IMG/VR virus record: IMGVR_UViG_3300045988_128825 | Span: 1-45,316 of that record | DNA length: 45,316 nt | Reading direction: 5' to 3' (one strand) | Origin: a virus | Part shown: piece by piece, positions 1 through 45,316 of the stretch | How the letters are laid out: the number at the start of each line of letters is the position of its first letter | Numbering within the stretch: the first letter of the stretch is position 1 | Made by a program: the position numbers and the translations under genes | Notes under the pieces: model-generated | Told to the model about the DNA's origin: nothing | What the model saw: the letters and a program-made list of their open reading frames with translations, nothing else | The model's database searches: none

Positions 1-55
1 ACGCTGAGGTGTACGGCAACGCTAGGGTGTACGGCAACGCTGAGGTGTACGGCAA
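1..55. repeat. Terminal direct repeat: nt 1-55 identical to nt 45262-45316 (circular closure, assembler overlap or short DTR)
   Basis: Both ends read ACGCTGAGGTGTACGGCAACGCTAGGGTGTACGGCAACGCTGAGGTGTACGGCAA; the ORF running off the 3' end continues in frame at the 5' end. Confidence 0.95.
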
Positions 56-368
56 CGCTAGGGTGTGCGGCAACGCTGAGGTGTACGGCAACGCTAGGGT
101 GTACGACGACGCTGACTATTTATTGATCGGTCGCATTGGTAGTAGATTTAGTTTTACGACATTTTTCAAAAATAAAGACAAAGGTATAACAGTGTCTTGT
201 GGTTGTTTCTTAGGGACTATTGCCGAATTTAGAGCTAAGGTTACCGATACACATGGAAATAATAAGCACGCAAAAATGTATAACCTTGCTGCAGATATGG
301 CAGAACTACAGATTTTAGGCGAAGAACATTTTGACAAGCTGAACACTAATAAGTCAGAACCGTTTTGA
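1..368 (+). CDS. Hexapeptide-repeat (V-Y-G-N-A-x) beta-helix protein, C-terminal part of the gene that starts at 45096 and wraps the window ends
   Basis: Open frame from nt 3 (AEVYGNARVYGNAEVYGNARVCGNAEVYGNARVYDDADYLLIGRIGSRF...), stop TGA 366-368; 45096..45316 + 56..368 = 534 nt = 177 codons + stop. Confidence 0.75.
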   Translation, partial: AEVYGNARVYGNAEVYGNARVCGNAEVYGNARVYDDADYLLIGRIGSRFSFTTFFKNKDKGITVSCGCFLGTIAEFRAKVTDTHGNNKHAKMYNLAADMAELQILGEEHFDKLNTNKSEPF

Positions 369-377
369 GGTGAGATT

Positions 378-575
378 ATGAATTGCGATATATGCCATAA
401 GGATACAACGGCGGGTAGTCACGTAAACAGAGGTCGATATTTTGAGGTGCATATTTGCCCGAGCTGCTTGATGTGGTCAGATGATACACGGGCCGTGAAG
501 GCACGGGAGATATTTAATAACTTTAAGAATTTGAGACTTTTGGAAGATATTAGTATAAGTAGCGAGCAAGAGTGA
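378..575 (+). CDS. Small Zn-ribbon-like protein, function unknown
   Basis: 65 aa with CDIC...CPSC cysteine pairs; GAGGTGAG SD just upstream of ATG 378. Confidence 0.5.
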   Translation: MNCDICHKDTTAGSHVNRGRYFEVHICPSCLMWSDDTRAVKAREIFNNFKNLRLLEDISISSEQE

Positions 576-1117
576 GGACAATGAAAATGTTATCGCTATT
601 TAGCGGGGTAGGTATGATTGACCTTGCTGCCAGCTGGGCGGGAATAGAAACAGTGGCTTTTTGTGAAATCGAGGAATACCCGCAAAAAATATTGCAAAGG
701 AGGTTTCCGGGTGTCCCAATTTACAGAGATATCAGAGAACTCACGGCAGAAAAACTTAAAGCCGATGGAATATCCAAGATCGATATTATCAGTGGAGGAT
801 TTCCCTGCCAAGACGTTAGCACAGCAGGTAAAAGAACTGGTTTCGTTGATAGTGAAGGGAACGTTACCCGCTCCGGTCTTTGGGGAGAGTATGCCCGGCT
901 TATTTGCGAGCTTAAACCAAGATGGGTTGTGGCTGAAAACGTGGCAGGGTTACTGTCAATCTCTGCTGCCGGGATTCGTGGAGGAGGATTCGGAACTGTA
1001 CTCCGAGACCTGGACGAAATGGGGTATCGTGTTGGATGGTCATGCTATGGAGCTTCCGATGTTGGAGCGCCACATAAACGAGAGCGAGTGTTTATTGTGG
1101 CATACTTCGGACTGTAG
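572..1117 (+). CDS. DNA (cytosine-5)-methyltransferase, N-terminal catalytic half (motifs I-VIII)
   Basis: LFSGVG (motif I), GGFPCQDVS (motif IV), AENV (motif VI), HKRERVFIV (motif VIII); frame stops at TAG 1115-1117 right after motif VIII; true start probably ATG 581 or 587. Confidence 0.85.
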   Translation: MRTMKMLSLFSGVGMIDLAASWAGIETVAFCEIEEYPQKILQRRFPGVPIYRDIRELTAEKLKADGISKIDIISGGFPCQDVSTAGKRTGFVDSEGNVTRSGLWGEYARLICELKPRWVVAENVAGLLSISAAGIRGGGFGTVLRDLDEMGYRVGWSCYGASDVGAPHKRERVFIVAYFGL

Positions 1118-1664
1118 CGATCGACGCAGTCCTAAAAGCAAACAGCAAGGAGTAAATAATCAGGTAAAGGCATATTGGCGAACTCCGCAGTCGCATAATG
1201 GTGCACAAGGGCCTAAATCTAAGATGTTTTATGAAAAGTGTTTAAAAACTGGTCAGTCAGCAATAACACTCGTAGACCAAGTGAAAAACTGGCCAACACC
1301 TGCCGCTAGAGATAGTAAAGGAAGTAATTCTGCAAAACATTTATCAACGGGACATCATATAAATCAGTTGGCAAACAAGGTGAAACTGAATAAAACAGAA
1401 GGACAATTAAATGCCGATTGGGTTGAGCTACTAATGGGATTGCCTATAGGCTGGACTGACATCAATGTAGCAAAAGAGGATATTGAAAGTTGGCAGGGCT
1501 GGCCTGCTGCAATAAATGTAGAGCAATACGCATATGAACCGCCAAGAGTAATAGTTGGGCAAAAAAACAGGGCGAAACGACTAAAGGCGTTAGGTAATGG
1601 TTGTGTGCCGCAGCAGGTATATCTTGTGTTGGCGGCAATTGTGGAGGTAGAAAATGAAGCGTGA
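1095..1664 (+). CDS. DNA (cytosine-5)-methyltransferase, C-terminal half (target-recognition region + motifs IX-X) in the +1 frame
   Basis: WPTPAARDSKG, ELLMGLPIGWT and GNGCVPQQV (motif X) in frame 0; only TTG 1095 / ATG 1224 available as independent starts, neither with a good SD. Confidence 0.7.
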   Translation: MWHTSDCSDRRSPKSKQQGVNNQVKAYWRTPQSHNGAQGPKSKMFYEKCLKTGQSAITLVDQVKNWPTPAARDSKGSNSAKHLSTGHHINQLANKVKLNKTEGQLNADWVELLMGLPIGWTDINVAKEDIESWQGWPAAINVEQYAYEPPRVIVGQKNRAKRLKALGNGCVPQQVYLVLAAIVEVENEA

Positions 1665-1764
1665 AGCAGTATACACATTATTATTTATCTTTGCTGCAGG
1701 TTTCCTATGGCAGCTCGGTTGTGCTTTAGCTGAGGTTTTTGTAGAGTGGCAGATCTGGAGATAA
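1654..1764 (+). CDS. Possible 36-aa single-TM peptide
   Basis: ATG 1654 overlapping the methyltransferase stop; MKREAVYTLLFIFAAGFLWQLGCALAEVFVEWQIWR. Confidence 0.3.
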   Translation: MKREAVYTLLFIFAAGFLWQLGCALAEVFVEWQIWR

Positions 1765-1767
1765 GTT

Positions 1768-1853
1768 AAAACGGCCGCGCATACTAACTATATACAAGCA
1801 TAAAGGGAAGTATACCCCTGCGGAGGTGATTAGCCCGTAGGGGGCGGCCTTTT
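1768..1853 (+). terminator. Nested stem-loop ending in TTTT (possible terminator/attenuator between methyltransferase and rusA)
   Basis: Outer stem AAAA(C)GGCCGC 1768-1778 / GCGGCCTTTT 1844-1853 encloses inner hairpin CCCCTGCGG 1815-1823 / CCGTAGGGG 1835-1843. Confidence 0.35.
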
Positions 1854-1865
1854 AAATATAAGGAG

Positions 1866-2300
1866 TTGAAAATATTGACTGAGTTACTGATAACGATACC
1901 GGGAGAACCGTGCGCACAAGGTAGACCGAGGTTTAGTACAGCAGGAGGCTTTGTTAAAGCATATGATCCGGCAAAAAGCAGGAACTACAAAGCATATGTA
2001 AAGCTTATTGCGCAGGAAGAAATAAAAAACCAAGGCTGGAAATACACAGAATTGCCCTTAGCGGTCACGATAACAGCTTACATGAGTATTCCGACAAGCA
2101 AGTCTAAAAAGTTTAAACAGGAGGCTATTTTAGGCGGAGAGCGTCCCGCAAAGAAGCCTGACACCGATAATATATTCAAGTGTATTACAGACGCCCTTAG
2201 TGGTATAGCGTACAAAGACGATAAGCAGATAGTAGCTGCTACAGTTAATAAGTGGTATGCAGAAGTACCGAGAGTTGAAGCATTGATAAGAATTATTTAG
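1866..2300 (+). CDS. rusA: RusA-family Holliday junction resolvase
   Basis: 144 aa; GEPCAQGRPRF N-terminus and KKPDTDNIFKCITDAL acidic motif typical of RusA; TTG start after AAGGAG. Confidence 0.9.
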   Translation: MKILTELLITIPGEPCAQGRPRFSTAGGFVKAYDPAKSRNYKAYVKLIAQEEIKNQGWKYTELPLAVTITAYMSIPTSKSKKFKQEAILGGERPAKKPDTDNIFKCITDALSGIAYKDDKQIVAATVNKWYAEVPRVEALIRII

Positions 2301-2304
2301 GACG

Positions 2305-2496
2305 GTGCTGTTAATGGTTAATGTAAAAGTAATGCTAAATTTAATAAAAGATGAGCCAGAAGATGCTTATATACCAATAGTTAAGCCAGAGCTGGTGGCT
2401 CTGCTTAAAGAAGTGAAAATGCTGCGGTATAAAAATAGCAAACTCGGCAGTCAAAAGGCGAAGCTGAAAAGAGAGAGGAAAAGGGAGAATAAATAG
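2305..2496 (+). CDS. Hypothetical protein with basic C-terminus
   Basis: 63-aa ORF in gene-dense early region; ...KAKLKRERKRENK tail. Confidence 0.4.
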   Translation: MLLMVNVKVMLNLIKDEPEDAYIPIVKPELVALLKEVKMLRYKNSKLGSQKAKLKRERKRENK

Positions 2497-2497
2497 C

Positions 2498-2698
2498 ATG
2501 GATTTTATTTATTTACTAATGAATTGTGCCGTTACAGCATTTATTATTGTGGCTATAGCGTCGGCTTTTTGGTTTATATTGGTACTTCTGACTGACAGCA
2601 GTGACAGACATAGTAATTTATATGTCATTACTTGCACTACAGGGGCTGTAACACTTATGTTATTTGGAATAGCATTGCTCACAGGAGGGTTGAAATGA
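2498..2698 (+). CDS. Small membrane protein (two hydrophobic segments)
   Basis: 66 aa, AVTAFIIVAIASAFWFILVLL and GAVTLMLFGIALLTGG. Confidence 0.5.
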   Translation: MDFIYLLMNCAVTAFIIVAIASAFWFILVLLTDSSDRHSNLYVITCTTGAVTLMLFGIALLTGGLK

Positions 2699-2820
2699 CT
2701 AACTACGAAAGAATTAAAGCTATGAGCCTTGAAGAAATGGCAGCATTTGTTGAGGCAGCAGGCAGAAATACGTGTCATAAAATATGTGTTTACAGACAAG
2801 GGGGCATGAAAAATGTATGA
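2695..2820 (+). CDS. Small hypothetical protein (MTNYERIKAMSLEEMAAFV...)
   Basis: ATG 2695 overlaps the previous stop (ATGA); the upstream part of track ORF 2632..2820 overlaps the preceding gene. Confidence 0.45.
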   Translation: MTNYERIKAMSLEEMAAFVEAAGRNTCHKICVYRQGGMKNV

Positions 2821-2908
2821 AATAGGACCGAATTTATCAATGGTATTAATGGCTATATTGACCGTAGTTTTTATAGCTGTTTTTGGATATTTTGGCACAA
2901 GAAGGTGA
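2813..2908 (+). CDS. Possible 31-aa single-TM peptide
   Basis: MYEIGPNLSMVLMAILTVVFIAVFGYFGTRR; contiguous with flanking genes. Confidence 0.3.
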   Translation: MYEIGPNLSMVLMAILTVVFIAVFGYFGTRR

Positions 2909-2914
2909 AGAAAA

Positions 2915-3115
2915 ATGACTAAATTAAAACCTTGTCCGTTCTGTGGTGGGGAAGCGTTATTAAATGAATTCCCTGTGCGAAAAGGATATGAAGCAAGTAT
3001 CCAGTGTGATGGTGGCGGTTATTGTTTTGCGCTAATGACAACTATTACATATGATTTCCCAGATCAAGCACGAGAAGCCGTTATAGCAGCATGGAACAGA
3101 CGGGACGGTGAATAA
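2915..3115 (+). CDS. lar: Lar-family restriction alleviation protein
   Basis: 66 aa; KPCPFCGG...C...C... and C-terminal AAWNRR match the Lar-family pattern. Confidence 0.75.
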   Translation: MTKLKPCPFCGGEALLNEFPVRKGYEASIQCDGGGYCFALMTTITYDFPDQAREAVIAAWNRRDGE

Positions 3116-3117
3116 AA

Positions 3118-3258
3118 ATGGAAGAAGAACAATGCCCTTGTGATGATTGTGACACTACCTGTGATTACTGGGACAGTAAATTCTGCTGTACATATTGTCG
3201 TTGGCAGTATGGAGACATTGAACCTGACTGTGAGAATTGTGACCCGATGGATATTTGA
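3118..3258 (+). CDS. 46-aa cysteine-rich mini-protein (9 Cys)
   Basis: MEEEQCPCDDCDTTCDYWDSKFCCTYCRWQYGDIEPDCENCDPMDI; starts 3 nt after lar stop. Confidence 0.45.
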   Translation: MEEEQCPCDDCDTTCDYWDSKFCCTYCRWQYGDIEPDCENCDPMDI

Positions 3259-3276
3259 GAGGACGGTGAATAGATT

Positions 3277-3456
3277 ATGAAAACAGTAATAGCAACAGTT
3301 ATTGAAACAAATGAGTATGAGATCAAACTAGACGTAGAAAATGACGCTACAGAGGATGAAATTAAGGATGTTATAGAAGAAGCATACATGGATGATGATC
3401 ATAATATGGACATAGTTAATAATACTTATGATATAAAAATAAAAAATAGTAGGTGA
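3277..3456 (+). CDS. 59-aa acidic hypothetical protein
   Basis: MKTVIATVIETNEYEIKLDVENDATEDEIKDVIEEAYMDDDHNMD...; fills the gap between neighbours on the + strand (track shows only antisense ORFs here). Confidence 0.45.
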   Translation: MKTVIATVIETNEYEIKLDVENDATEDEIKDVIEEAYMDDDHNMDIVNNTYDIKIKNSR

Positions 3457-3463
3457 ATAGATA

Positions 3464-3763
3464 ATGAGATTAATAGATGCGGATGCGGCAAAAGTGGAAT
3501 TATTAAGAATGGTTGGAGATATACACGGTTGGGGTGAGTTTTTCGACGGCATTAGAAGTGGTTATCAAAGTGCTGCTGATAGGCTTGATACAATGCCTAC
3601 AGTAGAAGAGCGTAAGCATGGGCATTGGGAAGGGGGCGGTGCTTACTACTGTTCTAATTGCAACGCATATGCCGCAACAGATGTATTTGGCGGCGGGTTG
3701 GATATTACTGAACAGCATTATTGCTATAACTGCGGGGCTATTATGGACGGTGACGAAGAATGA
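3464..3763 (+). CDS. Zn-ribbon protein, paralog 1 of a tandem pair
   Basis: MRLIDADA...VEERKHGHW...CSNC...CYNCGAIMDGDEE; shares N-terminus, EERKHGHW core and CxxCGAIMDG C-terminus with 3760..4047. Confidence 0.6.
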   Translation: MRLIDADAAKVELLRMVGDIHGWGEFFDGIRSGYQSAADRLDTMPTVEERKHGHWEGGGAYYCSNCNAYAATDVFGGGLDITEQHYCYNCGAIMDGDEE

Positions 3764-4047
3764 GACTAATAAACTTAGACGCACTCAATAAATATCCAAT
3801 ACGCCGACATCGTTGCGACAAGAAAAACGCTAATCCCCATTTTATCAACGGCATTGAAAGCGTACTTGAATATGCGAACGAACTGCCAGTAGTAGAAGAA
3901 CGCAAACATGGACACTGGAGAATTGAACCTTATTTGCTTGAGAAAACTGGTTGTTGCAGTATATGCGGGGAACAGATCCGTATGCCACACGAAATATACA
4001 AATACTGCCCTTACTGCGGGGCTATTATGGACGGTGAACCCGAATGA
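3760..4047 (+). CDS. Zn-ribbon protein, paralog 2 of a tandem pair
   Basis: MRLINLDA...VEERKHGHW...CSIC...CPYCGAIMDGEPE; ATGA overlap with paralog 1. Confidence 0.6.
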   Translation: MRLINLDALNKYPIRRHRCDKKNANPHFINGIESVLEYANELPVVEERKHGHWRIEPYLLEKTGCCSICGEQIRMPHEIYKYCPYCGAIMDGEPE

Positions 4048-4082
4048 ACATACTAAAGTTAGGATGATTAAGGAGTGAAGAC

Positions 4083-4220
4083 ATGAATTATCCTGATCTA
4101 ATAAAATGGATATTTGAATTTGTATATGAACATTGGATGTTAACGTTTTTGTTTATATTAGCTTTAAGAAGGTTTAGTATTTTTACAATAAATCTATCGA
4201 ACTTTATAAAGAAAAGCTAG
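4083..4220 (+). CDS. Possible 45-aa membrane peptide
   Basis: MNYPDLIKWIFEFVYEHWMLTFLFILALRRF...; GGAGTGAAG upstream. Confidence 0.35.
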   Translation: MNYPDLIKWIFEFVYEHWMLTFLFILALRRFSIFTINLSNFIKKS

Positions 4221-4232
4221 AAGGAGACTGAT

Positions 4233-4715
4233 ATGCTAATAGAACTGTTACGAAAGCATACAGAGTGGTATTTTTTGAATAGGAAATATATTCAGAAAGC
4301 TGTTGATGATGAAAGAGAGCAGCGTACTGCAAAGAAAGGGCATACTGGGGGTGGAGGTCATGCTTTTATCAGTAATCCAACAGAAACATCTGCACTAAAG
4401 AATATTGAACCGATCAAGATGATTTCGTGGGGACAAGCCCCTTATCAAACTATAGTAATAAATCCTGAAGCATGGCTTGAAGTAGTAGCTGAGACGTATA
4501 AGGTTCATGAGAAACAAGCAGCAGGAGATGCTATGTTCCAGCGTTATGAATATAATAAGTCGCCAGGAGTAATTGCTGGACTAAAAGGTATGAATAGAGA
4601 TACTTACTACGAGCTTCGCGAAGAGTTTTTAAACGATGCTGTCGTTTTAGCACTCGAAAAAAATTTATTGAGAATTAAAAATGTATCCGACAAATTACCT
4701 GTTCTGATGAGTTAA
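4233..4715 (+). CDS. RinA/ArpU-like late-gene transcriptional activator (putative)
   Basis: 160 aa; GGGGHAFISNPTETSA segment and C-terminal HTH-like MNRDTYYELREEFLNDAVVLAL resemble RinA/ArpU family; last regulator before the packaging genes. Confidence 0.55.
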   Translation: MLIELLRKHTEWYFLNRKYIQKAVDDEREQRTAKKGHTGGGGHAFISNPTETSALKNIEPIKMISWGQAPYQTIVINPEAWLEVVAETYKVHEKQAAGDAMFQRYEYNKSPGVIAGLKGMNRDTYYELREEFLNDAVVLALEKNLLRIKNVSDKLPVLMS

Positions 4716-4723
4716 AATAGTAT
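4673..4723 (+). promoter_or_regulatory. Late-promoter-like bipartite motif, copy A (AATTAAAAATGTATCCGACAAA-N12-ATGAGTTAAAATAGTAT)
   Basis: Both boxes identical to 30879..30929 with an unrelated spacer; TAAAAT/TAGTAT -10-like element; overlaps the last codons and stop of the RinA-like gene. Confidence 0.55.
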
Positions 4724-4940
4724 TATAAGTAAGTAGGCTTACAACAAGCTTGGGTTTGAGAGTAATGTAATCTTCAATGGTACTCAAACGCGGCTTGCAG
4801 CAGTCGCACTGATAGTGTATAAAATGTCGCAAGGAAACCCAGTAACGGGATGCTTGCAAAGGTGAAACGTTCAAGCTTAGCGCTTGGACACTGCCCTGCC
4901 GTTGGGGTGATACAGCGGCATATTTAATTGAGGTACGAAC

Positions 4941-5099
4941 ATGTTAAAGCGAACGCTAATGTTTTTAGTAGCCCTAACCTTGATAGAGGGATATTGGAAG
5001 GCTGTAGAAAGAGCTATAGACGGCTATGTAACAACACGACCAGTTGATCTTGTTATAGGCGTAACATGGGCAGCAAGCGTGGTGTGGTGTAGTAAATAA
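4941..5099 (+). CDS. Possible 52-aa membrane protein
   Basis: MLKRTLMFLVALTLIEGYWKAVERAIDGYV...; GAGGTA upstream of ATG. Confidence 0.35.
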   Translation: MLKRTLMFLVALTLIEGYWKAVERAIDGYVTTRPVDLVIGVTWAASVVWCSK

Positions 5100-5118
5100 T
5101 ATTGGAGAGTGCTTAAAA

Positions 5119-5418
5119 ATGAAATATAAAAAGAAACCAGTATCTGTAGAAGCATTTCAATTTGATGGTGATTTAAAAGAAAGCGATGGCAAATATTATG
5201 TGCCAGAGTGGGCGGTAAAAGCATTTGAAGAAGGAATTTTGTACTTTGATGCCTTAACTCCAGATACTCCACCTATTGAATTGTTTATTAGAACTCTTGA
5301 AGGTACGATGCATGCGCCAGTCGGAAGTTATGTTATACAAGGAGTACGTGGAGAAATTTACTGCTGTAAAGAAGATATCTTCCTTGAAACTTATGAGCCT
5401 GTCTTGGAGAGTGATTAA
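5119..5418 (+). CDS. Conserved-looking hypothetical phage protein
   Basis: 99 aa, KPVSVEAFQFDGD...GSYVIQGVRGEIYCCKEDIFLETYEPV; no function assignable. Confidence 0.6.
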   Translation: MKYKKKPVSVEAFQFDGDLKESDGKYYVPEWAVKAFEEGILYFDALTPDTPPIELFIRTLEGTMHAPVGSYVIQGVRGEIYCCKEDIFLETYEPVLESD

Positions 5419-5592
5419 ATGTTAGTAAAAGAACTAATAGAAAAGCTCAAGGAAATGCCTCAAGATGCACTGATAGTAGTACCTGGCGATGGTGATTTTG
5501 CCGTTGCCGAGTGGGTAGAATTAGAAAAGGAAGAGAGCGCGGATCGCTTTATAGAAGATGCAAATCAAACTTCAGTGGTATCGATAACTTAA
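5419..5592 (+). CDS. 57-aa hypothetical protein
   Basis: MLVKELIEKLKEMPQDALIVVPGDGDFAVAEWVELEKEE...; ATG directly follows the previous stop. Confidence 0.45.
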   Translation: MLVKELIEKLKEMPQDALIVVPGDGDFAVAEWVELEKEESADRFIEDANQTSVVSIT

Positions 5593-5687
5593 TAATAGCC
5601 ACTTAACTTACACAAATAATTTAGTCTTAAAAAGCCGATAAAACACGGTAATATATATCAGAATTTAGCATATAACTTAATATAAAG

Positions 5688-5719
5688 GCACTTAACTTCG
5701 GTTAGGTGCTTTTTTATTT
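5688..5719 (+). terminator. Intrinsic terminator T1 (TTCG loop, T-run), homologous to 30957..30987
   Basis: GCACTTAAC-TTCG-GTTAGGTGC followed by TTTTTTATTTG then AAGGTGG SD of the next gene. Confidence 0.7.
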
Positions 5720-5735
5720 GCAAGGTGGTGATGGA

Positions 5736-6035
5736 ATGAAGATGAACCTAACTAGCAAGATCAGGAAGATAATAAAAGCTTTAGAAATGAAAGGCTTTAT
5801 ATACCTCTATTCAAGGGAGCAAGTATATAGCCAGAAGCTATCTAAGGTATGTACTATGTACAGAATAGATTACCTCATGCCATGGGGAGAATACAAAAAG
5901 AAATTCCCAGACAAGGCAGAGCGAAAAAAGAATAAGGGTGTAAGCGTTAGGGTAGAAATGGCTCGGTCATTTAGAGAAATAGCTATTCTGTATTATTTGG
6001 TGAATGTATTAAAGGCAGGTGATAGTAGTGGATGA
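5736..6035 (+). CDS. Hypothetical protein preceding terminase small subunit
   Basis: ATG 5736 after AAGGTGGTGA; 99 aa, basic (KKKFPDKAERKKNKG). Confidence 0.5.
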   Translation: MKMNLTSKIRKIIKALEMKGFIYLYSREQVYSQKLSKVCTMYRIDYLMPWGEYKKKFPDKAERKKNKGVSVRVEMARSFREIAILYYLVNVLKAGDSSG

Positions 6036-6447
6036 GATCAGCCAAGCACAGAAGAATTTTGTTGATTACTTTATAGAGAGTGGGAATCAAACAGAAGCCT
6101 ATAAAAAGGCTTATCCAAAGTGTAAGAATGATAATTCAGCGGCAGCTAGTGCTAGTAAATTGCTAAGAAATAACAAGGTAAAGCAATATTTAGATGCACG
6201 AATGGCAGCAGTTGATAGTGATAAGATTGCTACAGCTGAAGATGTTCTTGAATATTTAACAAGAGTAATGCGTGGAGAAGAAAATGACCAGTTTGGATTA
6301 GATGCTAGCTTGAGTGACAGGACTAAGGCAGCAGAATTATTGGGTAAGCGATATATGCTGTTTAAAGAACAACTAGATGTAAATCTTGAAGGCGATATTG
6401 CTGGTTTAATTGCTAGCCGTCGCAAGAAGGGGGATAGCGATGTCTAG
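6019..6447 (+). CDS. terS: Terminase small subunit
   Basis: 142 aa; N-terminal QAQKNFVDYFIESGNQTEAYKKAYP and KAAELLGK resemble P27/Terminase_2-type TerS; immediately precedes TerL. Confidence 0.8.
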   Translation: MIVVDEISQAQKNFVDYFIESGNQTEAYKKAYPKCKNDNSAAASASKLLRNNKVKQYLDARMAAVDSDKIATAEDVLEYLTRVMRGEENDQFGLDASLSDRTKAAELLGKRYMLFKEQLDVNLEGDIAGLIASRRKKGDSDV

Positions 6448-7921
6448 AGTTGCTTTATCAGAAAAGGATATAAAGGCATTAACAGACTTTCTTGGAAGTG
6501 TCAGTAAAGATCCTTTGGAATTCGTACGGCTTGCATTTCCATGGGGAGAACCAAATACTCAACTTGAAGATAAAGAAGGACCAGATATATGGCAGATAGA
6601 ACTGCTGAACGATATCAAAGAAGGATTAAAAACGCCAGATCAGGTTATCCGTGAAGCCGTTGCATCTGGGCATGGTATTGGAAAGTCTGCTATGGTGGCA
6701 TGGATTATTCTGTGGGCTATATCGACACATGAAGATACAAAGGGTGTTGTTACAGCTAATACAGATACACAACTCAAAACAAAAACTTGGGCAGAGTTAG
6801 CTAAATGGTATTACTTGTTTATAGCAAAAGATTTGTTCACTTATTCTGCAACAAGCATTTATTCTAACCAAGAAGGTCATGAGAAGACATGGCGTATAGA
6901 TGCAATACCATGGAATGATAGTAACCCTGCAGCGTTTGCGGGTTTACATAACCAAGGCAAGCGAACTCTGGTTATATTCGATGAAGCTTCTGAGATATCA
7001 GATATCATTTGGGAAGTAGCTGAAGGTGCAATGACAGATGCTGATACCGAAATCATTTGGTGTGTGTTCGGAAATCCTACTCAGAGTAGTGGCCGCTTTC
7101 ATGCTTGCTTTCATAAAAATAGAAGTTTATGGAACCGCAAACAAATTGATAGCCGAACTGTTAAGATAAGTAACAAGGCTGAACTTGAGGGTTGGCGGGT
7201 GCAATATGGCGAGGATAGTGACTTCTTTAAAGTTCGCGTCAAGGGCGAATTTCCTTCGGCGAGTGAGAAGCAATTTATTAGTACCGCCTTAGTTGATGAA
7301 GCAAGACGTAGGACATTGCATGAAAAGCAATTTAGATTTGCTCCTGTGATTATAGCTTGTGATCCTGCATGGACAGGCGGAGACGAAACAGTTATTTATC
7401 TTAGACAAGGGCTATTCACAAAAAAGCTCTTTGCGACTACTAAGAACGATAACGACATTGAAATAGCAGGTATATTAGCTAGATTCGAGGACGAATACAA
7501 GGCGGATGCGGTGTTTATTGATTTAGGCTATGGTACAGGAATCAAGAGCGCTGGTGACGCATGGGGCAGATCGTGGACACTGATTGCTTTTGGTGGGAAG
7601 CCAAATAGGCAAGATTGCAAAAATAAACGTGCTGAGATGTGGGCTAATATGAAAGATTGGCTGAAAGAAGGCGGGGTTATACCAGAGGATGACCAGACTT
7701 TAGCGGATGATTTAACGGGTCCTGAAACAGTACCTAATATTAGCGGGTTAATACAACTTGAAAGTAAAGAAGCTATGAAAAAGCGAGGTGTTCCCTCTCC
7801 TAATAGAGCGGATGCACTCGCTTTAACTTTTGCGCAATCTGTTGTAAGCAGAGAACAGGCGATAATAGAAGCACAATTTGATAATAGCCAAATGGTTTAT
7901 GATCCGTTTGCCGGTATGTGA
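6440..7921 (+). CDS. terL: Terminase large subunit
   Basis: Walker A-like GHGIGKS, Walker B LVIFDEAS; ATG 6440 after AAGGGGGA overlaps the terS stop (track ORF begins at 6410). Confidence 0.9.
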   Translation: MSRVALSEKDIKALTDFLGSVSKDPLEFVRLAFPWGEPNTQLEDKEGPDIWQIELLNDIKEGLKTPDQVIREAVASGHGIGKSAMVAWIILWAISTHEDTKGVVTANTDTQLKTKTWAELAKWYYLFIAKDLFTYSATSIYSNQEGHEKTWRIDAIPWNDSNPAAFAGLHNQGKRTLVIFDEASEISDIIWEVAEGAMTDADTEIIWCVFGNPTQSSGRFHACFHKNRSLWNRKQIDSRTVKISNKAELEGWRVQYGEDSDFFKVRVKGEFPSASEKQFISTALVDEARRRTLHEKQFRFAPVIIACDPAWTGGDETVIYLRQGLFTKKLFATTKNDNDIEIAGILARFEDEYKADAVFIDLGYGTGIKSAGDAWGRSWTLIAFGGKPNRQDCKNKRAEMWANMKDWLKEGGVIPEDDQTLADDLTGPETVPNISGLIQLESKEAMKKRGVPSPNRADALALTFAQSVVSREQAIIEAQFDNSQMVYDPFAGM

Positions 7922-7935
7922 AGGGAGGTGAGACT

Positions 7936-8169
7936 ATGCATAAGATTATAATGCAGTTACATGGTGGCGGCGGAGGTGGCGGCAGTGTTGACCCGATCAA
8001 ACAAAGCGCACCTGGAAGCACGGCTGCTGCCACGATTGATAACGCTACAGAGGGAGAGCGACAAAGCCTGTTTGAAAAACTCTCTAAAGCCCGTGGTAGG
8101 AATTATACAAACAAAACTGGTGGTCAGATTACTTCGGATAGTGTTAAGAAAATGTTGTTGGGAGAATGA
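7936..8169 (+). CDS. 77-aa Gly-run protein between terminase and portal
   Basis: ATG 7936 after GGGAGGTGAG; MHKIIMQLHGGGGGGGSVDP... Confidence 0.5.
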   Translation: MHKIIMQLHGGGGGGGSVDPIKQSAPGSTAAATIDNATEGERQSLFEKLSKARGRNYTNKTGGQITSDSVKKMLLGE

Positions 8170-9863
8170 TTATGAATATCAAAGATATGCTGCTAGACAG
8201 CGATAGATTAAAGCGAAAACAACATACCATTTCCCAGCTATACACGTTACGCAGTCAATATGAGCCAACATGGAAAATGCTTAGCCGGTATATCAATCCA
8301 ACACGAGGGCGATTTGAGGTGGATATTCAAAGTACAGAAGGTCATCGACGTGACGAGTATCTTATAGACCCTCACCCTCAAAAAGCTGTTGGTAAATGTG
8401 CAGCAGGCATTCACAGTGGGTTAACATCGCCGTCAAGACCGTGGTTTGAGCTTGGTCTGCAAGACGAAGAAAAAGCTAATTATCATACAGTCAGAATGTG
8501 GCTCGATGACTGCCAGGAGATTATGAGCAGCATTTATTCTAAGAGCAATGCTTATAATATGCTGCAGCAGATTGAGGCAGAGATGGCCCAGTTTGGTACA
8601 GGCGCCTCTTTGATGCTGGAAGATTATAACTACGGCATATGGATGCGGCCTTATACCTGCGGGGAATATGCAGGCGGTGTAGATGCAAGAGGCAGGGTTT
8701 ATGTATTTGCAAGGCGTTTTAGATTGAGTGCTGAGCAAATCGTAAAAGAATATGGGATAGATAATGTATCGGAAAGCGTGAAGTCGGCCTATAAAAAAGG
8801 AAATATAACGACATACTTTGACGTTGAAATGCTGATAGAGCGCAATGATGATTATGATCCTAATAAATTGGCTTTAGGTAATTTCCCGTGGCGCTCATAT
8901 CACTATGAAAAAGGTGCAAACGATAAGTTTTTAAAGATATCCGGTTTTAGAGAATGCCCATTCCTTATGCCGCGCTGGACTTTGATTGCCAATAGTGTAT
9001 ATGGAGCAGGTCCAGGACATAATGCTTTAGGTGACTGTATGCAGTTACAGAAGATTGAAAAGAACAAACTTAGAGCTATCGATAATGCAGCAGACCCTGC
9101 AATGGCGTTTCCTGCCTCAATGAAAAAGCTTGATAGAAGGCCAGGAGGACTAAATTATTATCCTGATGGACTGGCGCAGCAGGCATATCCTCTCGTAGAC
9201 CCAAGGGCAAAAGCGTATGAAGGGATTGGGGCTTTGTCCCAGGAAAAAAGGCAGTCAATATCTGAAACATTTTATAATGATTTGTTTATGATGATTGCAT
9301 CTCAGGACGGACCTCAAATGACTGCGCGAGAAATTGCAGAGCGACATGAAGAAAAGCTTTTGATGCTGTCGCCGGTACTTGAGCAAATGCATAATGAAGT
9401 CCTGGAACCGATGACACTTCGCACTTTTGATATTTGTTTGAGGCATGGGTTGTTTCCGCCTATGCCGGAGGAAATTGACAAAAGCGAATTAAAAGTATCC
9501 TTCATTTCTATCTTGGCCCAGGCTCAGAAAATGGTTGAAATACCTGCTATTGAGCGTACAGTTGGATTTGTTGGTAATCTTGCTGCTGCTCAGCCTGAAG
9601 TGCTTGATATCATCAATCTTGATGAAGCTGTACGAGGTTTCGCAGAATCTACTGGCGTCAAAGAAAAGATAGTGCGTGATGAAAACGAAGTAGCTGAACT
9701 TCGCAAACAACGTGCTCAGGCACAGCAGGAACAAATGCAAGCTGAACAGATGGCTGCTGCTGCGCCTGCTGTTAGGGATTATGCTGATGCGGCTAGGTTG
9801 ATGAGTGAAACCCCTGCTAATGGTGGCAATGCATTAGATCAACTTCTGGGAGGCGGGATTTAA
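8166..9863 (+). CDS. Portal (head-tail connector) protein
   Basis: 565 aa directly after terL and before scaffold/capsid; size and position; Q/A-rich C-terminal tail. Confidence 0.8.
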   Translation: MIMNIKDMLLDSDRLKRKQHTISQLYTLRSQYEPTWKMLSRYINPTRGRFEVDIQSTEGHRRDEYLIDPHPQKAVGKCAAGIHSGLTSPSRPWFELGLQDEEKANYHTVRMWLDDCQEIMSSIYSKSNAYNMLQQIEAEMAQFGTGASLMLEDYNYGIWMRPYTCGEYAGGVDARGRVYVFARRFRLSAEQIVKEYGIDNVSESVKSAYKKGNITTYFDVEMLIERNDDYDPNKLALGNFPWRSYHYEKGANDKFLKISGFRECPFLMPRWTLIANSVYGAGPGHNALGDCMQLQKIEKNKLRAIDNAADPAMAFPASMKKLDRRPGGLNYYPDGLAQQAYPLVDPRAKAYEGIGALSQEKRQSISETFYNDLFMMIASQDGPQMTAREIAERHEEKLLMLSPVLEQMHNEVLEPMTLRTFDICLRHGLFPPMPEEIDKSELKVSFISILAQAQKMVEIPAIERTVGFVGNLAAAQPEVLDIINLDEAVRGFAESTGVKEKIVRDENEVAELRKQRAQAQQEQMQAEQMAAAAPAVRDYADAARLMSETPANGGNALDQLLGGGI

Positions 9864-10201
9864 TGAAAAACAAAAAAATGAATATGCTTGCACAACAAGC
9901 GCTGGACGACTTGGACGTTATTATGCGGACCGAGAACGGACGGCGTTTTATTTATGCCATTTTGGAAAGCACAGAGGTCGAAACAGCGGTTTTTTCATCT
10001 GAGCCATACTTCAATGCCTTCTTATCAGGTAAACGTGCTGTAGGCGTTGATTTGTTAAAGAATATCCGGATGCTGAACGATGGACATTCTTTGGAAATGC
10101 TGATGCGTAATGAAGCAGAGAGCGCTAGACACCCTCCTGATTTAGAAGATGATGACCTTTTTAAAGTAGATAACGACATAGCGGAGGTAAAACATGAATA
10201 A
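9863..10201 (+). CDS. Hypothetical head-module protein
   Basis: 112 aa, ATG overlaps the portal stop. Confidence 0.55.
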   Translation: MKNKKMNMLAQQALDDLDVIMRTENGRRFIYAILESTEVETAVFSSEPYFNAFLSGKRAVGVDLLKNIRMLNDGHSLEMLMRNEAESARHPPDLEDDDLFKVDNDIAEVKHE

Positions 10202-10832
10202 GTTTACACAAATGTTTTTTGAAGCAGATGGTGCTGGTGGAGGCGGTGAACCTGCTCCCTCTGGTGACCCGTTTGTAACAGAACCTGCTCCGGCAGTTGA
10301 GCCGAGTGGAGAGCCAACGCCTGCAGGTGACGGTGATCCTGTAACTACACCTAAAAATGTATTTGATGATCCTGTGCAAGAGCCTGTTGTTCCTGATAAA
10401 TATGAGTTCAACCTACAGGAAGGGCTGGAACTTTCGCCTGAACTGGAAGCTGATTTTACAGCGATTGCTAAAGACGCAAAGCTTACTCAGGAGCAGGCTA
10501 CTAAGCTGATTGATTTGCATAGCAAAGTAGTTTTAGACGTTATGCATAAGCAGGAGGAAATTGTAGACGGTTGGACTGCTGAATGCCAAAAGCAGGGGCT
10601 TATTTCTCGTGAGAACATTGCTGCTGCTAAATTAGCTGTTAATACTTTTGGCGGTGGTGAGGCTATGCAGGTACTTGTAAATACAGGTGTAGCCAATCAT
10701 CCGGCAATACAAAAAATGCTGCAAAACATTGGAGGCTTGCTTATGGAAGACCAACCGCCTGATGGGCAAGCACCTAAATCTAAGGAACTGGGCGACGCCG
10801 AGATGTTTTTCCCCGGCGGCGGGTTCAAATAA
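10194..10832 (+). CDS. Scaffolding protein (putative)
   Basis: 212 aa, acidic Pro/Glu-rich N-terminus then helical region; sits between portal and capsid genes. Confidence 0.65.
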   Translation: MNKFTQMFFEADGAGGGGEPAPSGDPFVTEPAPAVEPSGEPTPAGDGDPVTTPKNVFDDPVQEPVVPDKYEFNLQEGLELSPELEADFTAIAKDAKLTQEQATKLIDLHSKVVLDVMHKQEEIVDGWTAECQKQGLISRENIAAAKLAVNTFGGGEAMQVLVNTGVANHPAIQKMLQNIGGLLMEDQPPDGQAPKSKELGDAEMFFPGGGFK

Positions 10833-10854
10833 AAATATTAAGGAGTGGTAAATA

Positions 10855-11835
10855 ATGCCAGATTTGACAGGTTTCGCAACCCTTCAAGACTTTGCGTCTC
10901 GTCAAGGGTTCGACAAAAAGTATCAAAGAATTATTGAACTGCAAAGCAAAACAAATAAGATTTTAAAAATTATGCCGTTCAAAATGTGTAACTCTAAGGA
11001 CTATGAGGAAGCTACATTGCGTTATTCTCTGCCGGAAGTAGCGTGGAGAATGATTAACCGCGGGACTAAGCCGAGCAAGTCTAAAACTAAGCAAGTATCT
11101 TTTACTTGCGGCGAGATGGAAGCGCTGGCTGAAATCGACGAAAAACTTGCACGAAAGAACAATATGCAGGCTTCTTGGATGATGAGCGAGAATGCTGCCT
11201 TTCTTGAAGCAATGAACCAAGAAATGGCGACTACGCTTTTCTATGGCGATGAGAAAATCAATCCTGCAGGATTCACTGGTTTAGGCGCTTATTTTTACAG
11301 TAAGACTAATCAGGAGGATATTTGGGCAGATCAAATCATTGATTGTGGTGGCAAGGGTGATAACCTGACTTCTGTATGGTTTGTAGGCTTTGGAGAGCAG
11401 CAGGTATACGGCTTGTTCCCAGAAGGCGACACCGCAGGCTTTACTCATGAATATTTGGGTAAACAAAAAGTAACAAATGATAGAGGTGAGGTATTCTTTG
11501 CTCATACCAATAAATATAATTGGTCCATGGGCCTTGCGGTTAAAGATCCTCGTTATGTTGTGCGTTTGGCCAATGTTGATTTAAAAGATCCTGCTACTAC
11601 TACAATCTTCGACAAATTGATCGAGGGTTATTATCAGATTGAAAATCCTGATAATGTCAATTTGCAGATCTTCTGCAATAAGCAGTTTGAGGCTTTTATG
11701 GCTAAGGCTGCACGTAATGACAAAAATACTATGCTGTCTATTGATACAGTTGAAGGAAAACCTGTTGTTAATTTCTGGGGCGTTCCGTTCCAGCGTTGCG
11801 CAGCTATTCTGAATACTGAATCTCAGCTTGTTTAA
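10855..11835 (+). CDS. Major capsid protein (HK97-fold class inferred)
   Basis: 326 aa after AAGGAGTGG SD, follows scaffold; position and size. Confidence 0.8.
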   Translation: MPDLTGFATLQDFASRQGFDKKYQRIIELQSKTNKILKIMPFKMCNSKDYEEATLRYSLPEVAWRMINRGTKPSKSKTKQVSFTCGEMEALAEIDEKLARKNNMQASWMMSENAAFLEAMNQEMATTLFYGDEKINPAGFTGLGAYFYSKTNQEDIWADQIIDCGGKGDNLTSVWFVGFGEQQVYGLFPEGDTAGFTHEYLGKQKVTNDRGEVFFAHTNKYNWSMGLAVKDPRYVVRLANVDLKDPATTTIFDKLIEGYYQIENPDNVNLQIFCNKQFEAFMAKAARNDKNTMLSIDTVEGKPVVNFWGVPFQRCAAILNTESQLV

Positions 11836-11851
11836 AAAGGAGGAATATAAA

Positions 11852-12241
11852 ATGGCACGTATTGATGCTCAATTATTGCTGTCTGAGAATCAGGCCGTTA
11901 CCGGCACAAACGCAAACAGCAGTGTTATTGATTTAGGAAGTACAGGCGGGTTTATGCATCCGCTGTACTTTGACGTAAAACTGACCACACCAATGACTTC
12001 CGGCAAAATTACTAAAGTAAAAGTACAATCTGCTGCAACTGAGGGGTTTGATAGTCCTGCTGATGAGGTTGAGGTAAGTGTACCTGATTCTCTGATTCAA
12101 ACAAGGGCTTGTACTGTGGCACAATTCTTTTCTCCAATCAAATATGGTAATCGTTATATTAGATTGGTTTACACAGCTAGTGAGGCTGTGGGCGGCAAGG
12201 TCTTTGCTTATATGACTGACGGCGTCCAGGTAACTTTATAA
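11852..12241 (+). CDS. Capsid decoration/cement protein (putative)
   Basis: ATG 11852 after AAAGGAGGAA; 129 aa beta-rich; directly after the capsid gene, as cement proteins in BPP-1-type podoviruses. Confidence 0.5.
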   Translation: MARIDAQLLLSENQAVTGTNANSSVIDLGSTGGFMHPLYFDVKLTTPMTSGKITKVKVQSAATEGFDSPADEVEVSVPDSLIQTRACTVAQFFSPIKYGNRYIRLVYTASEAVGGKVFAYMTDGVQVTL

Positions 12242-12522
12242 TGGCTACTTATAAAGTAAAGCGTAATTGTTTTACTTTGGGTCGTATGTATAGGAGAGAT
12301 GAAATTGTAACCCTTGCTGATAACATTAAAGTTCCGGAACACTTCGTGAAACTTAACGTGTCGGCTATAACAGCTCTCCATCATGATGAGCCGCGTTATC
12401 TGCAATATGAAGCAATGAACTTTAATGATTTAAAAGAATTGGCCAAAGAACAGGGAATCAAAACAAGTCAGAAATCCAGGGAAACTATTATTAGTGAATT
12501 AGTGGCACTGGCTCAAGAATAA
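12241..12522 (+). CDS. Hypothetical head protein with C-terminal HeH/Rho-N-like motif
   Basis: 93 aa; MNFNDLKELAKEQGIKTSQKSRETIISELV resembles the helix-extended-helix motif. Confidence 0.55.
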   Translation: MATYKVKRNCFTLGRMYRRDEIVTLADNIKVPEHFVKLNVSAITALHHDEPRYLQYEAMNFNDLKELAKEQGIKTSQKSRETIISELVALAQE

Positions 12523-12526
12523 GAAT

Positions 12527-12556
12527 AGCCGGGGGCATATGCCTCCGGCTTTCTCT
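12527..12556 (+). terminator. Hairpin/terminator after the capsid genes
   Basis: AGCCGGGGGC-ATAT-GCCTCCGGCT (10 bp incl. one G-T) followed by TTTCTCT. Confidence 0.5.
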
Positions 12557-12574
12557 ATAACAGGTGGTGAAAGT

Positions 12575-13168
12575 ATGGATAAAGTTGAGATTTGTAATAT
12601 TGCTCTTAATCATATAGGCGTAGCTACAATAGAGCGGCTTGACGAAGCAAGCGAACCAGCACGAGTGTGCCGGCGTTGCTATGATTATGTCAGGCAGGCG
12701 GTTTTGAGAAAATTCCCGTGGACATTTGCAACAAGAAGCGTGCAGCTTGCCGCGCTTGCCGATGTTCCTCCTAACTGGAAATATGCATATCGGTATCCTG
12801 CTGATGCAGTGTGCTTGAGAATGATGTACAATGAGCAGTTCTGCGGACTTCCTAGAGACAATCAGTACAAAATTGTTTCTGATAAGCAGGGGAAAACCAT
12901 TTATACAAACGTTGGTAATGCATGGATTGAATATACAGTAGATGTTACTGATGCAGATTTATATGACGCTCAATTTGTAGAAGCGTTTAGTTGGAAATTA
13001 GCAGCAGAGATTGCTTATGCGCTGACAGGTAAATTAGATTTGGCTCAAATGTGCATTCAGGCATACAATGCATATTTTTCGGAAGCAAGCGCAGCAGATG
13101 CGGATGAAGAGAATTTGCTGGACCCGCATGTCGATAGATTAGCGGCGGCAAGATTTACGGGGGCATAA
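12575..13168 (+). CDS. Tail tubular protein A / adaptor (T7 gp11-like)
   Basis: ATG 12575 after GGTGGTGA gives 197 aa; MDKVEICNIALNHIGV...LRKFPWTFA pattern and position before the nozzle gene. Confidence 0.7.
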   Translation: MDKVEICNIALNHIGVATIERLDEASEPARVCRRCYDYVRQAVLRKFPWTFATRSVQLAALADVPPNWKYAYRYPADAVCLRMMYNEQFCGLPRDNQYKIVSDKQGKTIYTNVGNAWIEYTVDVTDADLYDAQFVEAFSWKLAAEIAYALTGKLDLAQMCIQAYNAYFSEASAADADEENLLDPHVDRLAAARFTGA

Positions 13169-13170
13169 TT

Positions 13171-15993
13171 ATGGCACTCTATCAATTAAAGTCAAGTTTT
13201 GCCGGCGGTGAATTGTCACCGTCAATGTATGGACGTACAGACATTGCTAAGTATGATAGCGGAGCTGCTACGTTAAGAAATTTCTTAGTTCTACGCTATG
13301 GCGGTGCTGCTAATAGACCCGGGTTTAAATTTATAGCGCAGACTTATAATAATAAAAAGGCTGTGCTAATACCATTTATGTACAGCACAGATCAAAATTA
13401 TATTGTTGAAATTACTGCTGGCAGATGCCAGTTTTATACAGATGGTGGTATTGTTGTTAAAGAAGATGGCACACCATATAGCATAGAAAACTTTTTTGCT
13501 GATAAAGATTTAGAAGATGCTGCAAAAATAAAATATACACAGAGTGCTGACGTGCTTTTCATTGTTCATCCTGCACATGCACCAATGACACTTACAAGAT
13601 ATGGAAGTTTAGATTGGCGCTTTGAGGCAATGGATATTACAGGTGGACCTTTTGATGCTTCTAATTTTAATAGTGCTTATATCGTTACAAAAACGCAGCA
13701 ATGGACTACTCCGGGAACATACACTGTTCATATTCCAGCAGGAATAGATTCTATAGAATATAAAATTGCTGGTGCAGGCGGTGGCGGTGGCGGAGGAAAT
13801 CATATGAGCCATGGACCATATTTATATGGTGGTAATGGTGGTAGTGGCGAACTGCTCACAGGGAAAATGACTGTAACCAGCAATAGTGACTATCAAGTGA
13901 TAGTTGGCGCCGGTGGTGCAGGCGGTGTTGGTGTAAAATATAGTGACAGTCAGACTAGCGGAAAATCAGGAGGCAATTCTTCATTTGGTAATATTTCTGC
14001 CAGAGGTGGAGGCGGCGGATACAGAGCTACTACACCATCTTACTCAAGTAGTGATGGAGAATGGCTTGGCGGCAGTGATGGTGCCAATGGTACTTCATAT
14101 GGTGCAGGCGGTGCAGGTGGTAATGGTACTAGCTGGAGCGGAACAGCAGGCAGCGGTGGTAATGGTTGGGTAGAAATTTTATATAGTGCGTCTATTGGTG
14201 ATAACACAACAGTAAAAGCATCTGATGTATATGGTGATATAACCTTGACGGCTTCTGATGATATTTTTGCTAAAAGTGATGAAGGAAGCCTTTTTGCTCT
14301 AACTCACTTTTTAGAAACAGATTATAAAAAAGGGACACCAAGCAGTACAGGCGGAAATCTGCAGGTTAGCGTATTACCGAAATCCAATGTCTATGTAGAA
14401 AGTTTTGGTTTTTGGGATGGTAATTTTAGTTTGGAAAAGTATGACCCTGTTTCTTTGCAATGGGTAAACGTAAGAACACAGAGCGGGAACAGAAGCCAGA
14501 ATTATAGCTTGACTGAGGAGAACACTTCTGAAAGTATTGCCAGTTACAGAGTTACTTCTACTGAATTCAATACAGGCGTTTGGGATGGTGAAAATGAAAA
14601 GCAAAGAGGTTATATAACCATTCAAAGCATTGGCGGAGATTATACAGGTCATGTATTGATTACTGAATATGTCAACCCTAAAGTAGTAAAAGGGATAGTA
14701 AAAAAACAGTTGGGTTCTACAGACGAAACCCGTGATTTTGCTTTTGCTGCTTGGAACGGGGAAAGGGGATATCCATCTGCAACGGGTTTTTATGAAGACC
14801 GGTTAGTATTTGCGGGAAGCAAAGGATTTCCTCAGACATTCTGGACAAGTAAAACAGGAGATTATTATAACTTTGGAACAAGCATTCCATCTGTCGATGA
14901 TGACGGAATTACGGCTACTTTAAACGGTGGACAAATGAATGGTATTAAGGCGATTATAGCTTTTGGTGAAATGCTGCTGTTAACAGCTGGCGGAGAATTT
15001 AAAGTAAGCGGCGGAGGCAAAGCTCTTTCTGGAAGCAATGTTTTAAGTCAGCCACAGGAATACAGAGGAGTGTCAGATGTTAACCCTGTTACTATCGGCA
15101 GCAGGATTATTTATGTGCAGCACCAGGGCAATATCATACGTGACCTTGCTTATAGCTATGATGTCGATAAATATACCGGTGATGATTTAAATTTATTGGC
15201 TTCGCACTTGTTTGAAGGGCATAAAATAATATCTATGACTTATCAGCAGATACCTAACAGTATTGTTTGGTGTGTACGTGATGATGGATTACTTTTAGGG
15301 CTTACGTACATTAAGGAACAGGATATCTACGCATGGCACCAACATACCACAGCAGGCGGGAAGTTTGTTAGTGTATGTAATATCGGAGGATCAACAGAAG
15401 ATAAGTTATATGCAGTTATTGAACGTGGCGGTCAGTATTATGTGGAAATAATGGAAAGCCGTGATAAAAGCACTAATGTAGAGGATCAGTTCTTCGTCGA
15501 TAGTGGAATAACTTATGAAGGAGAACCGACCGATGAAATATCTGGACTTGAGCATTTAGAAGGGTATACTGTGGCGATATTGGCTGATGGGAATGTGCTA
15601 CCCCAACAAACAGTTGAAAATGGCAAGGTTGTTCTTGGTAACAAATACAAGAAAGTTCATGTAGGGCTGCCTATTGATGCAGAAATAAAAACTTTGCCTA
15701 TAGATTTTACAGCGCAGGACGGTACATATCTAAGTCGTAAGAAGCGAATCGCTAGCTTTATCGCAATGCTTAAGGATAGCCGCGGCGGAGTATATGGAAT
15801 GCGAGATGATGCTCTCGATGAGATTAAATGGAGAAGTAACGAAGCTTACGGGGAGCCAATAGCGTTAAAAACAGAAAAAGTTAAAATTGTCGTTAAATCA
15901 GCAAGCTGGTCAGAAACACAGCAGGTAATAATTAAACAACCTGATCCTCTGCCTATGACAGTCTTGTCGCTGATACCAGAAATAGAAGGGTAA
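13171..15993 (+). CDS. Tail tubular protein B / nozzle (T7 gp12-like) with Gly-rich insertion
   Basis: 940 aa; N-terminus SSFAGGELSPSMYGRTDIAKYDSGAATLRN typical of podovirus nozzle proteins; aa ~178-338 are a Gly-rich module. Confidence 0.7.
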   Translation: MALYQLKSSFAGGELSPSMYGRTDIAKYDSGAATLRNFLVLRYGGAANRPGFKFIAQTYNNKKAVLIPFMYSTDQNYIVEITAGRCQFYTDGGIVVKEDGTPYSIENFFADKDLEDAAKIKYTQSADVLFIVHPAHAPMTLTRYGSLDWRFEAMDITGGPFDASNFNSAYIVTKTQQWTTPGTYTVHIPAGIDSIEYKIAGAGGGGGGGNHMSHGPYLYGGNGGSGELLTGKMTVTSNSDYQVIVGAGGAGGVGVKYSDSQTSGKSGGNSSFGNISARGGGGGYRATTPSYSSSDGEWLGGSDGANGTSYGAGGAGGNGTSWSGTAGSGGNGWVEILYSASIGDNTTVKASDVYGDITLTASDDIFAKSDEGSLFALTHFLETDYKKGTPSSTGGNLQVSVLPKSNVYVESFGFWDGNFSLEKYDPVSLQWVNVRTQSGNRSQNYSLTEENTSESIASYRVTSTEFNTGVWDGENEKQRGYITIQSIGGDYTGHVLITEYVNPKVVKGIVKKQLGSTDETRDFAFAAWNGERGYPSATGFYEDRLVFAGSKGFPQTFWTSKTGDYYNFGTSIPSVDDDGITATLNGGQMNGIKAIIAFGEMLLLTAGGEFKVSGGGKALSGSNVLSQPQEYRGVSDVNPVTIGSRIIYVQHQGNIIRDLAYSYDVDKYTGDDLNLLASHLFEGHKIISMTYQQIPNSIVWCVRDDGLLLGLTYIKEQDIYAWHQHTTAGGKFVSVCNIGGSTEDKLYAVIERGGQYYVEIMESRDKSTNVEDQFFVDSGITYEGEPTDEISGLEHLEGYTVAILADGNVLPQQTVENGKVVLGNKYKKVHVGLPIDAEIKTLPIDFTAQDGTYLSRKKRIASFIAMLKDSRGGVYGMRDDALDEIKWRSNEAYGEPIALKTEKVKIVVKSASWSETQQVIIKQPDPLPMTVLSLIPEIEG

Positions 15994-16001
15994 GATGTAT
16001 T

Positions 16002-16472
16002 ATGACGAAATACGAATTTGCAATACCGACAAGAGCAGATGCAGTCTACATAGCAGCAAATTTAAAAGATAATAACCGTAAAGAACTGTTTTGTGCTATT
16101 GGTGATAATGCTTTAGATGATATATTGGGTGGGATAGAGCACAGCGTCGAGGTCGGATGCCTTAGAATCGATGGAGTACCGGCTGCAGTATACGGAGTTA
16201 GAAAACCGTCTATTATGAGCGACGATGTGCGCGTATGGCTGCTTATGACGCGAGAAATGGATAATCATAGGGTATTTGTCGGACGGTATACTAAAAAGGC
16301 TGTAAAAGGGCTTTTGGAAAGATATAGCAGGCTGTATAACTGGGTCAACGTTGGAAATGATGAGATCATCCGCTGGCTTAAATGGCTCGGTGCAAAAATA
16401 CATGAACCGGAACCATATGGTATTTACGGTCTGCCGCACCATTTTTTTGAATTTAGAAAGGATGATGAATAA
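16002..16472 (+). CDS. Internal virion protein A (gp13-like, putative)
   Basis: 156 aa, position after nozzle gene as in T7-type gene order. Confidence 0.4.
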   Translation: MTKYEFAIPTRADAVYIAANLKDNNRKELFCAIGDNALDDILGGIEHSVEVGCLRIDGVPAAVYGVRKPSIMSDDVRVWLLMTREMDNHRVFVGRYTKKAVKGLLERYSRLYNWVNVGNDEIIRWLKWLGAKIHEPEPYGIYGLPHHFFEFRKDDE

Positions 16473-17116
16473 TGGGCGTAGCAGCAACAATAGGTGCCAC
16501 TCTATTAGGTGGCTTTATTACTGGTAGAGCACAGCAGCAGCAATATAACGCTGCTGCCCAGCAAGCTGAGGTAAATGCACAGATAGCTGATCAAAACGCA
16601 GATAAGCTGCAGGCACAGGCTGAAGAGCAATCCAAGTCAAATACCATTAACGAGGAAAATAAACGCCGTCGTATGAACGCTATGCTTAGCCAGCAAAGAG
16701 CCAATATAGGTGCGTCTGGTATAGCAGCTTCCGGCAGTGCGGCCAGTGCTTTAGCTGACAGTGCATACAATATGGAAACAGAGCTTGCTATCGAACGCTA
16801 TAACTCAAGGCAAGGCGTTGAGAATATTTTTCAGCAGTCTACCGACCTTGTTAATCAACGTGATATCTATAATCAAAATGCACGCAATTACCGTAAAGCC
16901 GGTAAGCGTGCACTTATGAATAATATGCTTATGAGTGGGTTATCCCTTGCAGGTAGTTTATACAGTCCTAAGAGCGCAGGAAAGCAAGGTGCTTCCTCCA
17001 GTTCTTCAACTCCTAGTGTAACAACAGGTGCTACATATCAATTCAACAGTAGTGGAACTGGCTATAGACAAGGCAATTACAGTTATTTCCCGATGAAGCC
17101 GAAAACTTACTTCTAA
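16472..17116 (+). CDS. Internal virion protein B (gp14-like, putative)
   Basis: 214 aa; hydrophobic N-terminus, Q/A-rich coiled region, GASGIAASGSAASALADSAY; gene order. Confidence 0.5.
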   Translation: MGVAATIGATLLGGFITGRAQQQQYNAAAQQAEVNAQIADQNADKLQAQAEEQSKSNTINEENKRRRMNAMLSQQRANIGASGIAASGSAASALADSAYNMETELAIERYNSRQGVENIFQQSTDLVNQRDIYNQNARNYRKAGKRALMNNMLMSGLSLAGSLYSPKSAGKQGASSSSSTPSVTTGATYQFNSSGTGYRQGNYSYFPMKPKTYF

Positions 17117-17145
17117 AGTGAGTTGATGAAGAGAACATAGTTAAG

Positions 17146-17207
17146 TAATACGGACTGTACTTGTATTAATACGGACTGTGCTTGCATTAGGACGGAATGT
17201 ATTATAT
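17146..17207. repeat. Tandem 21-nt repeats TAATACGGACTGT(A/G)CTTG(T/C)AT x2 plus a degenerate third; related TTACGGACTGA at 17408
   Basis: 17146-17166 and 17167-17187 differ at 2 positions; 17188-17207 TAGGACGGAATGTATTATAT. Confidence 0.85.
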
Positions 17208-17210
17208 AAT
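17182..17210 (+). promoter_or_regulatory. Sigma70-like promoter TTGCAT-17-TATAAT (candidate antitoxin sRNA promoter)
   Basis: -35 17182-17187, -10 17205-17210; points toward the small minus-strand ORF. Confidence 0.5.
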
Positions 17211-17312
17211 AAACGAAAAGAGATAGTTTAACGTGTGGTAGCGTTAGCTCATCTCGTAACAAGAATGTGATTGAAAACGAGCCCGCGACCTTACGTTGGG
17301 CTTATTTTCTTG

Positions 17313-17390
17313 CTATTTTACGGCAAGAATAATGGTAGCCACGAGAATACCAAACGCTATCATTAGGGATAATGCTTGATATATGCTCAT
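17313..17390 (-). CDS. 25-aa hydrophobic peptide of the putative holin-like toxin (Hol-Tox) type I toxin type
   Basis: MSIYQALSLMIAFGILVATIILAVK; SD GGTGGTGA 4 nt upstream; own promoter; not in ORF track (too short). Confidence 0.65.
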   Translation of the reverse strand: MSIYQALSLMIAFGILVATIILAVK

Positions 17391-17451
17391 AGGATCACCA
17401 CCAATCAGTTACGGACTGATAAGCCAACATAGTTAAACTATCTCGGACAAC

Positions 17452-17480
17452 ATTATAACACACCTTTAAGCGCTTAACAA
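17452..17480 (-). promoter_or_regulatory. Near-consensus promoter for the toxin-like ORF (TTGTTA-17-TGtTATAAT on minus strand)
   Basis: Reverse complement of 17452-17480 gives TTGTTAagcgcttaaaggtgTGtTATAAT. Confidence 0.6.
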
Positions 17481-17498
17481 TTTGTTAAAGCGCTTTTT
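17468..17498 (+). terminator. Palindromic hairpin + T5 just upstream of the 758-aa gene (terminator and/or operator)
   Basis: AAGCGCTTAACAA / TTGTTAAAGCGCTT (13 bp, one bulge) followed by TTTTT; overlaps the minus-strand -35. Confidence 0.5.
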
Positions 17499-17522
17499 CT
17501 ATACCCAAAAGGAGGCTAGAAT

Positions 17523-19799
17523 ATGGCAATCGACATTTTCCAAGTAGGGGCGCAGTTAGGAGCGCCGGCAAGTAAAGTATCTAATGTTCGCTATGATAAC
17601 AGTGGGCAGCAGGCTGTTGCAAGAGAATCATCCCAGACCGGTAGAATTATTCAGGCCGGTGTTGAGCAGGTAAGAGAGCAGATCATAAGAACCGACGTTC
17701 TGCAGGCTAATAATGAGTATGTAAAACGTACTAACGATCTAAGAATGCAGTTGATGCAGAAAAAAGAAAAAGGTGCTCTTGACATTGTCGGTGAGTATGA
17801 AGCTGGTGAAAGAAAGATACGCAGCGAACTTATGGCTCAAAGTCCTCAAAGCGTAAAGTACGGCAAAGGTGCTATGTTATTTGATTACAGCACCCAGCAA
17901 ACTGATAATGCTAATCGCAGAGTTTTGGGGCAATACAGAGCGCAGCAGTTTGAAGCCTGGCAGAATACTACTTTTGCTAATTCTATAAATAGTTCTGTTC
18001 AAAAGGCTGTTTTATCTCCTAATGACCCTGCAGTTATAGCCGATGTACAAAAAGAAATTGATTACGCCATAAATTCCAGATATGGAACATATGGAAGAGA
18101 AAGGCTTGATTTAGAGTATAGAAAATGGACTGGAGTATTAGGTCAGGCGTTGATAGACAGAAGTTATGCTAATGGCGATATAAATACGGCCGAAGCTTAT
18201 GTTGAAAAATATGGTCCTTATATGGATCCGGGCGTAACGAGTGCCTATGCTAAAAATGTTTATGCTCGTAAACAAGAAGAACGGCAGTTTAACATGGGAC
18301 AGAACCTTTATGCTACTTTTGGTGAGGATGAAGGCGCTGCACGTGATTATATCTTTGGCGATAATTTTTCTAATGAAATAGATACAAATGCAATTTTAAA
18401 AGCAGCCAATGGTGATATAGGTAAGAATTTTGGTGAAAATCAGTGTACTGTAGGCGTTAATCGCTGGTTGAAAGCAGGCGGGGCTAAAGAAGGAAATACG
18501 TGGGCACCAACCAATATGGAAGATGCAAAGAAAAATGGAGTGTTTTTTACCCAACGGAATCAGCTTCGAAATGGTGACATTGTTTATTGGGACTGGGAAG
18601 GTAATGATGACAGTGATCATGTTGGTATTTATGAAAAATCTACAGGGAAAGTTATTCAAGCTGGTTCGCACGGAACAGCGAAACTTGATTTAGATCATTA
18701 TAAAGTTTTAGGGTTTGCTCATCCTATAAGTGCTGCTCCTACATTAGAAGATAAGCAGAAGGCCTGGAACAATTATGTGCAACAGGTAAATATTAATAAA
18801 TCCATTAAAGCTAATCAGCAAAATATGATCATAAAAAATATAGAACAAAGATTATGGGACAATTTTAAAACAGGTATTATTGATTCGCAGGATATGAGAA
18901 ATATGGTTTTTAGTGCTTCTGGTGGAGATGCGGATGTAGAACGGACGCTATTAAAATTCGGTGATGATTTAATAGGCATTCAGACAAAAGCTGCCGCTGC
19001 AGTATCTAATAGTGGCATTTATAAATCAATCAAGGATGCAATTACGAATAGCACTGTAACACCAGCCGAAGCAGTATCATTAATCAACCAAAACGCAACA
19101 GTCTTGGGTGAAGCAGATAGAAGCAGGTTATTGGCTTTTGCTAGAAATCAAGATCCAAGAAATAAGGATGTTGATAAACGTTTAGCTATTATAATTGATG
19201 AAACTATTGATGATAAAGTGGAACGCGGAGATTTGCAGGCTTTTCTGGATAATGCATTGCAAGATATTACTGACCCTGATGCAAGATTTGCGACAGGGAA
19301 CGAAGTTCTAAAAGAGGCGTTTAAAAATCGTGCTATTTATAAAAGTTTTAACAGTAAGCAACTTGAATGGGGCTCTTTAAAGAGTAGCCTTTCACCTAAT
19401 CTTTCCCCTTATATAGATATTTATCAAAAACGTAACGGCAATAATATTGATTTGGGAAGTGCAAAAACATTTTTTGGAGCTATAAACCCTAATGATTTAT
19501 ATCAAGTATCGGCATTGAAAAAAGTTACAGAAGAAAATAGGCCTATGGATATCCAGGAGCTCAATAAGCAGATTGCTGCTATAGCTTTGAGCAATGGTGT
19601 AGATGCAGCTCCGCATTTACTGGAGATGCCACAGCAGAATGAAACCGCAGTACAGCAAAATGAAAGTGCTCCCTGGTTCAGTGATTGGGGAGCCAGTGAG
19701 CGTACTGGTTTAGCGGCAATGAATTTCAGTGATGCTATTGAATCTATCAAACAACGTCACTTAGCGGCATTAAGAGGAGAAATTAACGAGGAGTGGTAA
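17523..19799 (+). CDS. Internal virion protein C (gp15-like) carrying a CHAP/NlpC-P60-type peptidoglycan hydrolase domain
   Basis: 758 aa; ENQCTVGVNRWL (Cys ~308) and NGDIVYWDW...SDHVGIY (His ~366) fit the CHAP Cys-His pattern; gene order. Confidence 0.65.
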   Translation: MAIDIFQVGAQLGAPASKVSNVRYDNSGQQAVARESSQTGRIIQAGVEQVREQIIRTDVLQANNEYVKRTNDLRMQLMQKKEKGALDIVGEYEAGERKIRSELMAQSPQSVKYGKGAMLFDYSTQQTDNANRRVLGQYRAQQFEAWQNTTFANSINSSVQKAVLSPNDPAVIADVQKEIDYAINSRYGTYGRERLDLEYRKWTGVLGQALIDRSYANGDINTAEAYVEKYGPYMDPGVTSAYAKNVYARKQEERQFNMGQNLYATFGEDEGAARDYIFGDNFSNEIDTNAILKAANGDIGKNFGENQCTVGVNRWLKAGGAKEGNTWAPTNMEDAKKNGVFFTQRNQLRNGDIVYWDWEGNDDSDHVGIYEKSTGKVIQAGSHGTAKLDLDHYKVLGFAHPISAAPTLEDKQKAWNNYVQQVNINKSIKANQQNMIIKNIEQRLWDNFKTGIIDSQDMRNMVFSASGGDADVERTLLKFGDDLIGIQTKAAAAVSNSGIYKSIKDAITNSTVTPAEAVSLINQNATVLGEADRSRLLAFARNQDPRNKDVDKRLAIIIDETIDDKVERGDLQAFLDNALQDITDPDARFATGNEVLKEAFKNRAIYKSFNSKQLEWGSLKSSLSPNLSPYIDIYQKRNGNNIDLGSAKTFFGAINPNDLYQVSALKKVTEENRPMDIQELNKQIAAIALSNGVDAAPHLLEMPQQNETAVQQNESAPWFSDWGASERTGLAAMNFSDAIESIKQRHLAALRGEINEEW

Positions 19800-19800
19800 T

Positions 19801-22800
19801 ATGGCAAGGTCTGTATTGTACGATGTAGCAGCGGCAGGAAAGTTTATACCAGACGATTTAAAGACTAAAGCATTACAAGGAGCTAATGCAAATAATATAT
19901 CGCTTCAAATGGCAGCTCGTAATCCTGATTATTATTTACCTAAAAACTTTGATTATGACTGGAATAAATATGAGAAGATCGCACCAAGAACAGCAGAGGC
20001 GTTAAAAGACCCTGTGCTTATGAGCGTTGCCGGTACTAAAGCTGCAGAATTTTGGGGCGAGCAAGAAAATAACTGGAAAAGTATTACAGCGCTGAAAAAT
20101 GGTTTTAAGAATGTTGCTCGCAGCGGTTATGGTGCAGTTGCACTGCTTGCTGATTTGGGTGCAGATAAAAAAGATGTTGACTTGACAACGGAATCCAAGG
20201 TTTTTAGCGCAGATACAATAGGACGGCTTTTGTATGCTGTCGGTGGAGATAAGCTAAAAACTATTGGTACTGAAGCTAAACGCATTGGTGGCAGTGAAAT
20301 ATTTAAGCCGGAAGAAGTAAAGGCTGAAACTGCGGCAGGCCAGTTTTATTATGACTTACTGCAGAATGCACCACAATTAGCGGCACAGGTCGGCGTTGCA
20401 ATCAGTACAGGCGGCTGGAGTGCTGCTGCTTTTATGGGCAGTCAGATTGCAGGCGGCCAATATTTAGATCTTACTGAAGCTGGGGTATCTAATGACAGAG
20501 CCAGAGCTGCGGCGTCTTTAAACGCTGTTGCACAGTCTGCTCTTGAAAAAGTGGGCTTGGGCAAAGTCATGGGAGCAGGAGCAAGAGCCGCTAAAATCGC
20601 AACTATGGGCGGTAAGGCCAAAGAAGTTTTTAAAACTGCATTGACAGAAGGCATTACTGAATGGATTCAGGAATACCCGGATGCTGCTGCTGAAATATGG
20701 GCTAAAAATGCGAATCTTTCCACTCAAGAGCAAATACTTAAATTTTATCAGGAATTTGGAGAAATCACTAAAAGAGGCGCTTATTCCGGTGCTATTGGTG
20801 CGGTGTTTGGTGGTCTTGGAGGTTCGGTAAGCATTGCCGTAGACCGTAATGCAAATAGAGTTATGCAGGAGCAGGCTGTACGTACTGCGGAAACGATGAA
20901 AAACAGTAAGGACGTAGATATTACCGCCAGCAAACTAGTACTGAACCAAACGACAGAAGAAAAGGCTTATGTAGATGCTGAAACCCTTTTTACATATGCG
21001 CAGGCAAATCCTAATCTGGATGTAAAAGATACCTTTGGTATAGAGGTTTCTGAACTGCAGGCTGCTGCTGTTCGTGGTGAGGATATTGAAATGCCAATGG
21101 GTACGTATTGTGCGGCAGAGGCTCAAAATCCTGGCTTTTTCCAGGCTGTAAGCAATAACGTAGCTTTTGAACAGGGCGGTTATACAGAAGAACGCGCCAG
21201 AAATAAAAAAGCTCTCCAAAGCGCTTATAAAAAAGCGTTGGAGAACGACGAGGAATTTAGAACTGCAGTTGATACTTTTAGAAATGAATTGACCGAAGCG
21301 GGACTAAATCAAAAGGAAACAGGTGACGTCCTGGCTATTTTAACCAGCCGTGCTATGATTGCTAATCCTGATGACCCTATGCAGTATTTCAGAGATAACC
21401 CTTTAAGCTTCAAACGAGTTGTCAGCACTCCTAATGGGCGATATATGCAAACTAAAAGCGCTAACGAAAAATTGCTTGAGGATGAAAATAACTTTTCTGG
21501 TATCGTAGATGAATATAAAGCCGGTACGTTGAACGAAACGAAACCATATAAGGTAATAACTACGCCGCTTGCGATAAACCTTGCAGGCGGTAAAATTTTG
21601 CCTGTAACTATTGACGGTGGCAGGATCAACCATATTTTTGAAAAACACTTTGATGGTATGACACCGGACCTTTTGAAACAATTACCAAGGGCATTTGCTG
21701 ATCCTATAATGGTATTAGATTCTTATTCAGGGCGGAAGGTGGTAGTGCTGGATTTGAAAGATGCGCAAGGCTCTACTATCATTGTTCCACTTGATCTTGA
21801 TGTAAGCCGTGACCGTTATAAAGTAAATGCCATTAACAGCGCTTATGGTAAAGGCGGTGCTAATGGCACAAATTATAATTGGTTTATTGAGCATAATATC
21901 AAAAAAGGCAGAGTTGCATATGTAAATAAAGAAAAAACCGCCAAGTGGTTACAGTCTGATAGCAGCGATTCCGCTATCAAAGGCACCGACCTTGACGGTT
22001 TTCTTAATAATAGTATACCAGATGAAAATGCACTCCGCAAGAGACGAGAAGAAATGCAGGGATACTACCAGACAGCTTTTCACGGAAGCCCACATAAATT
22101 TAATAAGTTTAATTTAGAAAATATCGGAACAGGTGAAGGTGCTCAGTCTCACGGCTGGGGACTGTATTTTGCTAAAGATCGTAGTGTAGCAGGGAATAGA
22201 TATAGATTTATAGGAAAAGCAGCTGATAATTCTGTAACTTTTGGTGACAGGCCGATTATGGAATTATATGATTCCTTAGAACGTCAGGCCGGTACTATTT
22301 CAGATAATGCTGAAGCCCAGAAATATTATGATAAGATGGCACTGATTGAAGATATAGAATATAAGGGATCGACTGTTGATATTAACGAAGAAAATTTTTC
22401 TCCTGCAGCGGTAAAATGGTTTAAGAGAGAAATTAAACCACGGTTAAGAATAAAAGGATCGCTTATCGAAGTAGACATCCCAGAGAATAATGTTTTGCTG
22501 GATGAACAAAAAACACTTGCCAAACAGGATGAGAATGTAAAAAATCTGCTTAAAAATTTTTATAAATCATTAAGAAGCGAACAAAGAAGTGCAGTAAAAG
22601 AACAATTAAAACAGTCAGTGCGAAAAAATGAAACCAGCGAGGAATATTCAGAAAAAATTAATAAAACGAGAAAGATAGATTCAACTTTATCAAGATTAAA
22701 TAAAATTCTTAAGCCGTTGCCAGATACAGCACCAAAATTTATACAAAGAGCAAAAGAGTTGTCAATGTCGGAATTAAAAGGAGAAGGATATGATATTGGA

Positions 22801-25800
22801 CGACTGAAAACAGATCAACAATATTATGATAGTATCGTAAATTCTCTCCAAGCAGAACAAAAAGAATTACAAGCGGCTATTGCGGCAGAAGAACAGACTA
22901 TTCAAGAGGCCTATAATAAAGAGTTAGAAACTATAGAGAAATCTAGAGGAGCAGGTCTTTTTAACAGTAATGCTATTACAGGAGATAATTTTTATGCAGC
23001 ATTATCAGAAGTTTTGGGTGGAGCGAAAGAAGCATCGATTGCTTTAAATAAGGCAGGAATTAAAGGCATTACTTATTACGGTGATCTTGATGGGCGTGCT
23101 TTTGTAGTATTTGATGATAAATCCATAAAGATTCTTAACAAGTATAATCAAAAAGTTAATAACGATAAGAAAGGTTCTATCACCTGGGACGAAGAAGGTA
23201 AAGCAATTATCAGCCTGTTTGAAGGTGCTGATATGAGCACTGTTATTCATGAAGCTGTCGGACATTACTTTATTGAGAATCTCATACGTGAAGGGGCACT
23301 CCCTAATGCTACAGAGCAGATGAAAAAAGACCGTCAGACTATGCTTGATTATGCAGGTGTAACTAAAGACTGGGATAGCTTGTCGCAGGAAGAAAAAACA
23401 GCAGCACATGAACGCTGGGCAGAGGCCGCAGAAACTTATATGCTTGAAGGCAAGGCGCCCTCAAAAGAGCTGCAGCCGGTATTTAACAGGTTCAAAAAAT
23501 GGCTGCTTGCTGTTTATAACGCCGTTTTTTCGGATAAGCGCAGTAAAAATGCTGTTCCAATCAACGATGAAGTAAGGCAGGTTTTTGACAGGATGCTGGC
23601 AAGTGAAGAGCAAATATCAGAAATGGAGCGTATCGACGGTTATTTTTCTGCTTTGCCAGATGTTGTATTAGATGCACTTTCAGAACCACGTAAGCAAATG
23701 CTGCGTAATTTTGCTGCTAAAGCTCACGATAAGGCAGTACAGTTATTAACAAAAGAAAGCCTTGTTAATTTCAATCAGGAGCGTAAAGACCGAATTCAAA
23801 AATATCGTGAAGATGTAGAGCCGCAGGTTAAAGAAGCGATTGCAAAACAGCCGTTATATATGGCTTCGGAGCAGATACTTGATATTGCATCTGATTTAAA
23901 AACGGCTAAGGGCATAGCTAACAGATATTTAGAAGGTAATTTTGATGAAAGTAAAATGGCAACTTTTGATATGATAGCTGAAGCTAATGGTTTTACTTCC
24001 GGTGACGAGCTGGCTAAAACGATTATGTCAGAACCATCTTTTAATGGTGCGGTTAACAGACATATTGATGAAATGGTGCAAGACGCCTTCCCTGATATTT
24101 ACAAAGAGAGAGGGCTTGCTGAAGAAGCTGCACGTGATGCTATGTATAATGACGAGAGCGGTCTTTTGATAAATACAGAAGCACAGCTTATTGAGGATAA
24201 AGCACAAGGTTTGTTGAAGGGTCAGCGTGATGCTGAAACTCTTAGAAAACTTGCTGTTGCACGCAAGCAAACAGCTAAAATCCAGGCACAGATGGACCTG
24301 CAGAATAGAGTAAAATTAAAGGAGGCGTTGAATACCCAAAAGTATATTACTGCAGAAAGAAACGCTGCGGCTAAAGCTGCTGTGGCATTGGAAAATGATG
24401 ATTATTCTGCTGCGGTCCGATATAAAAACGTCCAGGCGTTTAATCATGCTTGTGTAGTTGAAAGCGTAAGACTGCGTAATCAGTATGCTAAGTGGCAGAA
24501 TTATTTCAGGAAGCAGGCTAAAGCTAAAAGGGAAACGTGGGGTAATGAAAGAAACTTTATTCAAGCAGCAGCAATTATGGAAAGGTTCGGTTATAAGCGT
24601 AAAGATTATTCTGATTTTGAAAAGACAGAAACTTTATCAGACTATCTGAATGATATGGATGATCTTTATGACAATGTTGCAGTTGCTGATTGGATAATGG
24701 ATGAGAATGTTAGCATTACAAATCCTCGTGAACGTATGACGGCAAGCCAGCTTGAAGATATAGTAAATGCGCTTAAAAATATCAAAGCGATCGCTAAACA
24801 GGAAATGAGTATCAATGCTTTACAGAAAGGTGCTACCTATGCTGAATTTAAAGCTGAAGCACAGGAAACACTTAATAAGCTGAAAACTATCTGGAAACCG
24901 CAGGTTGGCGTTGCACAGCAGCCTACAGTAATGGAGAAGCTAAAAGCATCTTTACGCAGTACGGACAATCTTTTTGAAATGATGGATGACTGGCAGTATG
25001 GATTTTTCAGCAAACATTTTGGCGCAGCTATTCGAGAAGCGGCCGATAATGAAACAAGAAAAATTTTAGAATATGAGGAAAAAACAGCGCAGGCTTACAG
25101 GGAATGGCTGCCGGATAAAGCTGCAGAAAAGGCGGCCGATTATCAGGAAAAATATGACGAGCTAGGGACTTCTGTAGATAAGCACGTTTTATTAAAAATG
25201 CTTATGAATTTAGGCAACGAGAGCAGTGCCAGAGTATTGTGCAGCACTAGACCGGTAGGCTTTGAAAGTTCTGCCTTGTGGGTAGATGGCGATATCGTAC
25301 AGACTAAAATCAATTTACTTGACTTCTTAGGGCGTAATCTTACTGAAGCGGATATAAAATATGCACAGGCTAAGATAGACATTGCAGAGATGTACTGGTC
25401 TGAAATGGAAGCTCTTGAAACTCGTTGGACAGGGTTTAGTCCTAAGAAAGTAGAAGCGTCGCCTGTAGAGCTGACGTTATCAGACGGCAAGACTGTTGTT
25501 ATGCGTGGCGGTTATTTCCCGCTGATGCGTGACGGTGATACTGGTTCTAAACACGCTGGGCAAGAAGTTATTTCTGATACTGACCCCAGACAAGGACGCA
25601 ATATTAGAACAATGAGCACTAGACGAGGCCATTTAAAAGAACGTGTTAAGGCTAAATATCCTGTTAATCTAAAACGTGGAGCAGAGTTTAATGTTGCTAT
25701 GGATGCGATACATGATCTGTGTTTCCGTGAGGTTATGGGCGATTTCCGCAAAATTATGAACGATCAGGAAATGTATACTCTGATTAAAGAAAAATTAGGC

Positions 25801-26949
25801 CTGGCCGATTTCTCCGCCTTTAAAGAATATCTTGAACGTGCGGCAAATCCTCAAGGTACTAACAGCGGCTCTGTTGGTGAAAGCTGGATGGGCAGTGTTG
25901 CTAACTGGCTTAGGGCTCGTACTGTAAATGCTGCCATTATGCTTAACCTTAAAACTGCCGTTCAGAACTTGGGTAATCCCTTGCTTTATGGTAATGCTGT
26001 AGATGGTTTTGGATATAGTGATGTCGTTGCCGCTGTGAGCAATTACAGTATGAATATGCAACTTGCAGAGGGCTATAAATCGGCTAAGGAATTTGTTTAC
26101 AGTAAATCCCCTTGGATGAAAGAAAGGTCTGTGCTTCCTGATATTTCCCTGCGGGATATGAAAGAAATGGAAAGCCTGAATCCTATAGAAAAGAAAGCTG
26201 TTGAATTTGGCACAAGATTGCTGGTCGCTACTGATAATCTTTCTGCTATTCCGGTATGGATGCAGGCGTATGGTAAAAAAATAAGGGCTGGTGCAGGCGA
26301 AGCAGAAGCTGTGGACTTTGCCAATACGGTTATTAGACGTACACTTGGCAGCAGCAGAGTTACGGAGGTTGCACCGCTTTTGCGTGGCGGACCTATGCTT
26401 AAACTGTTTACTACCTTCCAAGGCTTCTTCAATACACAATATAATCAGTGGGCCAGAGAGTACAATATCTTCTTAAAAGAAAAAGACATAATGCGTCTTA
26501 CTTCGTTTGTGGGAGCTAAGTTTGTAATGTTTGTTTTTATAAACTTGATGTTGTCGCCCGAAGATCCATTTGAAGAAGATAAGGATGAATATCAAAAGAT
26601 ATCAAAAGAACTGCTTACTTACCCTATGAGTTTAGCCGGACCGGTTGGACAGGTTGGTAATGCTATCTGGAGCAGGGCTTTAGGCATGCAGACTTACGGG
26701 TATAGAATGACTGCAGTACAAGGCACGATAGAGCAAATGGAACGTGCTGCCGGTAAGGTACAAAAGGTTTACCAGGGCAAAGCAGATTATGACGAATTGG
26801 TTGAGCCTACTGCAACATTTGTTGGAACAGCATTAGGCGTGCCTGCACAGTTAAACAAATTATTCTTTAACGGATATGATATCTTGTTCAACGGTATGGA
26901 GCCGGAAGTTGGCGACATCTTTAGACGTAGGCCGAAAAAGGAACGGTAA
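19801..26949 (+). CDS. Giant (2382 aa) internal virion/ejection protein (gp16-like position) with several effector-like modules
   Basis: Single uninterrupted ORF; INHIFEKH module (~aa 611), FHGSPHKF...GWGLYFA module (~aa 761-790), HEAVGH (aa 1150-1155), hydrophobic segment FVGAKFVMFVFINLMLS near C-terminus. Confidence 0.75.
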   Translation: MARSVLYDVAAAGKFIPDDLKTKALQGANANNISLQMAARNPDYYLPKNFDYDWNKYEKIAPRTAEALKDPVLMSVAGTKAAEFWGEQENNWKSITALKNGFKNVARSGYGAVALLADLGADKKDVDLTTESKVFSADTIGRLLYAVGGDKLKTIGTEAKRIGGSEIFKPEEVKAETAAGQFYYDLLQNAPQLAAQVGVAISTGGWSAAAFMGSQIAGGQYLDLTEAGVSNDRARAAASLNAVAQSALEKVGLGKVMGAGARAAKIATMGGKAKEVFKTALTEGITEWIQEYPDAAAEIWAKNANLSTQEQILKFYQEFGEITKRGAYSGAIGAVFGGLGGSVSIAVDRNANRVMQEQAVRTAETMKNSKDVDITASKLVLNQTTEEKAYVDAETLFTYAQANPNLDVKDTFGIEVSELQAAAVRGEDIEMPMGTYCAAEAQNPGFFQAVSNNVAFEQGGYTEERARNKKALQSAYKKALENDEEFRTAVDTFRNELTEAGLNQKETGDVLAILTSRAMIANPDDPMQYFRDNPLSFKRVVSTPNGRYMQTKSANEKLLEDENNFSGIVDEYKAGTLNETKPYKVITTPLAINLAGGKILPVTIDGGRINHIFEKHFDGMTPDLLKQLPRAFADPIMVLDSYSGRKVVVLDLKDAQGSTIIVPLDLDVSRDRYKVNAINSAYGKGGANGTNYNWFIEHNIKKGRVAYVNKEKTAKWLQSDSSDSAIKGTDLDGFLNNSIPDENALRKRREEMQGYYQTAFHGSPHKFNKFNLENIGTGEGAQSHGWGLYFAKDRSVAGNRYRFIGKAADNSVTFGDRPIMELYDSLERQAGTISDNAEAQKYYDKMALIEDIEYKGSTVDINEENFSPAAVKWFKREIKPRLRIKGSLIEVDIPENNVLLDEQKTLAKQDENVKNLLKNFYKSLRSEQRSAVKEQLKQSVRKNETSEEYSEKINKTRKIDSTLSRLNKILKPLPDTAPKFIQRAKELSMSELKGEGYDIGRLKTDQQYYDSIVNSLQAEQKELQAAIAAEEQTIQEAYNKELETIEKSRGAGLFNSNAITGDNFYAALSEVLGGAKEASIALNKAGIKGITYYGDLDGRAFVVFDDKSIKILNKYNQKVNNDKKGSITWDEEGKAIISLFEGADMSTVIHEAVGHYFIENLIREGALPNATEQMKKDRQTMLDYAGVTKDWDSLSQEEKTAAHERWAEAAETYMLEGKAPSKELQPVFNRFKKWLLAVYNAVFSDKRSKNAVPINDEVRQVFDRMLASEEQISEMERIDGYFSALPDVVLDALSEPRKQMLRNFAAKAHDKAVQLLTKESLVNFNQERKDRIQKYREDVEPQVKEAIAKQPLYMASEQILDIASDLKTAKGIANRYLEGNFDESKMATFDMIAEANGFTSGDELAKTIMSEPSFNGAVNRHIDEMVQDAFPDIYKERGLAEEAARDAMYNDESGLLINTEAQLIEDKAQGLLKGQRDAETLRKLAVARKQTAKIQAQMDLQNRVKLKEALNTQKYITAERNAAAKAAVALENDDYSAAVRYKNVQAFNHACVVESVRLRNQYAKWQNYFRKQAKAKRETWGNERNFIQAAAIMERFGYKRKDYSDFEKTETLSDYLNDMDDLYDNVAVADWIMDENVSITNPRERMTASQLEDIVNALKNIKAIAKQEMSINALQKGATYAEFKAEAQETLNKLKTIWKPQVGVAQQPTVMEKLKASLRSTDNLFEMMDDWQYGFFSKHFGAAIREAADNETRKILEYEEKTAQAYREWLPDKAAEKAADYQEKYDELGTSVDKHVLLKMLMNLGNESSARVLCSTRPVGFESSALWVDGDIVQTKINLLDFLGRNLTEADIKYAQAKIDIAEMYWSEMEALETRWTGFSPKKVEASPVELTLSDGKTVVMRGGYFPLMRDGDTGSKHAGQEVISDTDPRQGRNIRTMSTRRGHLKERVKAKYPVNLKRGAEFNVAMDAIHDLCFREVMGDFRKIMNDQEMYTLIKEKLGLADFSAFKEYLERAANPQGTNSGSVGESWMGSVANWLRARTVNAAIMLNLKTAVQNLGNPLLYGNAVDGFGYSDVVAAVSNYSMNMQLAEGYKSAKEFVYSKSPWMKERSVLPDISLRDMKEMESLNPIEKKAVEFGTRLLVATDNLSAIPVWMQAYGKKIRAGAGEAEAVDFANTVIRRTLGSSRVTEVAPLLRGGPMLKLFTTFQGFFNTQYNQWAREYNIFLKEKDIMRLTSFVGAKFVMFVFINLMLSPEDPFEEDKDEYQKISKELLTYPMSLAGPVGQVGNAIWSRALGMQTYGYRMTAVQGTIEQMERAAGKVQKVYQGKADYDELVEPTATFVGTALGVPAQLNKLFFNGYDILFNGMEPEVGDIFRRRPKKER

Positions 26950-26952
26950 AAG

Positions 26953-26990
26953 AAAACCCCCTCGAATTTGAGGGGGTTTATATTTTCTCA
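26953..26990. terminator. Bidirectional intrinsic terminator between convergent genes
   Basis: AAACCCCCTC-GAATTT-GAGGGGGTTT flanked by A-run and T-run. Confidence 0.85.
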
Positions 26991-27272
26991 GAATCCATTG
27001 TTGTATCTATAAATTGCGTCATTTGCTTCACGGATAGCCGCAGCTTGTGCTTCTTGAATACGCTGGATATCATTGTTACAGTTTTCTACATATTTCTTTG
27101 CTTCTTCGACATAAAGTTCAACTTCATATTTGCTCGGATTGTAAGGTAAATATGAATTGAATTCTGGATACATTGACAAACTTAAATTAGATCCACCAAA
27201 AACATATGCAAACGCTATACTTGAACACCATAAAATAGAAATTATTGAAATTATTAGAATCCTTTTAAACAT
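26988..27272 (-). CDS. Secreted 94-aa protein (signal peptide + helical domain), function unknown
   Basis: MFKRILIISIISILWCSSIAFA/YV...; AAAGGAGAAG SD; A+T-rich island. Confidence 0.6.
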   Translation of the reverse strand: MFKRILIISIISILWCSSIAFAYVFGGSNLSLSMYPEFNSYLPYNPSKYEVELYVEEAKKYVENCNNDIQRIQEAQAAAIREANDAIYRYNNGF

Positions 27273-27302
27273 TAATTCTTCTCCTTTAATATTTGATTTG
27301 TT

Positions 27303-27713
27303 TTATATGCCTATATATTTTCCGTTGCCGTCACCAATTAAATTTAATAGGTGAAAAAATAATTCTTCACCTATAGATCCTGGAATAATAGGTTTTATTT
27401 TATAAAGTGGTTTATAAGAATCTTCTATTTGACCATTTTTATAGGCAATAATGTACAAATTTACTAAGGAAAAATCTTTTGTAAAAAAAGTAGTTTGTAT
27501 TAAAATCTGTTTATTTTCAGAAGGTTCTACTCTTGCGACCCAGGCGGTTGCTTTTGTATCGTCAAATGTGATTGTTCCTCTATCTATAAAATAACCAAAT
27601 TGGTTATCTGAATCTACCCAGCTCCAGCGAGCTGGATCTAAGTTATTGGCAGCACATAAATTTGTGATTAAAGAAAATACAAGAATTAAAAATAATAAAA
27701 TTGTTTTTTTCAT
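27303..27713 (-). CDS. Secreted 136-aa protein, function unknown
   Basis: Start at internal ATG 27713 (MKKTILLFLILVFSLITNLCA/ANN...) after AAGAAGGG SD; the track start 27833 would overlap the upstream gene. Confidence 0.6.
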   Translation of the reverse strand: MKKTILLFLILVFSLITNLCAANNLDPARWSWVDSDNQFGYFIDRGTITFDDTKATAWVARVEPSENKQILIQTTFFTKDFSLVNLYIIAYKNGQIEDSYKPLYKIKPIIPGSIGEELFFHLLNLIGDGNGKYIGI

Positions 27714-27754
27714 AATAACCCTTCTTTTATTATTTCGCACAATTAAGTTATTGG

Positions 27755-28324
27755 CTATATTCCTTTTACGCTGCCGGTAAAACCTATAGCAGAAGTTTGA
27801 CCTTTTGAATTTATCCCAAAAAATAATGCCCAAATCGGATTATATTTATTATGATAGGCATACCAATAGGATACAATTCCGTTATATTCTGCTTTAGTGT
27901 TTTTAATAATGGTTCCCGGAGTTCCGTATTTAGAAACAATTAAATTTTCTGAAGAACCAATTGATATTCCTCTTATAGTTGATACGTTGGGCTTAGTACA
28001 AATAATTTTATATATTTTACCATAGTCATCTTTGTTTATAGTTGGCTTATCATTATAATTTAAAGTTATAATACCATTTTCAAATAATATAGTTGCTTCA
28101 CTACTTCTGGCAACACCGTCACTATAAATATAATTTTCTGTCAGGATTTCGCCTAAAATGCGTGAAGCATCGTTAATAGTGGTATATTTTTCTGCTTGTA
28201 ACGGCCCGCAATTGATCAAGAATAAGTCATCTACATTAGTGCTACCAGCAGCAATAACTTTGGCAGATAAATTGAAAATAGATAAAAAGATAAAAGCAAA
28301 AATAACAAGTGTAATTTTTTTCAT
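27755..28324 (-). CDS. Secreted 189-aa protein, function unknown
   Basis: MKKITLVIFAFIFLSIFNLSAKVIAAG...; own extended -10 (TGATATAAT, plus coords 28349-28357) downstream of a terminator. Confidence 0.65.
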   Translation of the reverse strand: MKKITLVIFAFIFLSIFNLSAKVIAAGSTNVDDLFLINCGPLQAEKYTTINDASRILGEILTENYIYSDGVARSSEATILFENGIITLNYNDKPTINKDDYGKIYKIICTKPNVSTIRGISIGSSENLIVSKYGTPGTIIKNTKAEYNGIVSYWYAYHNKYNPIWALFFGINSKGQTSAIGFTGSVKGI

Positions 28325-28365
28325 AAATAATGCTCCTTTCTTGTCACAATTATATCACATTTATA

Positions 28366-28396
28366 AACGAAAATAAAACAGCCCGTAGGCTGTTTT
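28366..28396 (-). terminator. Intrinsic terminator after the XRE-family gene
   Basis: Minus strand: AAAACAGCC-TAC-GGGCTGTTTT followed by ATTTTCG. Confidence 0.65.
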
Positions 28397-28400
28397 AAAG

Positions 28401-29105
28401 TTAAGGTTTATTAAGGTATTCTTCTATGAATTTATTCAAGTCATTATCTTGATTGTCTACTATTATATATAAATCATCAATAATAGAATGTTTTTTTGAA
28501 TCTGTAATGAATTTAAACTGACCTGAAATAAAAGCAAAAAGTCCGATTACGACTTCACTGTCTCTGAAAAATTTGAAAAGCAAATAACCATTCTGTGAAA
28601 TAGGATCAATTGCGGTGAAATATGATTCCTGTTCTAAAAAATCATAATCATTAAATTGAGGGAAAAAGCTCAAAATAAAATCATTTATGATTGGATGTGT
28701 TGAATTAAAATGTTTGTTTTTATCCAAAGAAACCGGATTTCCATTGTCATCCAAAACCATTATTTCTTCTTTTAAGTCTTCTGGTATCTTTTTTATGAAT
28801 GGAACACTTTCAACTTTAGGGAAGATATCCCAGTGAACCAAAGAATTCTGTGTATCGTATATTAGTTTTTCTACTAATTTATAGACTTTAGAGTCAGACT
28901 TTGATTGAGTATCTAAAAGCAGATAATCTAAAGTTACATTAAATAATTCTACAAGTTTTTTTAATAATTCTGGATCGCTAGGAATACTTTTTCCCGTTTC
29001 GTAGTAACTAACAATTCTCGAGGATACTCCTAACTTTATGGCTAAATCTTTTTGGGTCATACCCTTGGCTTCACGGAGTTTCTTTAGATTTTCACTGAAA
29101 GACAT
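28401..29105 (-). CDS. XRE-family HTH regulator with ~165-aa C-terminal domain of unknown function (Mnt-analog position)
   Basis: MSFSENLKKLREAKGMTQKDLAIKLGVSSRIVSYYETGKSIP; ATG 29105 after AGGTGGTG (track start 29117 is GTG inside the SD). Confidence 0.8.
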   Translation of the reverse strand: MSFSENLKKLREAKGMTQKDLAIKLGVSSRIVSYYETGKSIPSDPELLKKLVELFNVTLDYLLLDTQSKSDSKVYKLVEKLIYDTQNSLVHWDIFPKVESVPFIKKIPEDLKEEIMVLDDNGNPVSLDKNKHFNSTHPIINDFILSFFPQFNDYDFLEQESYFTAIDPISQNGYLLFKFFRDSEVVIGLFAFISGQFKFITDSKKHSIIDDLYIIVDNQDNDLNKFIEEYLNKP

Positions 29106-29125
29106 ATTAATCACCACCTAAAGCA

Positions 29126-29154
29126 ATTATAACAATAAGAACCATAAGACACAA
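29126..29154 (-). promoter_or_regulatory. Promoter of the XRE-family gene (TTGTGT-17-TGtTATAAT on minus strand)
   Basis: Reverse complement of 29126-29154. Confidence 0.5.
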
Positions 29155-29184
29155 TATTTTTCTCAAAAAACATCAAGACGTATA

Positions 29185-29213
29185 TTGACATAACTAACGT
29201 ATTACGTTAAAAT
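29185..29213 (+). promoter_or_regulatory. Promoter TTGACA-17-TAAAAT with palindromic operator AACGTA-T-TACGTT in the spacer
   Basis: -35 29185-29190, -10 29208-29213, palindrome 29196-29208; divergent from the XRE gene promoter. Confidence 0.65.
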
Positions 29214-29245
29214 TAAAAGCAACAAACGAGAAAGGAGTATTAAAG

Positions 29246-29416
29246 ATGAGGCCAACAATTGATTTTAAAGGTGATCTTGGAGCAGTACTTAGATACCACT
29301 GTACAAAAGTGGGCATTAGTATTGCTGGCTATGTCAAGGGGTTAGTGTATGATGATTTGTTAAAGAAGTATCCTAACTTACTTAATGAAACAAAAAAAGA
29401 AACTGTCACACGCTAA
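29246..29416 (+). CDS. 56-aa ribbon-helix-helix (Arc/CopG-like) protein (putative)
   Basis: MRPTIDFKGDLGAVLRYHCTKVGISIAGYVKGLVYDDLLKKY: short N-terminal strand + two helices; AAAGGAG SD; sits directly upstream of the antirepressor. Confidence 0.5.
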   Translation: MRPTIDFKGDLGAVLRYHCTKVGISIAGYVKGLVYDDLLKKYPNLLNETKKETVTR

Positions 29417-29539
29417 CCGACCAAAGTTACCGTGACAGTTTCAAAGCAGAAAGGCGTACGGAAAACGTACTATTTCTTAAAATAGTATAGCATTTTTACG
29501 TATGCCTTTCAAGATATTTATTTTGGGAGGCATATTTTT

Positions 29540-30274
29540 ATGAAAAACGAACTGAAGATTTTTGAAAACGAAGCTTTTGGTAAAGTTAGAGTAATTGAAA
29601 AAAATAATGAACCGTGGTTTGTAGGAAAGGACGTAGCGGAGGTACTTGGATATCGGAATACTCGTGATGCTTTAGCTAAACACATAAAAGTAATGCATAA
29701 AGCTGACGTCGCAATTTACGACGGCAGCCAAAAACGTAGCCATACAATTATTGATGAAGCGGGGTTTTATTCATTAGTCCTTCGTTCAAAATTGCCAGCT
29801 GCTGAAGCTTTTCAGGAGTGGGTAGTTGCTGAGGTAATTCCTTCTATTCGCAAAACTGGGTCGTATTCTGTAAATCAGGATATAAAAGCTAGAGAAGTAG
29901 AAGCTCGCTTAAATAACAGTCGTGCAAGAGTTGCATCGACATTCCTTAAAGTTGCTCAAATGACTGATCTGCTAGAATACAAACATATCTGCCAGCAGAA
30001 AGCAGCAGAGGTTTTGAGCGGCGTGCCATTACTACCGATGCAATCTATAAACGAAAATACTTTATCTGCTGATGAGGTCGGCAGAGAACTTGGAATCAGT
30101 GGTAATATGGTTGGCAGGATTGCGAATCAGCATAATTTAAAAACTGCTGAATATGGTAAATATTTTTATGACAAATCACGTCATTGTCAAAAACAGGTAG
30201 AAACATTTAGATATTATAGGAAGGTAATTCCAGTAATACAAAGTATTATTGATAATAAAAAAGTAGGAGCGTAA
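29540..30274 (+). CDS. ant: Bro-N domain antirepressor
   Basis: IFENEAFGKVRVIEKNNEPWFVGKDVAEVLGY...IDEAGFYSLVLRSKLPAAEAFQEWVVAEVIPSIRKTG is a typical Bro-N domain; C-terminal half antirepressor-like. Confidence 0.85.
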   Translation: MKNELKIFENEAFGKVRVIEKNNEPWFVGKDVAEVLGYRNTRDALAKHIKVMHKADVAIYDGSQKRSHTIIDEAGFYSLVLRSKLPAAEAFQEWVVAEVIPSIRKTGSYSVNQDIKAREVEARLNNSRARVASTFLKVAQMTDLLEYKHICQQKAAEVLSGVPLLPMQSINENTLSADEVGRELGISGNMVGRIANQHNLKTAEYGKYFYDKSRHCQKQVETFRYYRKVIPVIQSIIDNKKVGA

Positions 30275-30391
30275 TATAAAACAAGAAACACCCGCCGCAC
30301 CGTGGAAAGTATAGCGAGTGTTTCAACCACCAGCCGAAGCTGATAACAATAGTATAGCAGTTTTCGGCTGGTATATCAAGGAGGATATACC

Positions 30392-30574
30392 ATGAACGGA
30401 AACAGGTCGTCGTGTCCTGACGAAGAAAAAAGGGCATTGGAGAAATTTGTCGAAGTTGTAAGAAGCACATCTCAAGAAGAATTTGCAAGAAAATATATAA
30501 ATGAAGATAGTGATAAAATGACAGAGACAAAAAGCGAGATCTCCACCGCTGATAGAAAAGAAGTAAAAGAATAA
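30392..30574 (+). CDS. 60-aa acidic hypothetical protein
   Basis: AAGGAGGA SD; MNGNRSSCPDEEKRALEKFVEVV... Confidence 0.45.
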   Translation: MNGNRSSCPDEEKRALEKFVEVVRSTSQEEFARKYINEDSDKMTETKSEISTADRKEVKE

Positions 30575-30593
30575 ATCAAAGGCGGTGTAAATA

Positions 30594-30794
30594 ATGAATA
30601 AAGTGCGGAAATCATTTAGGGAGCTGTTGAACAAATTGTCTCCGGCTCAGCTTGAAGAAGTAGCAGCCATAGCATATGAGATAAAGAAAGAACGTGAATC
30701 GTCGTCGAAGGTAGTTCGGTTTATGGATAAGTCCAGCCGGCGTTGTTATGATCAGGGGTATAAGCTTGGTCTGATGTTAGGAAATAAATTTTAA
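30594..30794 (+). CDS. 66-aa hypothetical protein
   Basis: MNKVRKSFRELLNKLSPAQLEEVAAIAYEIKKERE... Confidence 0.45.
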   Translation: MNKVRKSFRELLNKLSPAQLEEVAAIAYEIKKERESSSKVVRFMDKSSRRCYDQGYKLGLMLGNKF

Positions 30795-30839
30795 AAAGTT
30801 TCCGACAAAATGCCCTTTAACAAGAGTTAAAATAGTAAT
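30791..30839 (+). promoter_or_regulatory. Late-promoter-like bipartite motif, copy B (TCCGACAAA-N14-GAGTTAAAATAGTA)
   Basis: TTAAAAAGTTTCCGACAAA 30791-30809 and GAGTTAAAATAGTAAT 30824-30839 at the same spacing as copies A and C. Confidence 0.5.
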
Positions 30840-30878
30840 GTAAGGTTATTGGATATGAGAGCAGAGGCGATGTAAAAA

Positions 30879-30929
30879 AATTAAAAATGTATCCGACAAA
30901 ACCATTATAAAAATGAGTTAAAATAGTAT
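30879..30929 (+). promoter_or_regulatory. Late-promoter-like bipartite motif, copy C
   Basis: 22-nt and 17-nt boxes identical to copy A (4673..4723), spacer unrelated. Confidence 0.55.
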
Positions 30930-30956
30930 CATAAAGTTAGTTAGAACTTAATAGAA

Positions 30957-30987
30957 AGCGCTTACTTCGGTAGGCGCTTTTTTATTT
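30957..30987 (+). terminator. Intrinsic terminator T2, homologous to T1 (5688..5719)
   Basis: AGCGCTTAC-TTCG-GTAGGCGCT + TTTTTTATTTG then AAGGAGAG SD; lies about 28 nt after motif copy C. Confidence 0.7.
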
Positions 30988-31001
30988 GGAAGGAGAGGCT
31001 T

Positions 31002-31220
31002 ATGGAAACAGTAAATGAATTGGAAAGAGCGGCAGATTTGGCTAAACTGCCGACTGTAGATGAGATTGTGAGAAAACAGTTGTCGCTTTTACATTTGGCA
31101 GCGGAAGCAGCAACGCCGTCGGAACTGCTAACAATCACTAAAAGTATGGCTGAATTGCTCAGCGCTGCCAATATGCAGGAAAAGAGGAAAAAGGATGCTC
31201 CGGCCGCAGTAAAGGTTTAA
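31002..31220 (+). CDS. 72-aa hypothetical protein preceding the tail fibre
   Basis: AAGGAGAG SD; helical, Ala/Leu-rich. Confidence 0.5.
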   Translation: METVNELERAADLAKLPTVDEIVRKQLSLLHLAAEAATPSELLTITKSMAELLSAANMQEKRKKDAPAAVKV

Positions 31221-31233
31221 GGGTGGTGAGAAT

Positions 31234-32721
31234 ATGACGGTACAGAATACGACAGTTAAAGATATTTATGTTGGTAATGGAGCGACAACGAAATTCCCAA
31301 TAACATTTCAGATGACGGATCATCCTGAATATATAAAAGTATATATTACAGGTGATGATAGCGTTGCCGTAGAAACGGAGAATTTTTCTGTTGATCTTGG
31401 AGCTAAAACAGTTACTTATCCAGCTAATGGAGATCCGCTGCCTGATGGTCACAAAATAACTATTTATCGTGAGCTGCCATTGTATCAGCTAATGAACCTG
31501 GTTAATCAAGGTCCGTTTTTTGCAGAGAATATTGAATTGTCTTTTGACGATCTAACTTTTATATGTCAGCAATTAAATGAAAAATTGAATAGGACATTAT
31601 CTGCTGGTATTGATGTAAGTAATTTTAATAATACTTTTCCGGTAAAGGCTGGAATGAGTTTTAGAATCAATGATGCTGGTGATGGGCTTGTGCTGACGGA
31701 GGACCCTGCGAGAGTGTTACCTTTAGCTAAAGATGTATTAGAGCAAACGAAACAGGTCAAAGAGAGCGCCGTTAACGAAACAACAAATATTAAAAATACT
31801 GCAATCGAAGAGCTGACCGCTATAAAAGATGCTGCAGTAAATGAGACTACGGAAATAAAGGACGAAGCTGTTGCTGCTAAAAATACCGCTGTTGAAGCTG
31901 CTACTACTGCGGCAGAAGATGCTGCGCAGAAAACAGTTGAGAATATTACTACTGAAATAGATAGTAAAGTCGCTGCTGCCGAGGATTCTAAAAAGGCTGC
32001 GGCTCAATCTGCTTCAAGTGCTGCGGATAGTATGAAAGCTGCGCAAACTTCAAAAGAAGCTGCAGAAGCAAGTGCTAATAGCGCTTCTAGCTCAGCAACT
32101 ACAGCTACAGAGCAGGCAGACAGAGCGCAGGGTATTGCTGATAGCTTAGAAGGTTTAGCTGGTATTACTGGTATAGCGACAACAGAGGAAGCTATTGCTG
32201 GTGTAGTTGATAACAAAGCAATGACGCCTTTAAAGGTAAAATCAGCAATAGAAGCACAAGTTCCAATTCAAACAATAATTAATTTAATTTATCCTGTAGG
32301 CAGTATCTATTCGTCTACAAATTCGACATCACCTGCTGATCTTTTTGGCGGCACATGGGATGCAATGCCTGCTGGACGTGTATTACTCGCACAGGGAACA
32401 TCAGAATGGGGCGGAGAATATAAAGCCGGCAGTACCGGTGGTACAGAAGCAGAAACACTAACGATTGAGCAAATACCGTCGCACAATCACGATGCCGCTA
32501 CGAATTCAACTGGTGCACATACGCACAACATCACTGTTGGTTATGATGTATCAGACGGTACCGGTTGGGGAAAATATCTGCCTGGATCTAATAATAAGCT
32601 AACAACGAATTCAACTGGTACACATTCACATACAGTTAATATCAGTAATAGTGGCGGCGGGGAATCTCATAATAATATGCAGCCATATATAGCGGTCTAT
32701 ATATGGATGCGCACGGCATAA
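31234..32721 (+). CDS. Tail fibre with C-terminal phage tail-collar-type domain
   Basis: MTVQNTTVKDIYVGNGATTKFPITF N-terminus, Ala/Glu/Thr coiled region, C-terminus GSIYSS..FGGTWDAMPAGRVLLAQG..LTIEQIPSHNH..HTHN..HSHT..NMQPYIAVYIWMRTA. Confidence 0.85.
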   Translation: MTVQNTTVKDIYVGNGATTKFPITFQMTDHPEYIKVYITGDDSVAVETENFSVDLGAKTVTYPANGDPLPDGHKITIYRELPLYQLMNLVNQGPFFAENIELSFDDLTFICQQLNEKLNRTLSAGIDVSNFNNTFPVKAGMSFRINDAGDGLVLTEDPARVLPLAKDVLEQTKQVKESAVNETTNIKNTAIEELTAIKDAAVNETTEIKDEAVAAKNTAVEAATTAAEDAAQKTVENITTEIDSKVAAAEDSKKAAAQSASSAADSMKAAQTSKEAAEASANSASSSATTATEQADRAQGIADSLEGLAGITGIATTEEAIAGVVDNKAMTPLKVKSAIEAQVPIQTIINLIYPVGSIYSSTNSTSPADLFGGTWDAMPAGRVLLAQGTSEWGGEYKAGSTGGTEAETLTIEQIPSHNHDAATNSTGAHTHNITVGYDVSDGTGWGKYLPGSNNKLTTNSTGTHSHTVNISNSGGGESHNNMQPYIAVYIWMRTA

Positions 32722-32733
32722 GGGGGATGAACA

Positions 32734-33381
32734 ATGCAAGATTTAATTGTTTATGACGGAAGTCAAGTCATTGTGCAGGCTAACGGAAAAACATATCAAG
32801 AAACAAAAGAAAAGTTCTTTGCTGATTACGGTAAAGCAGTAAATTATCAAACTATTGATTATAATCGAGTAACGCAAGCCTGTTGGTTAAATGGAAAAGC
32901 ATTTCAATCCTACCCGAACACAGTATGCGAGGATATTTTAAATAGCATTGATAAATTGCTGGAAAAGCAGGAGAAACGTGAATATACAGTATTTACACTT
33001 GAAGAAATGAAAATAGAAAAAATAGCAGAAGTAAATACTTGGACTGCTACTAAAATTACTGGTGGTTTTATTTCTCAATGTACTGGTAAGCCTGTGAGGT
33101 ATGATAGCGACAGAGATACTCAACTTACGATGCAGGGAATTGCACTGAATGTCAGCACAGAACGTTTTGCAAACGAATATCCTTTGGGATGTCCAGTCCG
33201 GGGCTATAAAGAAGGGGAAACTGAAAAAACAATACAGTATCTTAACGCTGCTCAGGTATATTCCTGGTGTGCTGATTTATCGTCTCATATAGGTGCTTGC
33301 AAGCAGCAAGGATGGATTAAACAGGCACAAGTAGAGGCAGCGTTAAGCAAAGAGGATTTGGACGCTATTATATTAGATTAG
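32734..33381 (+). CDS. Tail-fibre-associated protein (assembly/chaperone, putative)
   Basis: 215 aa directly after the fibre gene; function inferred from position only. Confidence 0.4.
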   Translation: MQDLIVYDGSQVIVQANGKTYQETKEKFFADYGKAVNYQTIDYNRVTQACWLNGKAFQSYPNTVCEDILNSIDKLLEKQEKREYTVFTLEEMKIEKIAEVNTWTATKITGGFISQCTGKPVRYDSDRDTQLTMQGIALNVSTERFANEYPLGCPVRGYKEGETEKTIQYLNAAQVYSWCADLSSHIGACKQQGWIKQAQVEAALSKEDLDAIILD

Positions 33382-33392
33382 GCGGTGCAAAG

Positions 33393-33692
33393 ATGGTTGA
33401 GATGGCAATGGCTTCTATAACAATCTTTAGCTTTTTATTTGGCATAGTAGGTTTTGTATTTAAGATTTGGATAATAAATCCTTTGTCTACGGCGATAGAG
33501 AACCTGCAAAAGACTGTTGACGCTTTAGCTAAGACTATTAATAGGGAGCAAGAACGTACAACAGATTTAAAAATAAAATTTGCTGAGATTGATCAGAGGG
33601 CAAAATCTGCACATAACAGAATTGACGAAGTTGGTGAACGGTTATTGCTGGTAGAAAACAAATGTAATAACTGTTCATGTAAGGATAAGTGA
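33393..33692 (+). CDS. N-terminal TM + coiled-coil protein of the lysis cassette
   Basis: ITIFSFLFGIVGFVFKIWII then helical region, CNNCSC near the C-terminus. Confidence 0.5.
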   Translation: MVEMAMASITIFSFLFGIVGFVFKIWIINPLSTAIENLQKTVDALAKTINREQERTTDLKIKFAEIDQRAKSAHNRIDEVGERLLLVENKCNNCSCKDK

Positions 33693-34036
33693 TATTTATG
33701 TTTGAGAAAATAAAAAACTTAATAGTGAGTGCCAGAAACAAAGTAGCCTCAATGTCGCCAAAAATAATGGCTGTCATTGTAGGCTATTTTATTGCAGTCG
33801 TTTTGCTGGTACTGACCTATTACGCTGCGTGGATGTATATGTGGTTGTGGTTGGATAAGATTGTTATGTCTGATCTTCTAGCACTGATAAGAGAGGTTAT
33901 AGGACCGGCTATGGTTGCATTTGTCACTTTCATAGCTACGAGTTTAGTAGATAAAAACGGGGACGGTGTCCCTGATCCATTTGAAAAGGAGGCAGAGAAT
34001 AATGGGGACAGTAACAAAAAGAATCACTTTAGATGA
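33689..34036 (+). CDS. Holin (putative)
   Basis: Two or three hydrophobic segments (IMAVIVGYFIAVVLLVLTYYAAWMYMWLWL, GPAMVAFVTFIATSLV) and charged C-terminus; immediately precedes the endolysin; start GTG 33689 or ATG 33698. Confidence 0.6.
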   Translation: MIFMFEKIKNLIVSARNKVASMSPKIMAVIVGYFIAVVLLVLTYYAAWMYMWLWLDKIVMSDLLALIREVIGPAMVAFVTFIATSLVDKNGDGVPDPFEKEAENNGDSNKKNHFR

Positions 34037-34547
34037 GCTACGGCAGTTAGCAGCAAGGGCTAGAGGTAATATTGATAAGATTTATCTACATTGGTCAGCT
34101 GGTTATTATCACCAGTTTTTTAGTGACTATCACCTAAACATTGACAGCGACGGCGCTGTTATGGCGACAACAGAAGATTTAACTGAATATAAGGCACATA
34201 CATGGCGGCGCAATACAGGGGCTGTGGGTATCGCTTTAGCGTGCTGTGTAGATGCTGTAGCTTATGCTGATGGTCGTGTCGACTTCGGCAACGTGCCACC
34301 GACAGAGTTACAGATAGATAGTATGGCAAAAGTTGTAGCTGTACTGTGTGAGGAGCTTGGATTGGACATTAATGCCGATACCGTAATGACACATGCAGAA
34401 GCAGCAGACTTAGATGACTACGGCCCGGCAACTACTTTTGAACGCTGGGACTTGTGGAAATTGCCAGATGTGCCAGGCGACGGAGAACTGAAACCAGGCG
34501 GTGATGTTATTCGCGGTAAGGCTATCTGGTGGCATCATAATTGGTAA
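34002..34547 (+). CDS. Endolysin, N-acetylmuramoyl-L-alanine amidase (amidase_2/PGRP type)
   Basis: ATG 34002 after AAGGAGG; IYLHWSAGYYHQF...HTWRRNTGAVGIALACC...THAEAADLD fits the amidase_2 pattern. Confidence 0.7.
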   Translation: MGTVTKRITLDELRQLAARARGNIDKIYLHWSAGYYHQFFSDYHLNIDSDGAVMATTEDLTEYKAHTWRRNTGAVGIALACCVDAVAYADGRVDFGNVPPTELQIDSMAKVVAVLCEELGLDINADTVMTHAEAADLDDYGPATTFERWDLWKLPDVPGDGELKPGGDVIRGKAIWWHHNW

Positions 34548-34571
34548 AGATTGTATAAGGAGGTGACTAAT

Positions 34572-34652
34572 ATGGAAAAACAGCGTATTTTGATTTGGGC
34601 TGGTATTGCTCTTGCGATTTTGGTAGGGTGCATTACTTATTACAATCTGTAA
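34572..34652 (+). CDS. 26-aa peptide with TM/lipobox-like LVGC
   Basis: TAAGGAGGTGA SD; MEKQRILIWAGIALAILVGCITYYNL. Confidence 0.45.
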   Translation: MEKQRILIWAGIALAILVGCITYYNL

Positions 34653-34694
34653 GATAAAACCCAGCCACAGAATTAGCCTGTGCGTTGTTTTATC
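34653..34694 (+). terminator. Nested hairpin closing the lysis operon (weak U-run)
   Basis: GATAAAAC 34653-34660 / GTTTTATC 34687-34694 with inner CACAG/CTGTG. Confidence 0.4.
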
Positions 34695-34795
34695 TCTAAA
34701 ATACTAGGAAATATAAGTGGGAGTATAGAAAACGGCGCACAGGTTGATTATATTGAAAATAGAATTATCTTAATGATAATGAAATAAAATTTAAT

Positions 34796-35203
34796 TTGAA
34801 AGAAGGGCAGAAAGTGAATGAAGAAAAACAAATCAGGTATAGCAAGTATCTTGTTATTAGTTTTGCCCTTAGTGCTGTGCTTATCATTTTCTTTAAATTG
34901 TTTTGCGGAGGAACTTCCGGAAACAATAACGATGTCCAGGGAACAGTTCAACGAATTGCAGACGATAATAAACAGACAGGAAAATCTGTTGATAGGGCTA
35001 TCGAACACGTTGGAACTGCAGCAGATGAACTCGAACGAGCTGAAGAAGCTAATCGAAGAGCAGCGTTTATCTTATCAGAAGATAAGGAGCGAGCTAATGC
35101 TTGCGCAGGAATCATTGTCGAACTCCAAAAAAACAATAGCAGAGCAAAACAAATCCTTGCAGACGTTGAGCGTTCAAATGAAACAGGAGAAGTCCAGAAG
35201 TGA
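34796..35203 (+). CDS. Alternative-frame ORF fully overlapping 34818..35279 (N-terminal TM + charged helical region)
   Basis: 135 codons open in the -1 frame relative to 34818; YLVISFALSAVLIIFFKLF then ...VDRAIEHVGTAADELERAEEANRRAA...; G-rich first and A/T-rich third codon positions like the rest of the genome. Confidence 0.35.
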   Translation: MKEGQKVNEEKQIRYSKYLVISFALSAVLIIFFKLFCGGTSGNNNDVQGTVQRIADDNKQTGKSVDRAIEHVGTAADELERAEEANRRAAFILSEDKERANACAGIIVELQKNNSRAKQILADVERSNETGEVQK

Positions 35204-35279
35204 ATTAAAGCAGAGGCAGAAGGCCTTTTGGGGATTTGCAGGAGGGGTATTAGTAGGAGCTATAGCAGCGAGCAGGTGA
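34818..35279 (+). CDS. Signal-peptide + coiled-coil + C-terminal TM protein (153 aa)
   Basis: MKKNKSGIASILLLVLPLVLCLSFSLNCFA/EE..., heptad-like Leu/Gln region, C-terminal FWGFAGGVLVGAIAA; ends 4 nt before the next gene. Confidence 0.55.
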   Translation: MKKNKSGIASILLLVLPLVLCLSFSLNCFAEELPETITMSREQFNELQTIINRQENLLIGLSNTLELQQMNSNELKKLIEEQRLSYQKIRSELMLAQESLSNSKKTIAEQNKSLQTLSVQMKQEKSRSELKQRQKAFWGFAGGVLVGAIAASR

Positions 35280-35283
35280 TTAT

Positions 35284-35526
35284 ATGGATACTTGCCGTTT
35301 GCAGGCAAGAGATTGGCTTTCGCAGTCCACACGAAAGGAATTTGAAGCAATCATTTCAGAAGCTAAACTAACGCCGCGGCAAATAGAAATTATAGAACTC
35401 AAATTTATTCACGATCTTAAAAACTATCAAATAGCAATGAAAATAGATACGTCAGTGCAAACGGTCGAAAGAGATCTGCAGCAGGCATATAATTCGGTCA
35501 AGAAAGCATTACAGGCAGTCACATAA
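35284..35526 (+). CDS. 80-aa sigma-70 region-4-like HTH protein
   Basis: LTPRQIEIIELKFIHDLKNYQIAMKIDTSVQTVERDLQQAYNSVKKAL resembles sigma region 4 / LuxR-type HTH. Confidence 0.6.
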   Translation: MDTCRLQARDWLSQSTRKEFEAIISEAKLTPRQIEIIELKFIHDLKNYQIAMKIDTSVQTVERDLQQAYNSVKKALQAVT

Positions 35527-35550
35527 TATTGTGGCTGCCTTATTTTTTAT
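35513..35550 (+). terminator. Intrinsic terminator
   Basis: AGGCAGTCACA-TAATAT-TGTGGCTGCCT + TATTTTTTAT. Confidence 0.75.
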
Positions 35551-35638
35551 GCCTATATTAGGGAATTATGAGGGAATGTTGACGGATTATAAGAGCTGAT
35601 TTAGGCGACAATATAAGTAAGAAACGGAGGCGATAACA

Positions 35639-36187
35639 ATGTATGTAAATCCTTATGCTCCTGTTAATCCAGCAATGATGGGAGTAACTCAGCAACGTTT
35701 AAATAATTATCAAGCTCAAATGCCGCAGATACCGGCATATCAGCAACAGCAGTTTGTTCCACAACCGCCTATGCCCCTGATGATGAAAGGGCGTACAGTT
35801 GCAAGTTTAGACGAAGTAAAGGCTGCCCAAATTGATTTAGATGGAAGCCTGACATATTTCCCTTGTCCGGCCGATAATTGTATTTACGCAAAAGCTATTG
35901 ATATGAATGGTATGCCGGTTATCCAAACTTATAAACTTTCGTTTGAAAAAGAGGCTATACCTAAACGTTATGCCGATGCAGAAGTAGTAGAGGCCCTGCA
36001 GCAAAAAGTAAGCTCATTAGAGCGTTATATGAATATGAAAGGGGAGAATATAAATGCAAATGAATCCGTTCACAATGATGCAAATATTCAATCAGCTTCG
36101 CAGCAACCCAAACCCGATGGAAGCAATGCAGAAAATGCTGGGGAACAATCCCCTGTTTGGGCGCGCAATGGAAATGGCGCAAGGTAA
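35639..36187 (+). CDS. 182-aa protein with Gln/Pro/Met-rich N-terminus, function unknown
   Basis: MYVNPYAPVNPAMMGVTQQRLNNYQAQMPQIPAYQQQQFVPQPPMP... then globular-looking GRTVASLDEVKAAQIDLDGSLTYFPCPADNCIYAKAIDMNGMPVIQTYKL; last 134 nt overlap the next gene. Confidence 0.55.
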   Translation: MYVNPYAPVNPAMMGVTQQRLNNYQAQMPQIPAYQQQQFVPQPPMPLMMKGRTVASLDEVKAAQIDLDGSLTYFPCPADNCIYAKAIDMNGMPVIQTYKLSFEKEAIPKRYADAEVVEALQQKVSSLERYMNMKGENINANESVHNDANIQSASQQPKPDGSNAENAGEQSPVWARNGNGAR

Positions 36188-36293
36188 GTCTCCAGAACAG
36201 TTAAAAGAAACTGTTATGAATCTCGCCCAGCAACGTGGTATTGATCCTCAACAGGCTCAACAGCTTTTATCGCAATTTGGTATTAAAATCTGA
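36054..36293 (+). CDS. 79-aa helical protein, function unknown
   Basis: AAAGGGGAG SD 7 nt upstream; in-frame TAA immediately before ATG; MQMNPFTMMQIFNQLRSNPNPMEAMQKMLGNNPLFGRAMEMAQGKSPEQLK... Confidence 0.6.
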   Translation: MQMNPFTMMQIFNQLRSNPNPMEAMQKMLGNNPLFGRAMEMAQGKSPEQLKETVMNLAQQRGIDPQQAQQLLSQFGIKI

Positions 36294-36344
36294 CCGGTGG
36301 CCACCAAAGGATTTTAAACAATAAATCTAAAGGAGATGTTCTAT

Positions 36345-36977
36345 ATGACTATGGAAGGTACTGGCGTAATGCCTGTATACGATTTGAATAACCGTACCGC
36401 AGCAGCAGACGGCGCAGGTTTTGGCGGCGGCTGGATGTGGGTAGTAATGTTATTCTTTCTGCTTGCCTGGGGCGGCGGTGGATTCGGTGGTTTCGGAGGC
36501 GGCGCCAATGGTGCTGTAAATACTTTGACTAATGAATTTCTCTATACCAATCTGAATAATACTTTAAATCAAGGTTTTACTCAAGTAGCAAACCAGAGCT
36601 TTGGCATTCAAAAAGACCTGTGTCAAGGTTTTAGCGGTGTACAATCTGCTATTGCTGAAAGCCGTTTTGCCGCTCAGCAATGCTGCTGCGAAACCAATCG
36701 TAACATTGATGCGGTTCGTGCAGAAAACTACAAGAACACTTGTGAGATCACGACTGCAATTCATGCAGAAGGTGAAGCAACTCGTGCTTTGATTACTGCT
36801 AACGTAATGCAGGAATTGCGCGATCAGCTACAAGCTGCTCAACTGCAACTTGGTAACGTTGCTCAAACTACCAACATTATCAACGCAGTACGCCCGTTCC
36901 CGCAACCGGCTTATATCACTTGTAGCCCTTATACGGCTATGAATGGCTATGGCTGCAACGGCTGTGGTAACTGCTAA
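36345..36977 (+). CDS. Membrane protein: poly-Gly-flanked TM, helical region with CCC, C-terminal GYGCNGCGNC
   Basis: ATG 36345 after AAAGGAG; GFGGGWMWVVMLFFLLAWGGGGFGGFGGG; QQCCCETNRNIDAVRAENYKNTCEITTAIHAEGE; function unknown. Confidence 0.65.
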   Translation: MTMEGTGVMPVYDLNNRTAAADGAGFGGGWMWVVMLFFLLAWGGGGFGGFGGGANGAVNTLTNEFLYTNLNNTLNQGFTQVANQSFGIQKDLCQGFSGVQSAIAESRFAAQQCCCETNRNIDAVRAENYKNTCEITTAIHAEGEATRALITANVMQELRDQLQAAQLQLGNVAQTTNIINAVRPFPQPAYITCSPYTAMNGYGCNGCGNC

Positions 36978-37000
36978 TATCCGCTGAATGCGTGACTAAG

Positions 37001-37036
37001 AAACAGGGGAGCTGTCACGCTTCCCTGTTTTAATTT
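37001..37036 (+). terminator. Intrinsic terminator
   Basis: AAACAGGGGAG / CTTCCCTGTTT (11 bp incl. one G-T) + TTTTAATTT. Confidence 0.7.
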
Positions 37037-37053
37037 AAGGAGATGAATTATAA

Positions 37054-37405
37054 ATGGCAACTTGTAATTGCAGAACTATATTGACCACGTAGGATAGCGC
37101 AGGATATTCCTTCTACTGCTACAAATCTTATGCCAGTAGTTATTAAAATCGGTACTGGTGCTACTTTGTATAATGTAAATCGTAAATGCGGACATCATTT
37201 ATATGCAAATCAGGTAAGAACGCGCCGTAATTATTCTTTGCTGGTAGCTGCTGACAGTGCAACCTTTGTTCTTGAATGCGGCTATATTGCTGCCTGCAAT
37301 TGTGGTACTGTAACCGGACTGCCTGTAGCAACAGCAGAACCTGCAGAAGATAATACTGAAGTTCAGACCGTAAAAAATACTAAGGCGGTGAGCAAGGATG
37401 CATAA
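37054..37405 (+). pseudogene. Cys-pair protein (about 116 aa if joined) interrupted after codon 12 by TAG and a +1 frame change
   Basis: AAGGAG SD, ATG 37054, MATCNCRTILTT then TAG 37090; frame +1 is open from 37085 (PRRIAQDIPSTATNLMPVVIKIGTGATLYNVN...YIAACNCGTV...); ATG 37130 of the track ORF has no SD. Confidence 0.45.
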
Positions 37406-37859
37406 GTACGAAGATTATATTGATATCGTGGACGGCGATGAAATGAAAGAAGATGAAATAGATTGTATCGTCTGTGGAGCTTTGGAAAAACTTAAAGCAC
37501 ACGATGAAGATGATTATGAAGCTGTAATGATGAAAATTCATTGCGTAGCTCATGGACCACACTTCGATGAGCATCTTGCTAAAAAAGCCGTTTCGGAAAT
37601 GAAAAATGTTGACGGCACTGCTGGCGAGCATTGGACGTTAGAAGAAACAACCCGTGTCATGGATCAAAATGGTATTAAAGCCAATAAGTATGATTGGTAT
37701 TACTTATTGAATATGTTACATAGCGATTATTCTCACCTATGGGGAGAAGATGTTGCTCAGTATGTTAAATTTGCTAAAGCGTACATCAATGATCCTGATG
37801 CTGGTACAGGTAAGGTATTTTATCTGTGGAGAGCTGGGAAGCATCATCATCATAAATAA
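37398..37859 (+). CDS. 153-aa putative metal-binding protein ending in HHHHK
   Basis: CIVC...HCVAHGPHF...GEHWTLEETT...DWYYLLNMLHSDY...GKHHHHK; function unknown. Confidence 0.65.
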   Translation: MHKYEDYIDIVDGDEMKEDEIDCIVCGALEKLKAHDEDDYEAVMMKIHCVAHGPHFDEHLAKKAVSEMKNVDGTAGEHWTLEETTRVMDQNGIKANKYDWYYLLNMLHSDYSHLWGEDVAQYVKFAKAYINDPDAGTGKVFYLWRAGKHHHHK

Positions 37860-37870
37860 AGATTGCATAA

Positions 37871-37904
37871 AATAACCTCCCCAATTATGAGGAGGTTATT
37901 TTGC
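37871..37904 (+). terminator. Hairpin terminator closing the accessory cassette
   Basis: AATAACCTCC / GGAGGTTATT perfect 10-bp stem, then TTTG. Confidence 0.6.
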
Positions 37905-38122
37905 ATTCGTCAAAAATTCGTCAAAAATAAGTTGCAGAAAGGTGTTAAAACCTGTATTTTAATTGTGACGTTAATATGTCATAAATGGCATAATAGCTAC
38001 ATTCTTCTGGAATTGGCTATAATTGTTTCATTAAATAGCACTTTATGATATAATATTATAATTGCCAAAGAACGACTTGTAAAGCGGGATTTATACAAAT
38101 TCGTCAAAAATTCGTCAAAAAT
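37905..38122. repeat. Candidate attP: two identical 24-nt direct repeats (each a doublet of TTCGTCAAAAA) bracketing a 170-bp A+T-rich core, next to the integrase gene
   Basis: ATTCGTCAAAAATTCGTCAAAAAT at 37905-37928 and 38099-38122; integrase stop at 38126. Confidence 0.55.
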
Positions 38123-38125
38123 TTT

Positions 38126-39187
38126 CTAAAAAAAATTTGAGAGACGCTTCTGTGCATTTTCTCTCATTTCATCAGTGTAGTGTACATATGCCTTTAAAAC
38201 TGTTTCAACTGTATCTCCCAACAATGCTGCGACCGTTTTAATATCAAAGCCACTGCTAAGTAATGTTGTAGCATAAGTATGCCTGAAGTCATGAATACTT
38301 GTGTCATCTTTTGTGTAAAGAGAAACTCTTTTTATAGAGTGATATGTCACATTCCAAAATACCATATCGCTGATGTGACGAGGATATTTATTCTTGTATT
38401 CAATTAAAACCGTTTGTAATCGCATAGGTATAGGTACAGTTCGATAAGAGTTATTGCTTTTTAATTCTTGTAGGGTCATAATATTTCTATTTGTAGCAAC
38501 CATTTGTCGTTCTACTTTTAATGTTCCTGCATTAAAATCAATATCAGACCATTTCAAACCTGTTATCTCGCCAACCCTAAGACCTGCGAAAGCGGCGATA
38601 CAACACGCTGTATATAAAGTATAGTTCTTGGATTTTAAACGTGCCAGAACAGCTTCTAAACGTTCTTTGGAAAGGGCGTTTATTTTTCTTTGGCCTTTTA
38701 TTTTTAACGGATGTATCCCTATCGTAGGATCTTTAGTTATAAGTTCGTATGGAGATACCGCTCTTTTAAAAATAGTTTTTAGTTTTACGAGATACAAATT
38801 GGCGGTGTTTGCTTTCACTGGTAAAGAGTTAAATATTGATTGTATGTCGCTATGCGTTATGTCTACCAGATGCATATCTTTTAGTTCTGAAAAGGCTTTG
38901 ATAGCGTGCTGGTATCCGAGTAGAGTGTTGTATGCTATGCTCCTTCTTATATCATTAAGATACATTGCGGAAAATTCACCAAAGGTTATTCTTGCAGTGC
39001 TATTGTCCATATATATTGGCGCATTTGCTTTAACTTCTTCTAGTAACTTATCGCCTGCTATTTTTGCTTCTCTTTTGGTTTTAAATCCTTGTTTTGATTT
39101 TTGCTTCCAACAACCACGATTATCTTTATAGGATAATATTACTTGAAATCCTTTATCTTTTTCTCTAAAAGTGAAATTATACTCCAT
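38126..39187 (-). CDS. int: Tyrosine integrase with N-terminal arm-type DNA-binding domain
   Basis: 353 aa; GLRVGEI (Arg), HDFRHTYATTLL (His-x-x-Arg), AYVHYT (Tyr); N-terminal FREKDKGFQVILSYKD...GFKTKREAK. Confidence 0.9.
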   Translation of the reverse strand: MEYNFTFREKDKGFQVILSYKDNRGCWKQKSKQGFKTKREAKIAGDKLLEEVKANAPIYMDNSTARITFGEFSAMYLNDIRRSIAYNTLLGYQHAIKAFSELKDMHLVDITHSDIQSIFNSLPVKANTANLYLVKLKTIFKRAVSPYELITKDPTIGIHPLKIKGQRKINALSKERLEAVLARLKSKNYTLYTACCIAAFAGLRVGEITGLKWSDIDFNAGTLKVERQMVATNRNIMTLQELKSNNSYRTVPIPMRLQTVLIEYKNKYPRHISDMVFWNVTYHSIKRVSLYTKDDTSIHDFRHTYATTLLSSGFDIKTVAALLGDTVETVLKAYVHYTDEMRENAQKRLSNFF

Positions 39188-39242
39188 TTTTTCACCTCCT
39201 ATATTTTAAGTTTTTAAAGTGTTAAGTATTAAAATAAATTTA

Positions 39243-39341
39243 TTGTTTAAGAAATTAGATTATATTATACTAACATTGCCGTTGTAAATATTTTATTTTT
39301 GTTATGGCTGCTACCGGGCGTTTGGTAGCGGTCTTTTTTTA
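39243..39341 (+). ncRNA. Candidate ~60-nt sRNA antisense to the integrase leader (promoter TTGTTT-17-TATACT + strong terminator)
   Basis: -35 39243-39248, -10 39266-39271; terminator stem 39306-39315/39324-39333 followed by T7; no + strand ORF here. Confidence 0.3.
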
Positions 39342-39540
39342 TTTCATTTAGCCTCGGGGAAAGATAAGATCCTTATAGAATTATCTTGTCCGTCCCCTTT
39401 CTTCGGGGACACTGGGTAATAATGTGATGCTCCTTGATTCCTAAAACATAACCAATCACTTGATTTAGCTCACCAGGCGAAAAATCTTTCATGTTGCATT
39501 CGATAAGCTTGATTGTTCTGGATAACAAAGTATCACGCTC

Positions 39541-39927
39541 CTAAACTGCATTTTTATTTTTTGATGTTTCTGCAGTTAGCAGTCCATCAATAAAGCCAAT
39601 AACAATATATCTATCATTATCTTCAATTTTGCGGAACTTATCTATAAGAATTTTTTCCTGATCAGATAATACATAGTTATCTTCCTGATCGATATAAATA
39701 GGAGTGGGGCGTTCCATTTCTACATCGAATCCCATAAGCCAGCCTTCGTTTACATTTAATGCAACGGCTATCTTGTAGAGATTATTCTGTTTTGCCTTAA
39801 ATTTGCCTTTTAAATATTGGCTAATAAGAGGTTGGCTTAATCCAGTTTTTTCGGACAGTTCAACTGGCTTTATGCCTGTGACATCTAACGCTTCTTGTAG
39901 CCTAGTGGCAAAATCAGTTTTTTTCAT
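39541..39927 (-). CDS. CI-like XRE-family repressor (no S24 peptidase domain)
   Basis: MKKTDFATRLQEALDVTGIKPVELSEKTGLSQPLISQYLKGKFKAKQNNLYKIAVALNVNEGWLMG; 128 aa from ATG 39927; divergent from the Cro-like gene. Confidence 0.8.
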   Translation of the reverse strand: MKKTDFATRLQEALDVTGIKPVELSEKTGLSQPLISQYLKGKFKAKQNNLYKIAVALNVNEGWLMGFDVEMERPTPIYIDQEDNYVLSDQEKILIDKFRKIEDNDRYIVIGFIDGLLTAETSKNKNAV

Positions 39928-40007
39928 TGCAATCATCCTTCCTTCAACTATAATAGCACTGATATTAAGAAAAGTAAAGGATAAAATAAGAAAACTAAAA
40001 TTTAGTA

Positions 40008-40036
40008 TTGACTTAAGAAAGCTTAAGTAGTATAAT
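40008..40036 (+). promoter_or_regulatory. Early rightward promoter TTGACT-17-TATAAT with operator-like ACTTAAG-N4-CTTAAGT in the spacer
   Basis: -35 40008-40013, -10 40031-40036; TTAAGAAA repeated at 39966, 40013 and (TTAGAAA) 40041. Confidence 0.7.
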
Positions 40037-40069
40037 CGTCTTAGAAACAGAAAAGAAAGGAGGAACGTT

Positions 40070-40300
40070 ATGAATCCGCAATTTGATTATTCAAAGCTTA
40101 ATGAAAAAATAATTAGAACATTTCTTACAAGAACTGCATTTTGTGAGGCTTTTGGGGTATCGACATCGAATCTGTCGTTGAAAATGAATAACAAACATTA
40201 CTTTACTCAACCACAAATTGCTAAGGCTTGTTCATTATTGAAAATTCCACAATCTCAAGTTGGTAAATATTTTTTTACTACAAAAATTAAGAAATCTTAA
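40070..40300 (+). CDS. Cro-like HTH protein (DUF739-type)
   Basis: FDYSKLNEKIIRTFLTRTAFCEAFGVSTSNLSLKMNNKHYFTQPQIAKACSLLKIPQSQVGKYFF matches the DUF739 Cro/CI pattern of Firmicute phages. Confidence 0.75.
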   Translation: MNPQFDYSKLNEKIIRTFLTRTAFCEAFGVSTSNLSLKMNNKHYFTQPQIAKACSLLKIPQSQVGKYFFTTKIKKS

Positions 40301-40318
40301 TAAAAGGAGCGCTGTTAA

Positions 40319-40675
40319 ATGATTGTAGAATGTCCGCACGTTGGAATAAGAGAGCTGTCTGAAGCGTGGGGCGTTAGTGCTAGGACAGTAAAAGAATGGC
40401 TTGCTAGTGCAGGTATTAAAACAGTAGTACGTGGTCGGTATCGTATATCAGATGTTACGAGATATGCCGATCAGTACGGTAAGCCGAAACTTTCTAATCG
40501 AGAGCGATTAGAGGTAATGCAGCTACAAAAAGCTTTAGATAACGCTAACGCTGAAATAGCAGAACTGCAAGAATGTCTGTTGAAAGTGTCAGGAGTAACA
40601 GCTGACGCTGTTCAAAAGATAGTTAGGCAGATGAAAAAAGAAACTGAAATAGTAGAAATGAGGCAGAGCAGATGA
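40319..40675 (+). CDS. Excisionase/MerR-type HTH DNA-binding protein with coiled-coil tail (Xis or early regulator)
   Basis: IRELSEAWGVSARTVKEWLASAGIKTVVRGRYRISDVTRY. Confidence 0.45.
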   Translation: MIVECPHVGIRELSEAWGVSARTVKEWLASAGIKTVVRGRYRISDVTRYADQYGKPKLSNRERLEVMQLQKALDNANAEIAELQECLLKVSGVTADAVQKIVRQMKKETEIVEMRQSR

Positions 40676-40830
40676 AAGCATTAATAAAAGTAGCAGGAAC
40701 AGCAGTAGTAATGAAAGAGAGTATTAAGGAACAGCCTTGTGTATGGTCTTTAACTGCTTTGGCTATAGCAACAGTAGTTAAGCTGATATATGACATAGGC
40801 TACGCTATGGGGCAGGTGGCAGGCTTATGA
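40672..40830 (+). CDS. 52-aa membrane-like peptide
   Basis: ATGA overlap with the previous gene; MKALIKVAGTAVVMKESIKEQPCVWSLTALAIATVVKLIY... Confidence 0.35.
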   Translation: MKALIKVAGTAVVMKESIKEQPCVWSLTALAIATVVKLIYDIGYAMGQVAGL

Positions 40831-40922
40831 TTAGAGATTTTACCGTAGCAACTACTGCAATATTTGTCGGAACATACATTGCTATTATGGCTGCTGTAGT
40901 GACTGTAGGGGTGTTGAGATGA
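40827..40922 (+). CDS. 31-aa TM peptide
   Basis: ATGA overlap; MIRDFTVATTAIFVGTYIAIMAAVVTVGVLR. Confidence 0.3.
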   Translation: MIRDFTVATTAIFVGTYIAIMAAVVTVGVLR

Positions 40923-41086
40923 GCTGCGAAGATGAGAAGTTAGAATGTGAATATTGTGATCATTGTCTGCCTATTGGCGAAGGTGATCATATTTGTGATA
41001 AAAACGAAGACCCGGTTATCGTCTTGTCTAAATACGTTCCTACTGAAGATTATTTGTATTGCAAAAGAAAAGAGCTACCGAAGTAG
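40919..41086 (+). CDS. 55-aa Cys-rich protein
   Basis: ATGA overlap; MSCEDEKLECEYCDHCLPIGEGDHICDKNEDP... Confidence 0.35.
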   Translation: MSCEDEKLECEYCDHCLPIGEGDHICDKNEDPVIVLSKYVPTEDYLYCKRKELPK

Positions 41087-41149
41087 CAACTTCGATAGCT
41101 CAGGGTGGACATGTAAATTTTACTAGGTTTAGCGTCCACCTTCATTTTA
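41072..41149 (+). terminator. Two consecutive hairpins, second followed by a U-rich tract
   Basis: GAGCTACCGAAGT/ACTTCGATAGCTC (13 bp, 1 mismatch) then GGTGGAC/GTCCACC + TTCATTTTA. Confidence 0.4.
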
Positions 41150-41174
41150 GCAAAAGAATTGGAGGATTGCAAGT

Positions 41175-41351
41175 ATGGATAAATTTGACGATTTAGTATA
41201 TTCGCTGCGATATGAAGCAGAATCTATTTTAGAGAATCTGAAAGAAATGGATGATCTAGATGGTGATGAAGCCAAAGTGAGCATATTGCTGAAATGGATT
41301 AAAAATAGTGCAAACATTATTGAAGATAGAATTGAAAATTGGAGCGTGTAA
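41175..41351 (+). CDS. 58-aa acidic hypothetical protein
   Basis: GGAGGA SD; MDKFDDLVYSLRYEAESILENLKEMDDLDGDE... Confidence 0.45.
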   Translation: MDKFDDLVYSLRYEAESILENLKEMDDLDGDEAKVSILLKWIKNSANIIEDRIENWSV

Positions 41352-41353
41352 AT

Positions 41354-41836
41354 ATGAAACTTTATGAAATTGATCAACAATTAGAACGGTTACTAGAACT
41401 TGACACTGAAAGAATGGTAGATGCTGAAACAGGTGAGATATTGACTGCCGAGGATATTGATAAGCTGCAGATGGATAGGGCTGAAAAAATAGAAGGTTGC
41501 CTTTTGGTAATAAAAAATAAACTTGCTGAAGCTGACGCTATTGATGCCGAAATAAAAAAGCTATCTGACAGGAAACGTAGTCTAACCAATAAAGCGATAT
41601 GGTTACAGGAATATGTTGCTTCTAGTCTTAATGGAAAGACTTTCAGTACATCAAAGGTTGCTGTAACGTATCGGAAAAGTGAAGCAATCGAAGTCCTAGA
41701 CATTGATAAAATTTCCCCAGAGTACATTAAAACTACTATTTCAGCTGACAAGACAGCAATTAAAAAAGCTATTAAGGCTGGCGAAGTGGTAGACGGAGCA
41801 CAACTTATAGAACGAATGAATATGCAGATCAAGTGA
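41354..41836 (+). CDS. Siphovirus Gp157-family protein
   Basis: MKLYEIDQQLERLLEL...KIEGCLLVIKNKLAEADAIDAEIKKLSDRKRSL...KAIKAGEVVDGAQLIE matches the Gp157 family pattern; precedes the annealase. Confidence 0.8.
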   Translation: MKLYEIDQQLERLLELDTERMVDAETGEILTAEDIDKLQMDRAEKIEGCLLVIKNKLAEADAIDAEIKKLSDRKRSLTNKAIWLQEYVASSLNGKTFSTSKVAVTYRKSEAIEVLDIDKISPEYIKTTISADKTAIKKAIKAGEVVDGAQLIERMNMQIK

Positions 41837-41846
41837 GGTGGGAGTA

Positions 41847-42554
41847 ATGAAAGAAATTAGATTACTTACAGCCGATGAAGTTGAATGCCGGATTGCTACG
41901 GTAAAAAAAGATAACAGCGGGTGTTCGCTTCTGTTATATAAAGATGCAAGAGTTGATATGCGAATTTTAGATGAAACGTTTGGACCGATGAATTGGCAGC
42001 GGCATCACGGACGGGATAACGCAAATTGTATCATTTCGGTGTGGGACGATGATAAAAAACAGTGGATCGAAAAAGAGGATACCGGCACTGAGAGTAACAC
42101 AGAAGCCGCGAAGGGATTGGCAAGTGATAGTTTTAAACGCGCCGGGTTTAACTGGGGTATTGGGCGTGAGCTATACGATGCTCCGTTTATATGGGTGCAA
42201 CTATCAAAGCAAGATTTATCTGCCAATGGGAAAATCACTGCAAAGTTTTTTGTGAAAGACATAGAGTACGATCGAACTAAAAGCGAGTTTGTGAAGCTAA
42301 AAATCGTGGACAGTAAGGGTGTTGTACGGTTTGAGCTGGGTAAAAAAGTTGATGTGCCTGTAGCGGAACATAAAGCAACATCACCTACACCAATAAATCA
42401 AACAAAGCCTGCTTTTCCTGATGAAAACACTGGTCCACAGTTTTTGATGTGTCAAGAATGCACAGTTGAAATTAGCAAAAAAGTACATGATTATAGCGTG
42501 CAGAAATTTGGCAGACCTCTTTGTATGAACTGTCAAAAGGCAGCAGCAAAATGA
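41847..42554 (+). CDS. Rad52/Sak-type single-strand annealing protein with C-terminal Zn ribbon
   Basis: DARVDMRILDETFGPMNWQ and KGLASDSFKRAGFNWGIGRELY are Rad52/Sak hallmarks; CQEC...CMNC at the C-terminus. Confidence 0.8.
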   Translation: MKEIRLLTADEVECRIATVKKDNSGCSLLLYKDARVDMRILDETFGPMNWQRHHGRDNANCIISVWDDDKKQWIEKEDTGTESNTEAAKGLASDSFKRAGFNWGIGRELYDAPFIWVQLSKQDLSANGKITAKFFVKDIEYDRTKSEFVKLKIVDSKGVVRFELGKKVDVPVAEHKATSPTPINQTKPAFPDENTGPQFLMCQECTVEISKKVHDYSVQKFGRPLCMNCQKAAAK

Positions 42555-42610
42555 AGTTGGAAGGTTTAGGGATTCATCAGTTAAATAAATTTTGAAAAGA
42601 GGAATTAAAA

Positions 42611-42868
42611 ATGGAACAAGTATATGGGAAAAAAGTTGAAAGTTATCATGACAGTACTGATAACTATATTGCTGAAAATGAAATCACTGTAACAATTACA
42701 TTGAGCGAATACCGAAAACTGGTGCAGGAAGTGGCTACAAAAAAATATGATATCGACAGGGCGAACTCGGAAACGTACGAGGCAAAGCGCCAGCTGGAAA
42801 AATTTAAAAATCAATATTTCGAGGAATTAAAAAAAGAATATGGCGAAAATGCCGAAGATGAAGATTAA
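42611..42868 (+). CDS. 85-aa coiled-coil hypothetical protein
   Basis: ORF with charged heptad-like sequence; acidic tail. Confidence 0.5.
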   Translation: MEQVYGKKVESYHDSTDNYIAENEITVTITLSEYRKLVQEVATKKYDIDRANSETYEAKRQLEKFKNQYFEELKKEYGENAEDED

Positions 42869-42889
42869 CGCAAAGTAAGTGGGCGCAAA

Positions 42890-43417
42890 ATGAAGATCAC
42901 GGTGAAAGACCTTCAGCTGATTCAGACATGGCAGGGGACAAGTGTTGTGATTCCTCTGTCATCGTCAGAGGCAGAAGAGGTCGCAGAACTTAAGAAAAAG
43001 GCTGACGAGGGCAAACCCTTGCAGCTTGAATTAAAAATCGCTAGGAAGCAGCGTAGCCTTGATGCAAATGCGGCATTATGGTTTTTGCTTGGAGAAATGG
43101 CGGCTAAATTACGGACAAATAAAGATGCGCTATATCTTGAAATGTTGGGGCGATATGGAGTATTTACGCATATCATTGCAAAACCGAATGCAGCAGAACG
43201 ATTTAAAGCTCAATGGCGTACTGTTAAGGAGCTTGGAGAAGTTACTGTTAATGGACGGACTGGTAAACAGCTGCAGTGTTATTTTGGCAGTAGTACTTAT
43301 AATACGCTTGAATTTAGCCGGTTATTAGATGGAACGATTAATGACGCAAAGGAAATTGGTATAAACCTTATTTCTGATGCTGACAGGGCAATTATGCTTG
43401 AAGAATGGGGTAAGTAA
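42890..43417 (+). CDS. NinB/Orf-like recombination mediator (putative)
   Basis: KQRSLDANAALWFLLGEMAAKL resembles the NinB RS..QN..W..L motif; recombination-module context. Confidence 0.35.
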   Translation: MKITVKDLQLIQTWQGTSVVIPLSSSEAEEVAELKKKADEGKPLQLELKIARKQRSLDANAALWFLLGEMAAKLRTNKDALYLEMLGRYGVFTHIIAKPNAAERFKAQWRTVKELGEVTVNGRTGKQLQCYFGSSTYNTLEFSRLLDGTINDAKEIGINLISDADRAIMLEEWGK

Positions 43418-43418
43418 A

Positions 43419-43694
43419 ATGGCTAAGAGTATCATGCAGAGTAGAAAATACTGTTATAAATGCGGAATCGAAACAGGACTACATCTGCACCATATCTACT
43501 ACGGTACCGGCAAGCGGAAAATAAGCGACAAAAATGGCTTTACCTGCTGGTTGTGTTGGAGGTGTCATAACTCAGTACATAATGGTGGAGTACTTGGAGA
43601 TTTGTTAAAAAGCTCCTGTCAAAAGGTCTTTGAAAAAACCAACACCAGAGAAGAATTTATGAAGATTATCGGAAGAAATTATTTAGACGACTGA
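43419..43694 (+). CDS. Conserved phage Zn-binding HNH-like protein
   Basis: ATG 43419; CYKCG...LHLHHIYYGTGKRKISDKNGFTCWLCWRCHNSVH. Confidence 0.5.
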   Translation: MAKSIMQSRKYCYKCGIETGLHLHHIYYGTGKRKISDKNGFTCWLCWRCHNSVHNGGVLGDLLKSSCQKVFEKTNTREEFMKIIGRNYLDD

Positions 43695-43704
43695 AAGGAT
43701 TATT

Positions 43705-44421
43705 ATGAACTACGTTGCACAGATGAATGCGTTTTGGAGCTGGCGGTTACTCAATCAACTTAATAGCCGAGCTGCTGATTTGTATATGGCATTATTGCAC
43801 TTTAACAATTTAGGCGGCTGGAAAAAAGAGTTTACCGTGTCCAGCACGATGCTGCAATCGGTGTGTGGAATTTCTCGGACTGAATTAAGTAGGCATAGGA
43901 ATACTCTAATTCAGATGGGGCTGATTTCATACCAGGGTGGCAAAGGTAGTCGATCAGGTTTTTATCAGATATTTGATTTGTGTATCGTATACCGAACACA
44001 AACTGATACACAACCTGTAACACAACTTGTAACACAACTTGTAACACAAACTGATACACAACCTGTAACACAATCTCGCGCGGAGAAGAAAGTATATATA
44101 AATAATATTATTAATAATAAACAAAACGAAAAGAAACAAGAAGCGCCTGATTGTGAACGGGAAGAATATTTTGCCCGATTTTGGGAAGCATACCCGGTGA
44201 AGGTGAAAAAGCCTGTAGCTAAAATCGAGTGGAATAAGCTTGTTGATCCTTGTGTGGAACTGTACGAAAAAATCATAGCTGCTGTTGAGCGGTATAAACA
44301 GACAAGCCGTTGGAAAGAGAACAACGGGGCTTATATTCCATACCCTGAAACATTCTTGCAAGACAGGCGTTGGGAAGATGAGATACGTGTTACAGAGCAG
44401 AAAAAAGAATGGGCATGGTGA
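43705..44421 (+). CDS. Replication initiator/organizer (N-terminal winged-HTH; iterons inside the gene)
   Basis: VCGISRTELSRHRNTLIQMGLISYQGG wHTH; C-terminal FWEAYPVKVKKPVAKIEWNKL motif common in Firmicute phage replication proteins. Confidence 0.65.
   Translation: MNYVAQMNAFWSWRLLNQLNSRAADLYMALLHFNNLGGWKKEFTVSSTMLQSVCGISRTELSRHRNTLIQMGLISYQGGKGSRSGFYQIFDLCIVYRTQTDTQPVTQLVTQLVTQTDTQPVTQSRAEKKVYINNIINNKQNEKKQEAPDCEREEYFARFWEAYPVKVKKPVAKIEWNKLVDPCVELYEKIIAAVERYKQTSRWKENNGAYIPYPETFLQDRRWEDEIRVTEQKKEWAW
43996..44079. repeat. Seven tandem 12-bp iterons ACACAA(A/C)(C/T)TG(A/T)(T/A), followed by an A+T-rich tract 44092-44127: candidate origin
   Basis: Exact 12-nt phasing; 30-nt identity between 43996-44025 and 44044-44073; encodes TQTDTQPVTQLVTQLVTQTDTQPVTQ linker. 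Confidence 0.7.
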
Positions 44422-44431
44422 GGTGATTTGA

Positions 44432-45082
44432 ATGCTTGATATAGGCGATATAGAGGCTGCGTTTGTGGTATGGCGAGCAGCTGGCTTAACTCCACCACCG
44501 ATGAATGATGTGCAGCGGGAAAACTTTATGGCTAAAACGTTGGAACAATACAAGTATACACAGGTTAATGATTGGGCGGAAGCTGTTGAGTGGGTGGCTA
44601 ATAACAATACGCGCTGGGCAACGTGGTTCGACATCAATACAGCGCTGTCTATAGTCCGGCAGAATAAAATTGGCGCAGAGAAGAAGGCTATTGAGCGTAA
44701 TTCTAAAGCGGCAAACGAGTTTGTTAAAAAGTTGTTTGCTGATCTTGCTGCCGGTAAAACATTTGGCGAACTAAGGCAGCCGGTGAGCGATAAAGTTAGA
44801 GCTGCAGCAAAGAGGATTTTTCCTGATGCCGATGATAGCTTTATAAAGCGTAATTACAACGATATCAGCTTTATCGCAGACGTTGAACGAAAATGCGCTG
44901 AATGTATTAACACTGTTGATTGCCCATACAGCGGACATCAACCGTTTTTGAGAGTAGACAAAGAAAGCGGATTTACTTATGTGGTTGCTGATCGTGAGCG
45001 GTGTTATAAATATCATCCGTTAGTGCCTGATGTAGTACCAAAACGGTCAACCTGTCGTCAAGGTGATTTAGCTAAAGTTTAA
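44432..45082 (+). CDS. 216-aa replication-module protein, function unknown
   Basis: Follows the initiator; C-terminal CAEC...C...H cluster; no NTPase motif seen. Confidence 0.55.
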   Translation: MLDIGDIEAAFVVWRAAGLTPPPMNDVQRENFMAKTLEQYKYTQVNDWAEAVEWVANNNTRWATWFDINTALSIVRQNKIGAEKKAIERNSKAANEFVKKLFADLAAGKTFGELRQPVSDKVRAAAKRIFPDADDSFIKRNYNDISFIADVERKCAECINTVDCPYSGHQPFLRVDKESGFTYVVADRERCYKYHPLVPDVVPKRSTCRQGDLAKV

Positions 45083-45095
45083 AGGAGCGGTAACT

Positions 45096-45316
45096 ATGAA
45101 AAAGTATGAGTTGACAGCAGAGTTTATAGAAAAATGGGGCAAGAAATTATTTAGGATTAAGGCTTTAATTGGCTTTGGAAGTGTTGAAGCTGGTGAACTT
45201 GGTGGATATGTGGAAAAAGAAGATAACTTAGCGCAAAATGGCAACGCTTGGGTGTTCGACGACGCTGAGGTGTACGGCAACGCTAGGGTGTACGGCAACG
45301 CTGAGGTGTACGGCAA
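45096..45316 (+). CDS. Hexapeptide-repeat beta-helix protein, N-terminal part (continues at nt 56 after removing the terminal overlap)
   Basis: AAAGGAGCGG SD, ATG 45096, MKKYELTAEFIEKWGKKLFRIKALIGFGSVEAGELGGYVEKEDNLAQNGNAWVFDDAEVYGNARVYGNAEVYG, no stop before the window end. Confidence 0.75.
   Translation, partial: MKKYELTAEFIEKWGKKLFRIKALIGFGSVEAGELGGYVEKEDNLAQNGNAWVFDDAEVYGNARVYGNAEVYG

Follow-up and report, generated by a model that had tools for sequence, protein, structure and literature searches.

Phage-type polyvalent proteins, a concept of Iyer, Burroughs, Anand, de Souza and Aravind (2017, PMC5512222), are virion-gene-linked polypeptides that combine several unrelated enzymatic domains, and their repertoire includes PBECR/MuF-C domains and ADP-ribosyltransferases (ARTs) of the H-Y-D type. 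Such a protein has been found in a phage particle: the 2811-aa gp47 of the Stx phage phi24B was detected in virions by mass spectrometry and is a proposed ejection protein (bioRxiv 10.64898/2026.04.10.717836). ARTs are also known from other phage heads, since T4 Alt has been shown to travel in the head and to enter the cell with the DNA, and the same is predicted for an ART of Roseovarius Plymouth podovirus 1 that is joined to an N4-like virion RNA polymerase (PMC5512222). The closest described relatives of the gene reported here are the giant proteins of BPP-1-like podoviruses, namely BPP-1 Bbp10, Caulobacter BL94 gp37, Pseudomonas AF gp16, Cobetia Carin1 gp32, Octadecabacter BD1 gp16 and the Vibrio MZH0603 protein. 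All six are encoded at the same gene position, following the tail tube or nozzle, genes for small internal proteins and one for a muralytic protein that is about 700 aa long. In the literature we found no experiment on the protein analyzed here, on its close relatives or on the domain types of the family, which were described in 2017.

We analyzed this gene in a viral DNA stretch of 45,316 nucleotides (IMG/VR record IMGVR_UViG_3300045988_128825, positions 1 to 45,316; the window). The gene (19801..26949, plus strand, as are all features given below except a bidirectional terminator) starts with the ATG at 19801, ends with a stop codon at 26947-26949 and encodes 2382 aa with no internal stop. 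The protein consists of an N-terminus (aa 1-185), a scaffold (aa 186-540), a variable cassette formed by a MuF_C domain and an ART domain (aa 753-1117), a zincin-like domain (aa 1118-1270) and a body of about 1100 aa. In our view the gene product is likely to be the large internal-virion (ejection) protein of a podovirus that is temperate and BPP-1-like, and to be a polyvalent protein of the phage type, which would act by the ejection/effector mechanism proposed below. An earlier, sequence-only reading of the window had suggested an injected polyvalent protein with effector modules. This view holds with corrections, in that the modules are assigned to a MuF_C domain, an ART-PolyVal-type domain and an HExxxH...E domain, and the gene has a late-gene position. 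All motif strings quoted in that reading were located as claimed (HIFEKH at aa 611-616, AFHGSPH at 759-765, GWGLYFA at 785-791, IEVDIPE at 889-895, HEAVGH at 1150-1155 and FVGAKFVMFVFINLMLS at 2236-2252).

The genes in the window follow the order portal, capsid protein, tail tube A, nozzle, a Phage_T7_Gp13 match, a T7_gp14 match, a 758-aa protein, the 2382-aa ORF and tail fibre; the terminase also lies upstream, and the 2382-aa gene is thus found among late virion and packaging genes. The gp13-like gene (16002-16472) and the gp14-like gene (16472-17116) were identified by Pfam (Phage_T7_Gp13 and T7_gp14) and by PHROG internal-virion-protein families, and the 758-aa protein in the gp15 position (17523-19799) carries a CHAP peptidoglycan-hydrolase domain (Pfam CHAP). 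The assignment of the gene to the gp16 position is correct by gene order, given its synteny with the internal-core genes of T7-type phages. A Shine-Dalgarno sequence, GAGGAG, can be read from the sequence at 19788..19793, 7 nt 5' of the ATG, and the TAA of the preceding gene occupies 19797-19799, an arrangement that makes translational coupling of the two genes probable. Immediately 3' of the stop codon lies a strong, bidirectional intrinsic terminator hairpin (26954..26979); four terminator-like sites were observed against 0.1 expected. Integrase, repressor and antirepressor genes are present, and the phage is a temperate, BPP-1-like, short-tailed phage (podovirus).

Searching phage records with the gene by megablast gave no DNA match, and relatives were found at the protein level only. 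Using blastp, the 2382-aa protein matches the six giant phage proteins named above with just 23-26% identity (E 1e-55 to 4e-76), tblastn retrieved 50 phage records, and phrog_9880 is matched over aa 1113-2348 with an E value of 9e-143. These matches place the protein in the giant-protein family (Bbp10, phrog_9880) found in BPP-1-like podoviruses. The family is very large and was described before, and this protein is a further member. It shares with the Bbp10-type proteins a homologous N-terminal scaffold, a central polyvalent cassette of variable content and a homologous C-terminal region of about 1250 aa, which begins with HExxH in the relatives. Each of the six annotated homologues combines LPD22 with a variable PBECR1, PBECR5, ART-PolyVal or LPD23 module, and 22 full-length representatives of the family contain LPD22 (7), ART-PolyVal (6), LPD3 (5), MuF_C (5) and PBECR5 (1). 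Unlike these relatives, the 2382-aa protein lacks an N-terminal LPD22, has HExxxH in place of HExxH, and joins MuF_C to a split ART with two helical insertions. It had been described as almost twice the size of T7 gp16, which is accurate (about 1.8x, 2382 versus 1318 aa), but this size is ordinary for its own family, whose members range from 1902 to 2986 aa. An NCBIfam search of the protein returned nothing, and weak Pfam matches to Fumble, DUF6175, BAR_3 and others were discarded, as they fell below the cut-offs on helical or low-complexity stretches.

The N-terminal segment, aa 1-185 (19801..20355), is lineage-specific and sits where the six annotated relatives and 7 of the 22 family representatives have LPD22; it is left unaligned to the BPP-1 protein by hhalign, and no Pfam match was obtained for aa 1-360. 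The following residues 186-540 (20356..21420) form a conserved N-terminal scaffold common to BPP-1 Bbp10 and its relatives, aligning with aa 228-598 of the BPP-1 protein at an hhalign probability of 99% (E 9e-18). This link was found by hhalign after a word-indexed homologue search with aa 1-585 had returned only four near-identical proteins. Within the scaffold, a Gly/Ala-rich hydrophobic segment (aa 329-347, 20785-20841) has an equivalent in all homologues. The C-terminal body, aa 1271-2365 (23611..26895), is conserved according to blastp with the six homologues and phrog_9880 and is presumed to be conduit-forming or structural. It contains a GGYxPL motif (aa 1903-1908) that is invariant in the family alignment; a PLxRFG/LPD39 domain considered for the string YFPLMRDG was rejected, as there is no Pfam LPD39 match and the motif is this family-invariant GGYxPL. 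The C-terminal hydrophobic segment pointed out previously was borne out by a Kyte-Doolittle scan as the strongest of the protein (aa 2233-2251, 26497..26553), and it recurs at the equivalent relative position in five of the six homologues.

The likeness to T7 gp16 is one of position, the gene being the last and largest of the internal core, 3' of the gp13, gp14 and gp15 analogues and 5' of the tail fibre. Homology to T7 gp16 and T7 gp15 was tested and discarded: hhalign of T7 gp16 against the family profile gave a probability of 0.45% (E 0.13), with no homology detected. The 2382-aa protein also differs from T7 gp16 in having no N-terminal lytic transglycosylase, for which neither Pfam nor PHROG gave a match, and the muralytic CHAP domain lies in the preceding gene instead. 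A phmmer search of the whole protein against the sequences of solved structures gave no meaningful match. A conduit role is therefore suggested by gene position and by the hydrophobic segments only.

The C-terminal half common to the whole family opens with the zincin-like, metallopeptidase-type domain (aa 1118-1270, 23152..23610), defined by H1150-E1151-x3-H1155, E1204 and P1220. H1150, E1151, H1155 and E1204, the last being located 49 residues after the motif, are invariant in alignments of 19 and 22 sequences, as is P1220. The HExx(x)H motif occurs in all six phage homologues, most homologues having the HExxH form, and at E<=1e-3 a profile of the domain matched at least 12,449 clusters (50% identity). 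HEAVGH had been taken for a zincin HExxH; the motif is present and conserved, but its spacing is HExxxH, one residue longer. This HEXXXH variant occurs among the zincin metallopeptidases of polyvalent proteins, which are proposed self-processing hubs (PMC5512222). In the structural model, the motif and the Glu are carried by helices (model residues 28-49 and 79-99) that follow two strands. The domain gave no Pfam peptidase match even at E<=10, and a profile search of its alignment against solved-structure sequences returned nothing. Likewise, Foldseek of the model against solved structures yielded nothing significant, with lethal factor (1pwv) at rank 22 (E 1.9) and a best match to penicillin acylase helices (E 0.5) that was judged to be noise, and a viral structure library returned members of the same family only. 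Altogether, we describe aa 1118-1270 as a zincin-like domain on the strength of its conserved motif residues. Its place at the start of the family-wide C-terminal half argues for core machinery and not for an optional effector. All three modules had been regarded as not needed for a conduit; MuF_C and ART lie in the variable cassette, but the HEAVGH domain belongs to the core and is not cargo.

What this domain would cut deserves separate consideration. Rather than processing its own polypeptide, it might have host proteins or parts of the host envelope, namely peptidoglycan peptide stems or lipoproteins, as its targets, and so be an effector or penetration enzyme. Its inclusion in the invariant core of the family is what a penetration function would lead one to expect, the phi24B preprint proposes peptidoglycan degradation by the metallopeptidase of its giant ejection protein (bioRxiv 10.64898/2026.04.10.717836), and for some metallopeptidase domains Iyer et al. 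leave room for a function as effectors (PMC5512222). However, a CHAP peptidoglycan hydrolase is already supplied by the adjoining 758-aa protein, the preceding gene in relatives encodes a transglycosylase or lysozyme domain, and the zincin-like domain is always found precisely where the variable cassette meets the conserved body, a position that fits a release protease. We therefore regard action on the envelope or on host proteins as unlikely, though it is the best placed of the alternatives to our reading, and favor self-processing.

The first module of the cassette is a MuF_C domain, a predicted PBECR-family and metal-independent endoRNase (PF18819, aa 618-713, 21652..21939; full domain approximately aa 585-720). 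The match has an E value of 2.8e-17 and a score of 63.2 bits (66.8 on the segment alone) against a curated gathering cut-off of 27.6, which substantiates the earlier placement of a PBECR-type nuclease at about aa 585-720, given that Iyer et al. (2017, PMC5512222) list MuF-C as one of the PBECR families of RNases. Comparison with 22 relatives revealed conserved residues at H616, P635, N676, S680 and Y682, with H616 retained by all 21 aligned relatives and Ser or Thr at position 680 in 19 of 22. The H-x3-KH block that had drawn attention to this region is indeed at aa 611-616, but the conserved His is H616, not H611.

The second module is a divergent ART-PolyVal-type domain of the H-Y-[D/E] clade with predicted ADP-ribosyltransferase activity. 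On the 2382-aa protein itself, PF18760 scores 20.3 bits (E 1e-3), below the cut-off of 31.2, and covers profile positions 3-81 only; a relative in the same ART subfamily (P0007) passes this cut-off with 35.7 bits. The subfamily profile matched the bona fide ART-PolyVal domain of BL94 gp37 with an E value of 3.6e-12, and hhalign related the subfamily to canonical ART-PolyVal with an E value of 1.4e-5 and a probability of 80%. Using jackhmmer, ART pieces were recovered at aa 753-842 and 1015-1121 (E 3.9e-26), and the profile matches the protein in three pieces. The domain had been drawn as an H-Y-E ART ending near aa 900; its kind was recognized correctly, H761 and Y789 being conserved in relatives, but its extent and probably its catalytic acid need revision, and the domain is split into three pieces (aa 753-797, 883-925 and 1075-1117).

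The N-terminal piece (aa 753-797, 22057..22191) comprises strand 1 with H761-G762-S763, the GTGEGAQ-HGWGLYFA loop and a strand with Y789. A check of motif conservation found the H-G-S/G-L-Y-F-A block to be near-invariant in 66 relatives (H761 in 60, G762 in all 66, Ser or Thr at 763 in 65, and Y789 in all 66), and both H761 and Y789 are on predicted strands of the AlphaFold model. The middle strands (aa 883-925, 22447..22575), G-S-L-I-E-V-D-I-P-E-N-N-V-L-L-D-E-Q-K, modeled at aa 887-894 and 899-901, carry conserved acids, with E890 in 47 of the 66 relatives and an acidic residue at position 892 in 56 and at position 895 in 60; most of the subfamily is aromatic at the position of I889. The C-terminal piece (aa 1075-1117, 23023..23151), ASxxLNxxGIKGITYxG..DGRxFVVFDDKxIxI, was delimited by jackhmmer and profile alignment and, when profiles were aligned greedily (probability 71%), fell on the terminal "GHDGVIV...NEYVVFNPEQIK" of canonical ART-PolyVal. 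The GIKGITYYGDLDGRAFVVFDDKSIKI stretch ("GIKGITYY...FVVFDD"), previously assigned to the zincin, forms the last strands of the ART domain. In the same greedy, low-probability alignment (71%) the catalytic Glu of the canonical "NEYVVF" falls on A1100, a position taken by Cys or Asn in the subfamily. The Glu of IEVDIPE is located on a different strand and was probably mistaken for the catalytic acid; D1105 and D1106 at the strand end, each kept in 51 of the 66 relatives, are instead candidates for the strand-5 catalytic acid. Between the pieces lie two helical insertions. Insertion 1 (aa 798-882, 22192..22446; helices at model residues 72-134) is missing in compact homologues, and the long, coiled-coil-like insertion 2 (aa 926-1074, 22576..23022; model helices at aa 911-1049) is missing in a close relative (P0001). 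The AlphaFold model (pLDDT 81) has a plausible strand order, with beta-strands in the three pieces and helices in the insertions. Foldseek of this model against solved structures gave coiled-coil matches only, topped by PI3K iSH2, and no ART fold match, because the helical insertion dominated the results; profile searches of both ART alignments against solved-structure sequences found no match.

These results also bear on whether the modules are enzymes at all. The protein could be essentially a structural conduit or core protein whose enzyme-like modules are relics without activity or serve only for spacing, as folded units, or for binding, as proposed for the PBECR domain in MuF of phage Mu, whose MuF-C copy is catalytically inactive (Iyer et al., PMC5512222). 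The Ala at the canonical ART Glu position, I889 at a mostly aromatic position, and structure searches that matched neither an ART nor a zincin fold are in line with this view. On the other hand, every residue conserved at 90% or more in the ART alignment is retained by the 2382-aa protein, MuF_C keeps H616, N676 and S680, and the HExx(x)H...E signature is invariant in the alignments of 19 and 22 sequences, with more than 12,000 clusters matched by the profile. Spacers are not expected to conserve polar, catalytic-type residues in this way, and we consider inactive modules to be quite improbable.

The interior of the ART domain differs sharply between near-identical phages. A blastn comparison with one phage (L008) showed a wholly different ART interior next to 97% identity in the remainder of the gene. 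The swapped cassette, delimited by this comparison and by the composition profile, spans aa 792-1081 (22174..23042), measures 290 aa here versus about 95 aa in the 97%-identical phage, and has a G+C content of 0.33-0.36 versus about 0.41. The ART interior is an exchangeable cassette, which may reflect selection on target choice. It comprises two fixed insertion sites with a strand between them. It is tempting to speculate, if only tentatively, that the ART of this subfamily acts as a scaffold with a hypervariable, horizontally exchanged target-selection interior, and that, across the wider family, cargo exchange is made possible by the invariant zincin-like domain, a release protease at the border of cargo and scaffold. 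If this were true, an injected enzyme would be retargeted by swapping cassettes.

The packaging, ejection, processing and all enzymatic activities of the 2382-aa protein are inferred. It would be made late and packed in the capsid core together with the gp14-like and the CHAP-bearing gp15-like proteins. At infection it would be ejected through the tail, its conserved N- and C-terminal parts and hydrophobic segments helping to form a trans-envelope channel, and the central cassette would enter the cytoplasm alongside the DNA. There the zincin-like domain may cleave its own polypeptide, releasing the cargo from the scaffold, the RNase may cleave host or defence RNA, and the ART may modify host or defence proteins using NAD+. 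That the RNase and ART are instead weapons against competing phages or toxins benefiting the lysogen, and not counter-defence or takeover effectors delivered at infection, would suit a temperate phage with integrase, repressor and antirepressor and the HYD2-family ARTs common to bacterial polymorphic toxins, which could be toxins or virulence factors (2022 survey, PMC9503650), but is very doubtful for modules embedded in a virion scaffold protein whose gene lies outside any moron or lysogeny-expressed position, in a late structural operon running from internal-core to tail-fibre genes, coupled upstream and followed by a terminator.

Compared with the polyvalent proteins of Iyer et al., which the 2382-aa protein resembles in its signature domains (MuF-C/PBECR, an H-Y-D-clade ART and a zincin-like metallopeptidase as hub), we see no difference in kind; the domain order and the ART insertions are lineage-specific, and the zincin-like domain is without a Pfam peptidase match. 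Like phi24B gp47, it is polyvalent, giant in size and equipped with MuF-C, whereas the other domains of gp47 are LPD5, LPD1 and LPD38 and phi24B belongs to a different lineage. T4 Alt differs in being a separate, small protein of the R-S-E clade, while here an H-Y-[D/E] ART with insertions is placed inside the ejection protein. As its domain types have been known since 2017, the gene adds detail and not a new principle. It offers a gene-order-anchored example joining the polyvalent-protein concept with the physical ejection proteins of short-tailed phages, and illustrates a family design for the largest internal-core protein: conserved scaffold regions flank enzyme modules that can be exchanged, and an invariant protease-like domain marks their junction. 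Should such proteins have the activities predicted for them, they would bring both an RNase and a transferase that uses NAD+ into the cell as the DNA enters, which is when and where host defences would have to be disarmed.

The open reading frame (ORF) extends from an ATG at window position 19801 to a stop codon at 26947-26949 and encodes a giant protein of 2382 aa. The ATG is preceded, at a distance of 7 nt, by a GAGGAG ribosome-binding site, the giant gene begins right next to the stop codon of its upstream neighbour, and a strong bidirectional terminator hairpin (26954-26979) closes it on the 3' side. This hairpin is perfect and GC-rich, with T-runs on both strands, and separates the giant gene from the convergent genes at 26988-29117. 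Using PHROGs and Pfam, we identified the upstream genes as large terminase (6410-7921), portal (8166-9863), a Bbp19-like protein (9863-10201), a GP7-type capsid protein (10855-11835), a Bbp16-like protein (11828-12241), tail tube A (12539-13168), nozzle (13171-15993), matches to Phage_T7_Gp13 (16002-16472) and T7_gp14 (16472-17116), and a 758-aa protein with a CHAP domain (17523-19799). With these core genes upstream and a tail-fibre gene downstream (31234-32721), the ORF holds the "gp16 position", and the gene order thus bears out the placement proposed in the sequence-only reading. No homology to T7 gp16 itself was detected, the family profile giving a probability of 0.45% against it in hhalign, and the library of solved-structure sequences yielded no match to the giant protein. 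In the 758-aa protein, which occupies the gp15 position and has no similarity to T7 gp15, the peptidoglycan hydrolase domain (CHAP / NlpC-P60-type) spans aa 306-377; the equivalent gene of relatives encodes a transglycosylase or lysozyme instead.

The giant protein belongs to a known, very large kind. Residues 1113-2348 match phrog_9880 (E 9e-143), and the C-terminal half matches 50 phage records in tblastn, the matched gene being the giant protein at the same position in BPP-1-like podoviruses. Six annotated homologues, namely BPP-1 Bbp10 (2052 aa), Caulobacter BL94 gp37 (2039 aa), Pseudomonas AF gp16 (2213 aa), Cobetia Carin1 gp32 (2854 aa), Octadecabacter BD1 gp16 (2986 aa) and the Vibrio MZH0603 protein (1902 aa), show that 1.9-3.0 kaa is an ordinary size in this Bbp10-type family. 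Each aligns with aa ~1090-2365 at 23-26% identity (blastp, E 5e-55 to 4e-76), and hhalign joins aa 186-540 to BPP-1 aa 228-598 (probability 99%, E 9e-18), so conservation covers both flanks and variation the middle. Five of the six homologues have a hydrophobic segment corresponding in position to aa 2233-2251, and the N-terminal regions of all six contain a Gly/Ala-rich hydrophobic one comparable to aa 329-347. In the C-terminal body, GGYFPL (window 25507-25524, aa 1903-1908) is part of a GGYxPL motif invariant in 22 family representatives; hhalign pairs it weakly, and not significantly (E 0.13), with KGTYVPHVYD of T7 gp16. The first 185 residues (19801-20355) have no Pfam match, and this variant N-terminus is shared by few relatives.

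The family is polyvalent in character. Pfam places LPD22 in the N-terminal halves of all six homologues, unlike aa 1-185 of the giant protein, which lack it. Beside LPD22 stands a variable module in every homologue except that of MZH0603: PBECR1 in BPP-1, ART-PolyVal in BL94 (80 bits) and Octadecabacter BD1, LPD23 in AF, and PBECR5 in Carin1. When the alignment of the HExxH domain served as the profile in an exhaustive search, it matched 12,449 clusters at E<=1e-3, of which 5,659 reached E<=1e-30; the majority are proteins of 1.9-3.3 kaa, and 22 full-length representatives carried LPD22 (7), ART-PolyVal (6), LPD3 (5), MuF_C (5) and PBECR5 (1).

The conserved body opens with the zincin-like domain. 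A HE[SAFL]GH motif opens the shared region in 6/6 phage homologues and is constant across 49 aligned sequences, the giant protein and its nearest relatives having one extra residue (HEAVGH, HEAMGH, HEALGH or HEGAGH). H1150, E1151, H1155, E1204 and P1220 are invariant in an alignment of 19 sequences, as are the H, E, H and E across 22 full-length proteins. In the structural model of the domain (pLDDT 75, >80 in the core), two strands precede the helix that bears the motif, and E1204 lies on a helix further along. The domain had no Pfam peptidase match, its model no significant Foldseek match among solved structures, and its profile no match among solved-structure sequences; the viral structure library returned family members only. 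All motif strings quoted in the sequence-only reading were found at their residue numbers, and only this one had been mis-described, as HExxH: aa 1150-1155 are H-E-x-x-x-H. Of the zincin claim, the motif holds and proves invariant, but the effector status does not, since invariance and a place at the head of the conserved body argue for core machinery rather than optional cargo. Zincin-like metallopeptidases are the commonest hub of polyvalent proteins, for which self-processing has been proposed and HEXXXH variants mentioned (Iyer et al., PMC5512222); that the domain is instead an enzyme acting on envelope or host proteins seems to us unlikely.

Upstream of this domain, at aa ~585-720, lies a module matched by MuF_C (aa 618-713, E 2.8e-17, 63 bits against a Pfam cut-off of 27.6), which bears out the earlier assignment to the PBECR nucleases. 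The MuF-C domain is one of six PBECR families, predicted to be metal-independent endoRNases (PMC5512222). An alignment of 22 relatives conserves H616 (21/21), P635, N676, S680 (Ser/Thr in 19/22) and Y682, but not H611. Phage Mu's own copy is inactive (PMC5512222), and the enzyme-like modules here might also be inactive relics; we consider this improbable, and judging by its conserved residues the predicted RNase looks catalytically intact.

Between the two lies a predicted ADP-ribosyltransferase (ART) domain. On aa 740-960 ART-PolyVal scores 20.3 bits (E 1e-3, profile positions 3-81 only), below the Pfam cut-off of 31.2 bits. A homologue search with aa 560-1320 returned 123 proteins, most with PF18760, PF18798 (LPD3) or PF18819, and one relative (P0007), with 35.7 bits, exceeds the cut-off. 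A profile derived from the compact member P0054 (aa 345-548) matches the bona fide ART-PolyVal of BL94 gp37 (E 3.6e-12) and the giant protein in three pieces (753-842, 882-958 and 1015-1121), and hhalign relates the subfamily to canonical ART-PolyVal (E 1.4e-5, probability 80%). Despite the sub-cut-off score, profile comparison makes the predicted link to ART-PolyVal firm, and together these matches indicate a core split into 753-797, 883-925 and 1075-1117, with a helical insertion (798-882) in the first gap and a long helical hairpin (~926-1074) in the second. The AlphaFold model (mean pLDDT 81.3) has strands at aa 756-763, 788-791, 887-894, 899-901, 1089-1094, 1098-1103 and 1110-1115 and helical insertions; Foldseek against solved structures gave coiled-coil matches only. 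Among 66 relatives, G762, G778, G780, G785, G787 and Y789 are each kept in 66, S/T763 in 65 and H761 in 60.

The ART kind had been recognized correctly, whereas its boundaries, and probably its catalytic residue, had not. The stretch GIKGITYYGDLDGRAFVVFDDKSIKI, which had been assigned to the zincin, forms the C-terminus of the ART instead and aligns with GHDGVIV...NEYVVFNPEQIK of canonical ART-PolyVal. Opposite the canonical Glu stands A1100 (the subfamily has Cys or Asn there), in a profile alignment of only 71% probability. D1105 and D1106 are each kept in 51/66 relatives, and either fits as the candidate strand-5 Asp of the clade, which is described as H-Y-D (Iyer et al., PMC5512222). The acids of IEVDIPE (E890 in 47/66; position 892 acidic in 56/66, 895 in 60/66) sit on another strand.

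What the comparisons show directly are the domain assignments and their order, the conservation of both flanks, the hydrophobic segments, the arrangement of the genes and the variability of the cassette. We infer that the giant protein would be packaged alongside the gp14-like and CHAP-bearing proteins in the capsid core and ejected at infection, its conserved parts building a conduit. The RNase/ART cassette would enter the cytoplasm, be released by the zincin-like domain, and may then target RNA and proteins of the host or of its defences. That the RNase and ART modules serve as toxins or in competition is, to our minds, a poor prospect.

Integrase (tyrosine; 38126-39187, minus strand), a repressor-like regulator (28401-29117, minus strand) and an antirepressor (29540-30274) are all encoded, and the element is therefore a temperate phage or prophage. 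A DNA methyltransferase (663-1664, plus strand) and an Erf-like annealing protein (41838-42554, plus strand) are also present. The repressor-like and antirepressor genes lie in a low-G+C block (26988-30274) that interrupts the structural operon between the giant and tail-fibre genes; G+C is ~0.28-0.31 across 26900-27800. Relatives of the cassette with named sources (P0023, P0029, P0033, P0044, P0049) come from gut/rumen anaerobes (Acidaminococcus, Desulfovibrio piger, Selenomonas), a hint as to where this phage lineage may live.

The closest relative, contig L008 (Logan assembly SRR22902003), has the same synteny, with pRha/ANT genes at the position of the 26988-30274 block. Its homologous gene (L008 10001-16566) is split in the gene calls into two overlapping ORFs (1261 and 935 aa), perhaps through a frameshift or a fault of assembly near the position corresponding to aa ~1450. 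Identity to L008 is 97.1% over window 17215-22173 and 97.3% over 23043-26985, and between them 22174-23042 (aa 792-1081, the ART interior) is exchanged for 284 nt. G+C in the swapped stretch (dip at ~22100-23000) is 0.33-0.36, against ~0.41 in the rest of the gene, and ART fragments vary in length across the subfamily, from 182 to 452 aa, with the differences falling at the two insertion points in the alignment. Together, the swap, the G+C dip and the length variation mark the ART interior as an exchange hot spot.

Polyvalent proteins have been defined as proteins that combine several enzymes and for which injection along with the DNA is predicted (PMC5512222), and the LPD, PBECR, ART-PolyVal and MuF_C Pfam families trace to the same work (Iyer et al. 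2017). In Stx phage phi24B, a 2811-aa polyvalent protein, with the domains LPD5, LPD1, LPD38 and MuF-C, was found in virions by proteomics and proposed as an ejection protein (bioRxiv 10.64898/2026.04.10.717836). Once domain boundaries, catalytic residue and motif type are corrected, the overall reading of a polyvalent ejection protein is supported, and in the light of these two reports the concept is both correct and already in print. Only one feature reaches somewhat further than the published description, namely the exchange of the ART interior between near-identical phages.

What the first reader, a model, noticed from the sequence alone, without database searches (positions are those of the whole stretch)
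28401..30274. Second immunity region with P22 immI-like logic and position (regulator | Arc-like | antirepressor)
An XRE-family regulator (234 aa, with an unknown 165-aa C-terminal domain) is transcribed leftward. Back-to-back with it, a TTGACA-17-TAAAAT promoter carries a perfect palindrome, AACGTA-T-TACGTT, in its spacer. That promoter drives a 56-aa protein with a ribbon-helix-helix-like layout and then a Bro-N antirepressor. In P22, mnt | arc-ant has the same organisation and also lies between the ejection-protein genes and the tail gene. Here Mnt appears to be replaced by an unrelated HTH protein. The primary repressor (39541..39927) lacks an S24 autocleavage domain, so prophage induction may run through this antirepressor.
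Basis: partly seen in the sequence, partly recalled or inferred. Interest (0 to 1): 0.65.

Follow-up and report, generated by a model that had tools for sequence, protein, structure and literature searches.

The report
Antirepressor control cassette with antisense RNA
A temperate phage of gut bacteria carries, between its injection-protein and tail-fibre genes, a self-contained switch that keeps an antirepressor-type gene silent through a repressor, a small DNA-binding protein and a predicted antisense RNA, rebuilding the classic P22 "immunity I" design from unrelated parts.

Summary
These are the 234-aa XRE regulator, the TTGACA-17-TAAAAT promoter with a 13-bp palindrome in its spacer, the 56-aa ORF, the Bro-N gene, and a primary repressor without an S24 domain.

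The 56-aa protein is probably ribbon-helix-helix. The evidence is its predicted fold and two weak profile matches.

The layout matches the annotated P22 immI region gene for gene. No part is homologous to mnt, arc, sar or ant.

The 123-nt RHH-ant spacer is a conserved structured leader. It carries a convergent extended -10 promoter and a minus-strand terminator that overlaps the RHH stop codon. Together these predict an antisense RNA of about 86 nt.

The helices covary across about nine lineages. G·U asymmetry assigns P2 and P3 to the mRNA and the terminator to the antisense strand. Blocking the antisense target in silico moves the leader from an open to a sequestered ribosome-binding site. 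A paralogous unit follows ant.

The cassette is mobile. It occurs in podo-, myo- and sipho-type prophages, with the regulator and the Ant N-domain swapped.

Not tested: that Ant inactivates the primary repressor, and that induction runs through this module.

The parts
26954..26979 (.). Bidirectional terminator-like hairpin closing the late-operon segment. Left border of the moron.
   Evidence: 10-11 pairs with T-runs on both strands.
26988..28324 (-). Three leftward cargo ORFs (94, 136 and 189 aa). By eye they have signal-peptide-like N-termini. They occupy the slot that sieA and orf59a occupy in P22.
   Evidence: no family hits. Relatives carry other genes in this slot (223 aa; DUF805 plus 126 aa; 159 aa).
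28374..28397 (-). Intrinsic terminator after the regulator gene, which makes that gene monocistronic.
   Evidence: 10 pairs followed by TTTTCGTTTA.
28401..29105 (-). XRE-family regulator, 234 aa: an HTH (residues 7-62) plus a C-terminal alpha/beta domain of about 165 aa and unknown family. Inferred repressor of P(ant), the Mnt analogue.
   Evidence: Full-length homologues of 42-67% identity always sit next to an Ant-type cassette.
29126..29154 (-). Candidate regulator promoter: TTGTGT, 17 nt, TGT-TATAAT (extended -10).
   Evidence: Read. The TGTTATAAT/TGTTATATT element is conserved in diverged loci. It falls below the scan threshold because its -35 is weak. Inferred.
29177..29184 (.). Upstream ACGTAT motif abutting the -35 of P(ant). 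Candidate regulator site O1.
   Evidence: It is kept, 19 bp from the spacer copy, in the RHH-less lineages L014 and L016, whose regulators share the same recognition helix.
29185..29213 (+). P(ant): TTGACA, 17 nt, TAAAAT.
   Evidence: Conserved in every lineage as TTGACA/TTGACG, 17 nt, TA(T/A)AAT.
29196..29208 (.). 13-bp palindrome AACGTA-T-TACGTT in the promoter spacer, at the same place as Oarc in P22. It contains the second ACGTAT motif. Candidate operator for the RHH protein, the regulator or both.
29246..29416 (+). 56-aa RHH-like protein, the Arc analogue. Its last codons (KKET..) are co-encoded with the antisense terminator.
29392..29477 (-). Predicted antisense RNA 1, about 86 nt: a 5' stem-loop plus a terminator stem (29399-29409 with 29432-29442) and a U-run.
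   Evidence: z -3.7. The 5' and 3' ends are inferred, not mapped.
29484..29512 (-). Promoter of antisense RNA 1: TTGAAA, 17 nt, TGC-TATACT (extended -10).
   Evidence: TTGAAA-N14-TGn-TA(T/A)ACT is conserved in lineages A-E although the flanks diverge. G has TTGAAA with TGA-TATCAT. F and H keep only the extended -10 (TGC-TAAAAT, TGT-TAGAAT) with a weak -35.
29449..29535 (+). Bistable ant leader. Element 1 (29449-29465) pairs with element 2 (29494-29510) to form helix P2. Alternatively element 2 pairs with the RBS region (29520-29535, GGGAGG at 29525-29530) to form hairpin P3 (29500-29535), which is followed by U5 and the ATG.
29540..30274 (+). Bro-N protein of the antirepressor (Ant) type, 244 aa.
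   Evidence: Its C-terminal domain is shared with the pRha-type protein of L118. No similarity to P22 Ant.
30278..30344 (-). Predicted antisense RNA 2, about 67 nt: a UUCG-loop hairpin plus a terminator (30285-30295 with 30314-30324). Paralogue of RNA 1.
   Evidence: model R1, 27.3 bits, E 1.3e-4, window 30278-30394; z -4.9.
30351..30379 (-). Promoter of antisense RNA 2: TTGATA, 17 nt, TGC-TATACT.
30392..30794 (+). Two small ORFs (60 and 66 aa) downstream of leader 2. Relatives have 69 plus 66 aa, or one 70-79-aa ORF overlapping the ant stop. Function unknown.
30783..30939 (+). Two copies of a late-promoter-like repeat that restart late transcription into the tail-fibre genes. Right border of the moron.
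   Evidence: A third copy lies at about 4670-4722, ahead of the terminase genes.
39541..39936 (-). Primary CI-like repressor: HTH only, no S24 domain. The presumed target of Ant.

Best explanation
This is a self-contained 'ant moron', a functional analogue of P22 immI built from non-homologous parts.

Shown by sequence and comparison:
- A leftward XRE regulator and a rightward near-consensus promoter, P(ant), sit back to back.
- P(ant) drives a 56-aa RHH-like protein, a 123-nt structured leader, a Bro-N Ant-type protein, a second structured leader and one or two small ORFs.
- Each leader has a convergent extended -10 promoter and a minus-strand terminator.
- Each leader has three mutually exclusive pairing elements.

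Inferred steps:
1. In the lysogen the regulator binds the ACGTAT motifs that flank the -35 and lie in the spacer, and represses P(ant).
2. On infection or derepression the RHH protein is made first. It binds the spacer palindrome and shuts P(ant) off, as Arc does.
3. An antisense RNA of about 86 nt (29477 to 29392) pairs with the ant mRNA leader, including element 1.
4. Without the antisense RNA, element 1 pairs with element 2 (helix P2) and leaves the ribosome-binding site open.
5. With the antisense RNA bound, element 2 is free to pair with the RBS region. This forms a 16-bp hairpin followed by U5, so ant is not translated and may be terminated. The logic is that of pT181/pIP501 antisense attenuation, not the direct RBS pairing used by P22 sar.
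6. If Ant escapes all three layers it inactivates the S24-less primary repressor and tips the phage to lytic growth.

The regulator's C-terminal domain would be the place where a signal enters.
For: Anatomy.

P22 comparison.

RHH fold:
- The AlphaFold model has pLDDT 79, an extended N-terminus and helices at 9-22 and 26-41.
- The Foldseek PDB list is dominated by CopG, Arc, CopA, MazE, AmrZ and PutA. TM-scores are 0.6-0.75 and rmsd 1.6-2.7 A over about 41 residues.
- The best PDB profile hit is the RHH protein SvtR, E 0.19.
- The hhalign register against Mnt is correct, E 0.004.

Cassette conservation:
- The small protein is found in 795 collection blocks.
- The same layout recurs in P2-like and lambda-like prophages and in distant members. 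Those have 39-54% identical small proteins and AntA or Bro-N plus KilAC partners.

Leader:
- A covariance model was built only from the window-type sequence. It finds the leader between the small ORF and the ant gene in every lineage, at 17-90 bits.
- It gives no hit at E 0.1 or better in 0.5 Mb of unrelated XRE neighbourhoods. It gives none better than E 2.7 in P22.
- 97.8% of cells pair. 18 of 31 pairs show changes on both sides. 0 of 500 shuffles reach the observed values. Slid controls pair at 34-47%.
- RNAalifold predicts P1 and P2 on its own.
- Own-arm against cross-lineage pairing is 0.99 v 0.63 for P2 and 0.97 v 0.61 for P3.

Strand assignment:
- P2 and P3 carry 6 and 11 G·U pairs on the + strand and no C·A mismatches.
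- P1 has C·A on the + strand, which is G·U on the - strand, in six cases against one the other way.
- Only the minus strand has a U-run after P1.

Promoter and folds:
- The antisense promoter is conserved.
- The antisense RNAs fold at z -3.7 and -4.9.

Switch:
- Blocking the antisense target drops RBS accessibility from 0.69 to 0.00, 0.41 to 0.02, 0.52 to 0.00 and 0.46 to 0.17 in four lineages.
- The two states are within about 2 kcal/mol of each other.

Repressor role: the promoter is near consensus and the candidate sites overlap its core. The ACGTAT motifs persist where the RHH gene is absent but the regulator's recognition helix is the same. They change where the helix changes.
Against: - No transcript data exist. 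The antisense RNA, its ends and its promoter activity are all predicted.
- In lineage E the full-length minimum-energy fold already sequesters the RBS without the antisense RNA. In lineage H the unconstrained fold also forms P3 rather than P2. The switch would therefore have to be kinetic (co-transcriptional).
- In lineage I the antisense promoter is weak.
- The alignment used for pair counts was fitted to the model. It holds only about five independent lineages.
- The RHH assignment has no statistically significant match. Pfam gives nothing at E up to 1 and Foldseek E-values are above 0.6.
- The palindrome is lost in the RHH-less lineages and mutated in L011. Which protein binds what is therefore unresolved.
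- 'Antirepressor' rests on family annotation only. The window protein has no detectable KilAC domain.
- AriS-type relatives do the opposite of induction (PMC9043618).
- No Cheo-type SOS box lies in either control region. No input signal is identified.
Confidence: 0.6

Rival explanations
1. The architecture is as described, but the Bro-N protein is not an antirepressor of this phage's CI-like repressor. It may be an AriS-like modulator of the host SOS response or of induction, a DNA-binding regulator of other genes, or a host-toxic Kil-type factor. The tight control would then serve that role. The module would be an 'Xre-Bro' mobile regulatory pair rather than a second immunity region.
For: - PMC9043618 (read): proteins with AntA, Bro-N or pRha N-domains and a KilAC C-domain are annotated as antirepressors, yet they inhibit SOS and block lysis. 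The same N-domain swapping occurs in this cassette family.
- PMC2701414 (read) lists Xre-Bro as a mobile two-gene module of unclear function and notes that Ant-domain proteins can be toxic.
- There is no similarity to P22 Ant.
Against: - The layout parallels immI feature for feature.
- The primary repressor lacks any self-cleavage domain. No ImmA-type ORF lies beside it (not an exhaustive scan). Some antirepressor route is therefore needed.
- PHROG Ant families match at E 3e-50.
Confidence: 0.3
2. The regulator is a signal-sensing activator, or a ligand-released switch. This would resemble the transcription-factor plus small-protein modules that trigger SOS-independent induction in Vibrio and linear plasmid-phages. 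Its C-terminal domain would sense a cue and turn P(ant) on.
For: - It is a two-domain protein with a conserved C-terminal alpha/beta domain of unknown family.
- It is divergently transcribed from an antirepressor operon, as in the modules of PMC10432266 (listed).
- No SOS box is present.
Against: - P(ant) matches consensus at 11 of 12 positions with a 17-nt spacer, so it should not need an activator.
- The conserved candidate sites overlap the -35 and the spacer, which are repressor positions.
- In distant cassette members the regulator is replaced by other short HTH proteins without this domain.
Confidence: 0.15
3. The leader is a purely cis-acting mRNA element, for example a thermosensor, a protein-binding attenuator or a translation-coupled attenuator. 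No antisense RNA is made. The minus-strand promoter-like and terminator-like features are by-products of the plus-strand helices.
For: - P2 and P3 are clearly plus-strand structures.
- The TTGAAA -35 is the complement of the TTTCAA that also forms part of P3.
- Lineage I has a poor antisense promoter.
Against: - The TGnTA(T/A)ACT element lies in the P2 loop, where no plus-strand pairing constrains it. It is nevertheless conserved across lineages A-E. G, F and H keep extended -10 variants at the same place.
- P1 is followed by a U-run only on the minus strand.
- P1 tolerates C·A mismatches on the plus strand that are G·U pairs on the minus strand, six cases to one.
- A full-length though sub-threshold Rfam match to ctRNA_pT181 falls on the minus strand at 29384-29488 (29.8 bits, E 0.27).
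Confidence: 0.15
4. The promoter, palindrome and ORF order are a chance arrangement around an ordinary XRE gene and a Bro-N gene.
For: 6-N1-6 palindromes occur at the chance rate in the window. AT-rich DNA gives many promoter-like hits: 26 found against 18.5 expected.
Against: The whole arrangement is conserved in hundreds of contigs and in several unrelated phage backbones. Protein and leader sequences have diverged there, with compensatory changes in the helices.
Confidence: 0.03

Closest known systems
Salmonella phage P22 immI region (mnt | arc - sar - ant), the 'ant moron' of P22-like phages
   Same: - It sits between the injection-protein genes and the tail gene, inside the late operon, with leftward prophage-expressed cargo beside it.
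- A leftward maintenance repressor sits back to back with a strong ant promoter, and an operator lies in the promoter spacer.
- A small first-gene repressor with an RHH fold precedes the ant gene.
- A convergent antisense RNA lies in the intercistronic region, and its terminator overlaps the stop codon of the small repressor gene.
- Then comes the ant gene (PMC2629481).
   Different: - No part is homologous. The regulator is XRE-HTH plus an unknown domain, not RHH Mnt.
- Ant is a Bro-N protein (BLASTP E 15).
- Rfam's sar model does not match the window.
- The antisense promoter lies upstream of the ant RBS, so the RNA does not cover the RBS. It must act through a refolding of the leader.
- The two divergent promoters are about 30 bp apart rather than overlapping.
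- A second antisense unit follows ant.
- The cassette also occurs at other genome positions.
Antisense-RNA attenuation of rep genes in pT181, pIP501 and pAMbeta1 (Rfam ctRNA_pT181)
   Same: - A short convergent countertranscript with two stem-loops is complementary to the 5' part of an mRNA leader.
- Binding prevents an upstream helix (here P2). A downstream hairpin plus U-run then forms just before the start codon (here P3).
- The two leader states are close in energy.
- How these plasmids work is from my own knowledge of the systems.
   Different: - The Rfam score is 29.8 bits against a gathering score of 56, so it is not a member.
- The target is a phage antirepressor-type gene, not a replication gene.
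- In several lineages the downstream hairpin has no U-run, so it can only occlude the RBS.
Xre-Bro (repressor-antirepressor) two-gene modules, and AriS-type AntA/Bro-N/pRha + KilAC proteins
   Same: - An XRE HTH gene lies next to a Bro-N/Ant-type gene in phage genomes (PMC2701414).
- The N-terminal domain alternates among Bro-N, pRha and AntA in front of a conserved C-terminal part (PMC9043618).
   Different: - Those descriptions, as far as I read them, do not include the RHH gene, the structured leader or the antisense units.
- The window protein lacks a detectable KilAC domain.
- AriS blocks induction rather than promoting it.
Transcription-factor plus small-protein modules for SOS-independent induction (phage VP882 VqmA-Qtip and relatives)
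   Same: A two-domain transcription factor is divergently transcribed from a gene whose product is thought to inactivate a cI-type repressor that cannot self-cleave (PMC10432266, listed).
   Different: There the factor activates its target on sensing a signal. Here the promoter is near consensus and the sites lie in repressor positions. Here there are also extra RHH and antisense layers. No homology was tested or seen.

Membership tests
P22 immI (mnt-arc-sar-ant) | Divergent maintenance repressor homologous to Mnt (RHH) | tested here: not met
   The regulator is Pfam HTH_3. Foldseek matches only HTH repressors.
P22 immI (mnt-arc-sar-ant) | First gene of the ant operon homologous to Arc | tested here: inconclusive
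   hhalign against Arc gives E 0.09 and probability 0.6%. The fold resembles Arc/CopG but the E-values are not significant.
P22 immI (mnt-arc-sar-ant) | Antirepressor homologous to P22 Ant | tested here: not met
   BLASTP E 15. Pfam finds Bro-N only.
P22 immI (mnt-arc-sar-ant) | sar antisense RNA (Rfam RF00262) | tested here: not met
   RF00262 finds P22 sar at 97.8 bits. It is absent from the window matches at E up to 10. An analogous but unrelated antisense unit is predicted instead.
P22 immI (mnt-arc-sar-ant) | Location between the ejection-protein genes and the tail gene, in the late operon | tested here: met
   The same cassette also occurs elsewhere in other phages.
Ribbon-helix-helix (Arc/MetJ/CopG) superfamily | N-terminal strand, helix A, G-x-S/T turn, helix B, recognised by a profile or by fold | tested here: inconclusive
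   - Pfam and PHROGs give no hit.
- The PDB profile search gives SvtR (RHH) at E 0.19.
- The model has helices at 9-22 and 26-41 after an extended N-terminus.
- Foldseek's top 50 are mostly RHH proteins, TM 0.6-0.75, with E above 0.6.
- The dimer could not be modelled.
XRE/Cro-CI HTH regulators | HTH_3 domain above the Pfam cut-off | tested here: met
   52.1 bits against a cut-off of 23. Foldseek: 43% identity to the ImmR DNA-binding domain.
Bro-N / Ant-type phage proteins | Bro-N domain above the Pfam cut-off | tested here: met
   84 bits against a cut-off of 25.6.
Bro-N / Ant-type phage proteins | C-terminal ANT/KilAC domain (PF03374) | tested here: not met
   No PF03374 hit at E up to 1 for the window protein. 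The domain is present in distant cassette members.
Bro-N / Ant-type phage proteins | Binds and inactivates the phage repressor | not testable with these tools
   Needs an interaction assay or an induction assay.
ctRNA / antisense attenuation (pT181 type) | Match to Rfam RF00242 at the gathering score | tested here: not met
   29.8 bits against 56, E 0.27. The match covers the full model length, on the minus strand at 29384-29488.
ctRNA / antisense attenuation (pT181 type) | A convergent countertranscript covers the upstream arm of a helix. That helix competes with a hairpin over the RBS (with or without a U-run). | tested here: met
   by prediction and covariation only. No transcript evidence.
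LexA-controlled antirepressors (186 Tum, Gifsy type) | SOS box at the antirepressor promoter | tested here: not met
   No GAAC-N4-GTTC site (up to 1 mismatch) in 29106-29245 or in 39930-40070. The host, and therefore its LexA motif, is unknown.

The most novel reading that the evidence does not exclude
This is a previously undescribed, highly mobile antirepressor cassette family in phages of low-GC bacteria, probably diderm Bacillota. Its core is an RHH gene, a cis-antisense RNA and bistable leader absent from Rfam, and an Ant-type gene. It independently re-creates P22 immI but works by antisense-driven refolding of the leader, in the pT181 style. The regulator's orphan C-terminal domain acts as a sensor. 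That would give one of the most abundant human-gut prophage groups an SOS-independent induction route.
Probability: 0.3. Interest if true: 0.75.

Novelty: new variant of a known kind. Interest (0 to 1): 0.6.

Why it matters
If the reading is right, the three-layer control of an antirepressor is a recurrent solution, not a P22 peculiarity. The three layers are a maintenance repressor, a fast autorepressor and an antisense RNA. Here they have been rebuilt from unrelated proteins and an unrelated RNA. The whole unit is packaged as a cassette of about 2 kb that moves among podo-, myo- and sipho-type prophages.

The work yields a concrete candidate RNA family with covariation support that is not in Rfam. 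It also yields a testable mechanism linking phage immunity control to plasmid-style antisense attenuation.

The small protein is found in 795 blocks of the public assembly collection, including many human-gut metagenomes. The primary repressor cannot self-cleave. The module is therefore a plausible handle on how a very common gut prophage decides to induce.

Tried and rejected
- **Near relatives among deposited phages.** None by megablast. Only short Bro-N matches by blastn.
- **Genome scan for the regulator family.** It returned only generic HTH matches to residues 1-80 and did not reveal the host. Those 80 loci were reused as a negative control for the RNA model.
- **Host.** It stays unknown. 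One NCBI record names Bacteroides uniformis, which conflicts with the strong Shine-Dalgarno sites and sigma-70-type promoters. A T7-like portal, an autotransporter gene beside a related prophage and an SLH protein gene beside another hint at Negativicutes. This is speculation.
- **C-terminal domain of the regulator.** Pfam gives only TaqI_C at E 0.02-0.04. The best PDB profile hit has E 0.15. Foldseek against PDB and BFVD matches the HTH only. No assignment.
- **DNA pattern scan of viral contigs for the terminator loop.** It added only one new lineage.
- **MAFFT alignment of the leaders.** It put the P2 arms out of register. It was replaced by a model-based alignment.
- **Column-wise counting of P3.** Abandoned because the unstructured 3' part is not in register between lineages. 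P3 was assessed per lineage instead.
- **Palindrome enrichment.** Rejected as evidence on its own.
- **Cheo-type SOS box.** None at either control region.
- **ImmA-type protease next to the primary repressor.** No ORF of suitable size lies between the integrase and repressor genes. The whole window was not scanned exhaustively.

Full report
**1. Observation**

All the listed features are present.

- The regulator ORF is 28401..29105 (-), 234 aa from the ATG. Pfam HTH_3 covers residues 7-62 at E 6.7e-14.
- Residues 66-234 match nothing significant in Pfam, in a PDB profile search or in Foldseek against PDB and BFVD.
- That C-terminal region is nevertheless conserved. Full-length homologues of 42-67% identity share invariant residues across it.
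- TTGACA-17-TAAAAT at 29185-29213 scores 11 of 12. It is the best site in the region. It is one of five such sites in the whole window.
- The palindrome AACGTA-T-TACGTT (29196-29208) fills the 3' part of the spacer and overlaps the -10 by one base. It is unique in the window.
- Such palindromes occur at the chance rate overall, 12 observed against 13.6 expected. The placement is what is informative, not the existence.
- The 56-aa ORF (29246..29416) and the Bro-N ORF (29540..30274, Pfam E 1.2e-23) follow.
- The primary repressor (39541..39936) has an HTH only.

**2. Context**

The window is a temperate podovirus-like genome. In order it holds:

- RusA and Rad52-like early genes;
- small and large terminase, a T7-type portal and the major capsid protein;
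- tail proteins, a 758-aa protein with a lysozyme-like segment and a 2382-aa MuF_C polyvalent protein;
- the module;
- tail fibres, integrase, repressor and a Cro-like protein.

The module is bracketed on the left by a bidirectional terminator at 26954-26979. On the right it is bracketed by two copies of a repeat, TTAAAAATGTATCCGACAAA-N17-GAGTTAAAATAGTA. A third copy precedes the packaging genes. This looks like a late promoter. The module is therefore a moron interrupting the late operon.

**3. The small protein**

Word-indexed and exhaustive searches find a narrow family of 54-59-aa proteins. Identity to the window protein goes down to 39%.

- An AlphaFold model built on their alignment has pLDDT 79. 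It shows an extended N-terminus, then helices at 9-22, 26-41 and 45-54.
- Foldseek finds no significant match, as expected for 56 residues. Its list is nevertheless dominated by RHH proteins: CopG, Arc, CopA, MazE, AmrZ, PutA, NikA and ParD. TM-scores are 0.6-0.75 over about 41 residues.
- The best PDB profile hit is the RHH regulator SvtR, E 0.19.
- hhalign places the family on Mnt in the correct strand-helix-helix register, E 0.004, probability 9%.

I rate RHH as likely, at about 0.8, but not demonstrated.

**4. Comparison with P22**

The annotated P22 record lists, in order:

- injection genes 20 and 16;
- sieA, orf59a and mnt, all leftward;
- Pant and Pmnt, with Oarc inside the Pant spacer;
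- arc;
- sar RNA (-), whose terminator overlaps the arc stop and whose promoter lies inside the 5' end of ant;
- ant, a terminator and the tailspike gene.

PMC2629481 calls this the variable 'ant moron'. The window has the same order and orientation of functional slots.

Homology is absent throughout:

- Bro-N protein against P22 Ant gives E 15.
- The regulator is an HTH protein, not RHH.
- Rfam's sar model detects P22 sar at 97.8 bits. It gives nothing in the window at E up to 10.

**5.

The 123-nt spacer between the RHH and ant genes carries three sets of features.

*Minus-strand promoter.* TTGAAA-17-TATACT preceded by TG lies at 29512..29484.

*Minus-strand terminator.* Downstream on the same strand there is a stem of 11 bp (29399-29409 with 29432-29442) followed by a U7 run. 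The stem's plus-strand arm and the A-run encode the conserved C-terminal KKET of the RHH family.

*Plus-strand helices.* A 17-bp helix P2 pairs 29449-29465 with 29494-29510, and its loop holds the antisense -10. A 16-bp hairpin P3 (29500-29535) pairs the 3' arm of P2 with the GGGAGG ribosome-binding site. P3 is followed by U5 and the ATG.

A paralogous unit lies after ant. Its promoter is at 30379..30351 and its terminator at 30285-30324. Its P2' pairs 30330-30338 with 30363-30371. A hairpin at 30370-30391 encloses the next ORF's SD.

An Rfam scan at loose threshold gives a full-length but sub-threshold match to ctRNA_pT181, on the minus strand at 29384-29488 (29.8 bits).

**6. Comparative test**

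The cassette is extremely common. The small protein is found in 795 collection blocks. The cassette occurs in several backbones:

- the podovirus, with varying leftward cargo;
- P2-like tail clusters between gpD and gpU/PAAR (L011, L014-L017);
- a lambda-like head cluster between gpW and the portal (L118);
- other contexts for distant members.

Parts are swapped between copies. The Ant N-domain is Bro-N, pRha or AntA. The regulator belongs to the same family in some lineages and is a different short HTH protein in others. In L014-L017 the RHH gene is replaced by a 7-codon ORF. The leader is always retained.

A covariance model was built only from window-type sequences. Its scores were:

| Lineage | Bits |
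|---|---|
| D | 90 |
| C | 62 |
| B | 56 |
| G | 55 |
| E | 47-54 |
| Unit 2 | 25-34 |
| H | 23 |
| F | 21 |
| I | 17-21 |

Every hit lies on the mRNA strand. Each unit-1 hit lies exactly between the small ORF and the ant gene, and each unit-2 hit lies just after ant. The model finds nothing at E 0.1 or better in 0.5 Mb of unrelated XRE neighbourhoods. It finds nothing better than E 2.7 in P22.

On 14 sequences:

- 97.8% of cells pair.
- 18 of 31 pairs have changes on both sides.
- No shuffle of 500 reaches these values.
- Slid controls pair at 34-47%.
- RNAalifold recovers P1 and P2 independently, with 16 of 23 pairs compensatory.

There are two caveats. The alignment is fitted to the model, and there are only about five independent lineages.

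In a per-lineage analysis, own arms pair at 0.97-0.99. Arms from different lineages pair at 0.61-0.81.

**7. Strand assignment**

P2 and P3 contain 6 and 11 G·U pairs on the plus strand and no C·A mismatches. They are therefore mRNA structures.

P1 shows the opposite pattern. Six cases have C·A on the plus strand, which reads as G·U on the minus strand: lineage B, the L098/L013 variants, unit 2, lineage G (twice) and lineage I. One case goes the other way, in lineage D. Only the minus strand has a U-run after P1.

The TGnTA(T/A)ACT element sits in the P2 loop, where nothing else constrains it. It is nevertheless conserved.

The predicted antisense RNAs fold into a 5' stem-loop plus a terminator, at z -3.7 and -4.9.

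I put the existence of the antisense transcripts at about 0.75.

**8. Mechanism (inferred)**

The antisense RNA covers element 1 but not the RBS. Folding the leader freely, and then with the antisense target blocked, changes the mean unpaired probability of the RBS as follows:

| Lineage | Free | Blocked |
|---|---|---|
| A | 0.69 | 0.00 |
| B | 0.41 | 0.02 |
| C | 0.52 | 0.00 |
| D | 0.46 | 0.17 |
| E | 0.01 | 0.00 |

Lineage E is already closed without the antisense RNA. Lineage H also prefers P3 in its unconstrained fold.

In the window the two states are within about 2 kcal/mol of each other. The minimum-energy fold flips between them depending on where the sequence is cut.

This fits a kinetic, co-transcriptional switch of the pT181/pIP501 kind. 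P2 forms first and keeps ant open, unless the antisense RNA captures element 1. P3 then forms. P3 is followed by a U-run in lineages A, E, I and partly H, so it may terminate as well as occlude. My confidence in this specific mechanism is about 0.5.

**9. Operators**

ACGTA is locally enriched: 6 of the 32 copies in the window lie within 556 nt.

- In lineages A, B and C the regulators share the recognition helix (P/S)RI(I/V)SYYETG. All keep ACGTAT abutting the -35 and AACGTA in the spacer, 19 bp apart.
- The right half of the palindrome is present only where the RHH gene is present.
- L118 has a different recognition helix and a different RHH strand. It has AATACA repeats and a different palindrome, AACTT-AG-AAGTT, at exactly the same spacer position.
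- Lineages G and I have their own repeats and palindromes.

The simplest reading has two parts. The regulator binds the repeated motif and represses a promoter that is too good to need activation. The RHH protein uses the spacer palindrome, as Arc uses Oarc. This rests on few lineages and is unproven.

A candidate regulator promoter (TTGTGT-17-TGT-TATAAT, 29154..29126) lies about 30 bp from P(ant).

**10. What remains open**

Whether the Bro-N protein is a true antirepressor of the 131-aa repressor cannot be tested here.

- The window protein has no KilAC domain.
- AriS-type relatives inhibit SOS and block induction (PMC9043618).
- No Cheo-type SOS box lies at either control region.
- No ImmA-like ORF flanks the repressor.
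- The regulator's C-terminal domain is an orphan.

An induction route through this module is attractive but unsupported. I put it at about 0.35-0.4.

**11. Verdict**

- Observation: confirmed.
- Interpretation: partly supported. The immI-like logic is real and is reinforced by the antisense units. The parts are analogues, not homologues. The position is typical but not obligatory. The induction role is untested.
- Novelty: a new variant of a known kind, with a candidate new antisense/leader RNA family.

Noticed in passing
window ~4670-4722, 30783-30848, 30874-30939: There are three copies of TTAAAAATGTATCCGACAAA-N17-GAGTTAAAATAGTA. One lies ahead of the packaging genes and two lie ahead of the tail-fibre genes. 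This is probably the phage's late promoter, possibly read by a phage-encoded factor. The 160-aa ORF at 4233-4715 just upstream has no family hit.
   Followed up: partly
window 29392-29416, and the RHH-like family (alignment A2): The conserved C-terminal K-K-E-T of the small protein family is encoded by the A-run and the 5' arm of the antisense terminator. The protein end and the RNA terminator therefore constrain each other. The stop codon lies in the hairpin loop.
   Followed up: partly
L014-L017 (P2-like prophages), about 3625-4001 in locus coordinates: In these cassette variants the RHH gene is replaced by a 7-codon ORF. The promoter, the leader and the antisense unit are intact, and the partner is a pRha-type protein. 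L016 also has an orphan unit of '61 aa + Bro-N 270 aa + 92 aa' at 6457-7843, with no regulator and no leader match.
   Followed up: partly
L002, L007, L008, L010, L012 (relatives of the window phage): Some relatives carry a second antirepressor-type gene (Phage_pRha plus ANT/KilAC, 247-254 aa). It lies between the cassette and the tail-fibre genes, where the window has only the duplicated late-promoter repeat. The repeat may be a recombination hot spot.
   Followed up: no
window 39990-40040: The primary immunity region has TTGACT-17-TATAAT (40008-40036), with two CTTAAG motifs in its spacer. A perfect palindrome ACTAAA-A-TTTAGT (39994-40006) lies just upstream. These are probably operators of the 131-aa repressor, and they are unrelated to the ACGTA motifs of the cassette.
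   Followed up: no
window 19801-26949: A 2382-aa protein has a MuF_C domain. Relatives also carry ART-PolyVal and LPD38 domains. It is a polyvalent protein, presumably packaged and injected, and it sits directly upstream of the moron.
   Followed up: no
window 26988-28324: Three leftward ORFs have hydrophobic, signal-like N-termini and no family hits. In relatives they are replaced by a 223-aa protein, by a DUF805 membrane protein plus a 126-aa protein, or by a 159-aa protein. They occupy the slot of P22 sieA, so they are candidates for superinfection exclusion or lysogenic conversion.
   Followed up: no
window 30392-30794: The window has ORFs of 60 and 66 aa separated by 19 nt. Relatives have overlapping ORFs of 69 and 66 aa. 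The window copy of the first ORF may be truncated.
   Followed up: no
cluster of the regulator: One NCBI member of the regulator's 90% cluster is labelled Bacteroides uniformis (WP_117947953.1). The phage's strong Shine-Dalgarno sites and sigma-70 promoters do not fit Bacteroides. The label may reflect a contaminated or mis-binned assembly. The host remains unknown.
   Followed up: partly
L012 3564-3714; L098 and L013 leaders: There are natural single-base variants inside the window-type leader. L012 changes G to T at the one mismatched position of P2, which turns G·A into a U-A pair. L098 and L013 change G to A in the P1 3' arm, which gives C·A on the plus strand but G·U on the minus strand.
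   Followed up: yes

What the first reader, a model, noticed from the sequence alone, without database searches (positions are those of the whole stretch)
35284..37859. Terminator-punctuated cassette of unassignable Cys/Gly/Gln-rich proteins headed by a sigma-region-4-like HTH, next to attP: best candidate for an undescribed system
The cassette sits between the lysis genes and attP, the classic moron slot. It contains:
- An 80-aa sigma-region-4-like HTH, followed by a terminator.
- A 182-aa protein with a Gln/Pro/Met-rich N-terminus and a CPADNC-containing globular part.
- A 79-aa helical protein.
- A 210-aa protein with one TM helix embedded in poly-Gly (GFGGGWMWVVMLFFLLAWGGGGFGGFGGG), a long helical region with a CCC triplet, and a C-terminal GYGCNGCGNC. 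A terminator follows.
- A protein of about 116 aa starting MATCNC and containing AACNC, which is interrupted.
- A 153-aa protein with CxxC, HCxxH and a natural HHHHK tail. A terminator follows.

I see no enzymatic motif and recognise no family. The shared features are paired cysteines, metal-ligand-like residues, Gly-rich and Gln-rich low complexity, and one membrane anchor. Together with the internal terminators, which would grade expression, these suggest a co-functioning envelope-associated, disulfide- or metal-cross-linked assembly or a peptide-like product under a dedicated regulator. This is speculation.
Basis: inference. Interest (0 to 1): 0.75.

Follow-up and report, generated by a model that had tools for sequence, protein, structure and literature searches.

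The report
Conserved phage membrane stalk-and-head gene module
The six small genes are one slightly damaged copy of a gene module of unknown function that recurs in the same order in many gut phages, usually just after the lysis genes, and that seems to build a membrane-anchored protein complex nobody has studied.

Summary
The interrupted gene E is broken by a 77-nt deletion relative to intact 139-142 aa orthologues.

The genes are not a random collection of ORFans. The order A (sigma-region-4/GerE-like HTH) | terminator | B-C-D-(E or E2)-(F or G/I/H) recurs in about 70 loci. These include Negativicutes and Clostridia prophages, cultured C. perfringens phages and Suoliviridae crAss-like phages. 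The D family has about 1,900 clusters at 50% identity.

- D is a Trp-bounded single-pass membrane protein with a helical stalk, an invariant CCC..C cluster and a Gly/Tyr/Cys tail.
- The gene after D is always a small Cys-capped beta-rich protein. In other phages it is replaced by a BclA-C/C1q-like head (PDB 9H38, E=3e-6).
- F is Pfam DUF7841.

No protein matches a family of known function, a defence system or a solved structure, apart from the HTH and the E2 head. The module usually lies just downstream of holin/endolysin genes.

Best reading (confidence 0.35): a late, membrane-anchored, Cys/metal-stapled stalk-and-head complex that works with the lysis machinery. A virion accessory fibre and a lysogenic-conversion or exclusion cassette remain live rivals. 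The function is uncharacterised.

The parts
34818..35279 (+). Context: last lysis-region ORF (153 aa). It has a signal peptide, a coiled coil and a C-terminal TM helix, so it is spanin-like. Its stop codon lies 5 nt before the start of A.
   Evidence: orthologues in L066/L067
35284..35526 (+). A: 80-aa stand-alone sigma-70 region-4 / GerE-like HTH. It has no region 2.
   Evidence: Pfam Sigma70_r4_2 1.5e-7, GerE 0.0024; NCBIfam ECF and BotR tails; found upstream of B in about 46 loci
35513..35540 (+). Intrinsic terminator that overlaps the stop codon of A.
   Evidence: an equivalent terminator follows A in most related loci
35541..35638 (+). A-B intergenic region. It holds TTTTATGCC..TAGGG (35545-35563), a -10-like TATAAG (35612-35617) and the Shine-Dalgarno sequence of B. 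It is presumed to carry the promoter of the B-F unit, and it is an insertion hot spot in relatives.
   Evidence: sequence inspection; promoter not proven
35639..36187 (+). B: 182 aa. It has a Q/P/M-rich N-terminus, a conserved ~50-aa globular core (GR.V....EA.A..ID.DGS...F......IY.K.....G......Y), a short coiled coil and a low-complexity tail. phrog_21718.
36054..36293 (+). C: 79 aa, Met/Gln-rich and helical. It overlaps the tail of B in the +1 frame.
   Evidence: dN/dS 0.08
36345..36977 (+). D: 210 aa. It has an acidic N-tail, a Trp-bounded TM helix between poly-Gly linkers, two long helices with the invariant CCCETNRNID..C cluster, RPFPxPAYITCSPY and a Gly/Tyr/Cys tail. phrog_16490. It is the core of the module.
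37000..37031 (+). Terminator-like hairpin after D. It is not conserved in more distant loci.
   Evidence: (16-nt D-E gap in L002)
37054..37405 (+). E: pseudogene of the Cys-capped beta-rich partner. A 12-codon head (37054-37092) is followed by a +1-frame remainder (ATG at 37130, 91 aa). It is broken by a 77-nt deletion.
37398..37859 (+). F: 153 aa, DUF7841, helical, His/Cys-rich. Its start overlaps the stop of E.
37869..37902 (+). Terminator hairpin that closes the module.
37905..38133 (.). Context: attP-like region bounded by tandem 11-nt ATTCGTCAAAA repeats. The integrase lies next to it at 38126-39187 (-).

Best explanation
This is one copy of a widespread, self-contained phage gene module. 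Its E gene is broken here.

Shown:
- The order is A | terminator | B-C-D-E-F.
- D is a membrane protein with a helical stalk and conserved Cys clusters.
- The slot after D always holds a small Cys-capped beta-rich protein. It is either the E type seen here or a BclA-C/C1q-like head.
- B, C, E and F show no N-terminal signal peptide by inspection of their sequences.
- The module lies next to the lysis cassette in very different phage lineages.

Inferred:
- D inserts N-out/C-in.
- Late in infection its cytoplasmic stalk recruits the E or E2 head through the Cys-rich ends, by shared metal sites or by disulfides once oxidised.
- B, C and F act as assembly or partner factors.
- The complex works together with the holin/endolysin machinery. 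It either controls or times lysis, or it performs an envelope step at lysis. It is not a lysogenic-conversion gene set.
- A, a sigma-region-4/GerE-like HTH made as the last product of the lysis operon, may switch on the B-F unit.
For: Synteny:
- jackhmmer on all ORFs of 73 loci gives the same order almost without exception. BLAST shows the same. So do the gene calls in metagenome contigs.
- The order holds in cultured C. perfringens phages and in Suoliviridae crAss-like phages, as holin-X-F-D-E.

Family size and selection:
- More than 6,694 D homologues at the 90% clustering level. 1,938 clusters at 50% identity.
- dN/dS is 0.08-0.11 for B, C and D.

Anatomy of D:
- Invariant C113, C115, C133, C193 and C207, and the CETNRNID motif.
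- The AF2 secondary structure shows a TM helix at 29-42 and helices at 58-114 and 119-182. This comes from a low-confidence model, so only the secondary structure is used.
- In 114 family representatives the N-tail averages 27 aa with 0.8 positive and 3.5 negative charges. The C-side flank is about neutral. This favours N-out/C-in.

Head:
- The E2 profile matches F-BclA-CTD (9H38) at 3.2e-6 and the BclA C-terminal domains at 1.6e-4 to 5e-4 (identity of 9H38 from PMC12357932).
- E has a nearly invariant Cys in an N-terminal M-x-C motif and usually ends in Cys-rich tails; the E2 consensus also begins M-x-C.

Link to lysis:
- Among 129 ORFs taken from the 3.5 kb upstream of the module, the commonest Pfam families are endolysin and holin domains: Amidase_2 x7, GH25 x3, holin_4_1 x3, M15_3 x2, C39_2 x2, Amidase_3, M23 and ELLD.
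- In B. fragilis phage BF503P2, F alone sits next to a membrane protein (holin-like by its hydrophobic segments), an M15-type peptidase-like ORF and a spanin-like ORF, all read from sequence and all annotated hypothetical.
- The start of A lies 5 nt after the stop codon of the last lysis-region ORF.
Against: - No protein of the module is homologous to any holin, antiholin, spanin or endolysin.
- The position 'after lysis' is also where accessory genes collect in siphophages, so adjacency is weak evidence.
- In Dulem virus 39 the module follows replication genes and an integrase. In C. perfringens phage 17DYC it lies 2.7 kb beyond A.
- The window already has plausible holin, endolysin and spanin-like genes.
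- The composition of D and E (N/Q/T/S/G-rich, few charges) looks more like extracellular or virion fibre proteins than cytoplasmic ones.
- The topology rests on a charge rule alone. The contact between D and E is not shown. The D tail type does not covary with the E or E2 type.
- E is inactivated here, so the module is dispensable, at least in a prophage.
- The structure models were poor: pLDDT 40 for D and 60 for E.
Confidence: 0.35

Rival explanations
1. Virion accessory fibre or adhesin. D is a trimeric helical shaft and E or E2 is its exchangeable distal knob, as in BclA or phage fibre heads. F, and possibly B and C, are assembly chaperones. All are made without signal peptides, assembled in the cytoplasm and released with, or on, the particle at lysis.
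For: - E2 is homologous to the BclA and F-BclA C1q-like head that tips fibres.
- A conserved stalk paired with a swapped, faster-evolving head (E at 58% identity against D at 93%, window versus L067) is the pattern seen in receptor-binding fibres.
- The composition is fibre-like.
- In crAss-like phages the module sits between lysis genes and virion structural genes on the same strand.
- In phage eiAU a distant D-like gene follows the tail-fibre genes.
- One protein, P0278, joins a tail-fibre-like N-terminus to the C-terminal domain of D and is followed by E and F.
Against: - D carries a textbook Trp-bounded TM helix, which is not expected in a soluble fibre.
- The module lies outside the head and tail gene blocks. 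By the organism labels of the BFVD matches it occurs in podo-, myo-, sipho- and crAss-type phages. That argues against a fixed docking site on the tail.
- P0278 is a singleton on a 2.9-kb contig with a truncated E. It has no relative in IMG/VR. It is what a deletion between the tail-fibre gene and D would produce.
- No proteomic data exist.
Confidence: 0.25
2. Lysogenic-conversion or superinfection-exclusion cassette (moron). It is an independently transcribed unit at the prophage end. It is expressed in lysogens and places a membrane complex that blocks incoming phage or alters the cell surface.
For: - It has its own terminator-bounded unit beside attP and the integrase in the window.
- It sits at the very end of the prophages in L066 and L067, next to host genes.
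- D is a membrane protein.
- The A-B gap takes up other morons: a HigBA-like pair and Bro/ANT.
Against: - It is also present where no integrase is adjacent, and in crAss-like phages, which are not known to be temperate.
- A module of five or six genes with near-invariant motifs across hosts of different phyla is unlike known exclusion genes. Those are short, diverse and host-specific.
- No PADLOC match.
Confidence: 0.2
3. A peptide-product (RiPP or bacteriocin-like) cluster or a metal-handling cluster under a TcdR/BotR-like regulator, with the products released through the holin.
For: - Cys-X-Cys tails and a His-rich F.
- A gives weak hits to BotR and ECF sigma tails.
- The position next to a holin recalls the TcdE and UviB loci. 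This is recalled knowledge, not tested here.
Against: - No modifying enzyme, protease, transporter or immunity gene occurs in any locus.
- The Cys-rich segments are the ends of conserved 120-230 aa proteins, not leader-core peptides.
- A lacks sigma region 2.
Confidence: 0.04
4. Unrelated hypothetical ORFs whose shared composition is coincidental.
For: Only A and F (plus E2 elsewhere) match any curated family. The structure models were poor.
Against: Conserved order in about 70 loci across very distant phages, purifying selection, and translational coupling or overlap between genes.
Confidence: 0.02

Closest known systems
BclA / F-BclA exosporium fibres of Bacillus and Clostridia (C1q/TNF-like C-terminal head on a stalk anchored to a Cys-rich surface layer; late coat genes under GerE)
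   Same: - The E2 variant of the partner gene is homologous to the BclA-C head.
- The proteins show no signal peptide and would be assembled in the cytoplasm and exposed only by lysis.
- The termini are Cys-rich, some segments are Gly- or Gln-rich, and a GerE-sized HTH stands at the head.
   Different: - The stalk is alpha-helical, not collagen. It is a separate polypeptide and it has a TM anchor.
- The window itself carries the unrelated E type (hhalign probability 3.7%).
- The module is phage-encoded, and many hosts (Negativicutes, Bacteroides) do not sporulate.
Phage lysis accessory proteins: i-spanin Rz, and T4 holin T with RI/RIII
   Same: - The position is beside holin and endolysin genes.
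- D resembles them in outline: about 200 aa, a single N-terminal TM helix, a long helical domain and conserved Cys. That Rz dimers are disulfide-linked and that T has one TM helix and a large C-terminal domain is recalled knowledge.
   Different: - No sequence or profile similarity.
- No lipoprotein partner.
- The predicted topology is the opposite of that of Rz and T.
- The module is present in phages of monoderm hosts, which need no spanin.
TNF-superfamily ligands
   Same: Membrane anchor, stalk and a jelly-roll head that is trimeric in its relatives, in the D plus E2 versions.
   Different: The design is split over two genes, the predicted orientation is the opposite, and no homology exists beyond the C1q/TNF fold of E2.
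Stand-alone sigma-region-4 / LuxR-GerE type phage regulators (ArpU/RinA-like late activators, Q-like antiterminators)
   Same: A is an HTH of this class. It shows weak hits to Phage_antitermQ and DUF1492/ArpU-like models.
   Different: At 80 aa it is much shorter. It lies after the lysis genes rather than before terS. No target site has been shown.
Pfam DUF7841 / PHROGs 16490, 21718 and 38431
   Same: F, D and B are members.
   Different: These are catalogue entries with no function. Their linkage as one module is not mentioned in any paper of the library searched.

Membership tests
Sigma-70 family sigma factor | Region 4 HTH that binds the -35 element | tested here: met
   A: Sigma70_r4_2, 31.4 bits against a cut-off of 25.7, E=1.5e-7
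Sigma-70 family sigma factor | Region 2 (core binding and -10 recognition) | tested here: not met
   A is 80 aa. All matches cover only the last ~60 positions of the sigma models. A is therefore not a sigma factor.
Pfam DUF7841 | Score above the curated cut-off | tested here: met
   F: 97.3 bits against 25.2. All 120 listed homologues carry PF25223.
BclA_C / C1q-TNF jelly-roll head | Profile match to the BclA C-terminal domain | tested here: not met
   Met for the E2 variant in other loci (9H38 at 3.2e-6, BclA at 1.6e-4). The window's E type shows no relation to E2, to the PDB or to Pfam.
Two-component spanin (Rz/Rz1) | i-spanin with an N-terminal TM helix and a periplasmic coiled coil, plus an embedded or adjacent outer-membrane lipoprotein gene with a lipobox | tested here: not met
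   D has the TM helix and the helices. However, the charge rule predicts N-out/C-in, none of the module proteins inspected begins with a signal peptide plus lipobox, and the module occurs in phages of monoderm C. perfringens.
Holin | Small membrane protein with a charged C-terminus, or homology to a holin family | tested here: not met
   No holin Pfam, PHROG or NCBIfam hit for D. Separate holin-like ORFs are present at 33393-34036.
Known anti-phage defence system | Match to PADLOC models | tested here: not met
   No match for B, C, D, E, F, E2 or H. Only the HTH of A matches an HTH part of a CARF model.
RiPP / bacteriocin cluster | Precursor plus a modifying enzyme, protease or exporter | tested here: not met
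   No such gene lies within the conserved module in any of about 70 loci.
Virion structural protein | Presence in purified particles | not testable with these tools
   No proteomic data were found for any carrier phage.
Moron / lysogenic conversion gene | Own promoter and terminator, expression from the prophage, found only in temperate phages | tested here: inconclusive
   The terminators are present. A promoter is only suggested. Expression is unknown. The module also occurs in crAss-like genomes and in loci with no integrase next to it.

The most novel reading that the evidence does not exclude
The module is an undescribed machine that is widespread among tailed phages of the gut. A membrane-anchored stalk (D) carries an exchangeable sensor head (E or E2) on the cytoplasmic face. 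It couples some intracellular cue, for example the state of virion assembly, redox state or metal status read by the Cys clusters, to holin triggering. That would make it a new class of lysis-timing control shared by crAss-like, Bacteroides, Clostridia and Negativicutes phages.
Probability: 0.15. Interest if true: 0.85.

Novelty: categorically new. Interest (0 to 1): 0.62.

Why it matters
The D family alone comprises about 1,900 clusters at 50% identity. It travels with the same partners in crAss-like phages, Bacteroides-associated phages, C. perfringens phages and prophages of Negativicutes. These include some of the most abundant viruses of the human gut. No member has a known function.

If the module controls or completes lysis, it would add a component to a process thought to be well understood. 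If it is a fibre or adhesin, it would be a portable specificity device with a BclA-like head. In either case it converts a block of 'hypothetical proteins' into a defined unit that can be deleted. Cultured carriers exist (C. perfringens phages 17DYC, CPD1 and HMD-PC1), so direct experiments are possible.

Tried and rejected
- Pfam, PHROGs, NCBIfam and PADLOC scans of all six proteins. The only results were the HTH, DUF7841 and function-less PHROGs.
- Profile searches of the D, E, E2, F and B alignments against PDB sequences. Only E2 matched.
- AlphaFold2 of E (pLDDT 60.6) and D (pLDDT 40.3) with shallow alignments. Foldseek of E against the PDB gave nothing. Against BFVD it gave only uncharacterised phage proteins, including a crAss-like DUF7841 protein. 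Foldseek of D against BFVD gave nothing.
- My initial idea that E is an Ena/DUF3992-type spore-appendage subunit. No Pfam, PDB or fold support, so I dropped it.
- The idea that E and E2 are distant homologues. hhalign probability is 3.7%.
- The idea that the N-terminus of D is a YjcZ/TIGR01732 tiny TM protein. No NCBIfam hit.
- The idea that F or the H proteins are ferritin-like or related to sigma region 2. No profile support.
- The tail-fibre-D fusion P0278 as evidence for a virion role. I downgraded it. It is a singleton on a 2.9-kb contig, its E is truncated, no relative exists in IMG/VR, and it is consistent with a deletion.
- A search for a second copy of the A-B intergenic motif elsewhere in the window, as a test of a shared late promoter. 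Only one weak, uninformative match appeared, near 27300.
- Covariation between the D tail type and the E or E2 type. None was seen.
- Literature searches for DUF7841, PF25223, PF18573 with phage, C. perfringens phage proteomics and Suoliviridae lysis. No description of the module was found.


Full report
**1. Observation**

The ORF list and the raw sequence confirm all six reading frames.

- A (35284-35526, 80 aa) passes Pfam's cut-off for Sigma70_r4_2 (31.4 bits against 25.7, E=1.5e-7). It has weaker hits to the GerE, ECF-tail, BotR-tail and antiterminator-Q models. It has no region 2.
- The stop codon of A lies inside a strong hairpin followed by a U-run (35513-35540). Comparable hairpins follow D (37000-37031) and F (37869-37902). 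Their energies are -19.6, -20.9 and -21.3 kcal/mol, with z-scores from -4.1 to -6.7.
- B, C, D and F have good Shine-Dalgarno sequences. D most likely starts at 36345 (210 aa), as its homologues do.
- Cys makes up 4.3% of D and 4.4% of the E remnant, against 0.84% in the long ORFs of the window. F has 13 His. The first 50 residues of B hold 10 Q, 9 P and 7 M.

C overlaps the last 134 nt of B in another frame, and the same overlap is kept in L066, L067 and L002. F is a member of Pfam DUF7841 (E=8.5e-28).

**2. The interrupted gene**

MATCNCRTILTT is followed by a stop codon. The rest of E is open in the +1 frame. An alignment with two close relatives shows a 77-nt deletion in the window. This deletion removes about 26 codons and shifts the frame. 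The intact orthologues are 142 and 139 aa. E is therefore a pseudogene here, or at best an N-terminally truncated product from the ATG at 37130, which has no Shine-Dalgarno sequence.

**3. The genes form one conserved module**

A search with D returned more than 6,694 homologues, none with a Pfam domain and none with an informative name. A full HMM scan of 1.84 billion cluster representatives found 1,938 clusters at E<=1e-3 and 889 at E<=1e-10. Nearly all are 190-250 aa.

I fetched loci around D homologues from metagenomes, from 55 genome contigs and from GenBank phages. I then ran BLAST and jackhmmer on all their ORFs. Almost every locus shows this order:

A | B - C - D - (E or E2) - (F, or G-I-H)

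This holds down to 26-40% identity in D.

- A lies directly upstream of B in about 46 loci. A hairpin terminator usually lies between them.
- In some relatives the A-B gap has taken up other genes: a Gp49/HTH (HigBA-like) pair, a Bro/ANT antirepressor, an integrase, or 2.6 kb of small genes.
- Between the window and L067, dN/dS is 0.11 for B, 0.08 for C, 0.09 for D and 0.26 for the E remnant.

Chance, or unrelated ORFans, is excluded.

**4. Which phages carry it**

Assignments that rest on long contigs or isolates point to these hosts: Phascolarctobacterium (545-kb contig), Megasphaera (205 kb), a Dialister isolate (2.5 Mb) and a Clostridia MAG (443 kb).

Cultured carriers are C. perfringens phages 17DYC, CPD1, HMD-PC1, PMQ04 and XP41-N3.

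In Suoliviridae crAss-like phages cr53_1 and cr10_1 the order is holin - X - F - D-like - E-like. The depositors' labels there are 'RNA polymerase sigma factor/ubiquitin-like protein' for F and 'spike protein/glycoprotein' for D.

A distant D-like gene that keeps the CCCET motif follows the tail-fibre genes of Edwardsiella phage eiAU.

F alone sits beside a membrane protein that looks holin-like from its hydrophobic segments, an M15-type peptidase-like ORF and a spanin-like ORF in B. fragilis phages. These three identifications are my reading of the sequences; the record calls them hypothetical.

Many other MAG labels probably reflect phage contigs placed in the wrong bin, and I do not rely on them.

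**5. Position**

In the window the module follows tail-fibre genes, two small membrane proteins, an Amidase_2 endolysin and a protein with a signal peptide, a coiled coil and a C-terminal TM helix.

I took 129 ORFs from the 3.5 kb upstream of the module in the non-redundant loci. The most frequent Pfam families among them are lysis enzymes and holins: Amidase_2 x7, GH25 x3, Phage_holin_4_1 x3, Peptidase_M15_3 x2, C39_2 x2, Amidase_3, M23 and ELLD. Tail-fibre domains follow.

What lies downstream varies. It can be an integrase and attP (the window), host DNA at a prophage end (L066, L067), an SNF2 helicase with DnaD and DnaB (L001-L005), or virion genes (cr53_1).

The constant neighbour is therefore the lysis cassette, not attP. 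The start of A lies 5 nt after the stop codon of the last lysis-region ORF, so A reads as the last gene of that operon. B-F form a separate unit.

**6. Anatomy of the proteins**

D has five parts:
- a conserved acidic N-tail (G..PVYD.N, or LS.AD..A in other members);
- a hydrophobic helix bounded by Trp and flanked by poly-Gly;
- a stretch of variable length in which x-G-F-x units recur (my reading of the sequences);
- an invariant block Q.CCCETNRNID..R.EN...C, then RP.P.PAY.TCSPY;
- a Gly/Tyr/Asn/Cys tail.

AF2 gives only secondary structure for D: a TM helix at 29-42 and helices at 58-114 and 119-182, at pLDDT 40.

In 114 representatives the N-tail averages 0.8 positive and 3.5 negative charges. 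The C-side flank is about neutral. By the charge-difference rule this predicts N-out/C-in. By inspection, B, C, E, E2 and F show no N-terminal signal peptide.

E is beta-rich. It has a nearly invariant Cys at position 3-4, often as CxxC, and it usually ends in CC, CxC or CCCC.

E2 occupies the same slot in about a third of the loci. Its profile matches PDB 9H38 (3.2e-6) and the BclA C-terminal domains (1.6e-4 to 5e-4), with C1q and TNF ligands below them. 9H38 is the C1q-like head of the F-BclA tip fibrillum of Bacillus endospore appendages (PMC12357932). E and E2 are not detectably related. All four combinations of E or E2 with F or H occur.

B has a Q/P/M-rich N-terminus, a conserved core of about 50 aa and a short coiled coil. 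C is Met-rich and helical. F is helical, with conserved H, W, D and Y positions.

None of B, C, D, E or F matches a solved structure or a defence model.

**7. How it most likely works**

Shown:
- a conserved module;
- a membrane-anchored helical protein with conserved Cys clusters;
- an exchangeable small head-type partner;
- soluble partners with no signal peptide by inspection;
- linkage to lysis genes;
- a transcription-unit boundary between A and B.

Inferred:
- D sits N-out/C-in;
- its cytoplasmic stalk binds E or E2 through the Cys-rich ends, by shared metal sites in a reducing cytoplasm or by disulfides after exposure to oxygen;
- B, C and F assist or complete the complex;
- the complex acts with the lysis machinery.

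I give the lysis-linked reading 0.35. The reasons for preferring it are these. The association with lysis genes recurs in crAss-like phages, B. fragilis phages and Firmicutes phages. F keeps that position even without D. The near-invariance of D across hosts from different phyla argues for a target that is universal or internal to the phage, rather than a host-specific surface.

The main rival (0.25) is a virion accessory fibre with E or E2 as its knob. Its support is the BclA-like head, the conserved-stalk and variable-head pattern, the fibre-like composition and the placement in crAss-like phages. The points against it are the textbook TM helix and the module's presence in different phage morphotypes (by the organism labels of the BFVD matches). 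The single tail-fibre-D fusion (P0278) is best explained as a deletion between the tail-fibre gene and D. The same 2.9-kb contig has a truncated E, and nothing similar exists in IMG/VR.

A lysogenic-conversion or exclusion cassette (0.20) fits the window and the prophage ends. It does not fit the crAss-like phages or the loci that lack an adjacent integrase.

**8. Comparison with what is known**

The module is not a sigma factor (no region 2). It is not a spanin pair (no lipoprotein, the opposite predicted topology, and presence in phages of monoderm hosts). It is not a holin, a defence system or a RiPP cluster.

Its nearest analogies are by design rather than descent. One is BclA-type fibres, which have a head on a stalk fixed to a surface and are assembled in the cytoplasm among Cys-rich partners. 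The other is TNF ligands, which combine a TM anchor, a stalk and a jelly-roll trimer.

The families are catalogued (DUF7841; phrog_16490, phrog_21718 and phrog_38431) but have no function. No paper in the library searched mentions DUF7841 or PF25223.

**9. Verdict**

The module is real, widespread and uncharacterised. I class it as categorically new in the sense that it cannot be filed under any described system. Its mechanism remains inference. It could still turn out to be an unusual accessory fibre or a lysis helper.

Noticed in passing
window 36054-36187: The 3' tail of B and the 5' part of C are read from the same DNA in two frames (134 nt). The overlap is kept in L066, L067 and L002. It is reduced to 1-8 nt in L006 and in C. 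perfringens phage 17DYC.
   Followed up: partly
window 26988-29117 (- strand): A low-GC island (0.28-0.30 against about 0.41) of four reverse-strand ORFs. It includes an HTH regulator (238 aa) and two ORFs with no PHROG hit. It is inserted between the 2382-aa tail-region gene and an Ant antirepressor, and it looks like a separately acquired accessory island.
   Followed up: partly
window 19801-26949: A single 2382-aa ORF (phrog_9880, unknown function) lies downstream of the tail genes.
   Followed up: no
window 33393-33692: A 99-aa protein with an N-terminal TM helix and a coiled coil. It gives a weak hit to an Rz-like spanin PHROG. It ends in CNNCSC, a Cys motif much like the CNGCGNC tail of D.
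   Followed up: no
window 34818-35279; L066 4049-4579: The last lysis-region ORF has a signal peptide, a coiled coil and a C-terminal TM helix, so it is unimolecular-spanin-like but has no clear lipobox. Its counterpart in L066 and L067 ends instead in ...GMWLTYQY, which resembles an outer-membrane beta-signal. Both fit a diderm (Negativicutes) host.
   Followed up: partly
window 37905-37939 and 38088-38133: Two clusters of tandem 11-nt ATTCGTCAAAA repeats flank about 150 bp between F and the integrase gene. They are plausible arm-type integrase sites of attP. No tRNA gene is present in the window.
   Followed up: partly
window 35545-35563; L009, L023, L030, L031, L054 and others: In several distant loci the terminator after A runs straight into TTTTTATGCC(C), and a -10-like (C)TATAAGT lies a few bases before the Shine-Dalgarno sequence of B. 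This may be a conserved regulatory layout. It occurs only once in the window.
   Followed up: partly
L066 4872-7170; L067 6493-7125; L071 2253-3596; L064 3630-6290: The A-B intergenic region is an insertion hot spot. Different relatives carry there a Gp49/HTH toxin-antitoxin-like pair, a Bro-N/ANT antirepressor, an integrase, or a run of small genes.
   Followed up: partly
L073 (Bacteroides phage BF503P2) 4872-7525: A DUF7841 (F) homologue occurs without detectable B, C, D or E. It lies directly upstream of a membrane protein that looks holin-like, an M15-type peptidase-like ORF and a spanin-like ORF (my reading of the sequences; all are annotated hypothetical).
   Followed up: partly
L070 (crAss-like cr53_1): Translation with table 11 shows many in-frame stops in the late genes, including the module genes. 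This is consistent with stop-codon recoding in this crAss-like lineage.
   Followed up: no
L072 263-1936 (P0278): A 557-aa protein joins a tail-fibre-like N-terminus and coiled coil to the C-terminal domain of D. A truncated E and then F follow it. It is probably a deletion chimera and it is a singleton.
   Followed up: yes
one search hit list (E homologues): E homologues in public assemblies have unusually variable lengths, and many are fused to DUF7841. This suggests frequent frameshifts or deletions in this gene, or assembly errors.
   Followed up: no
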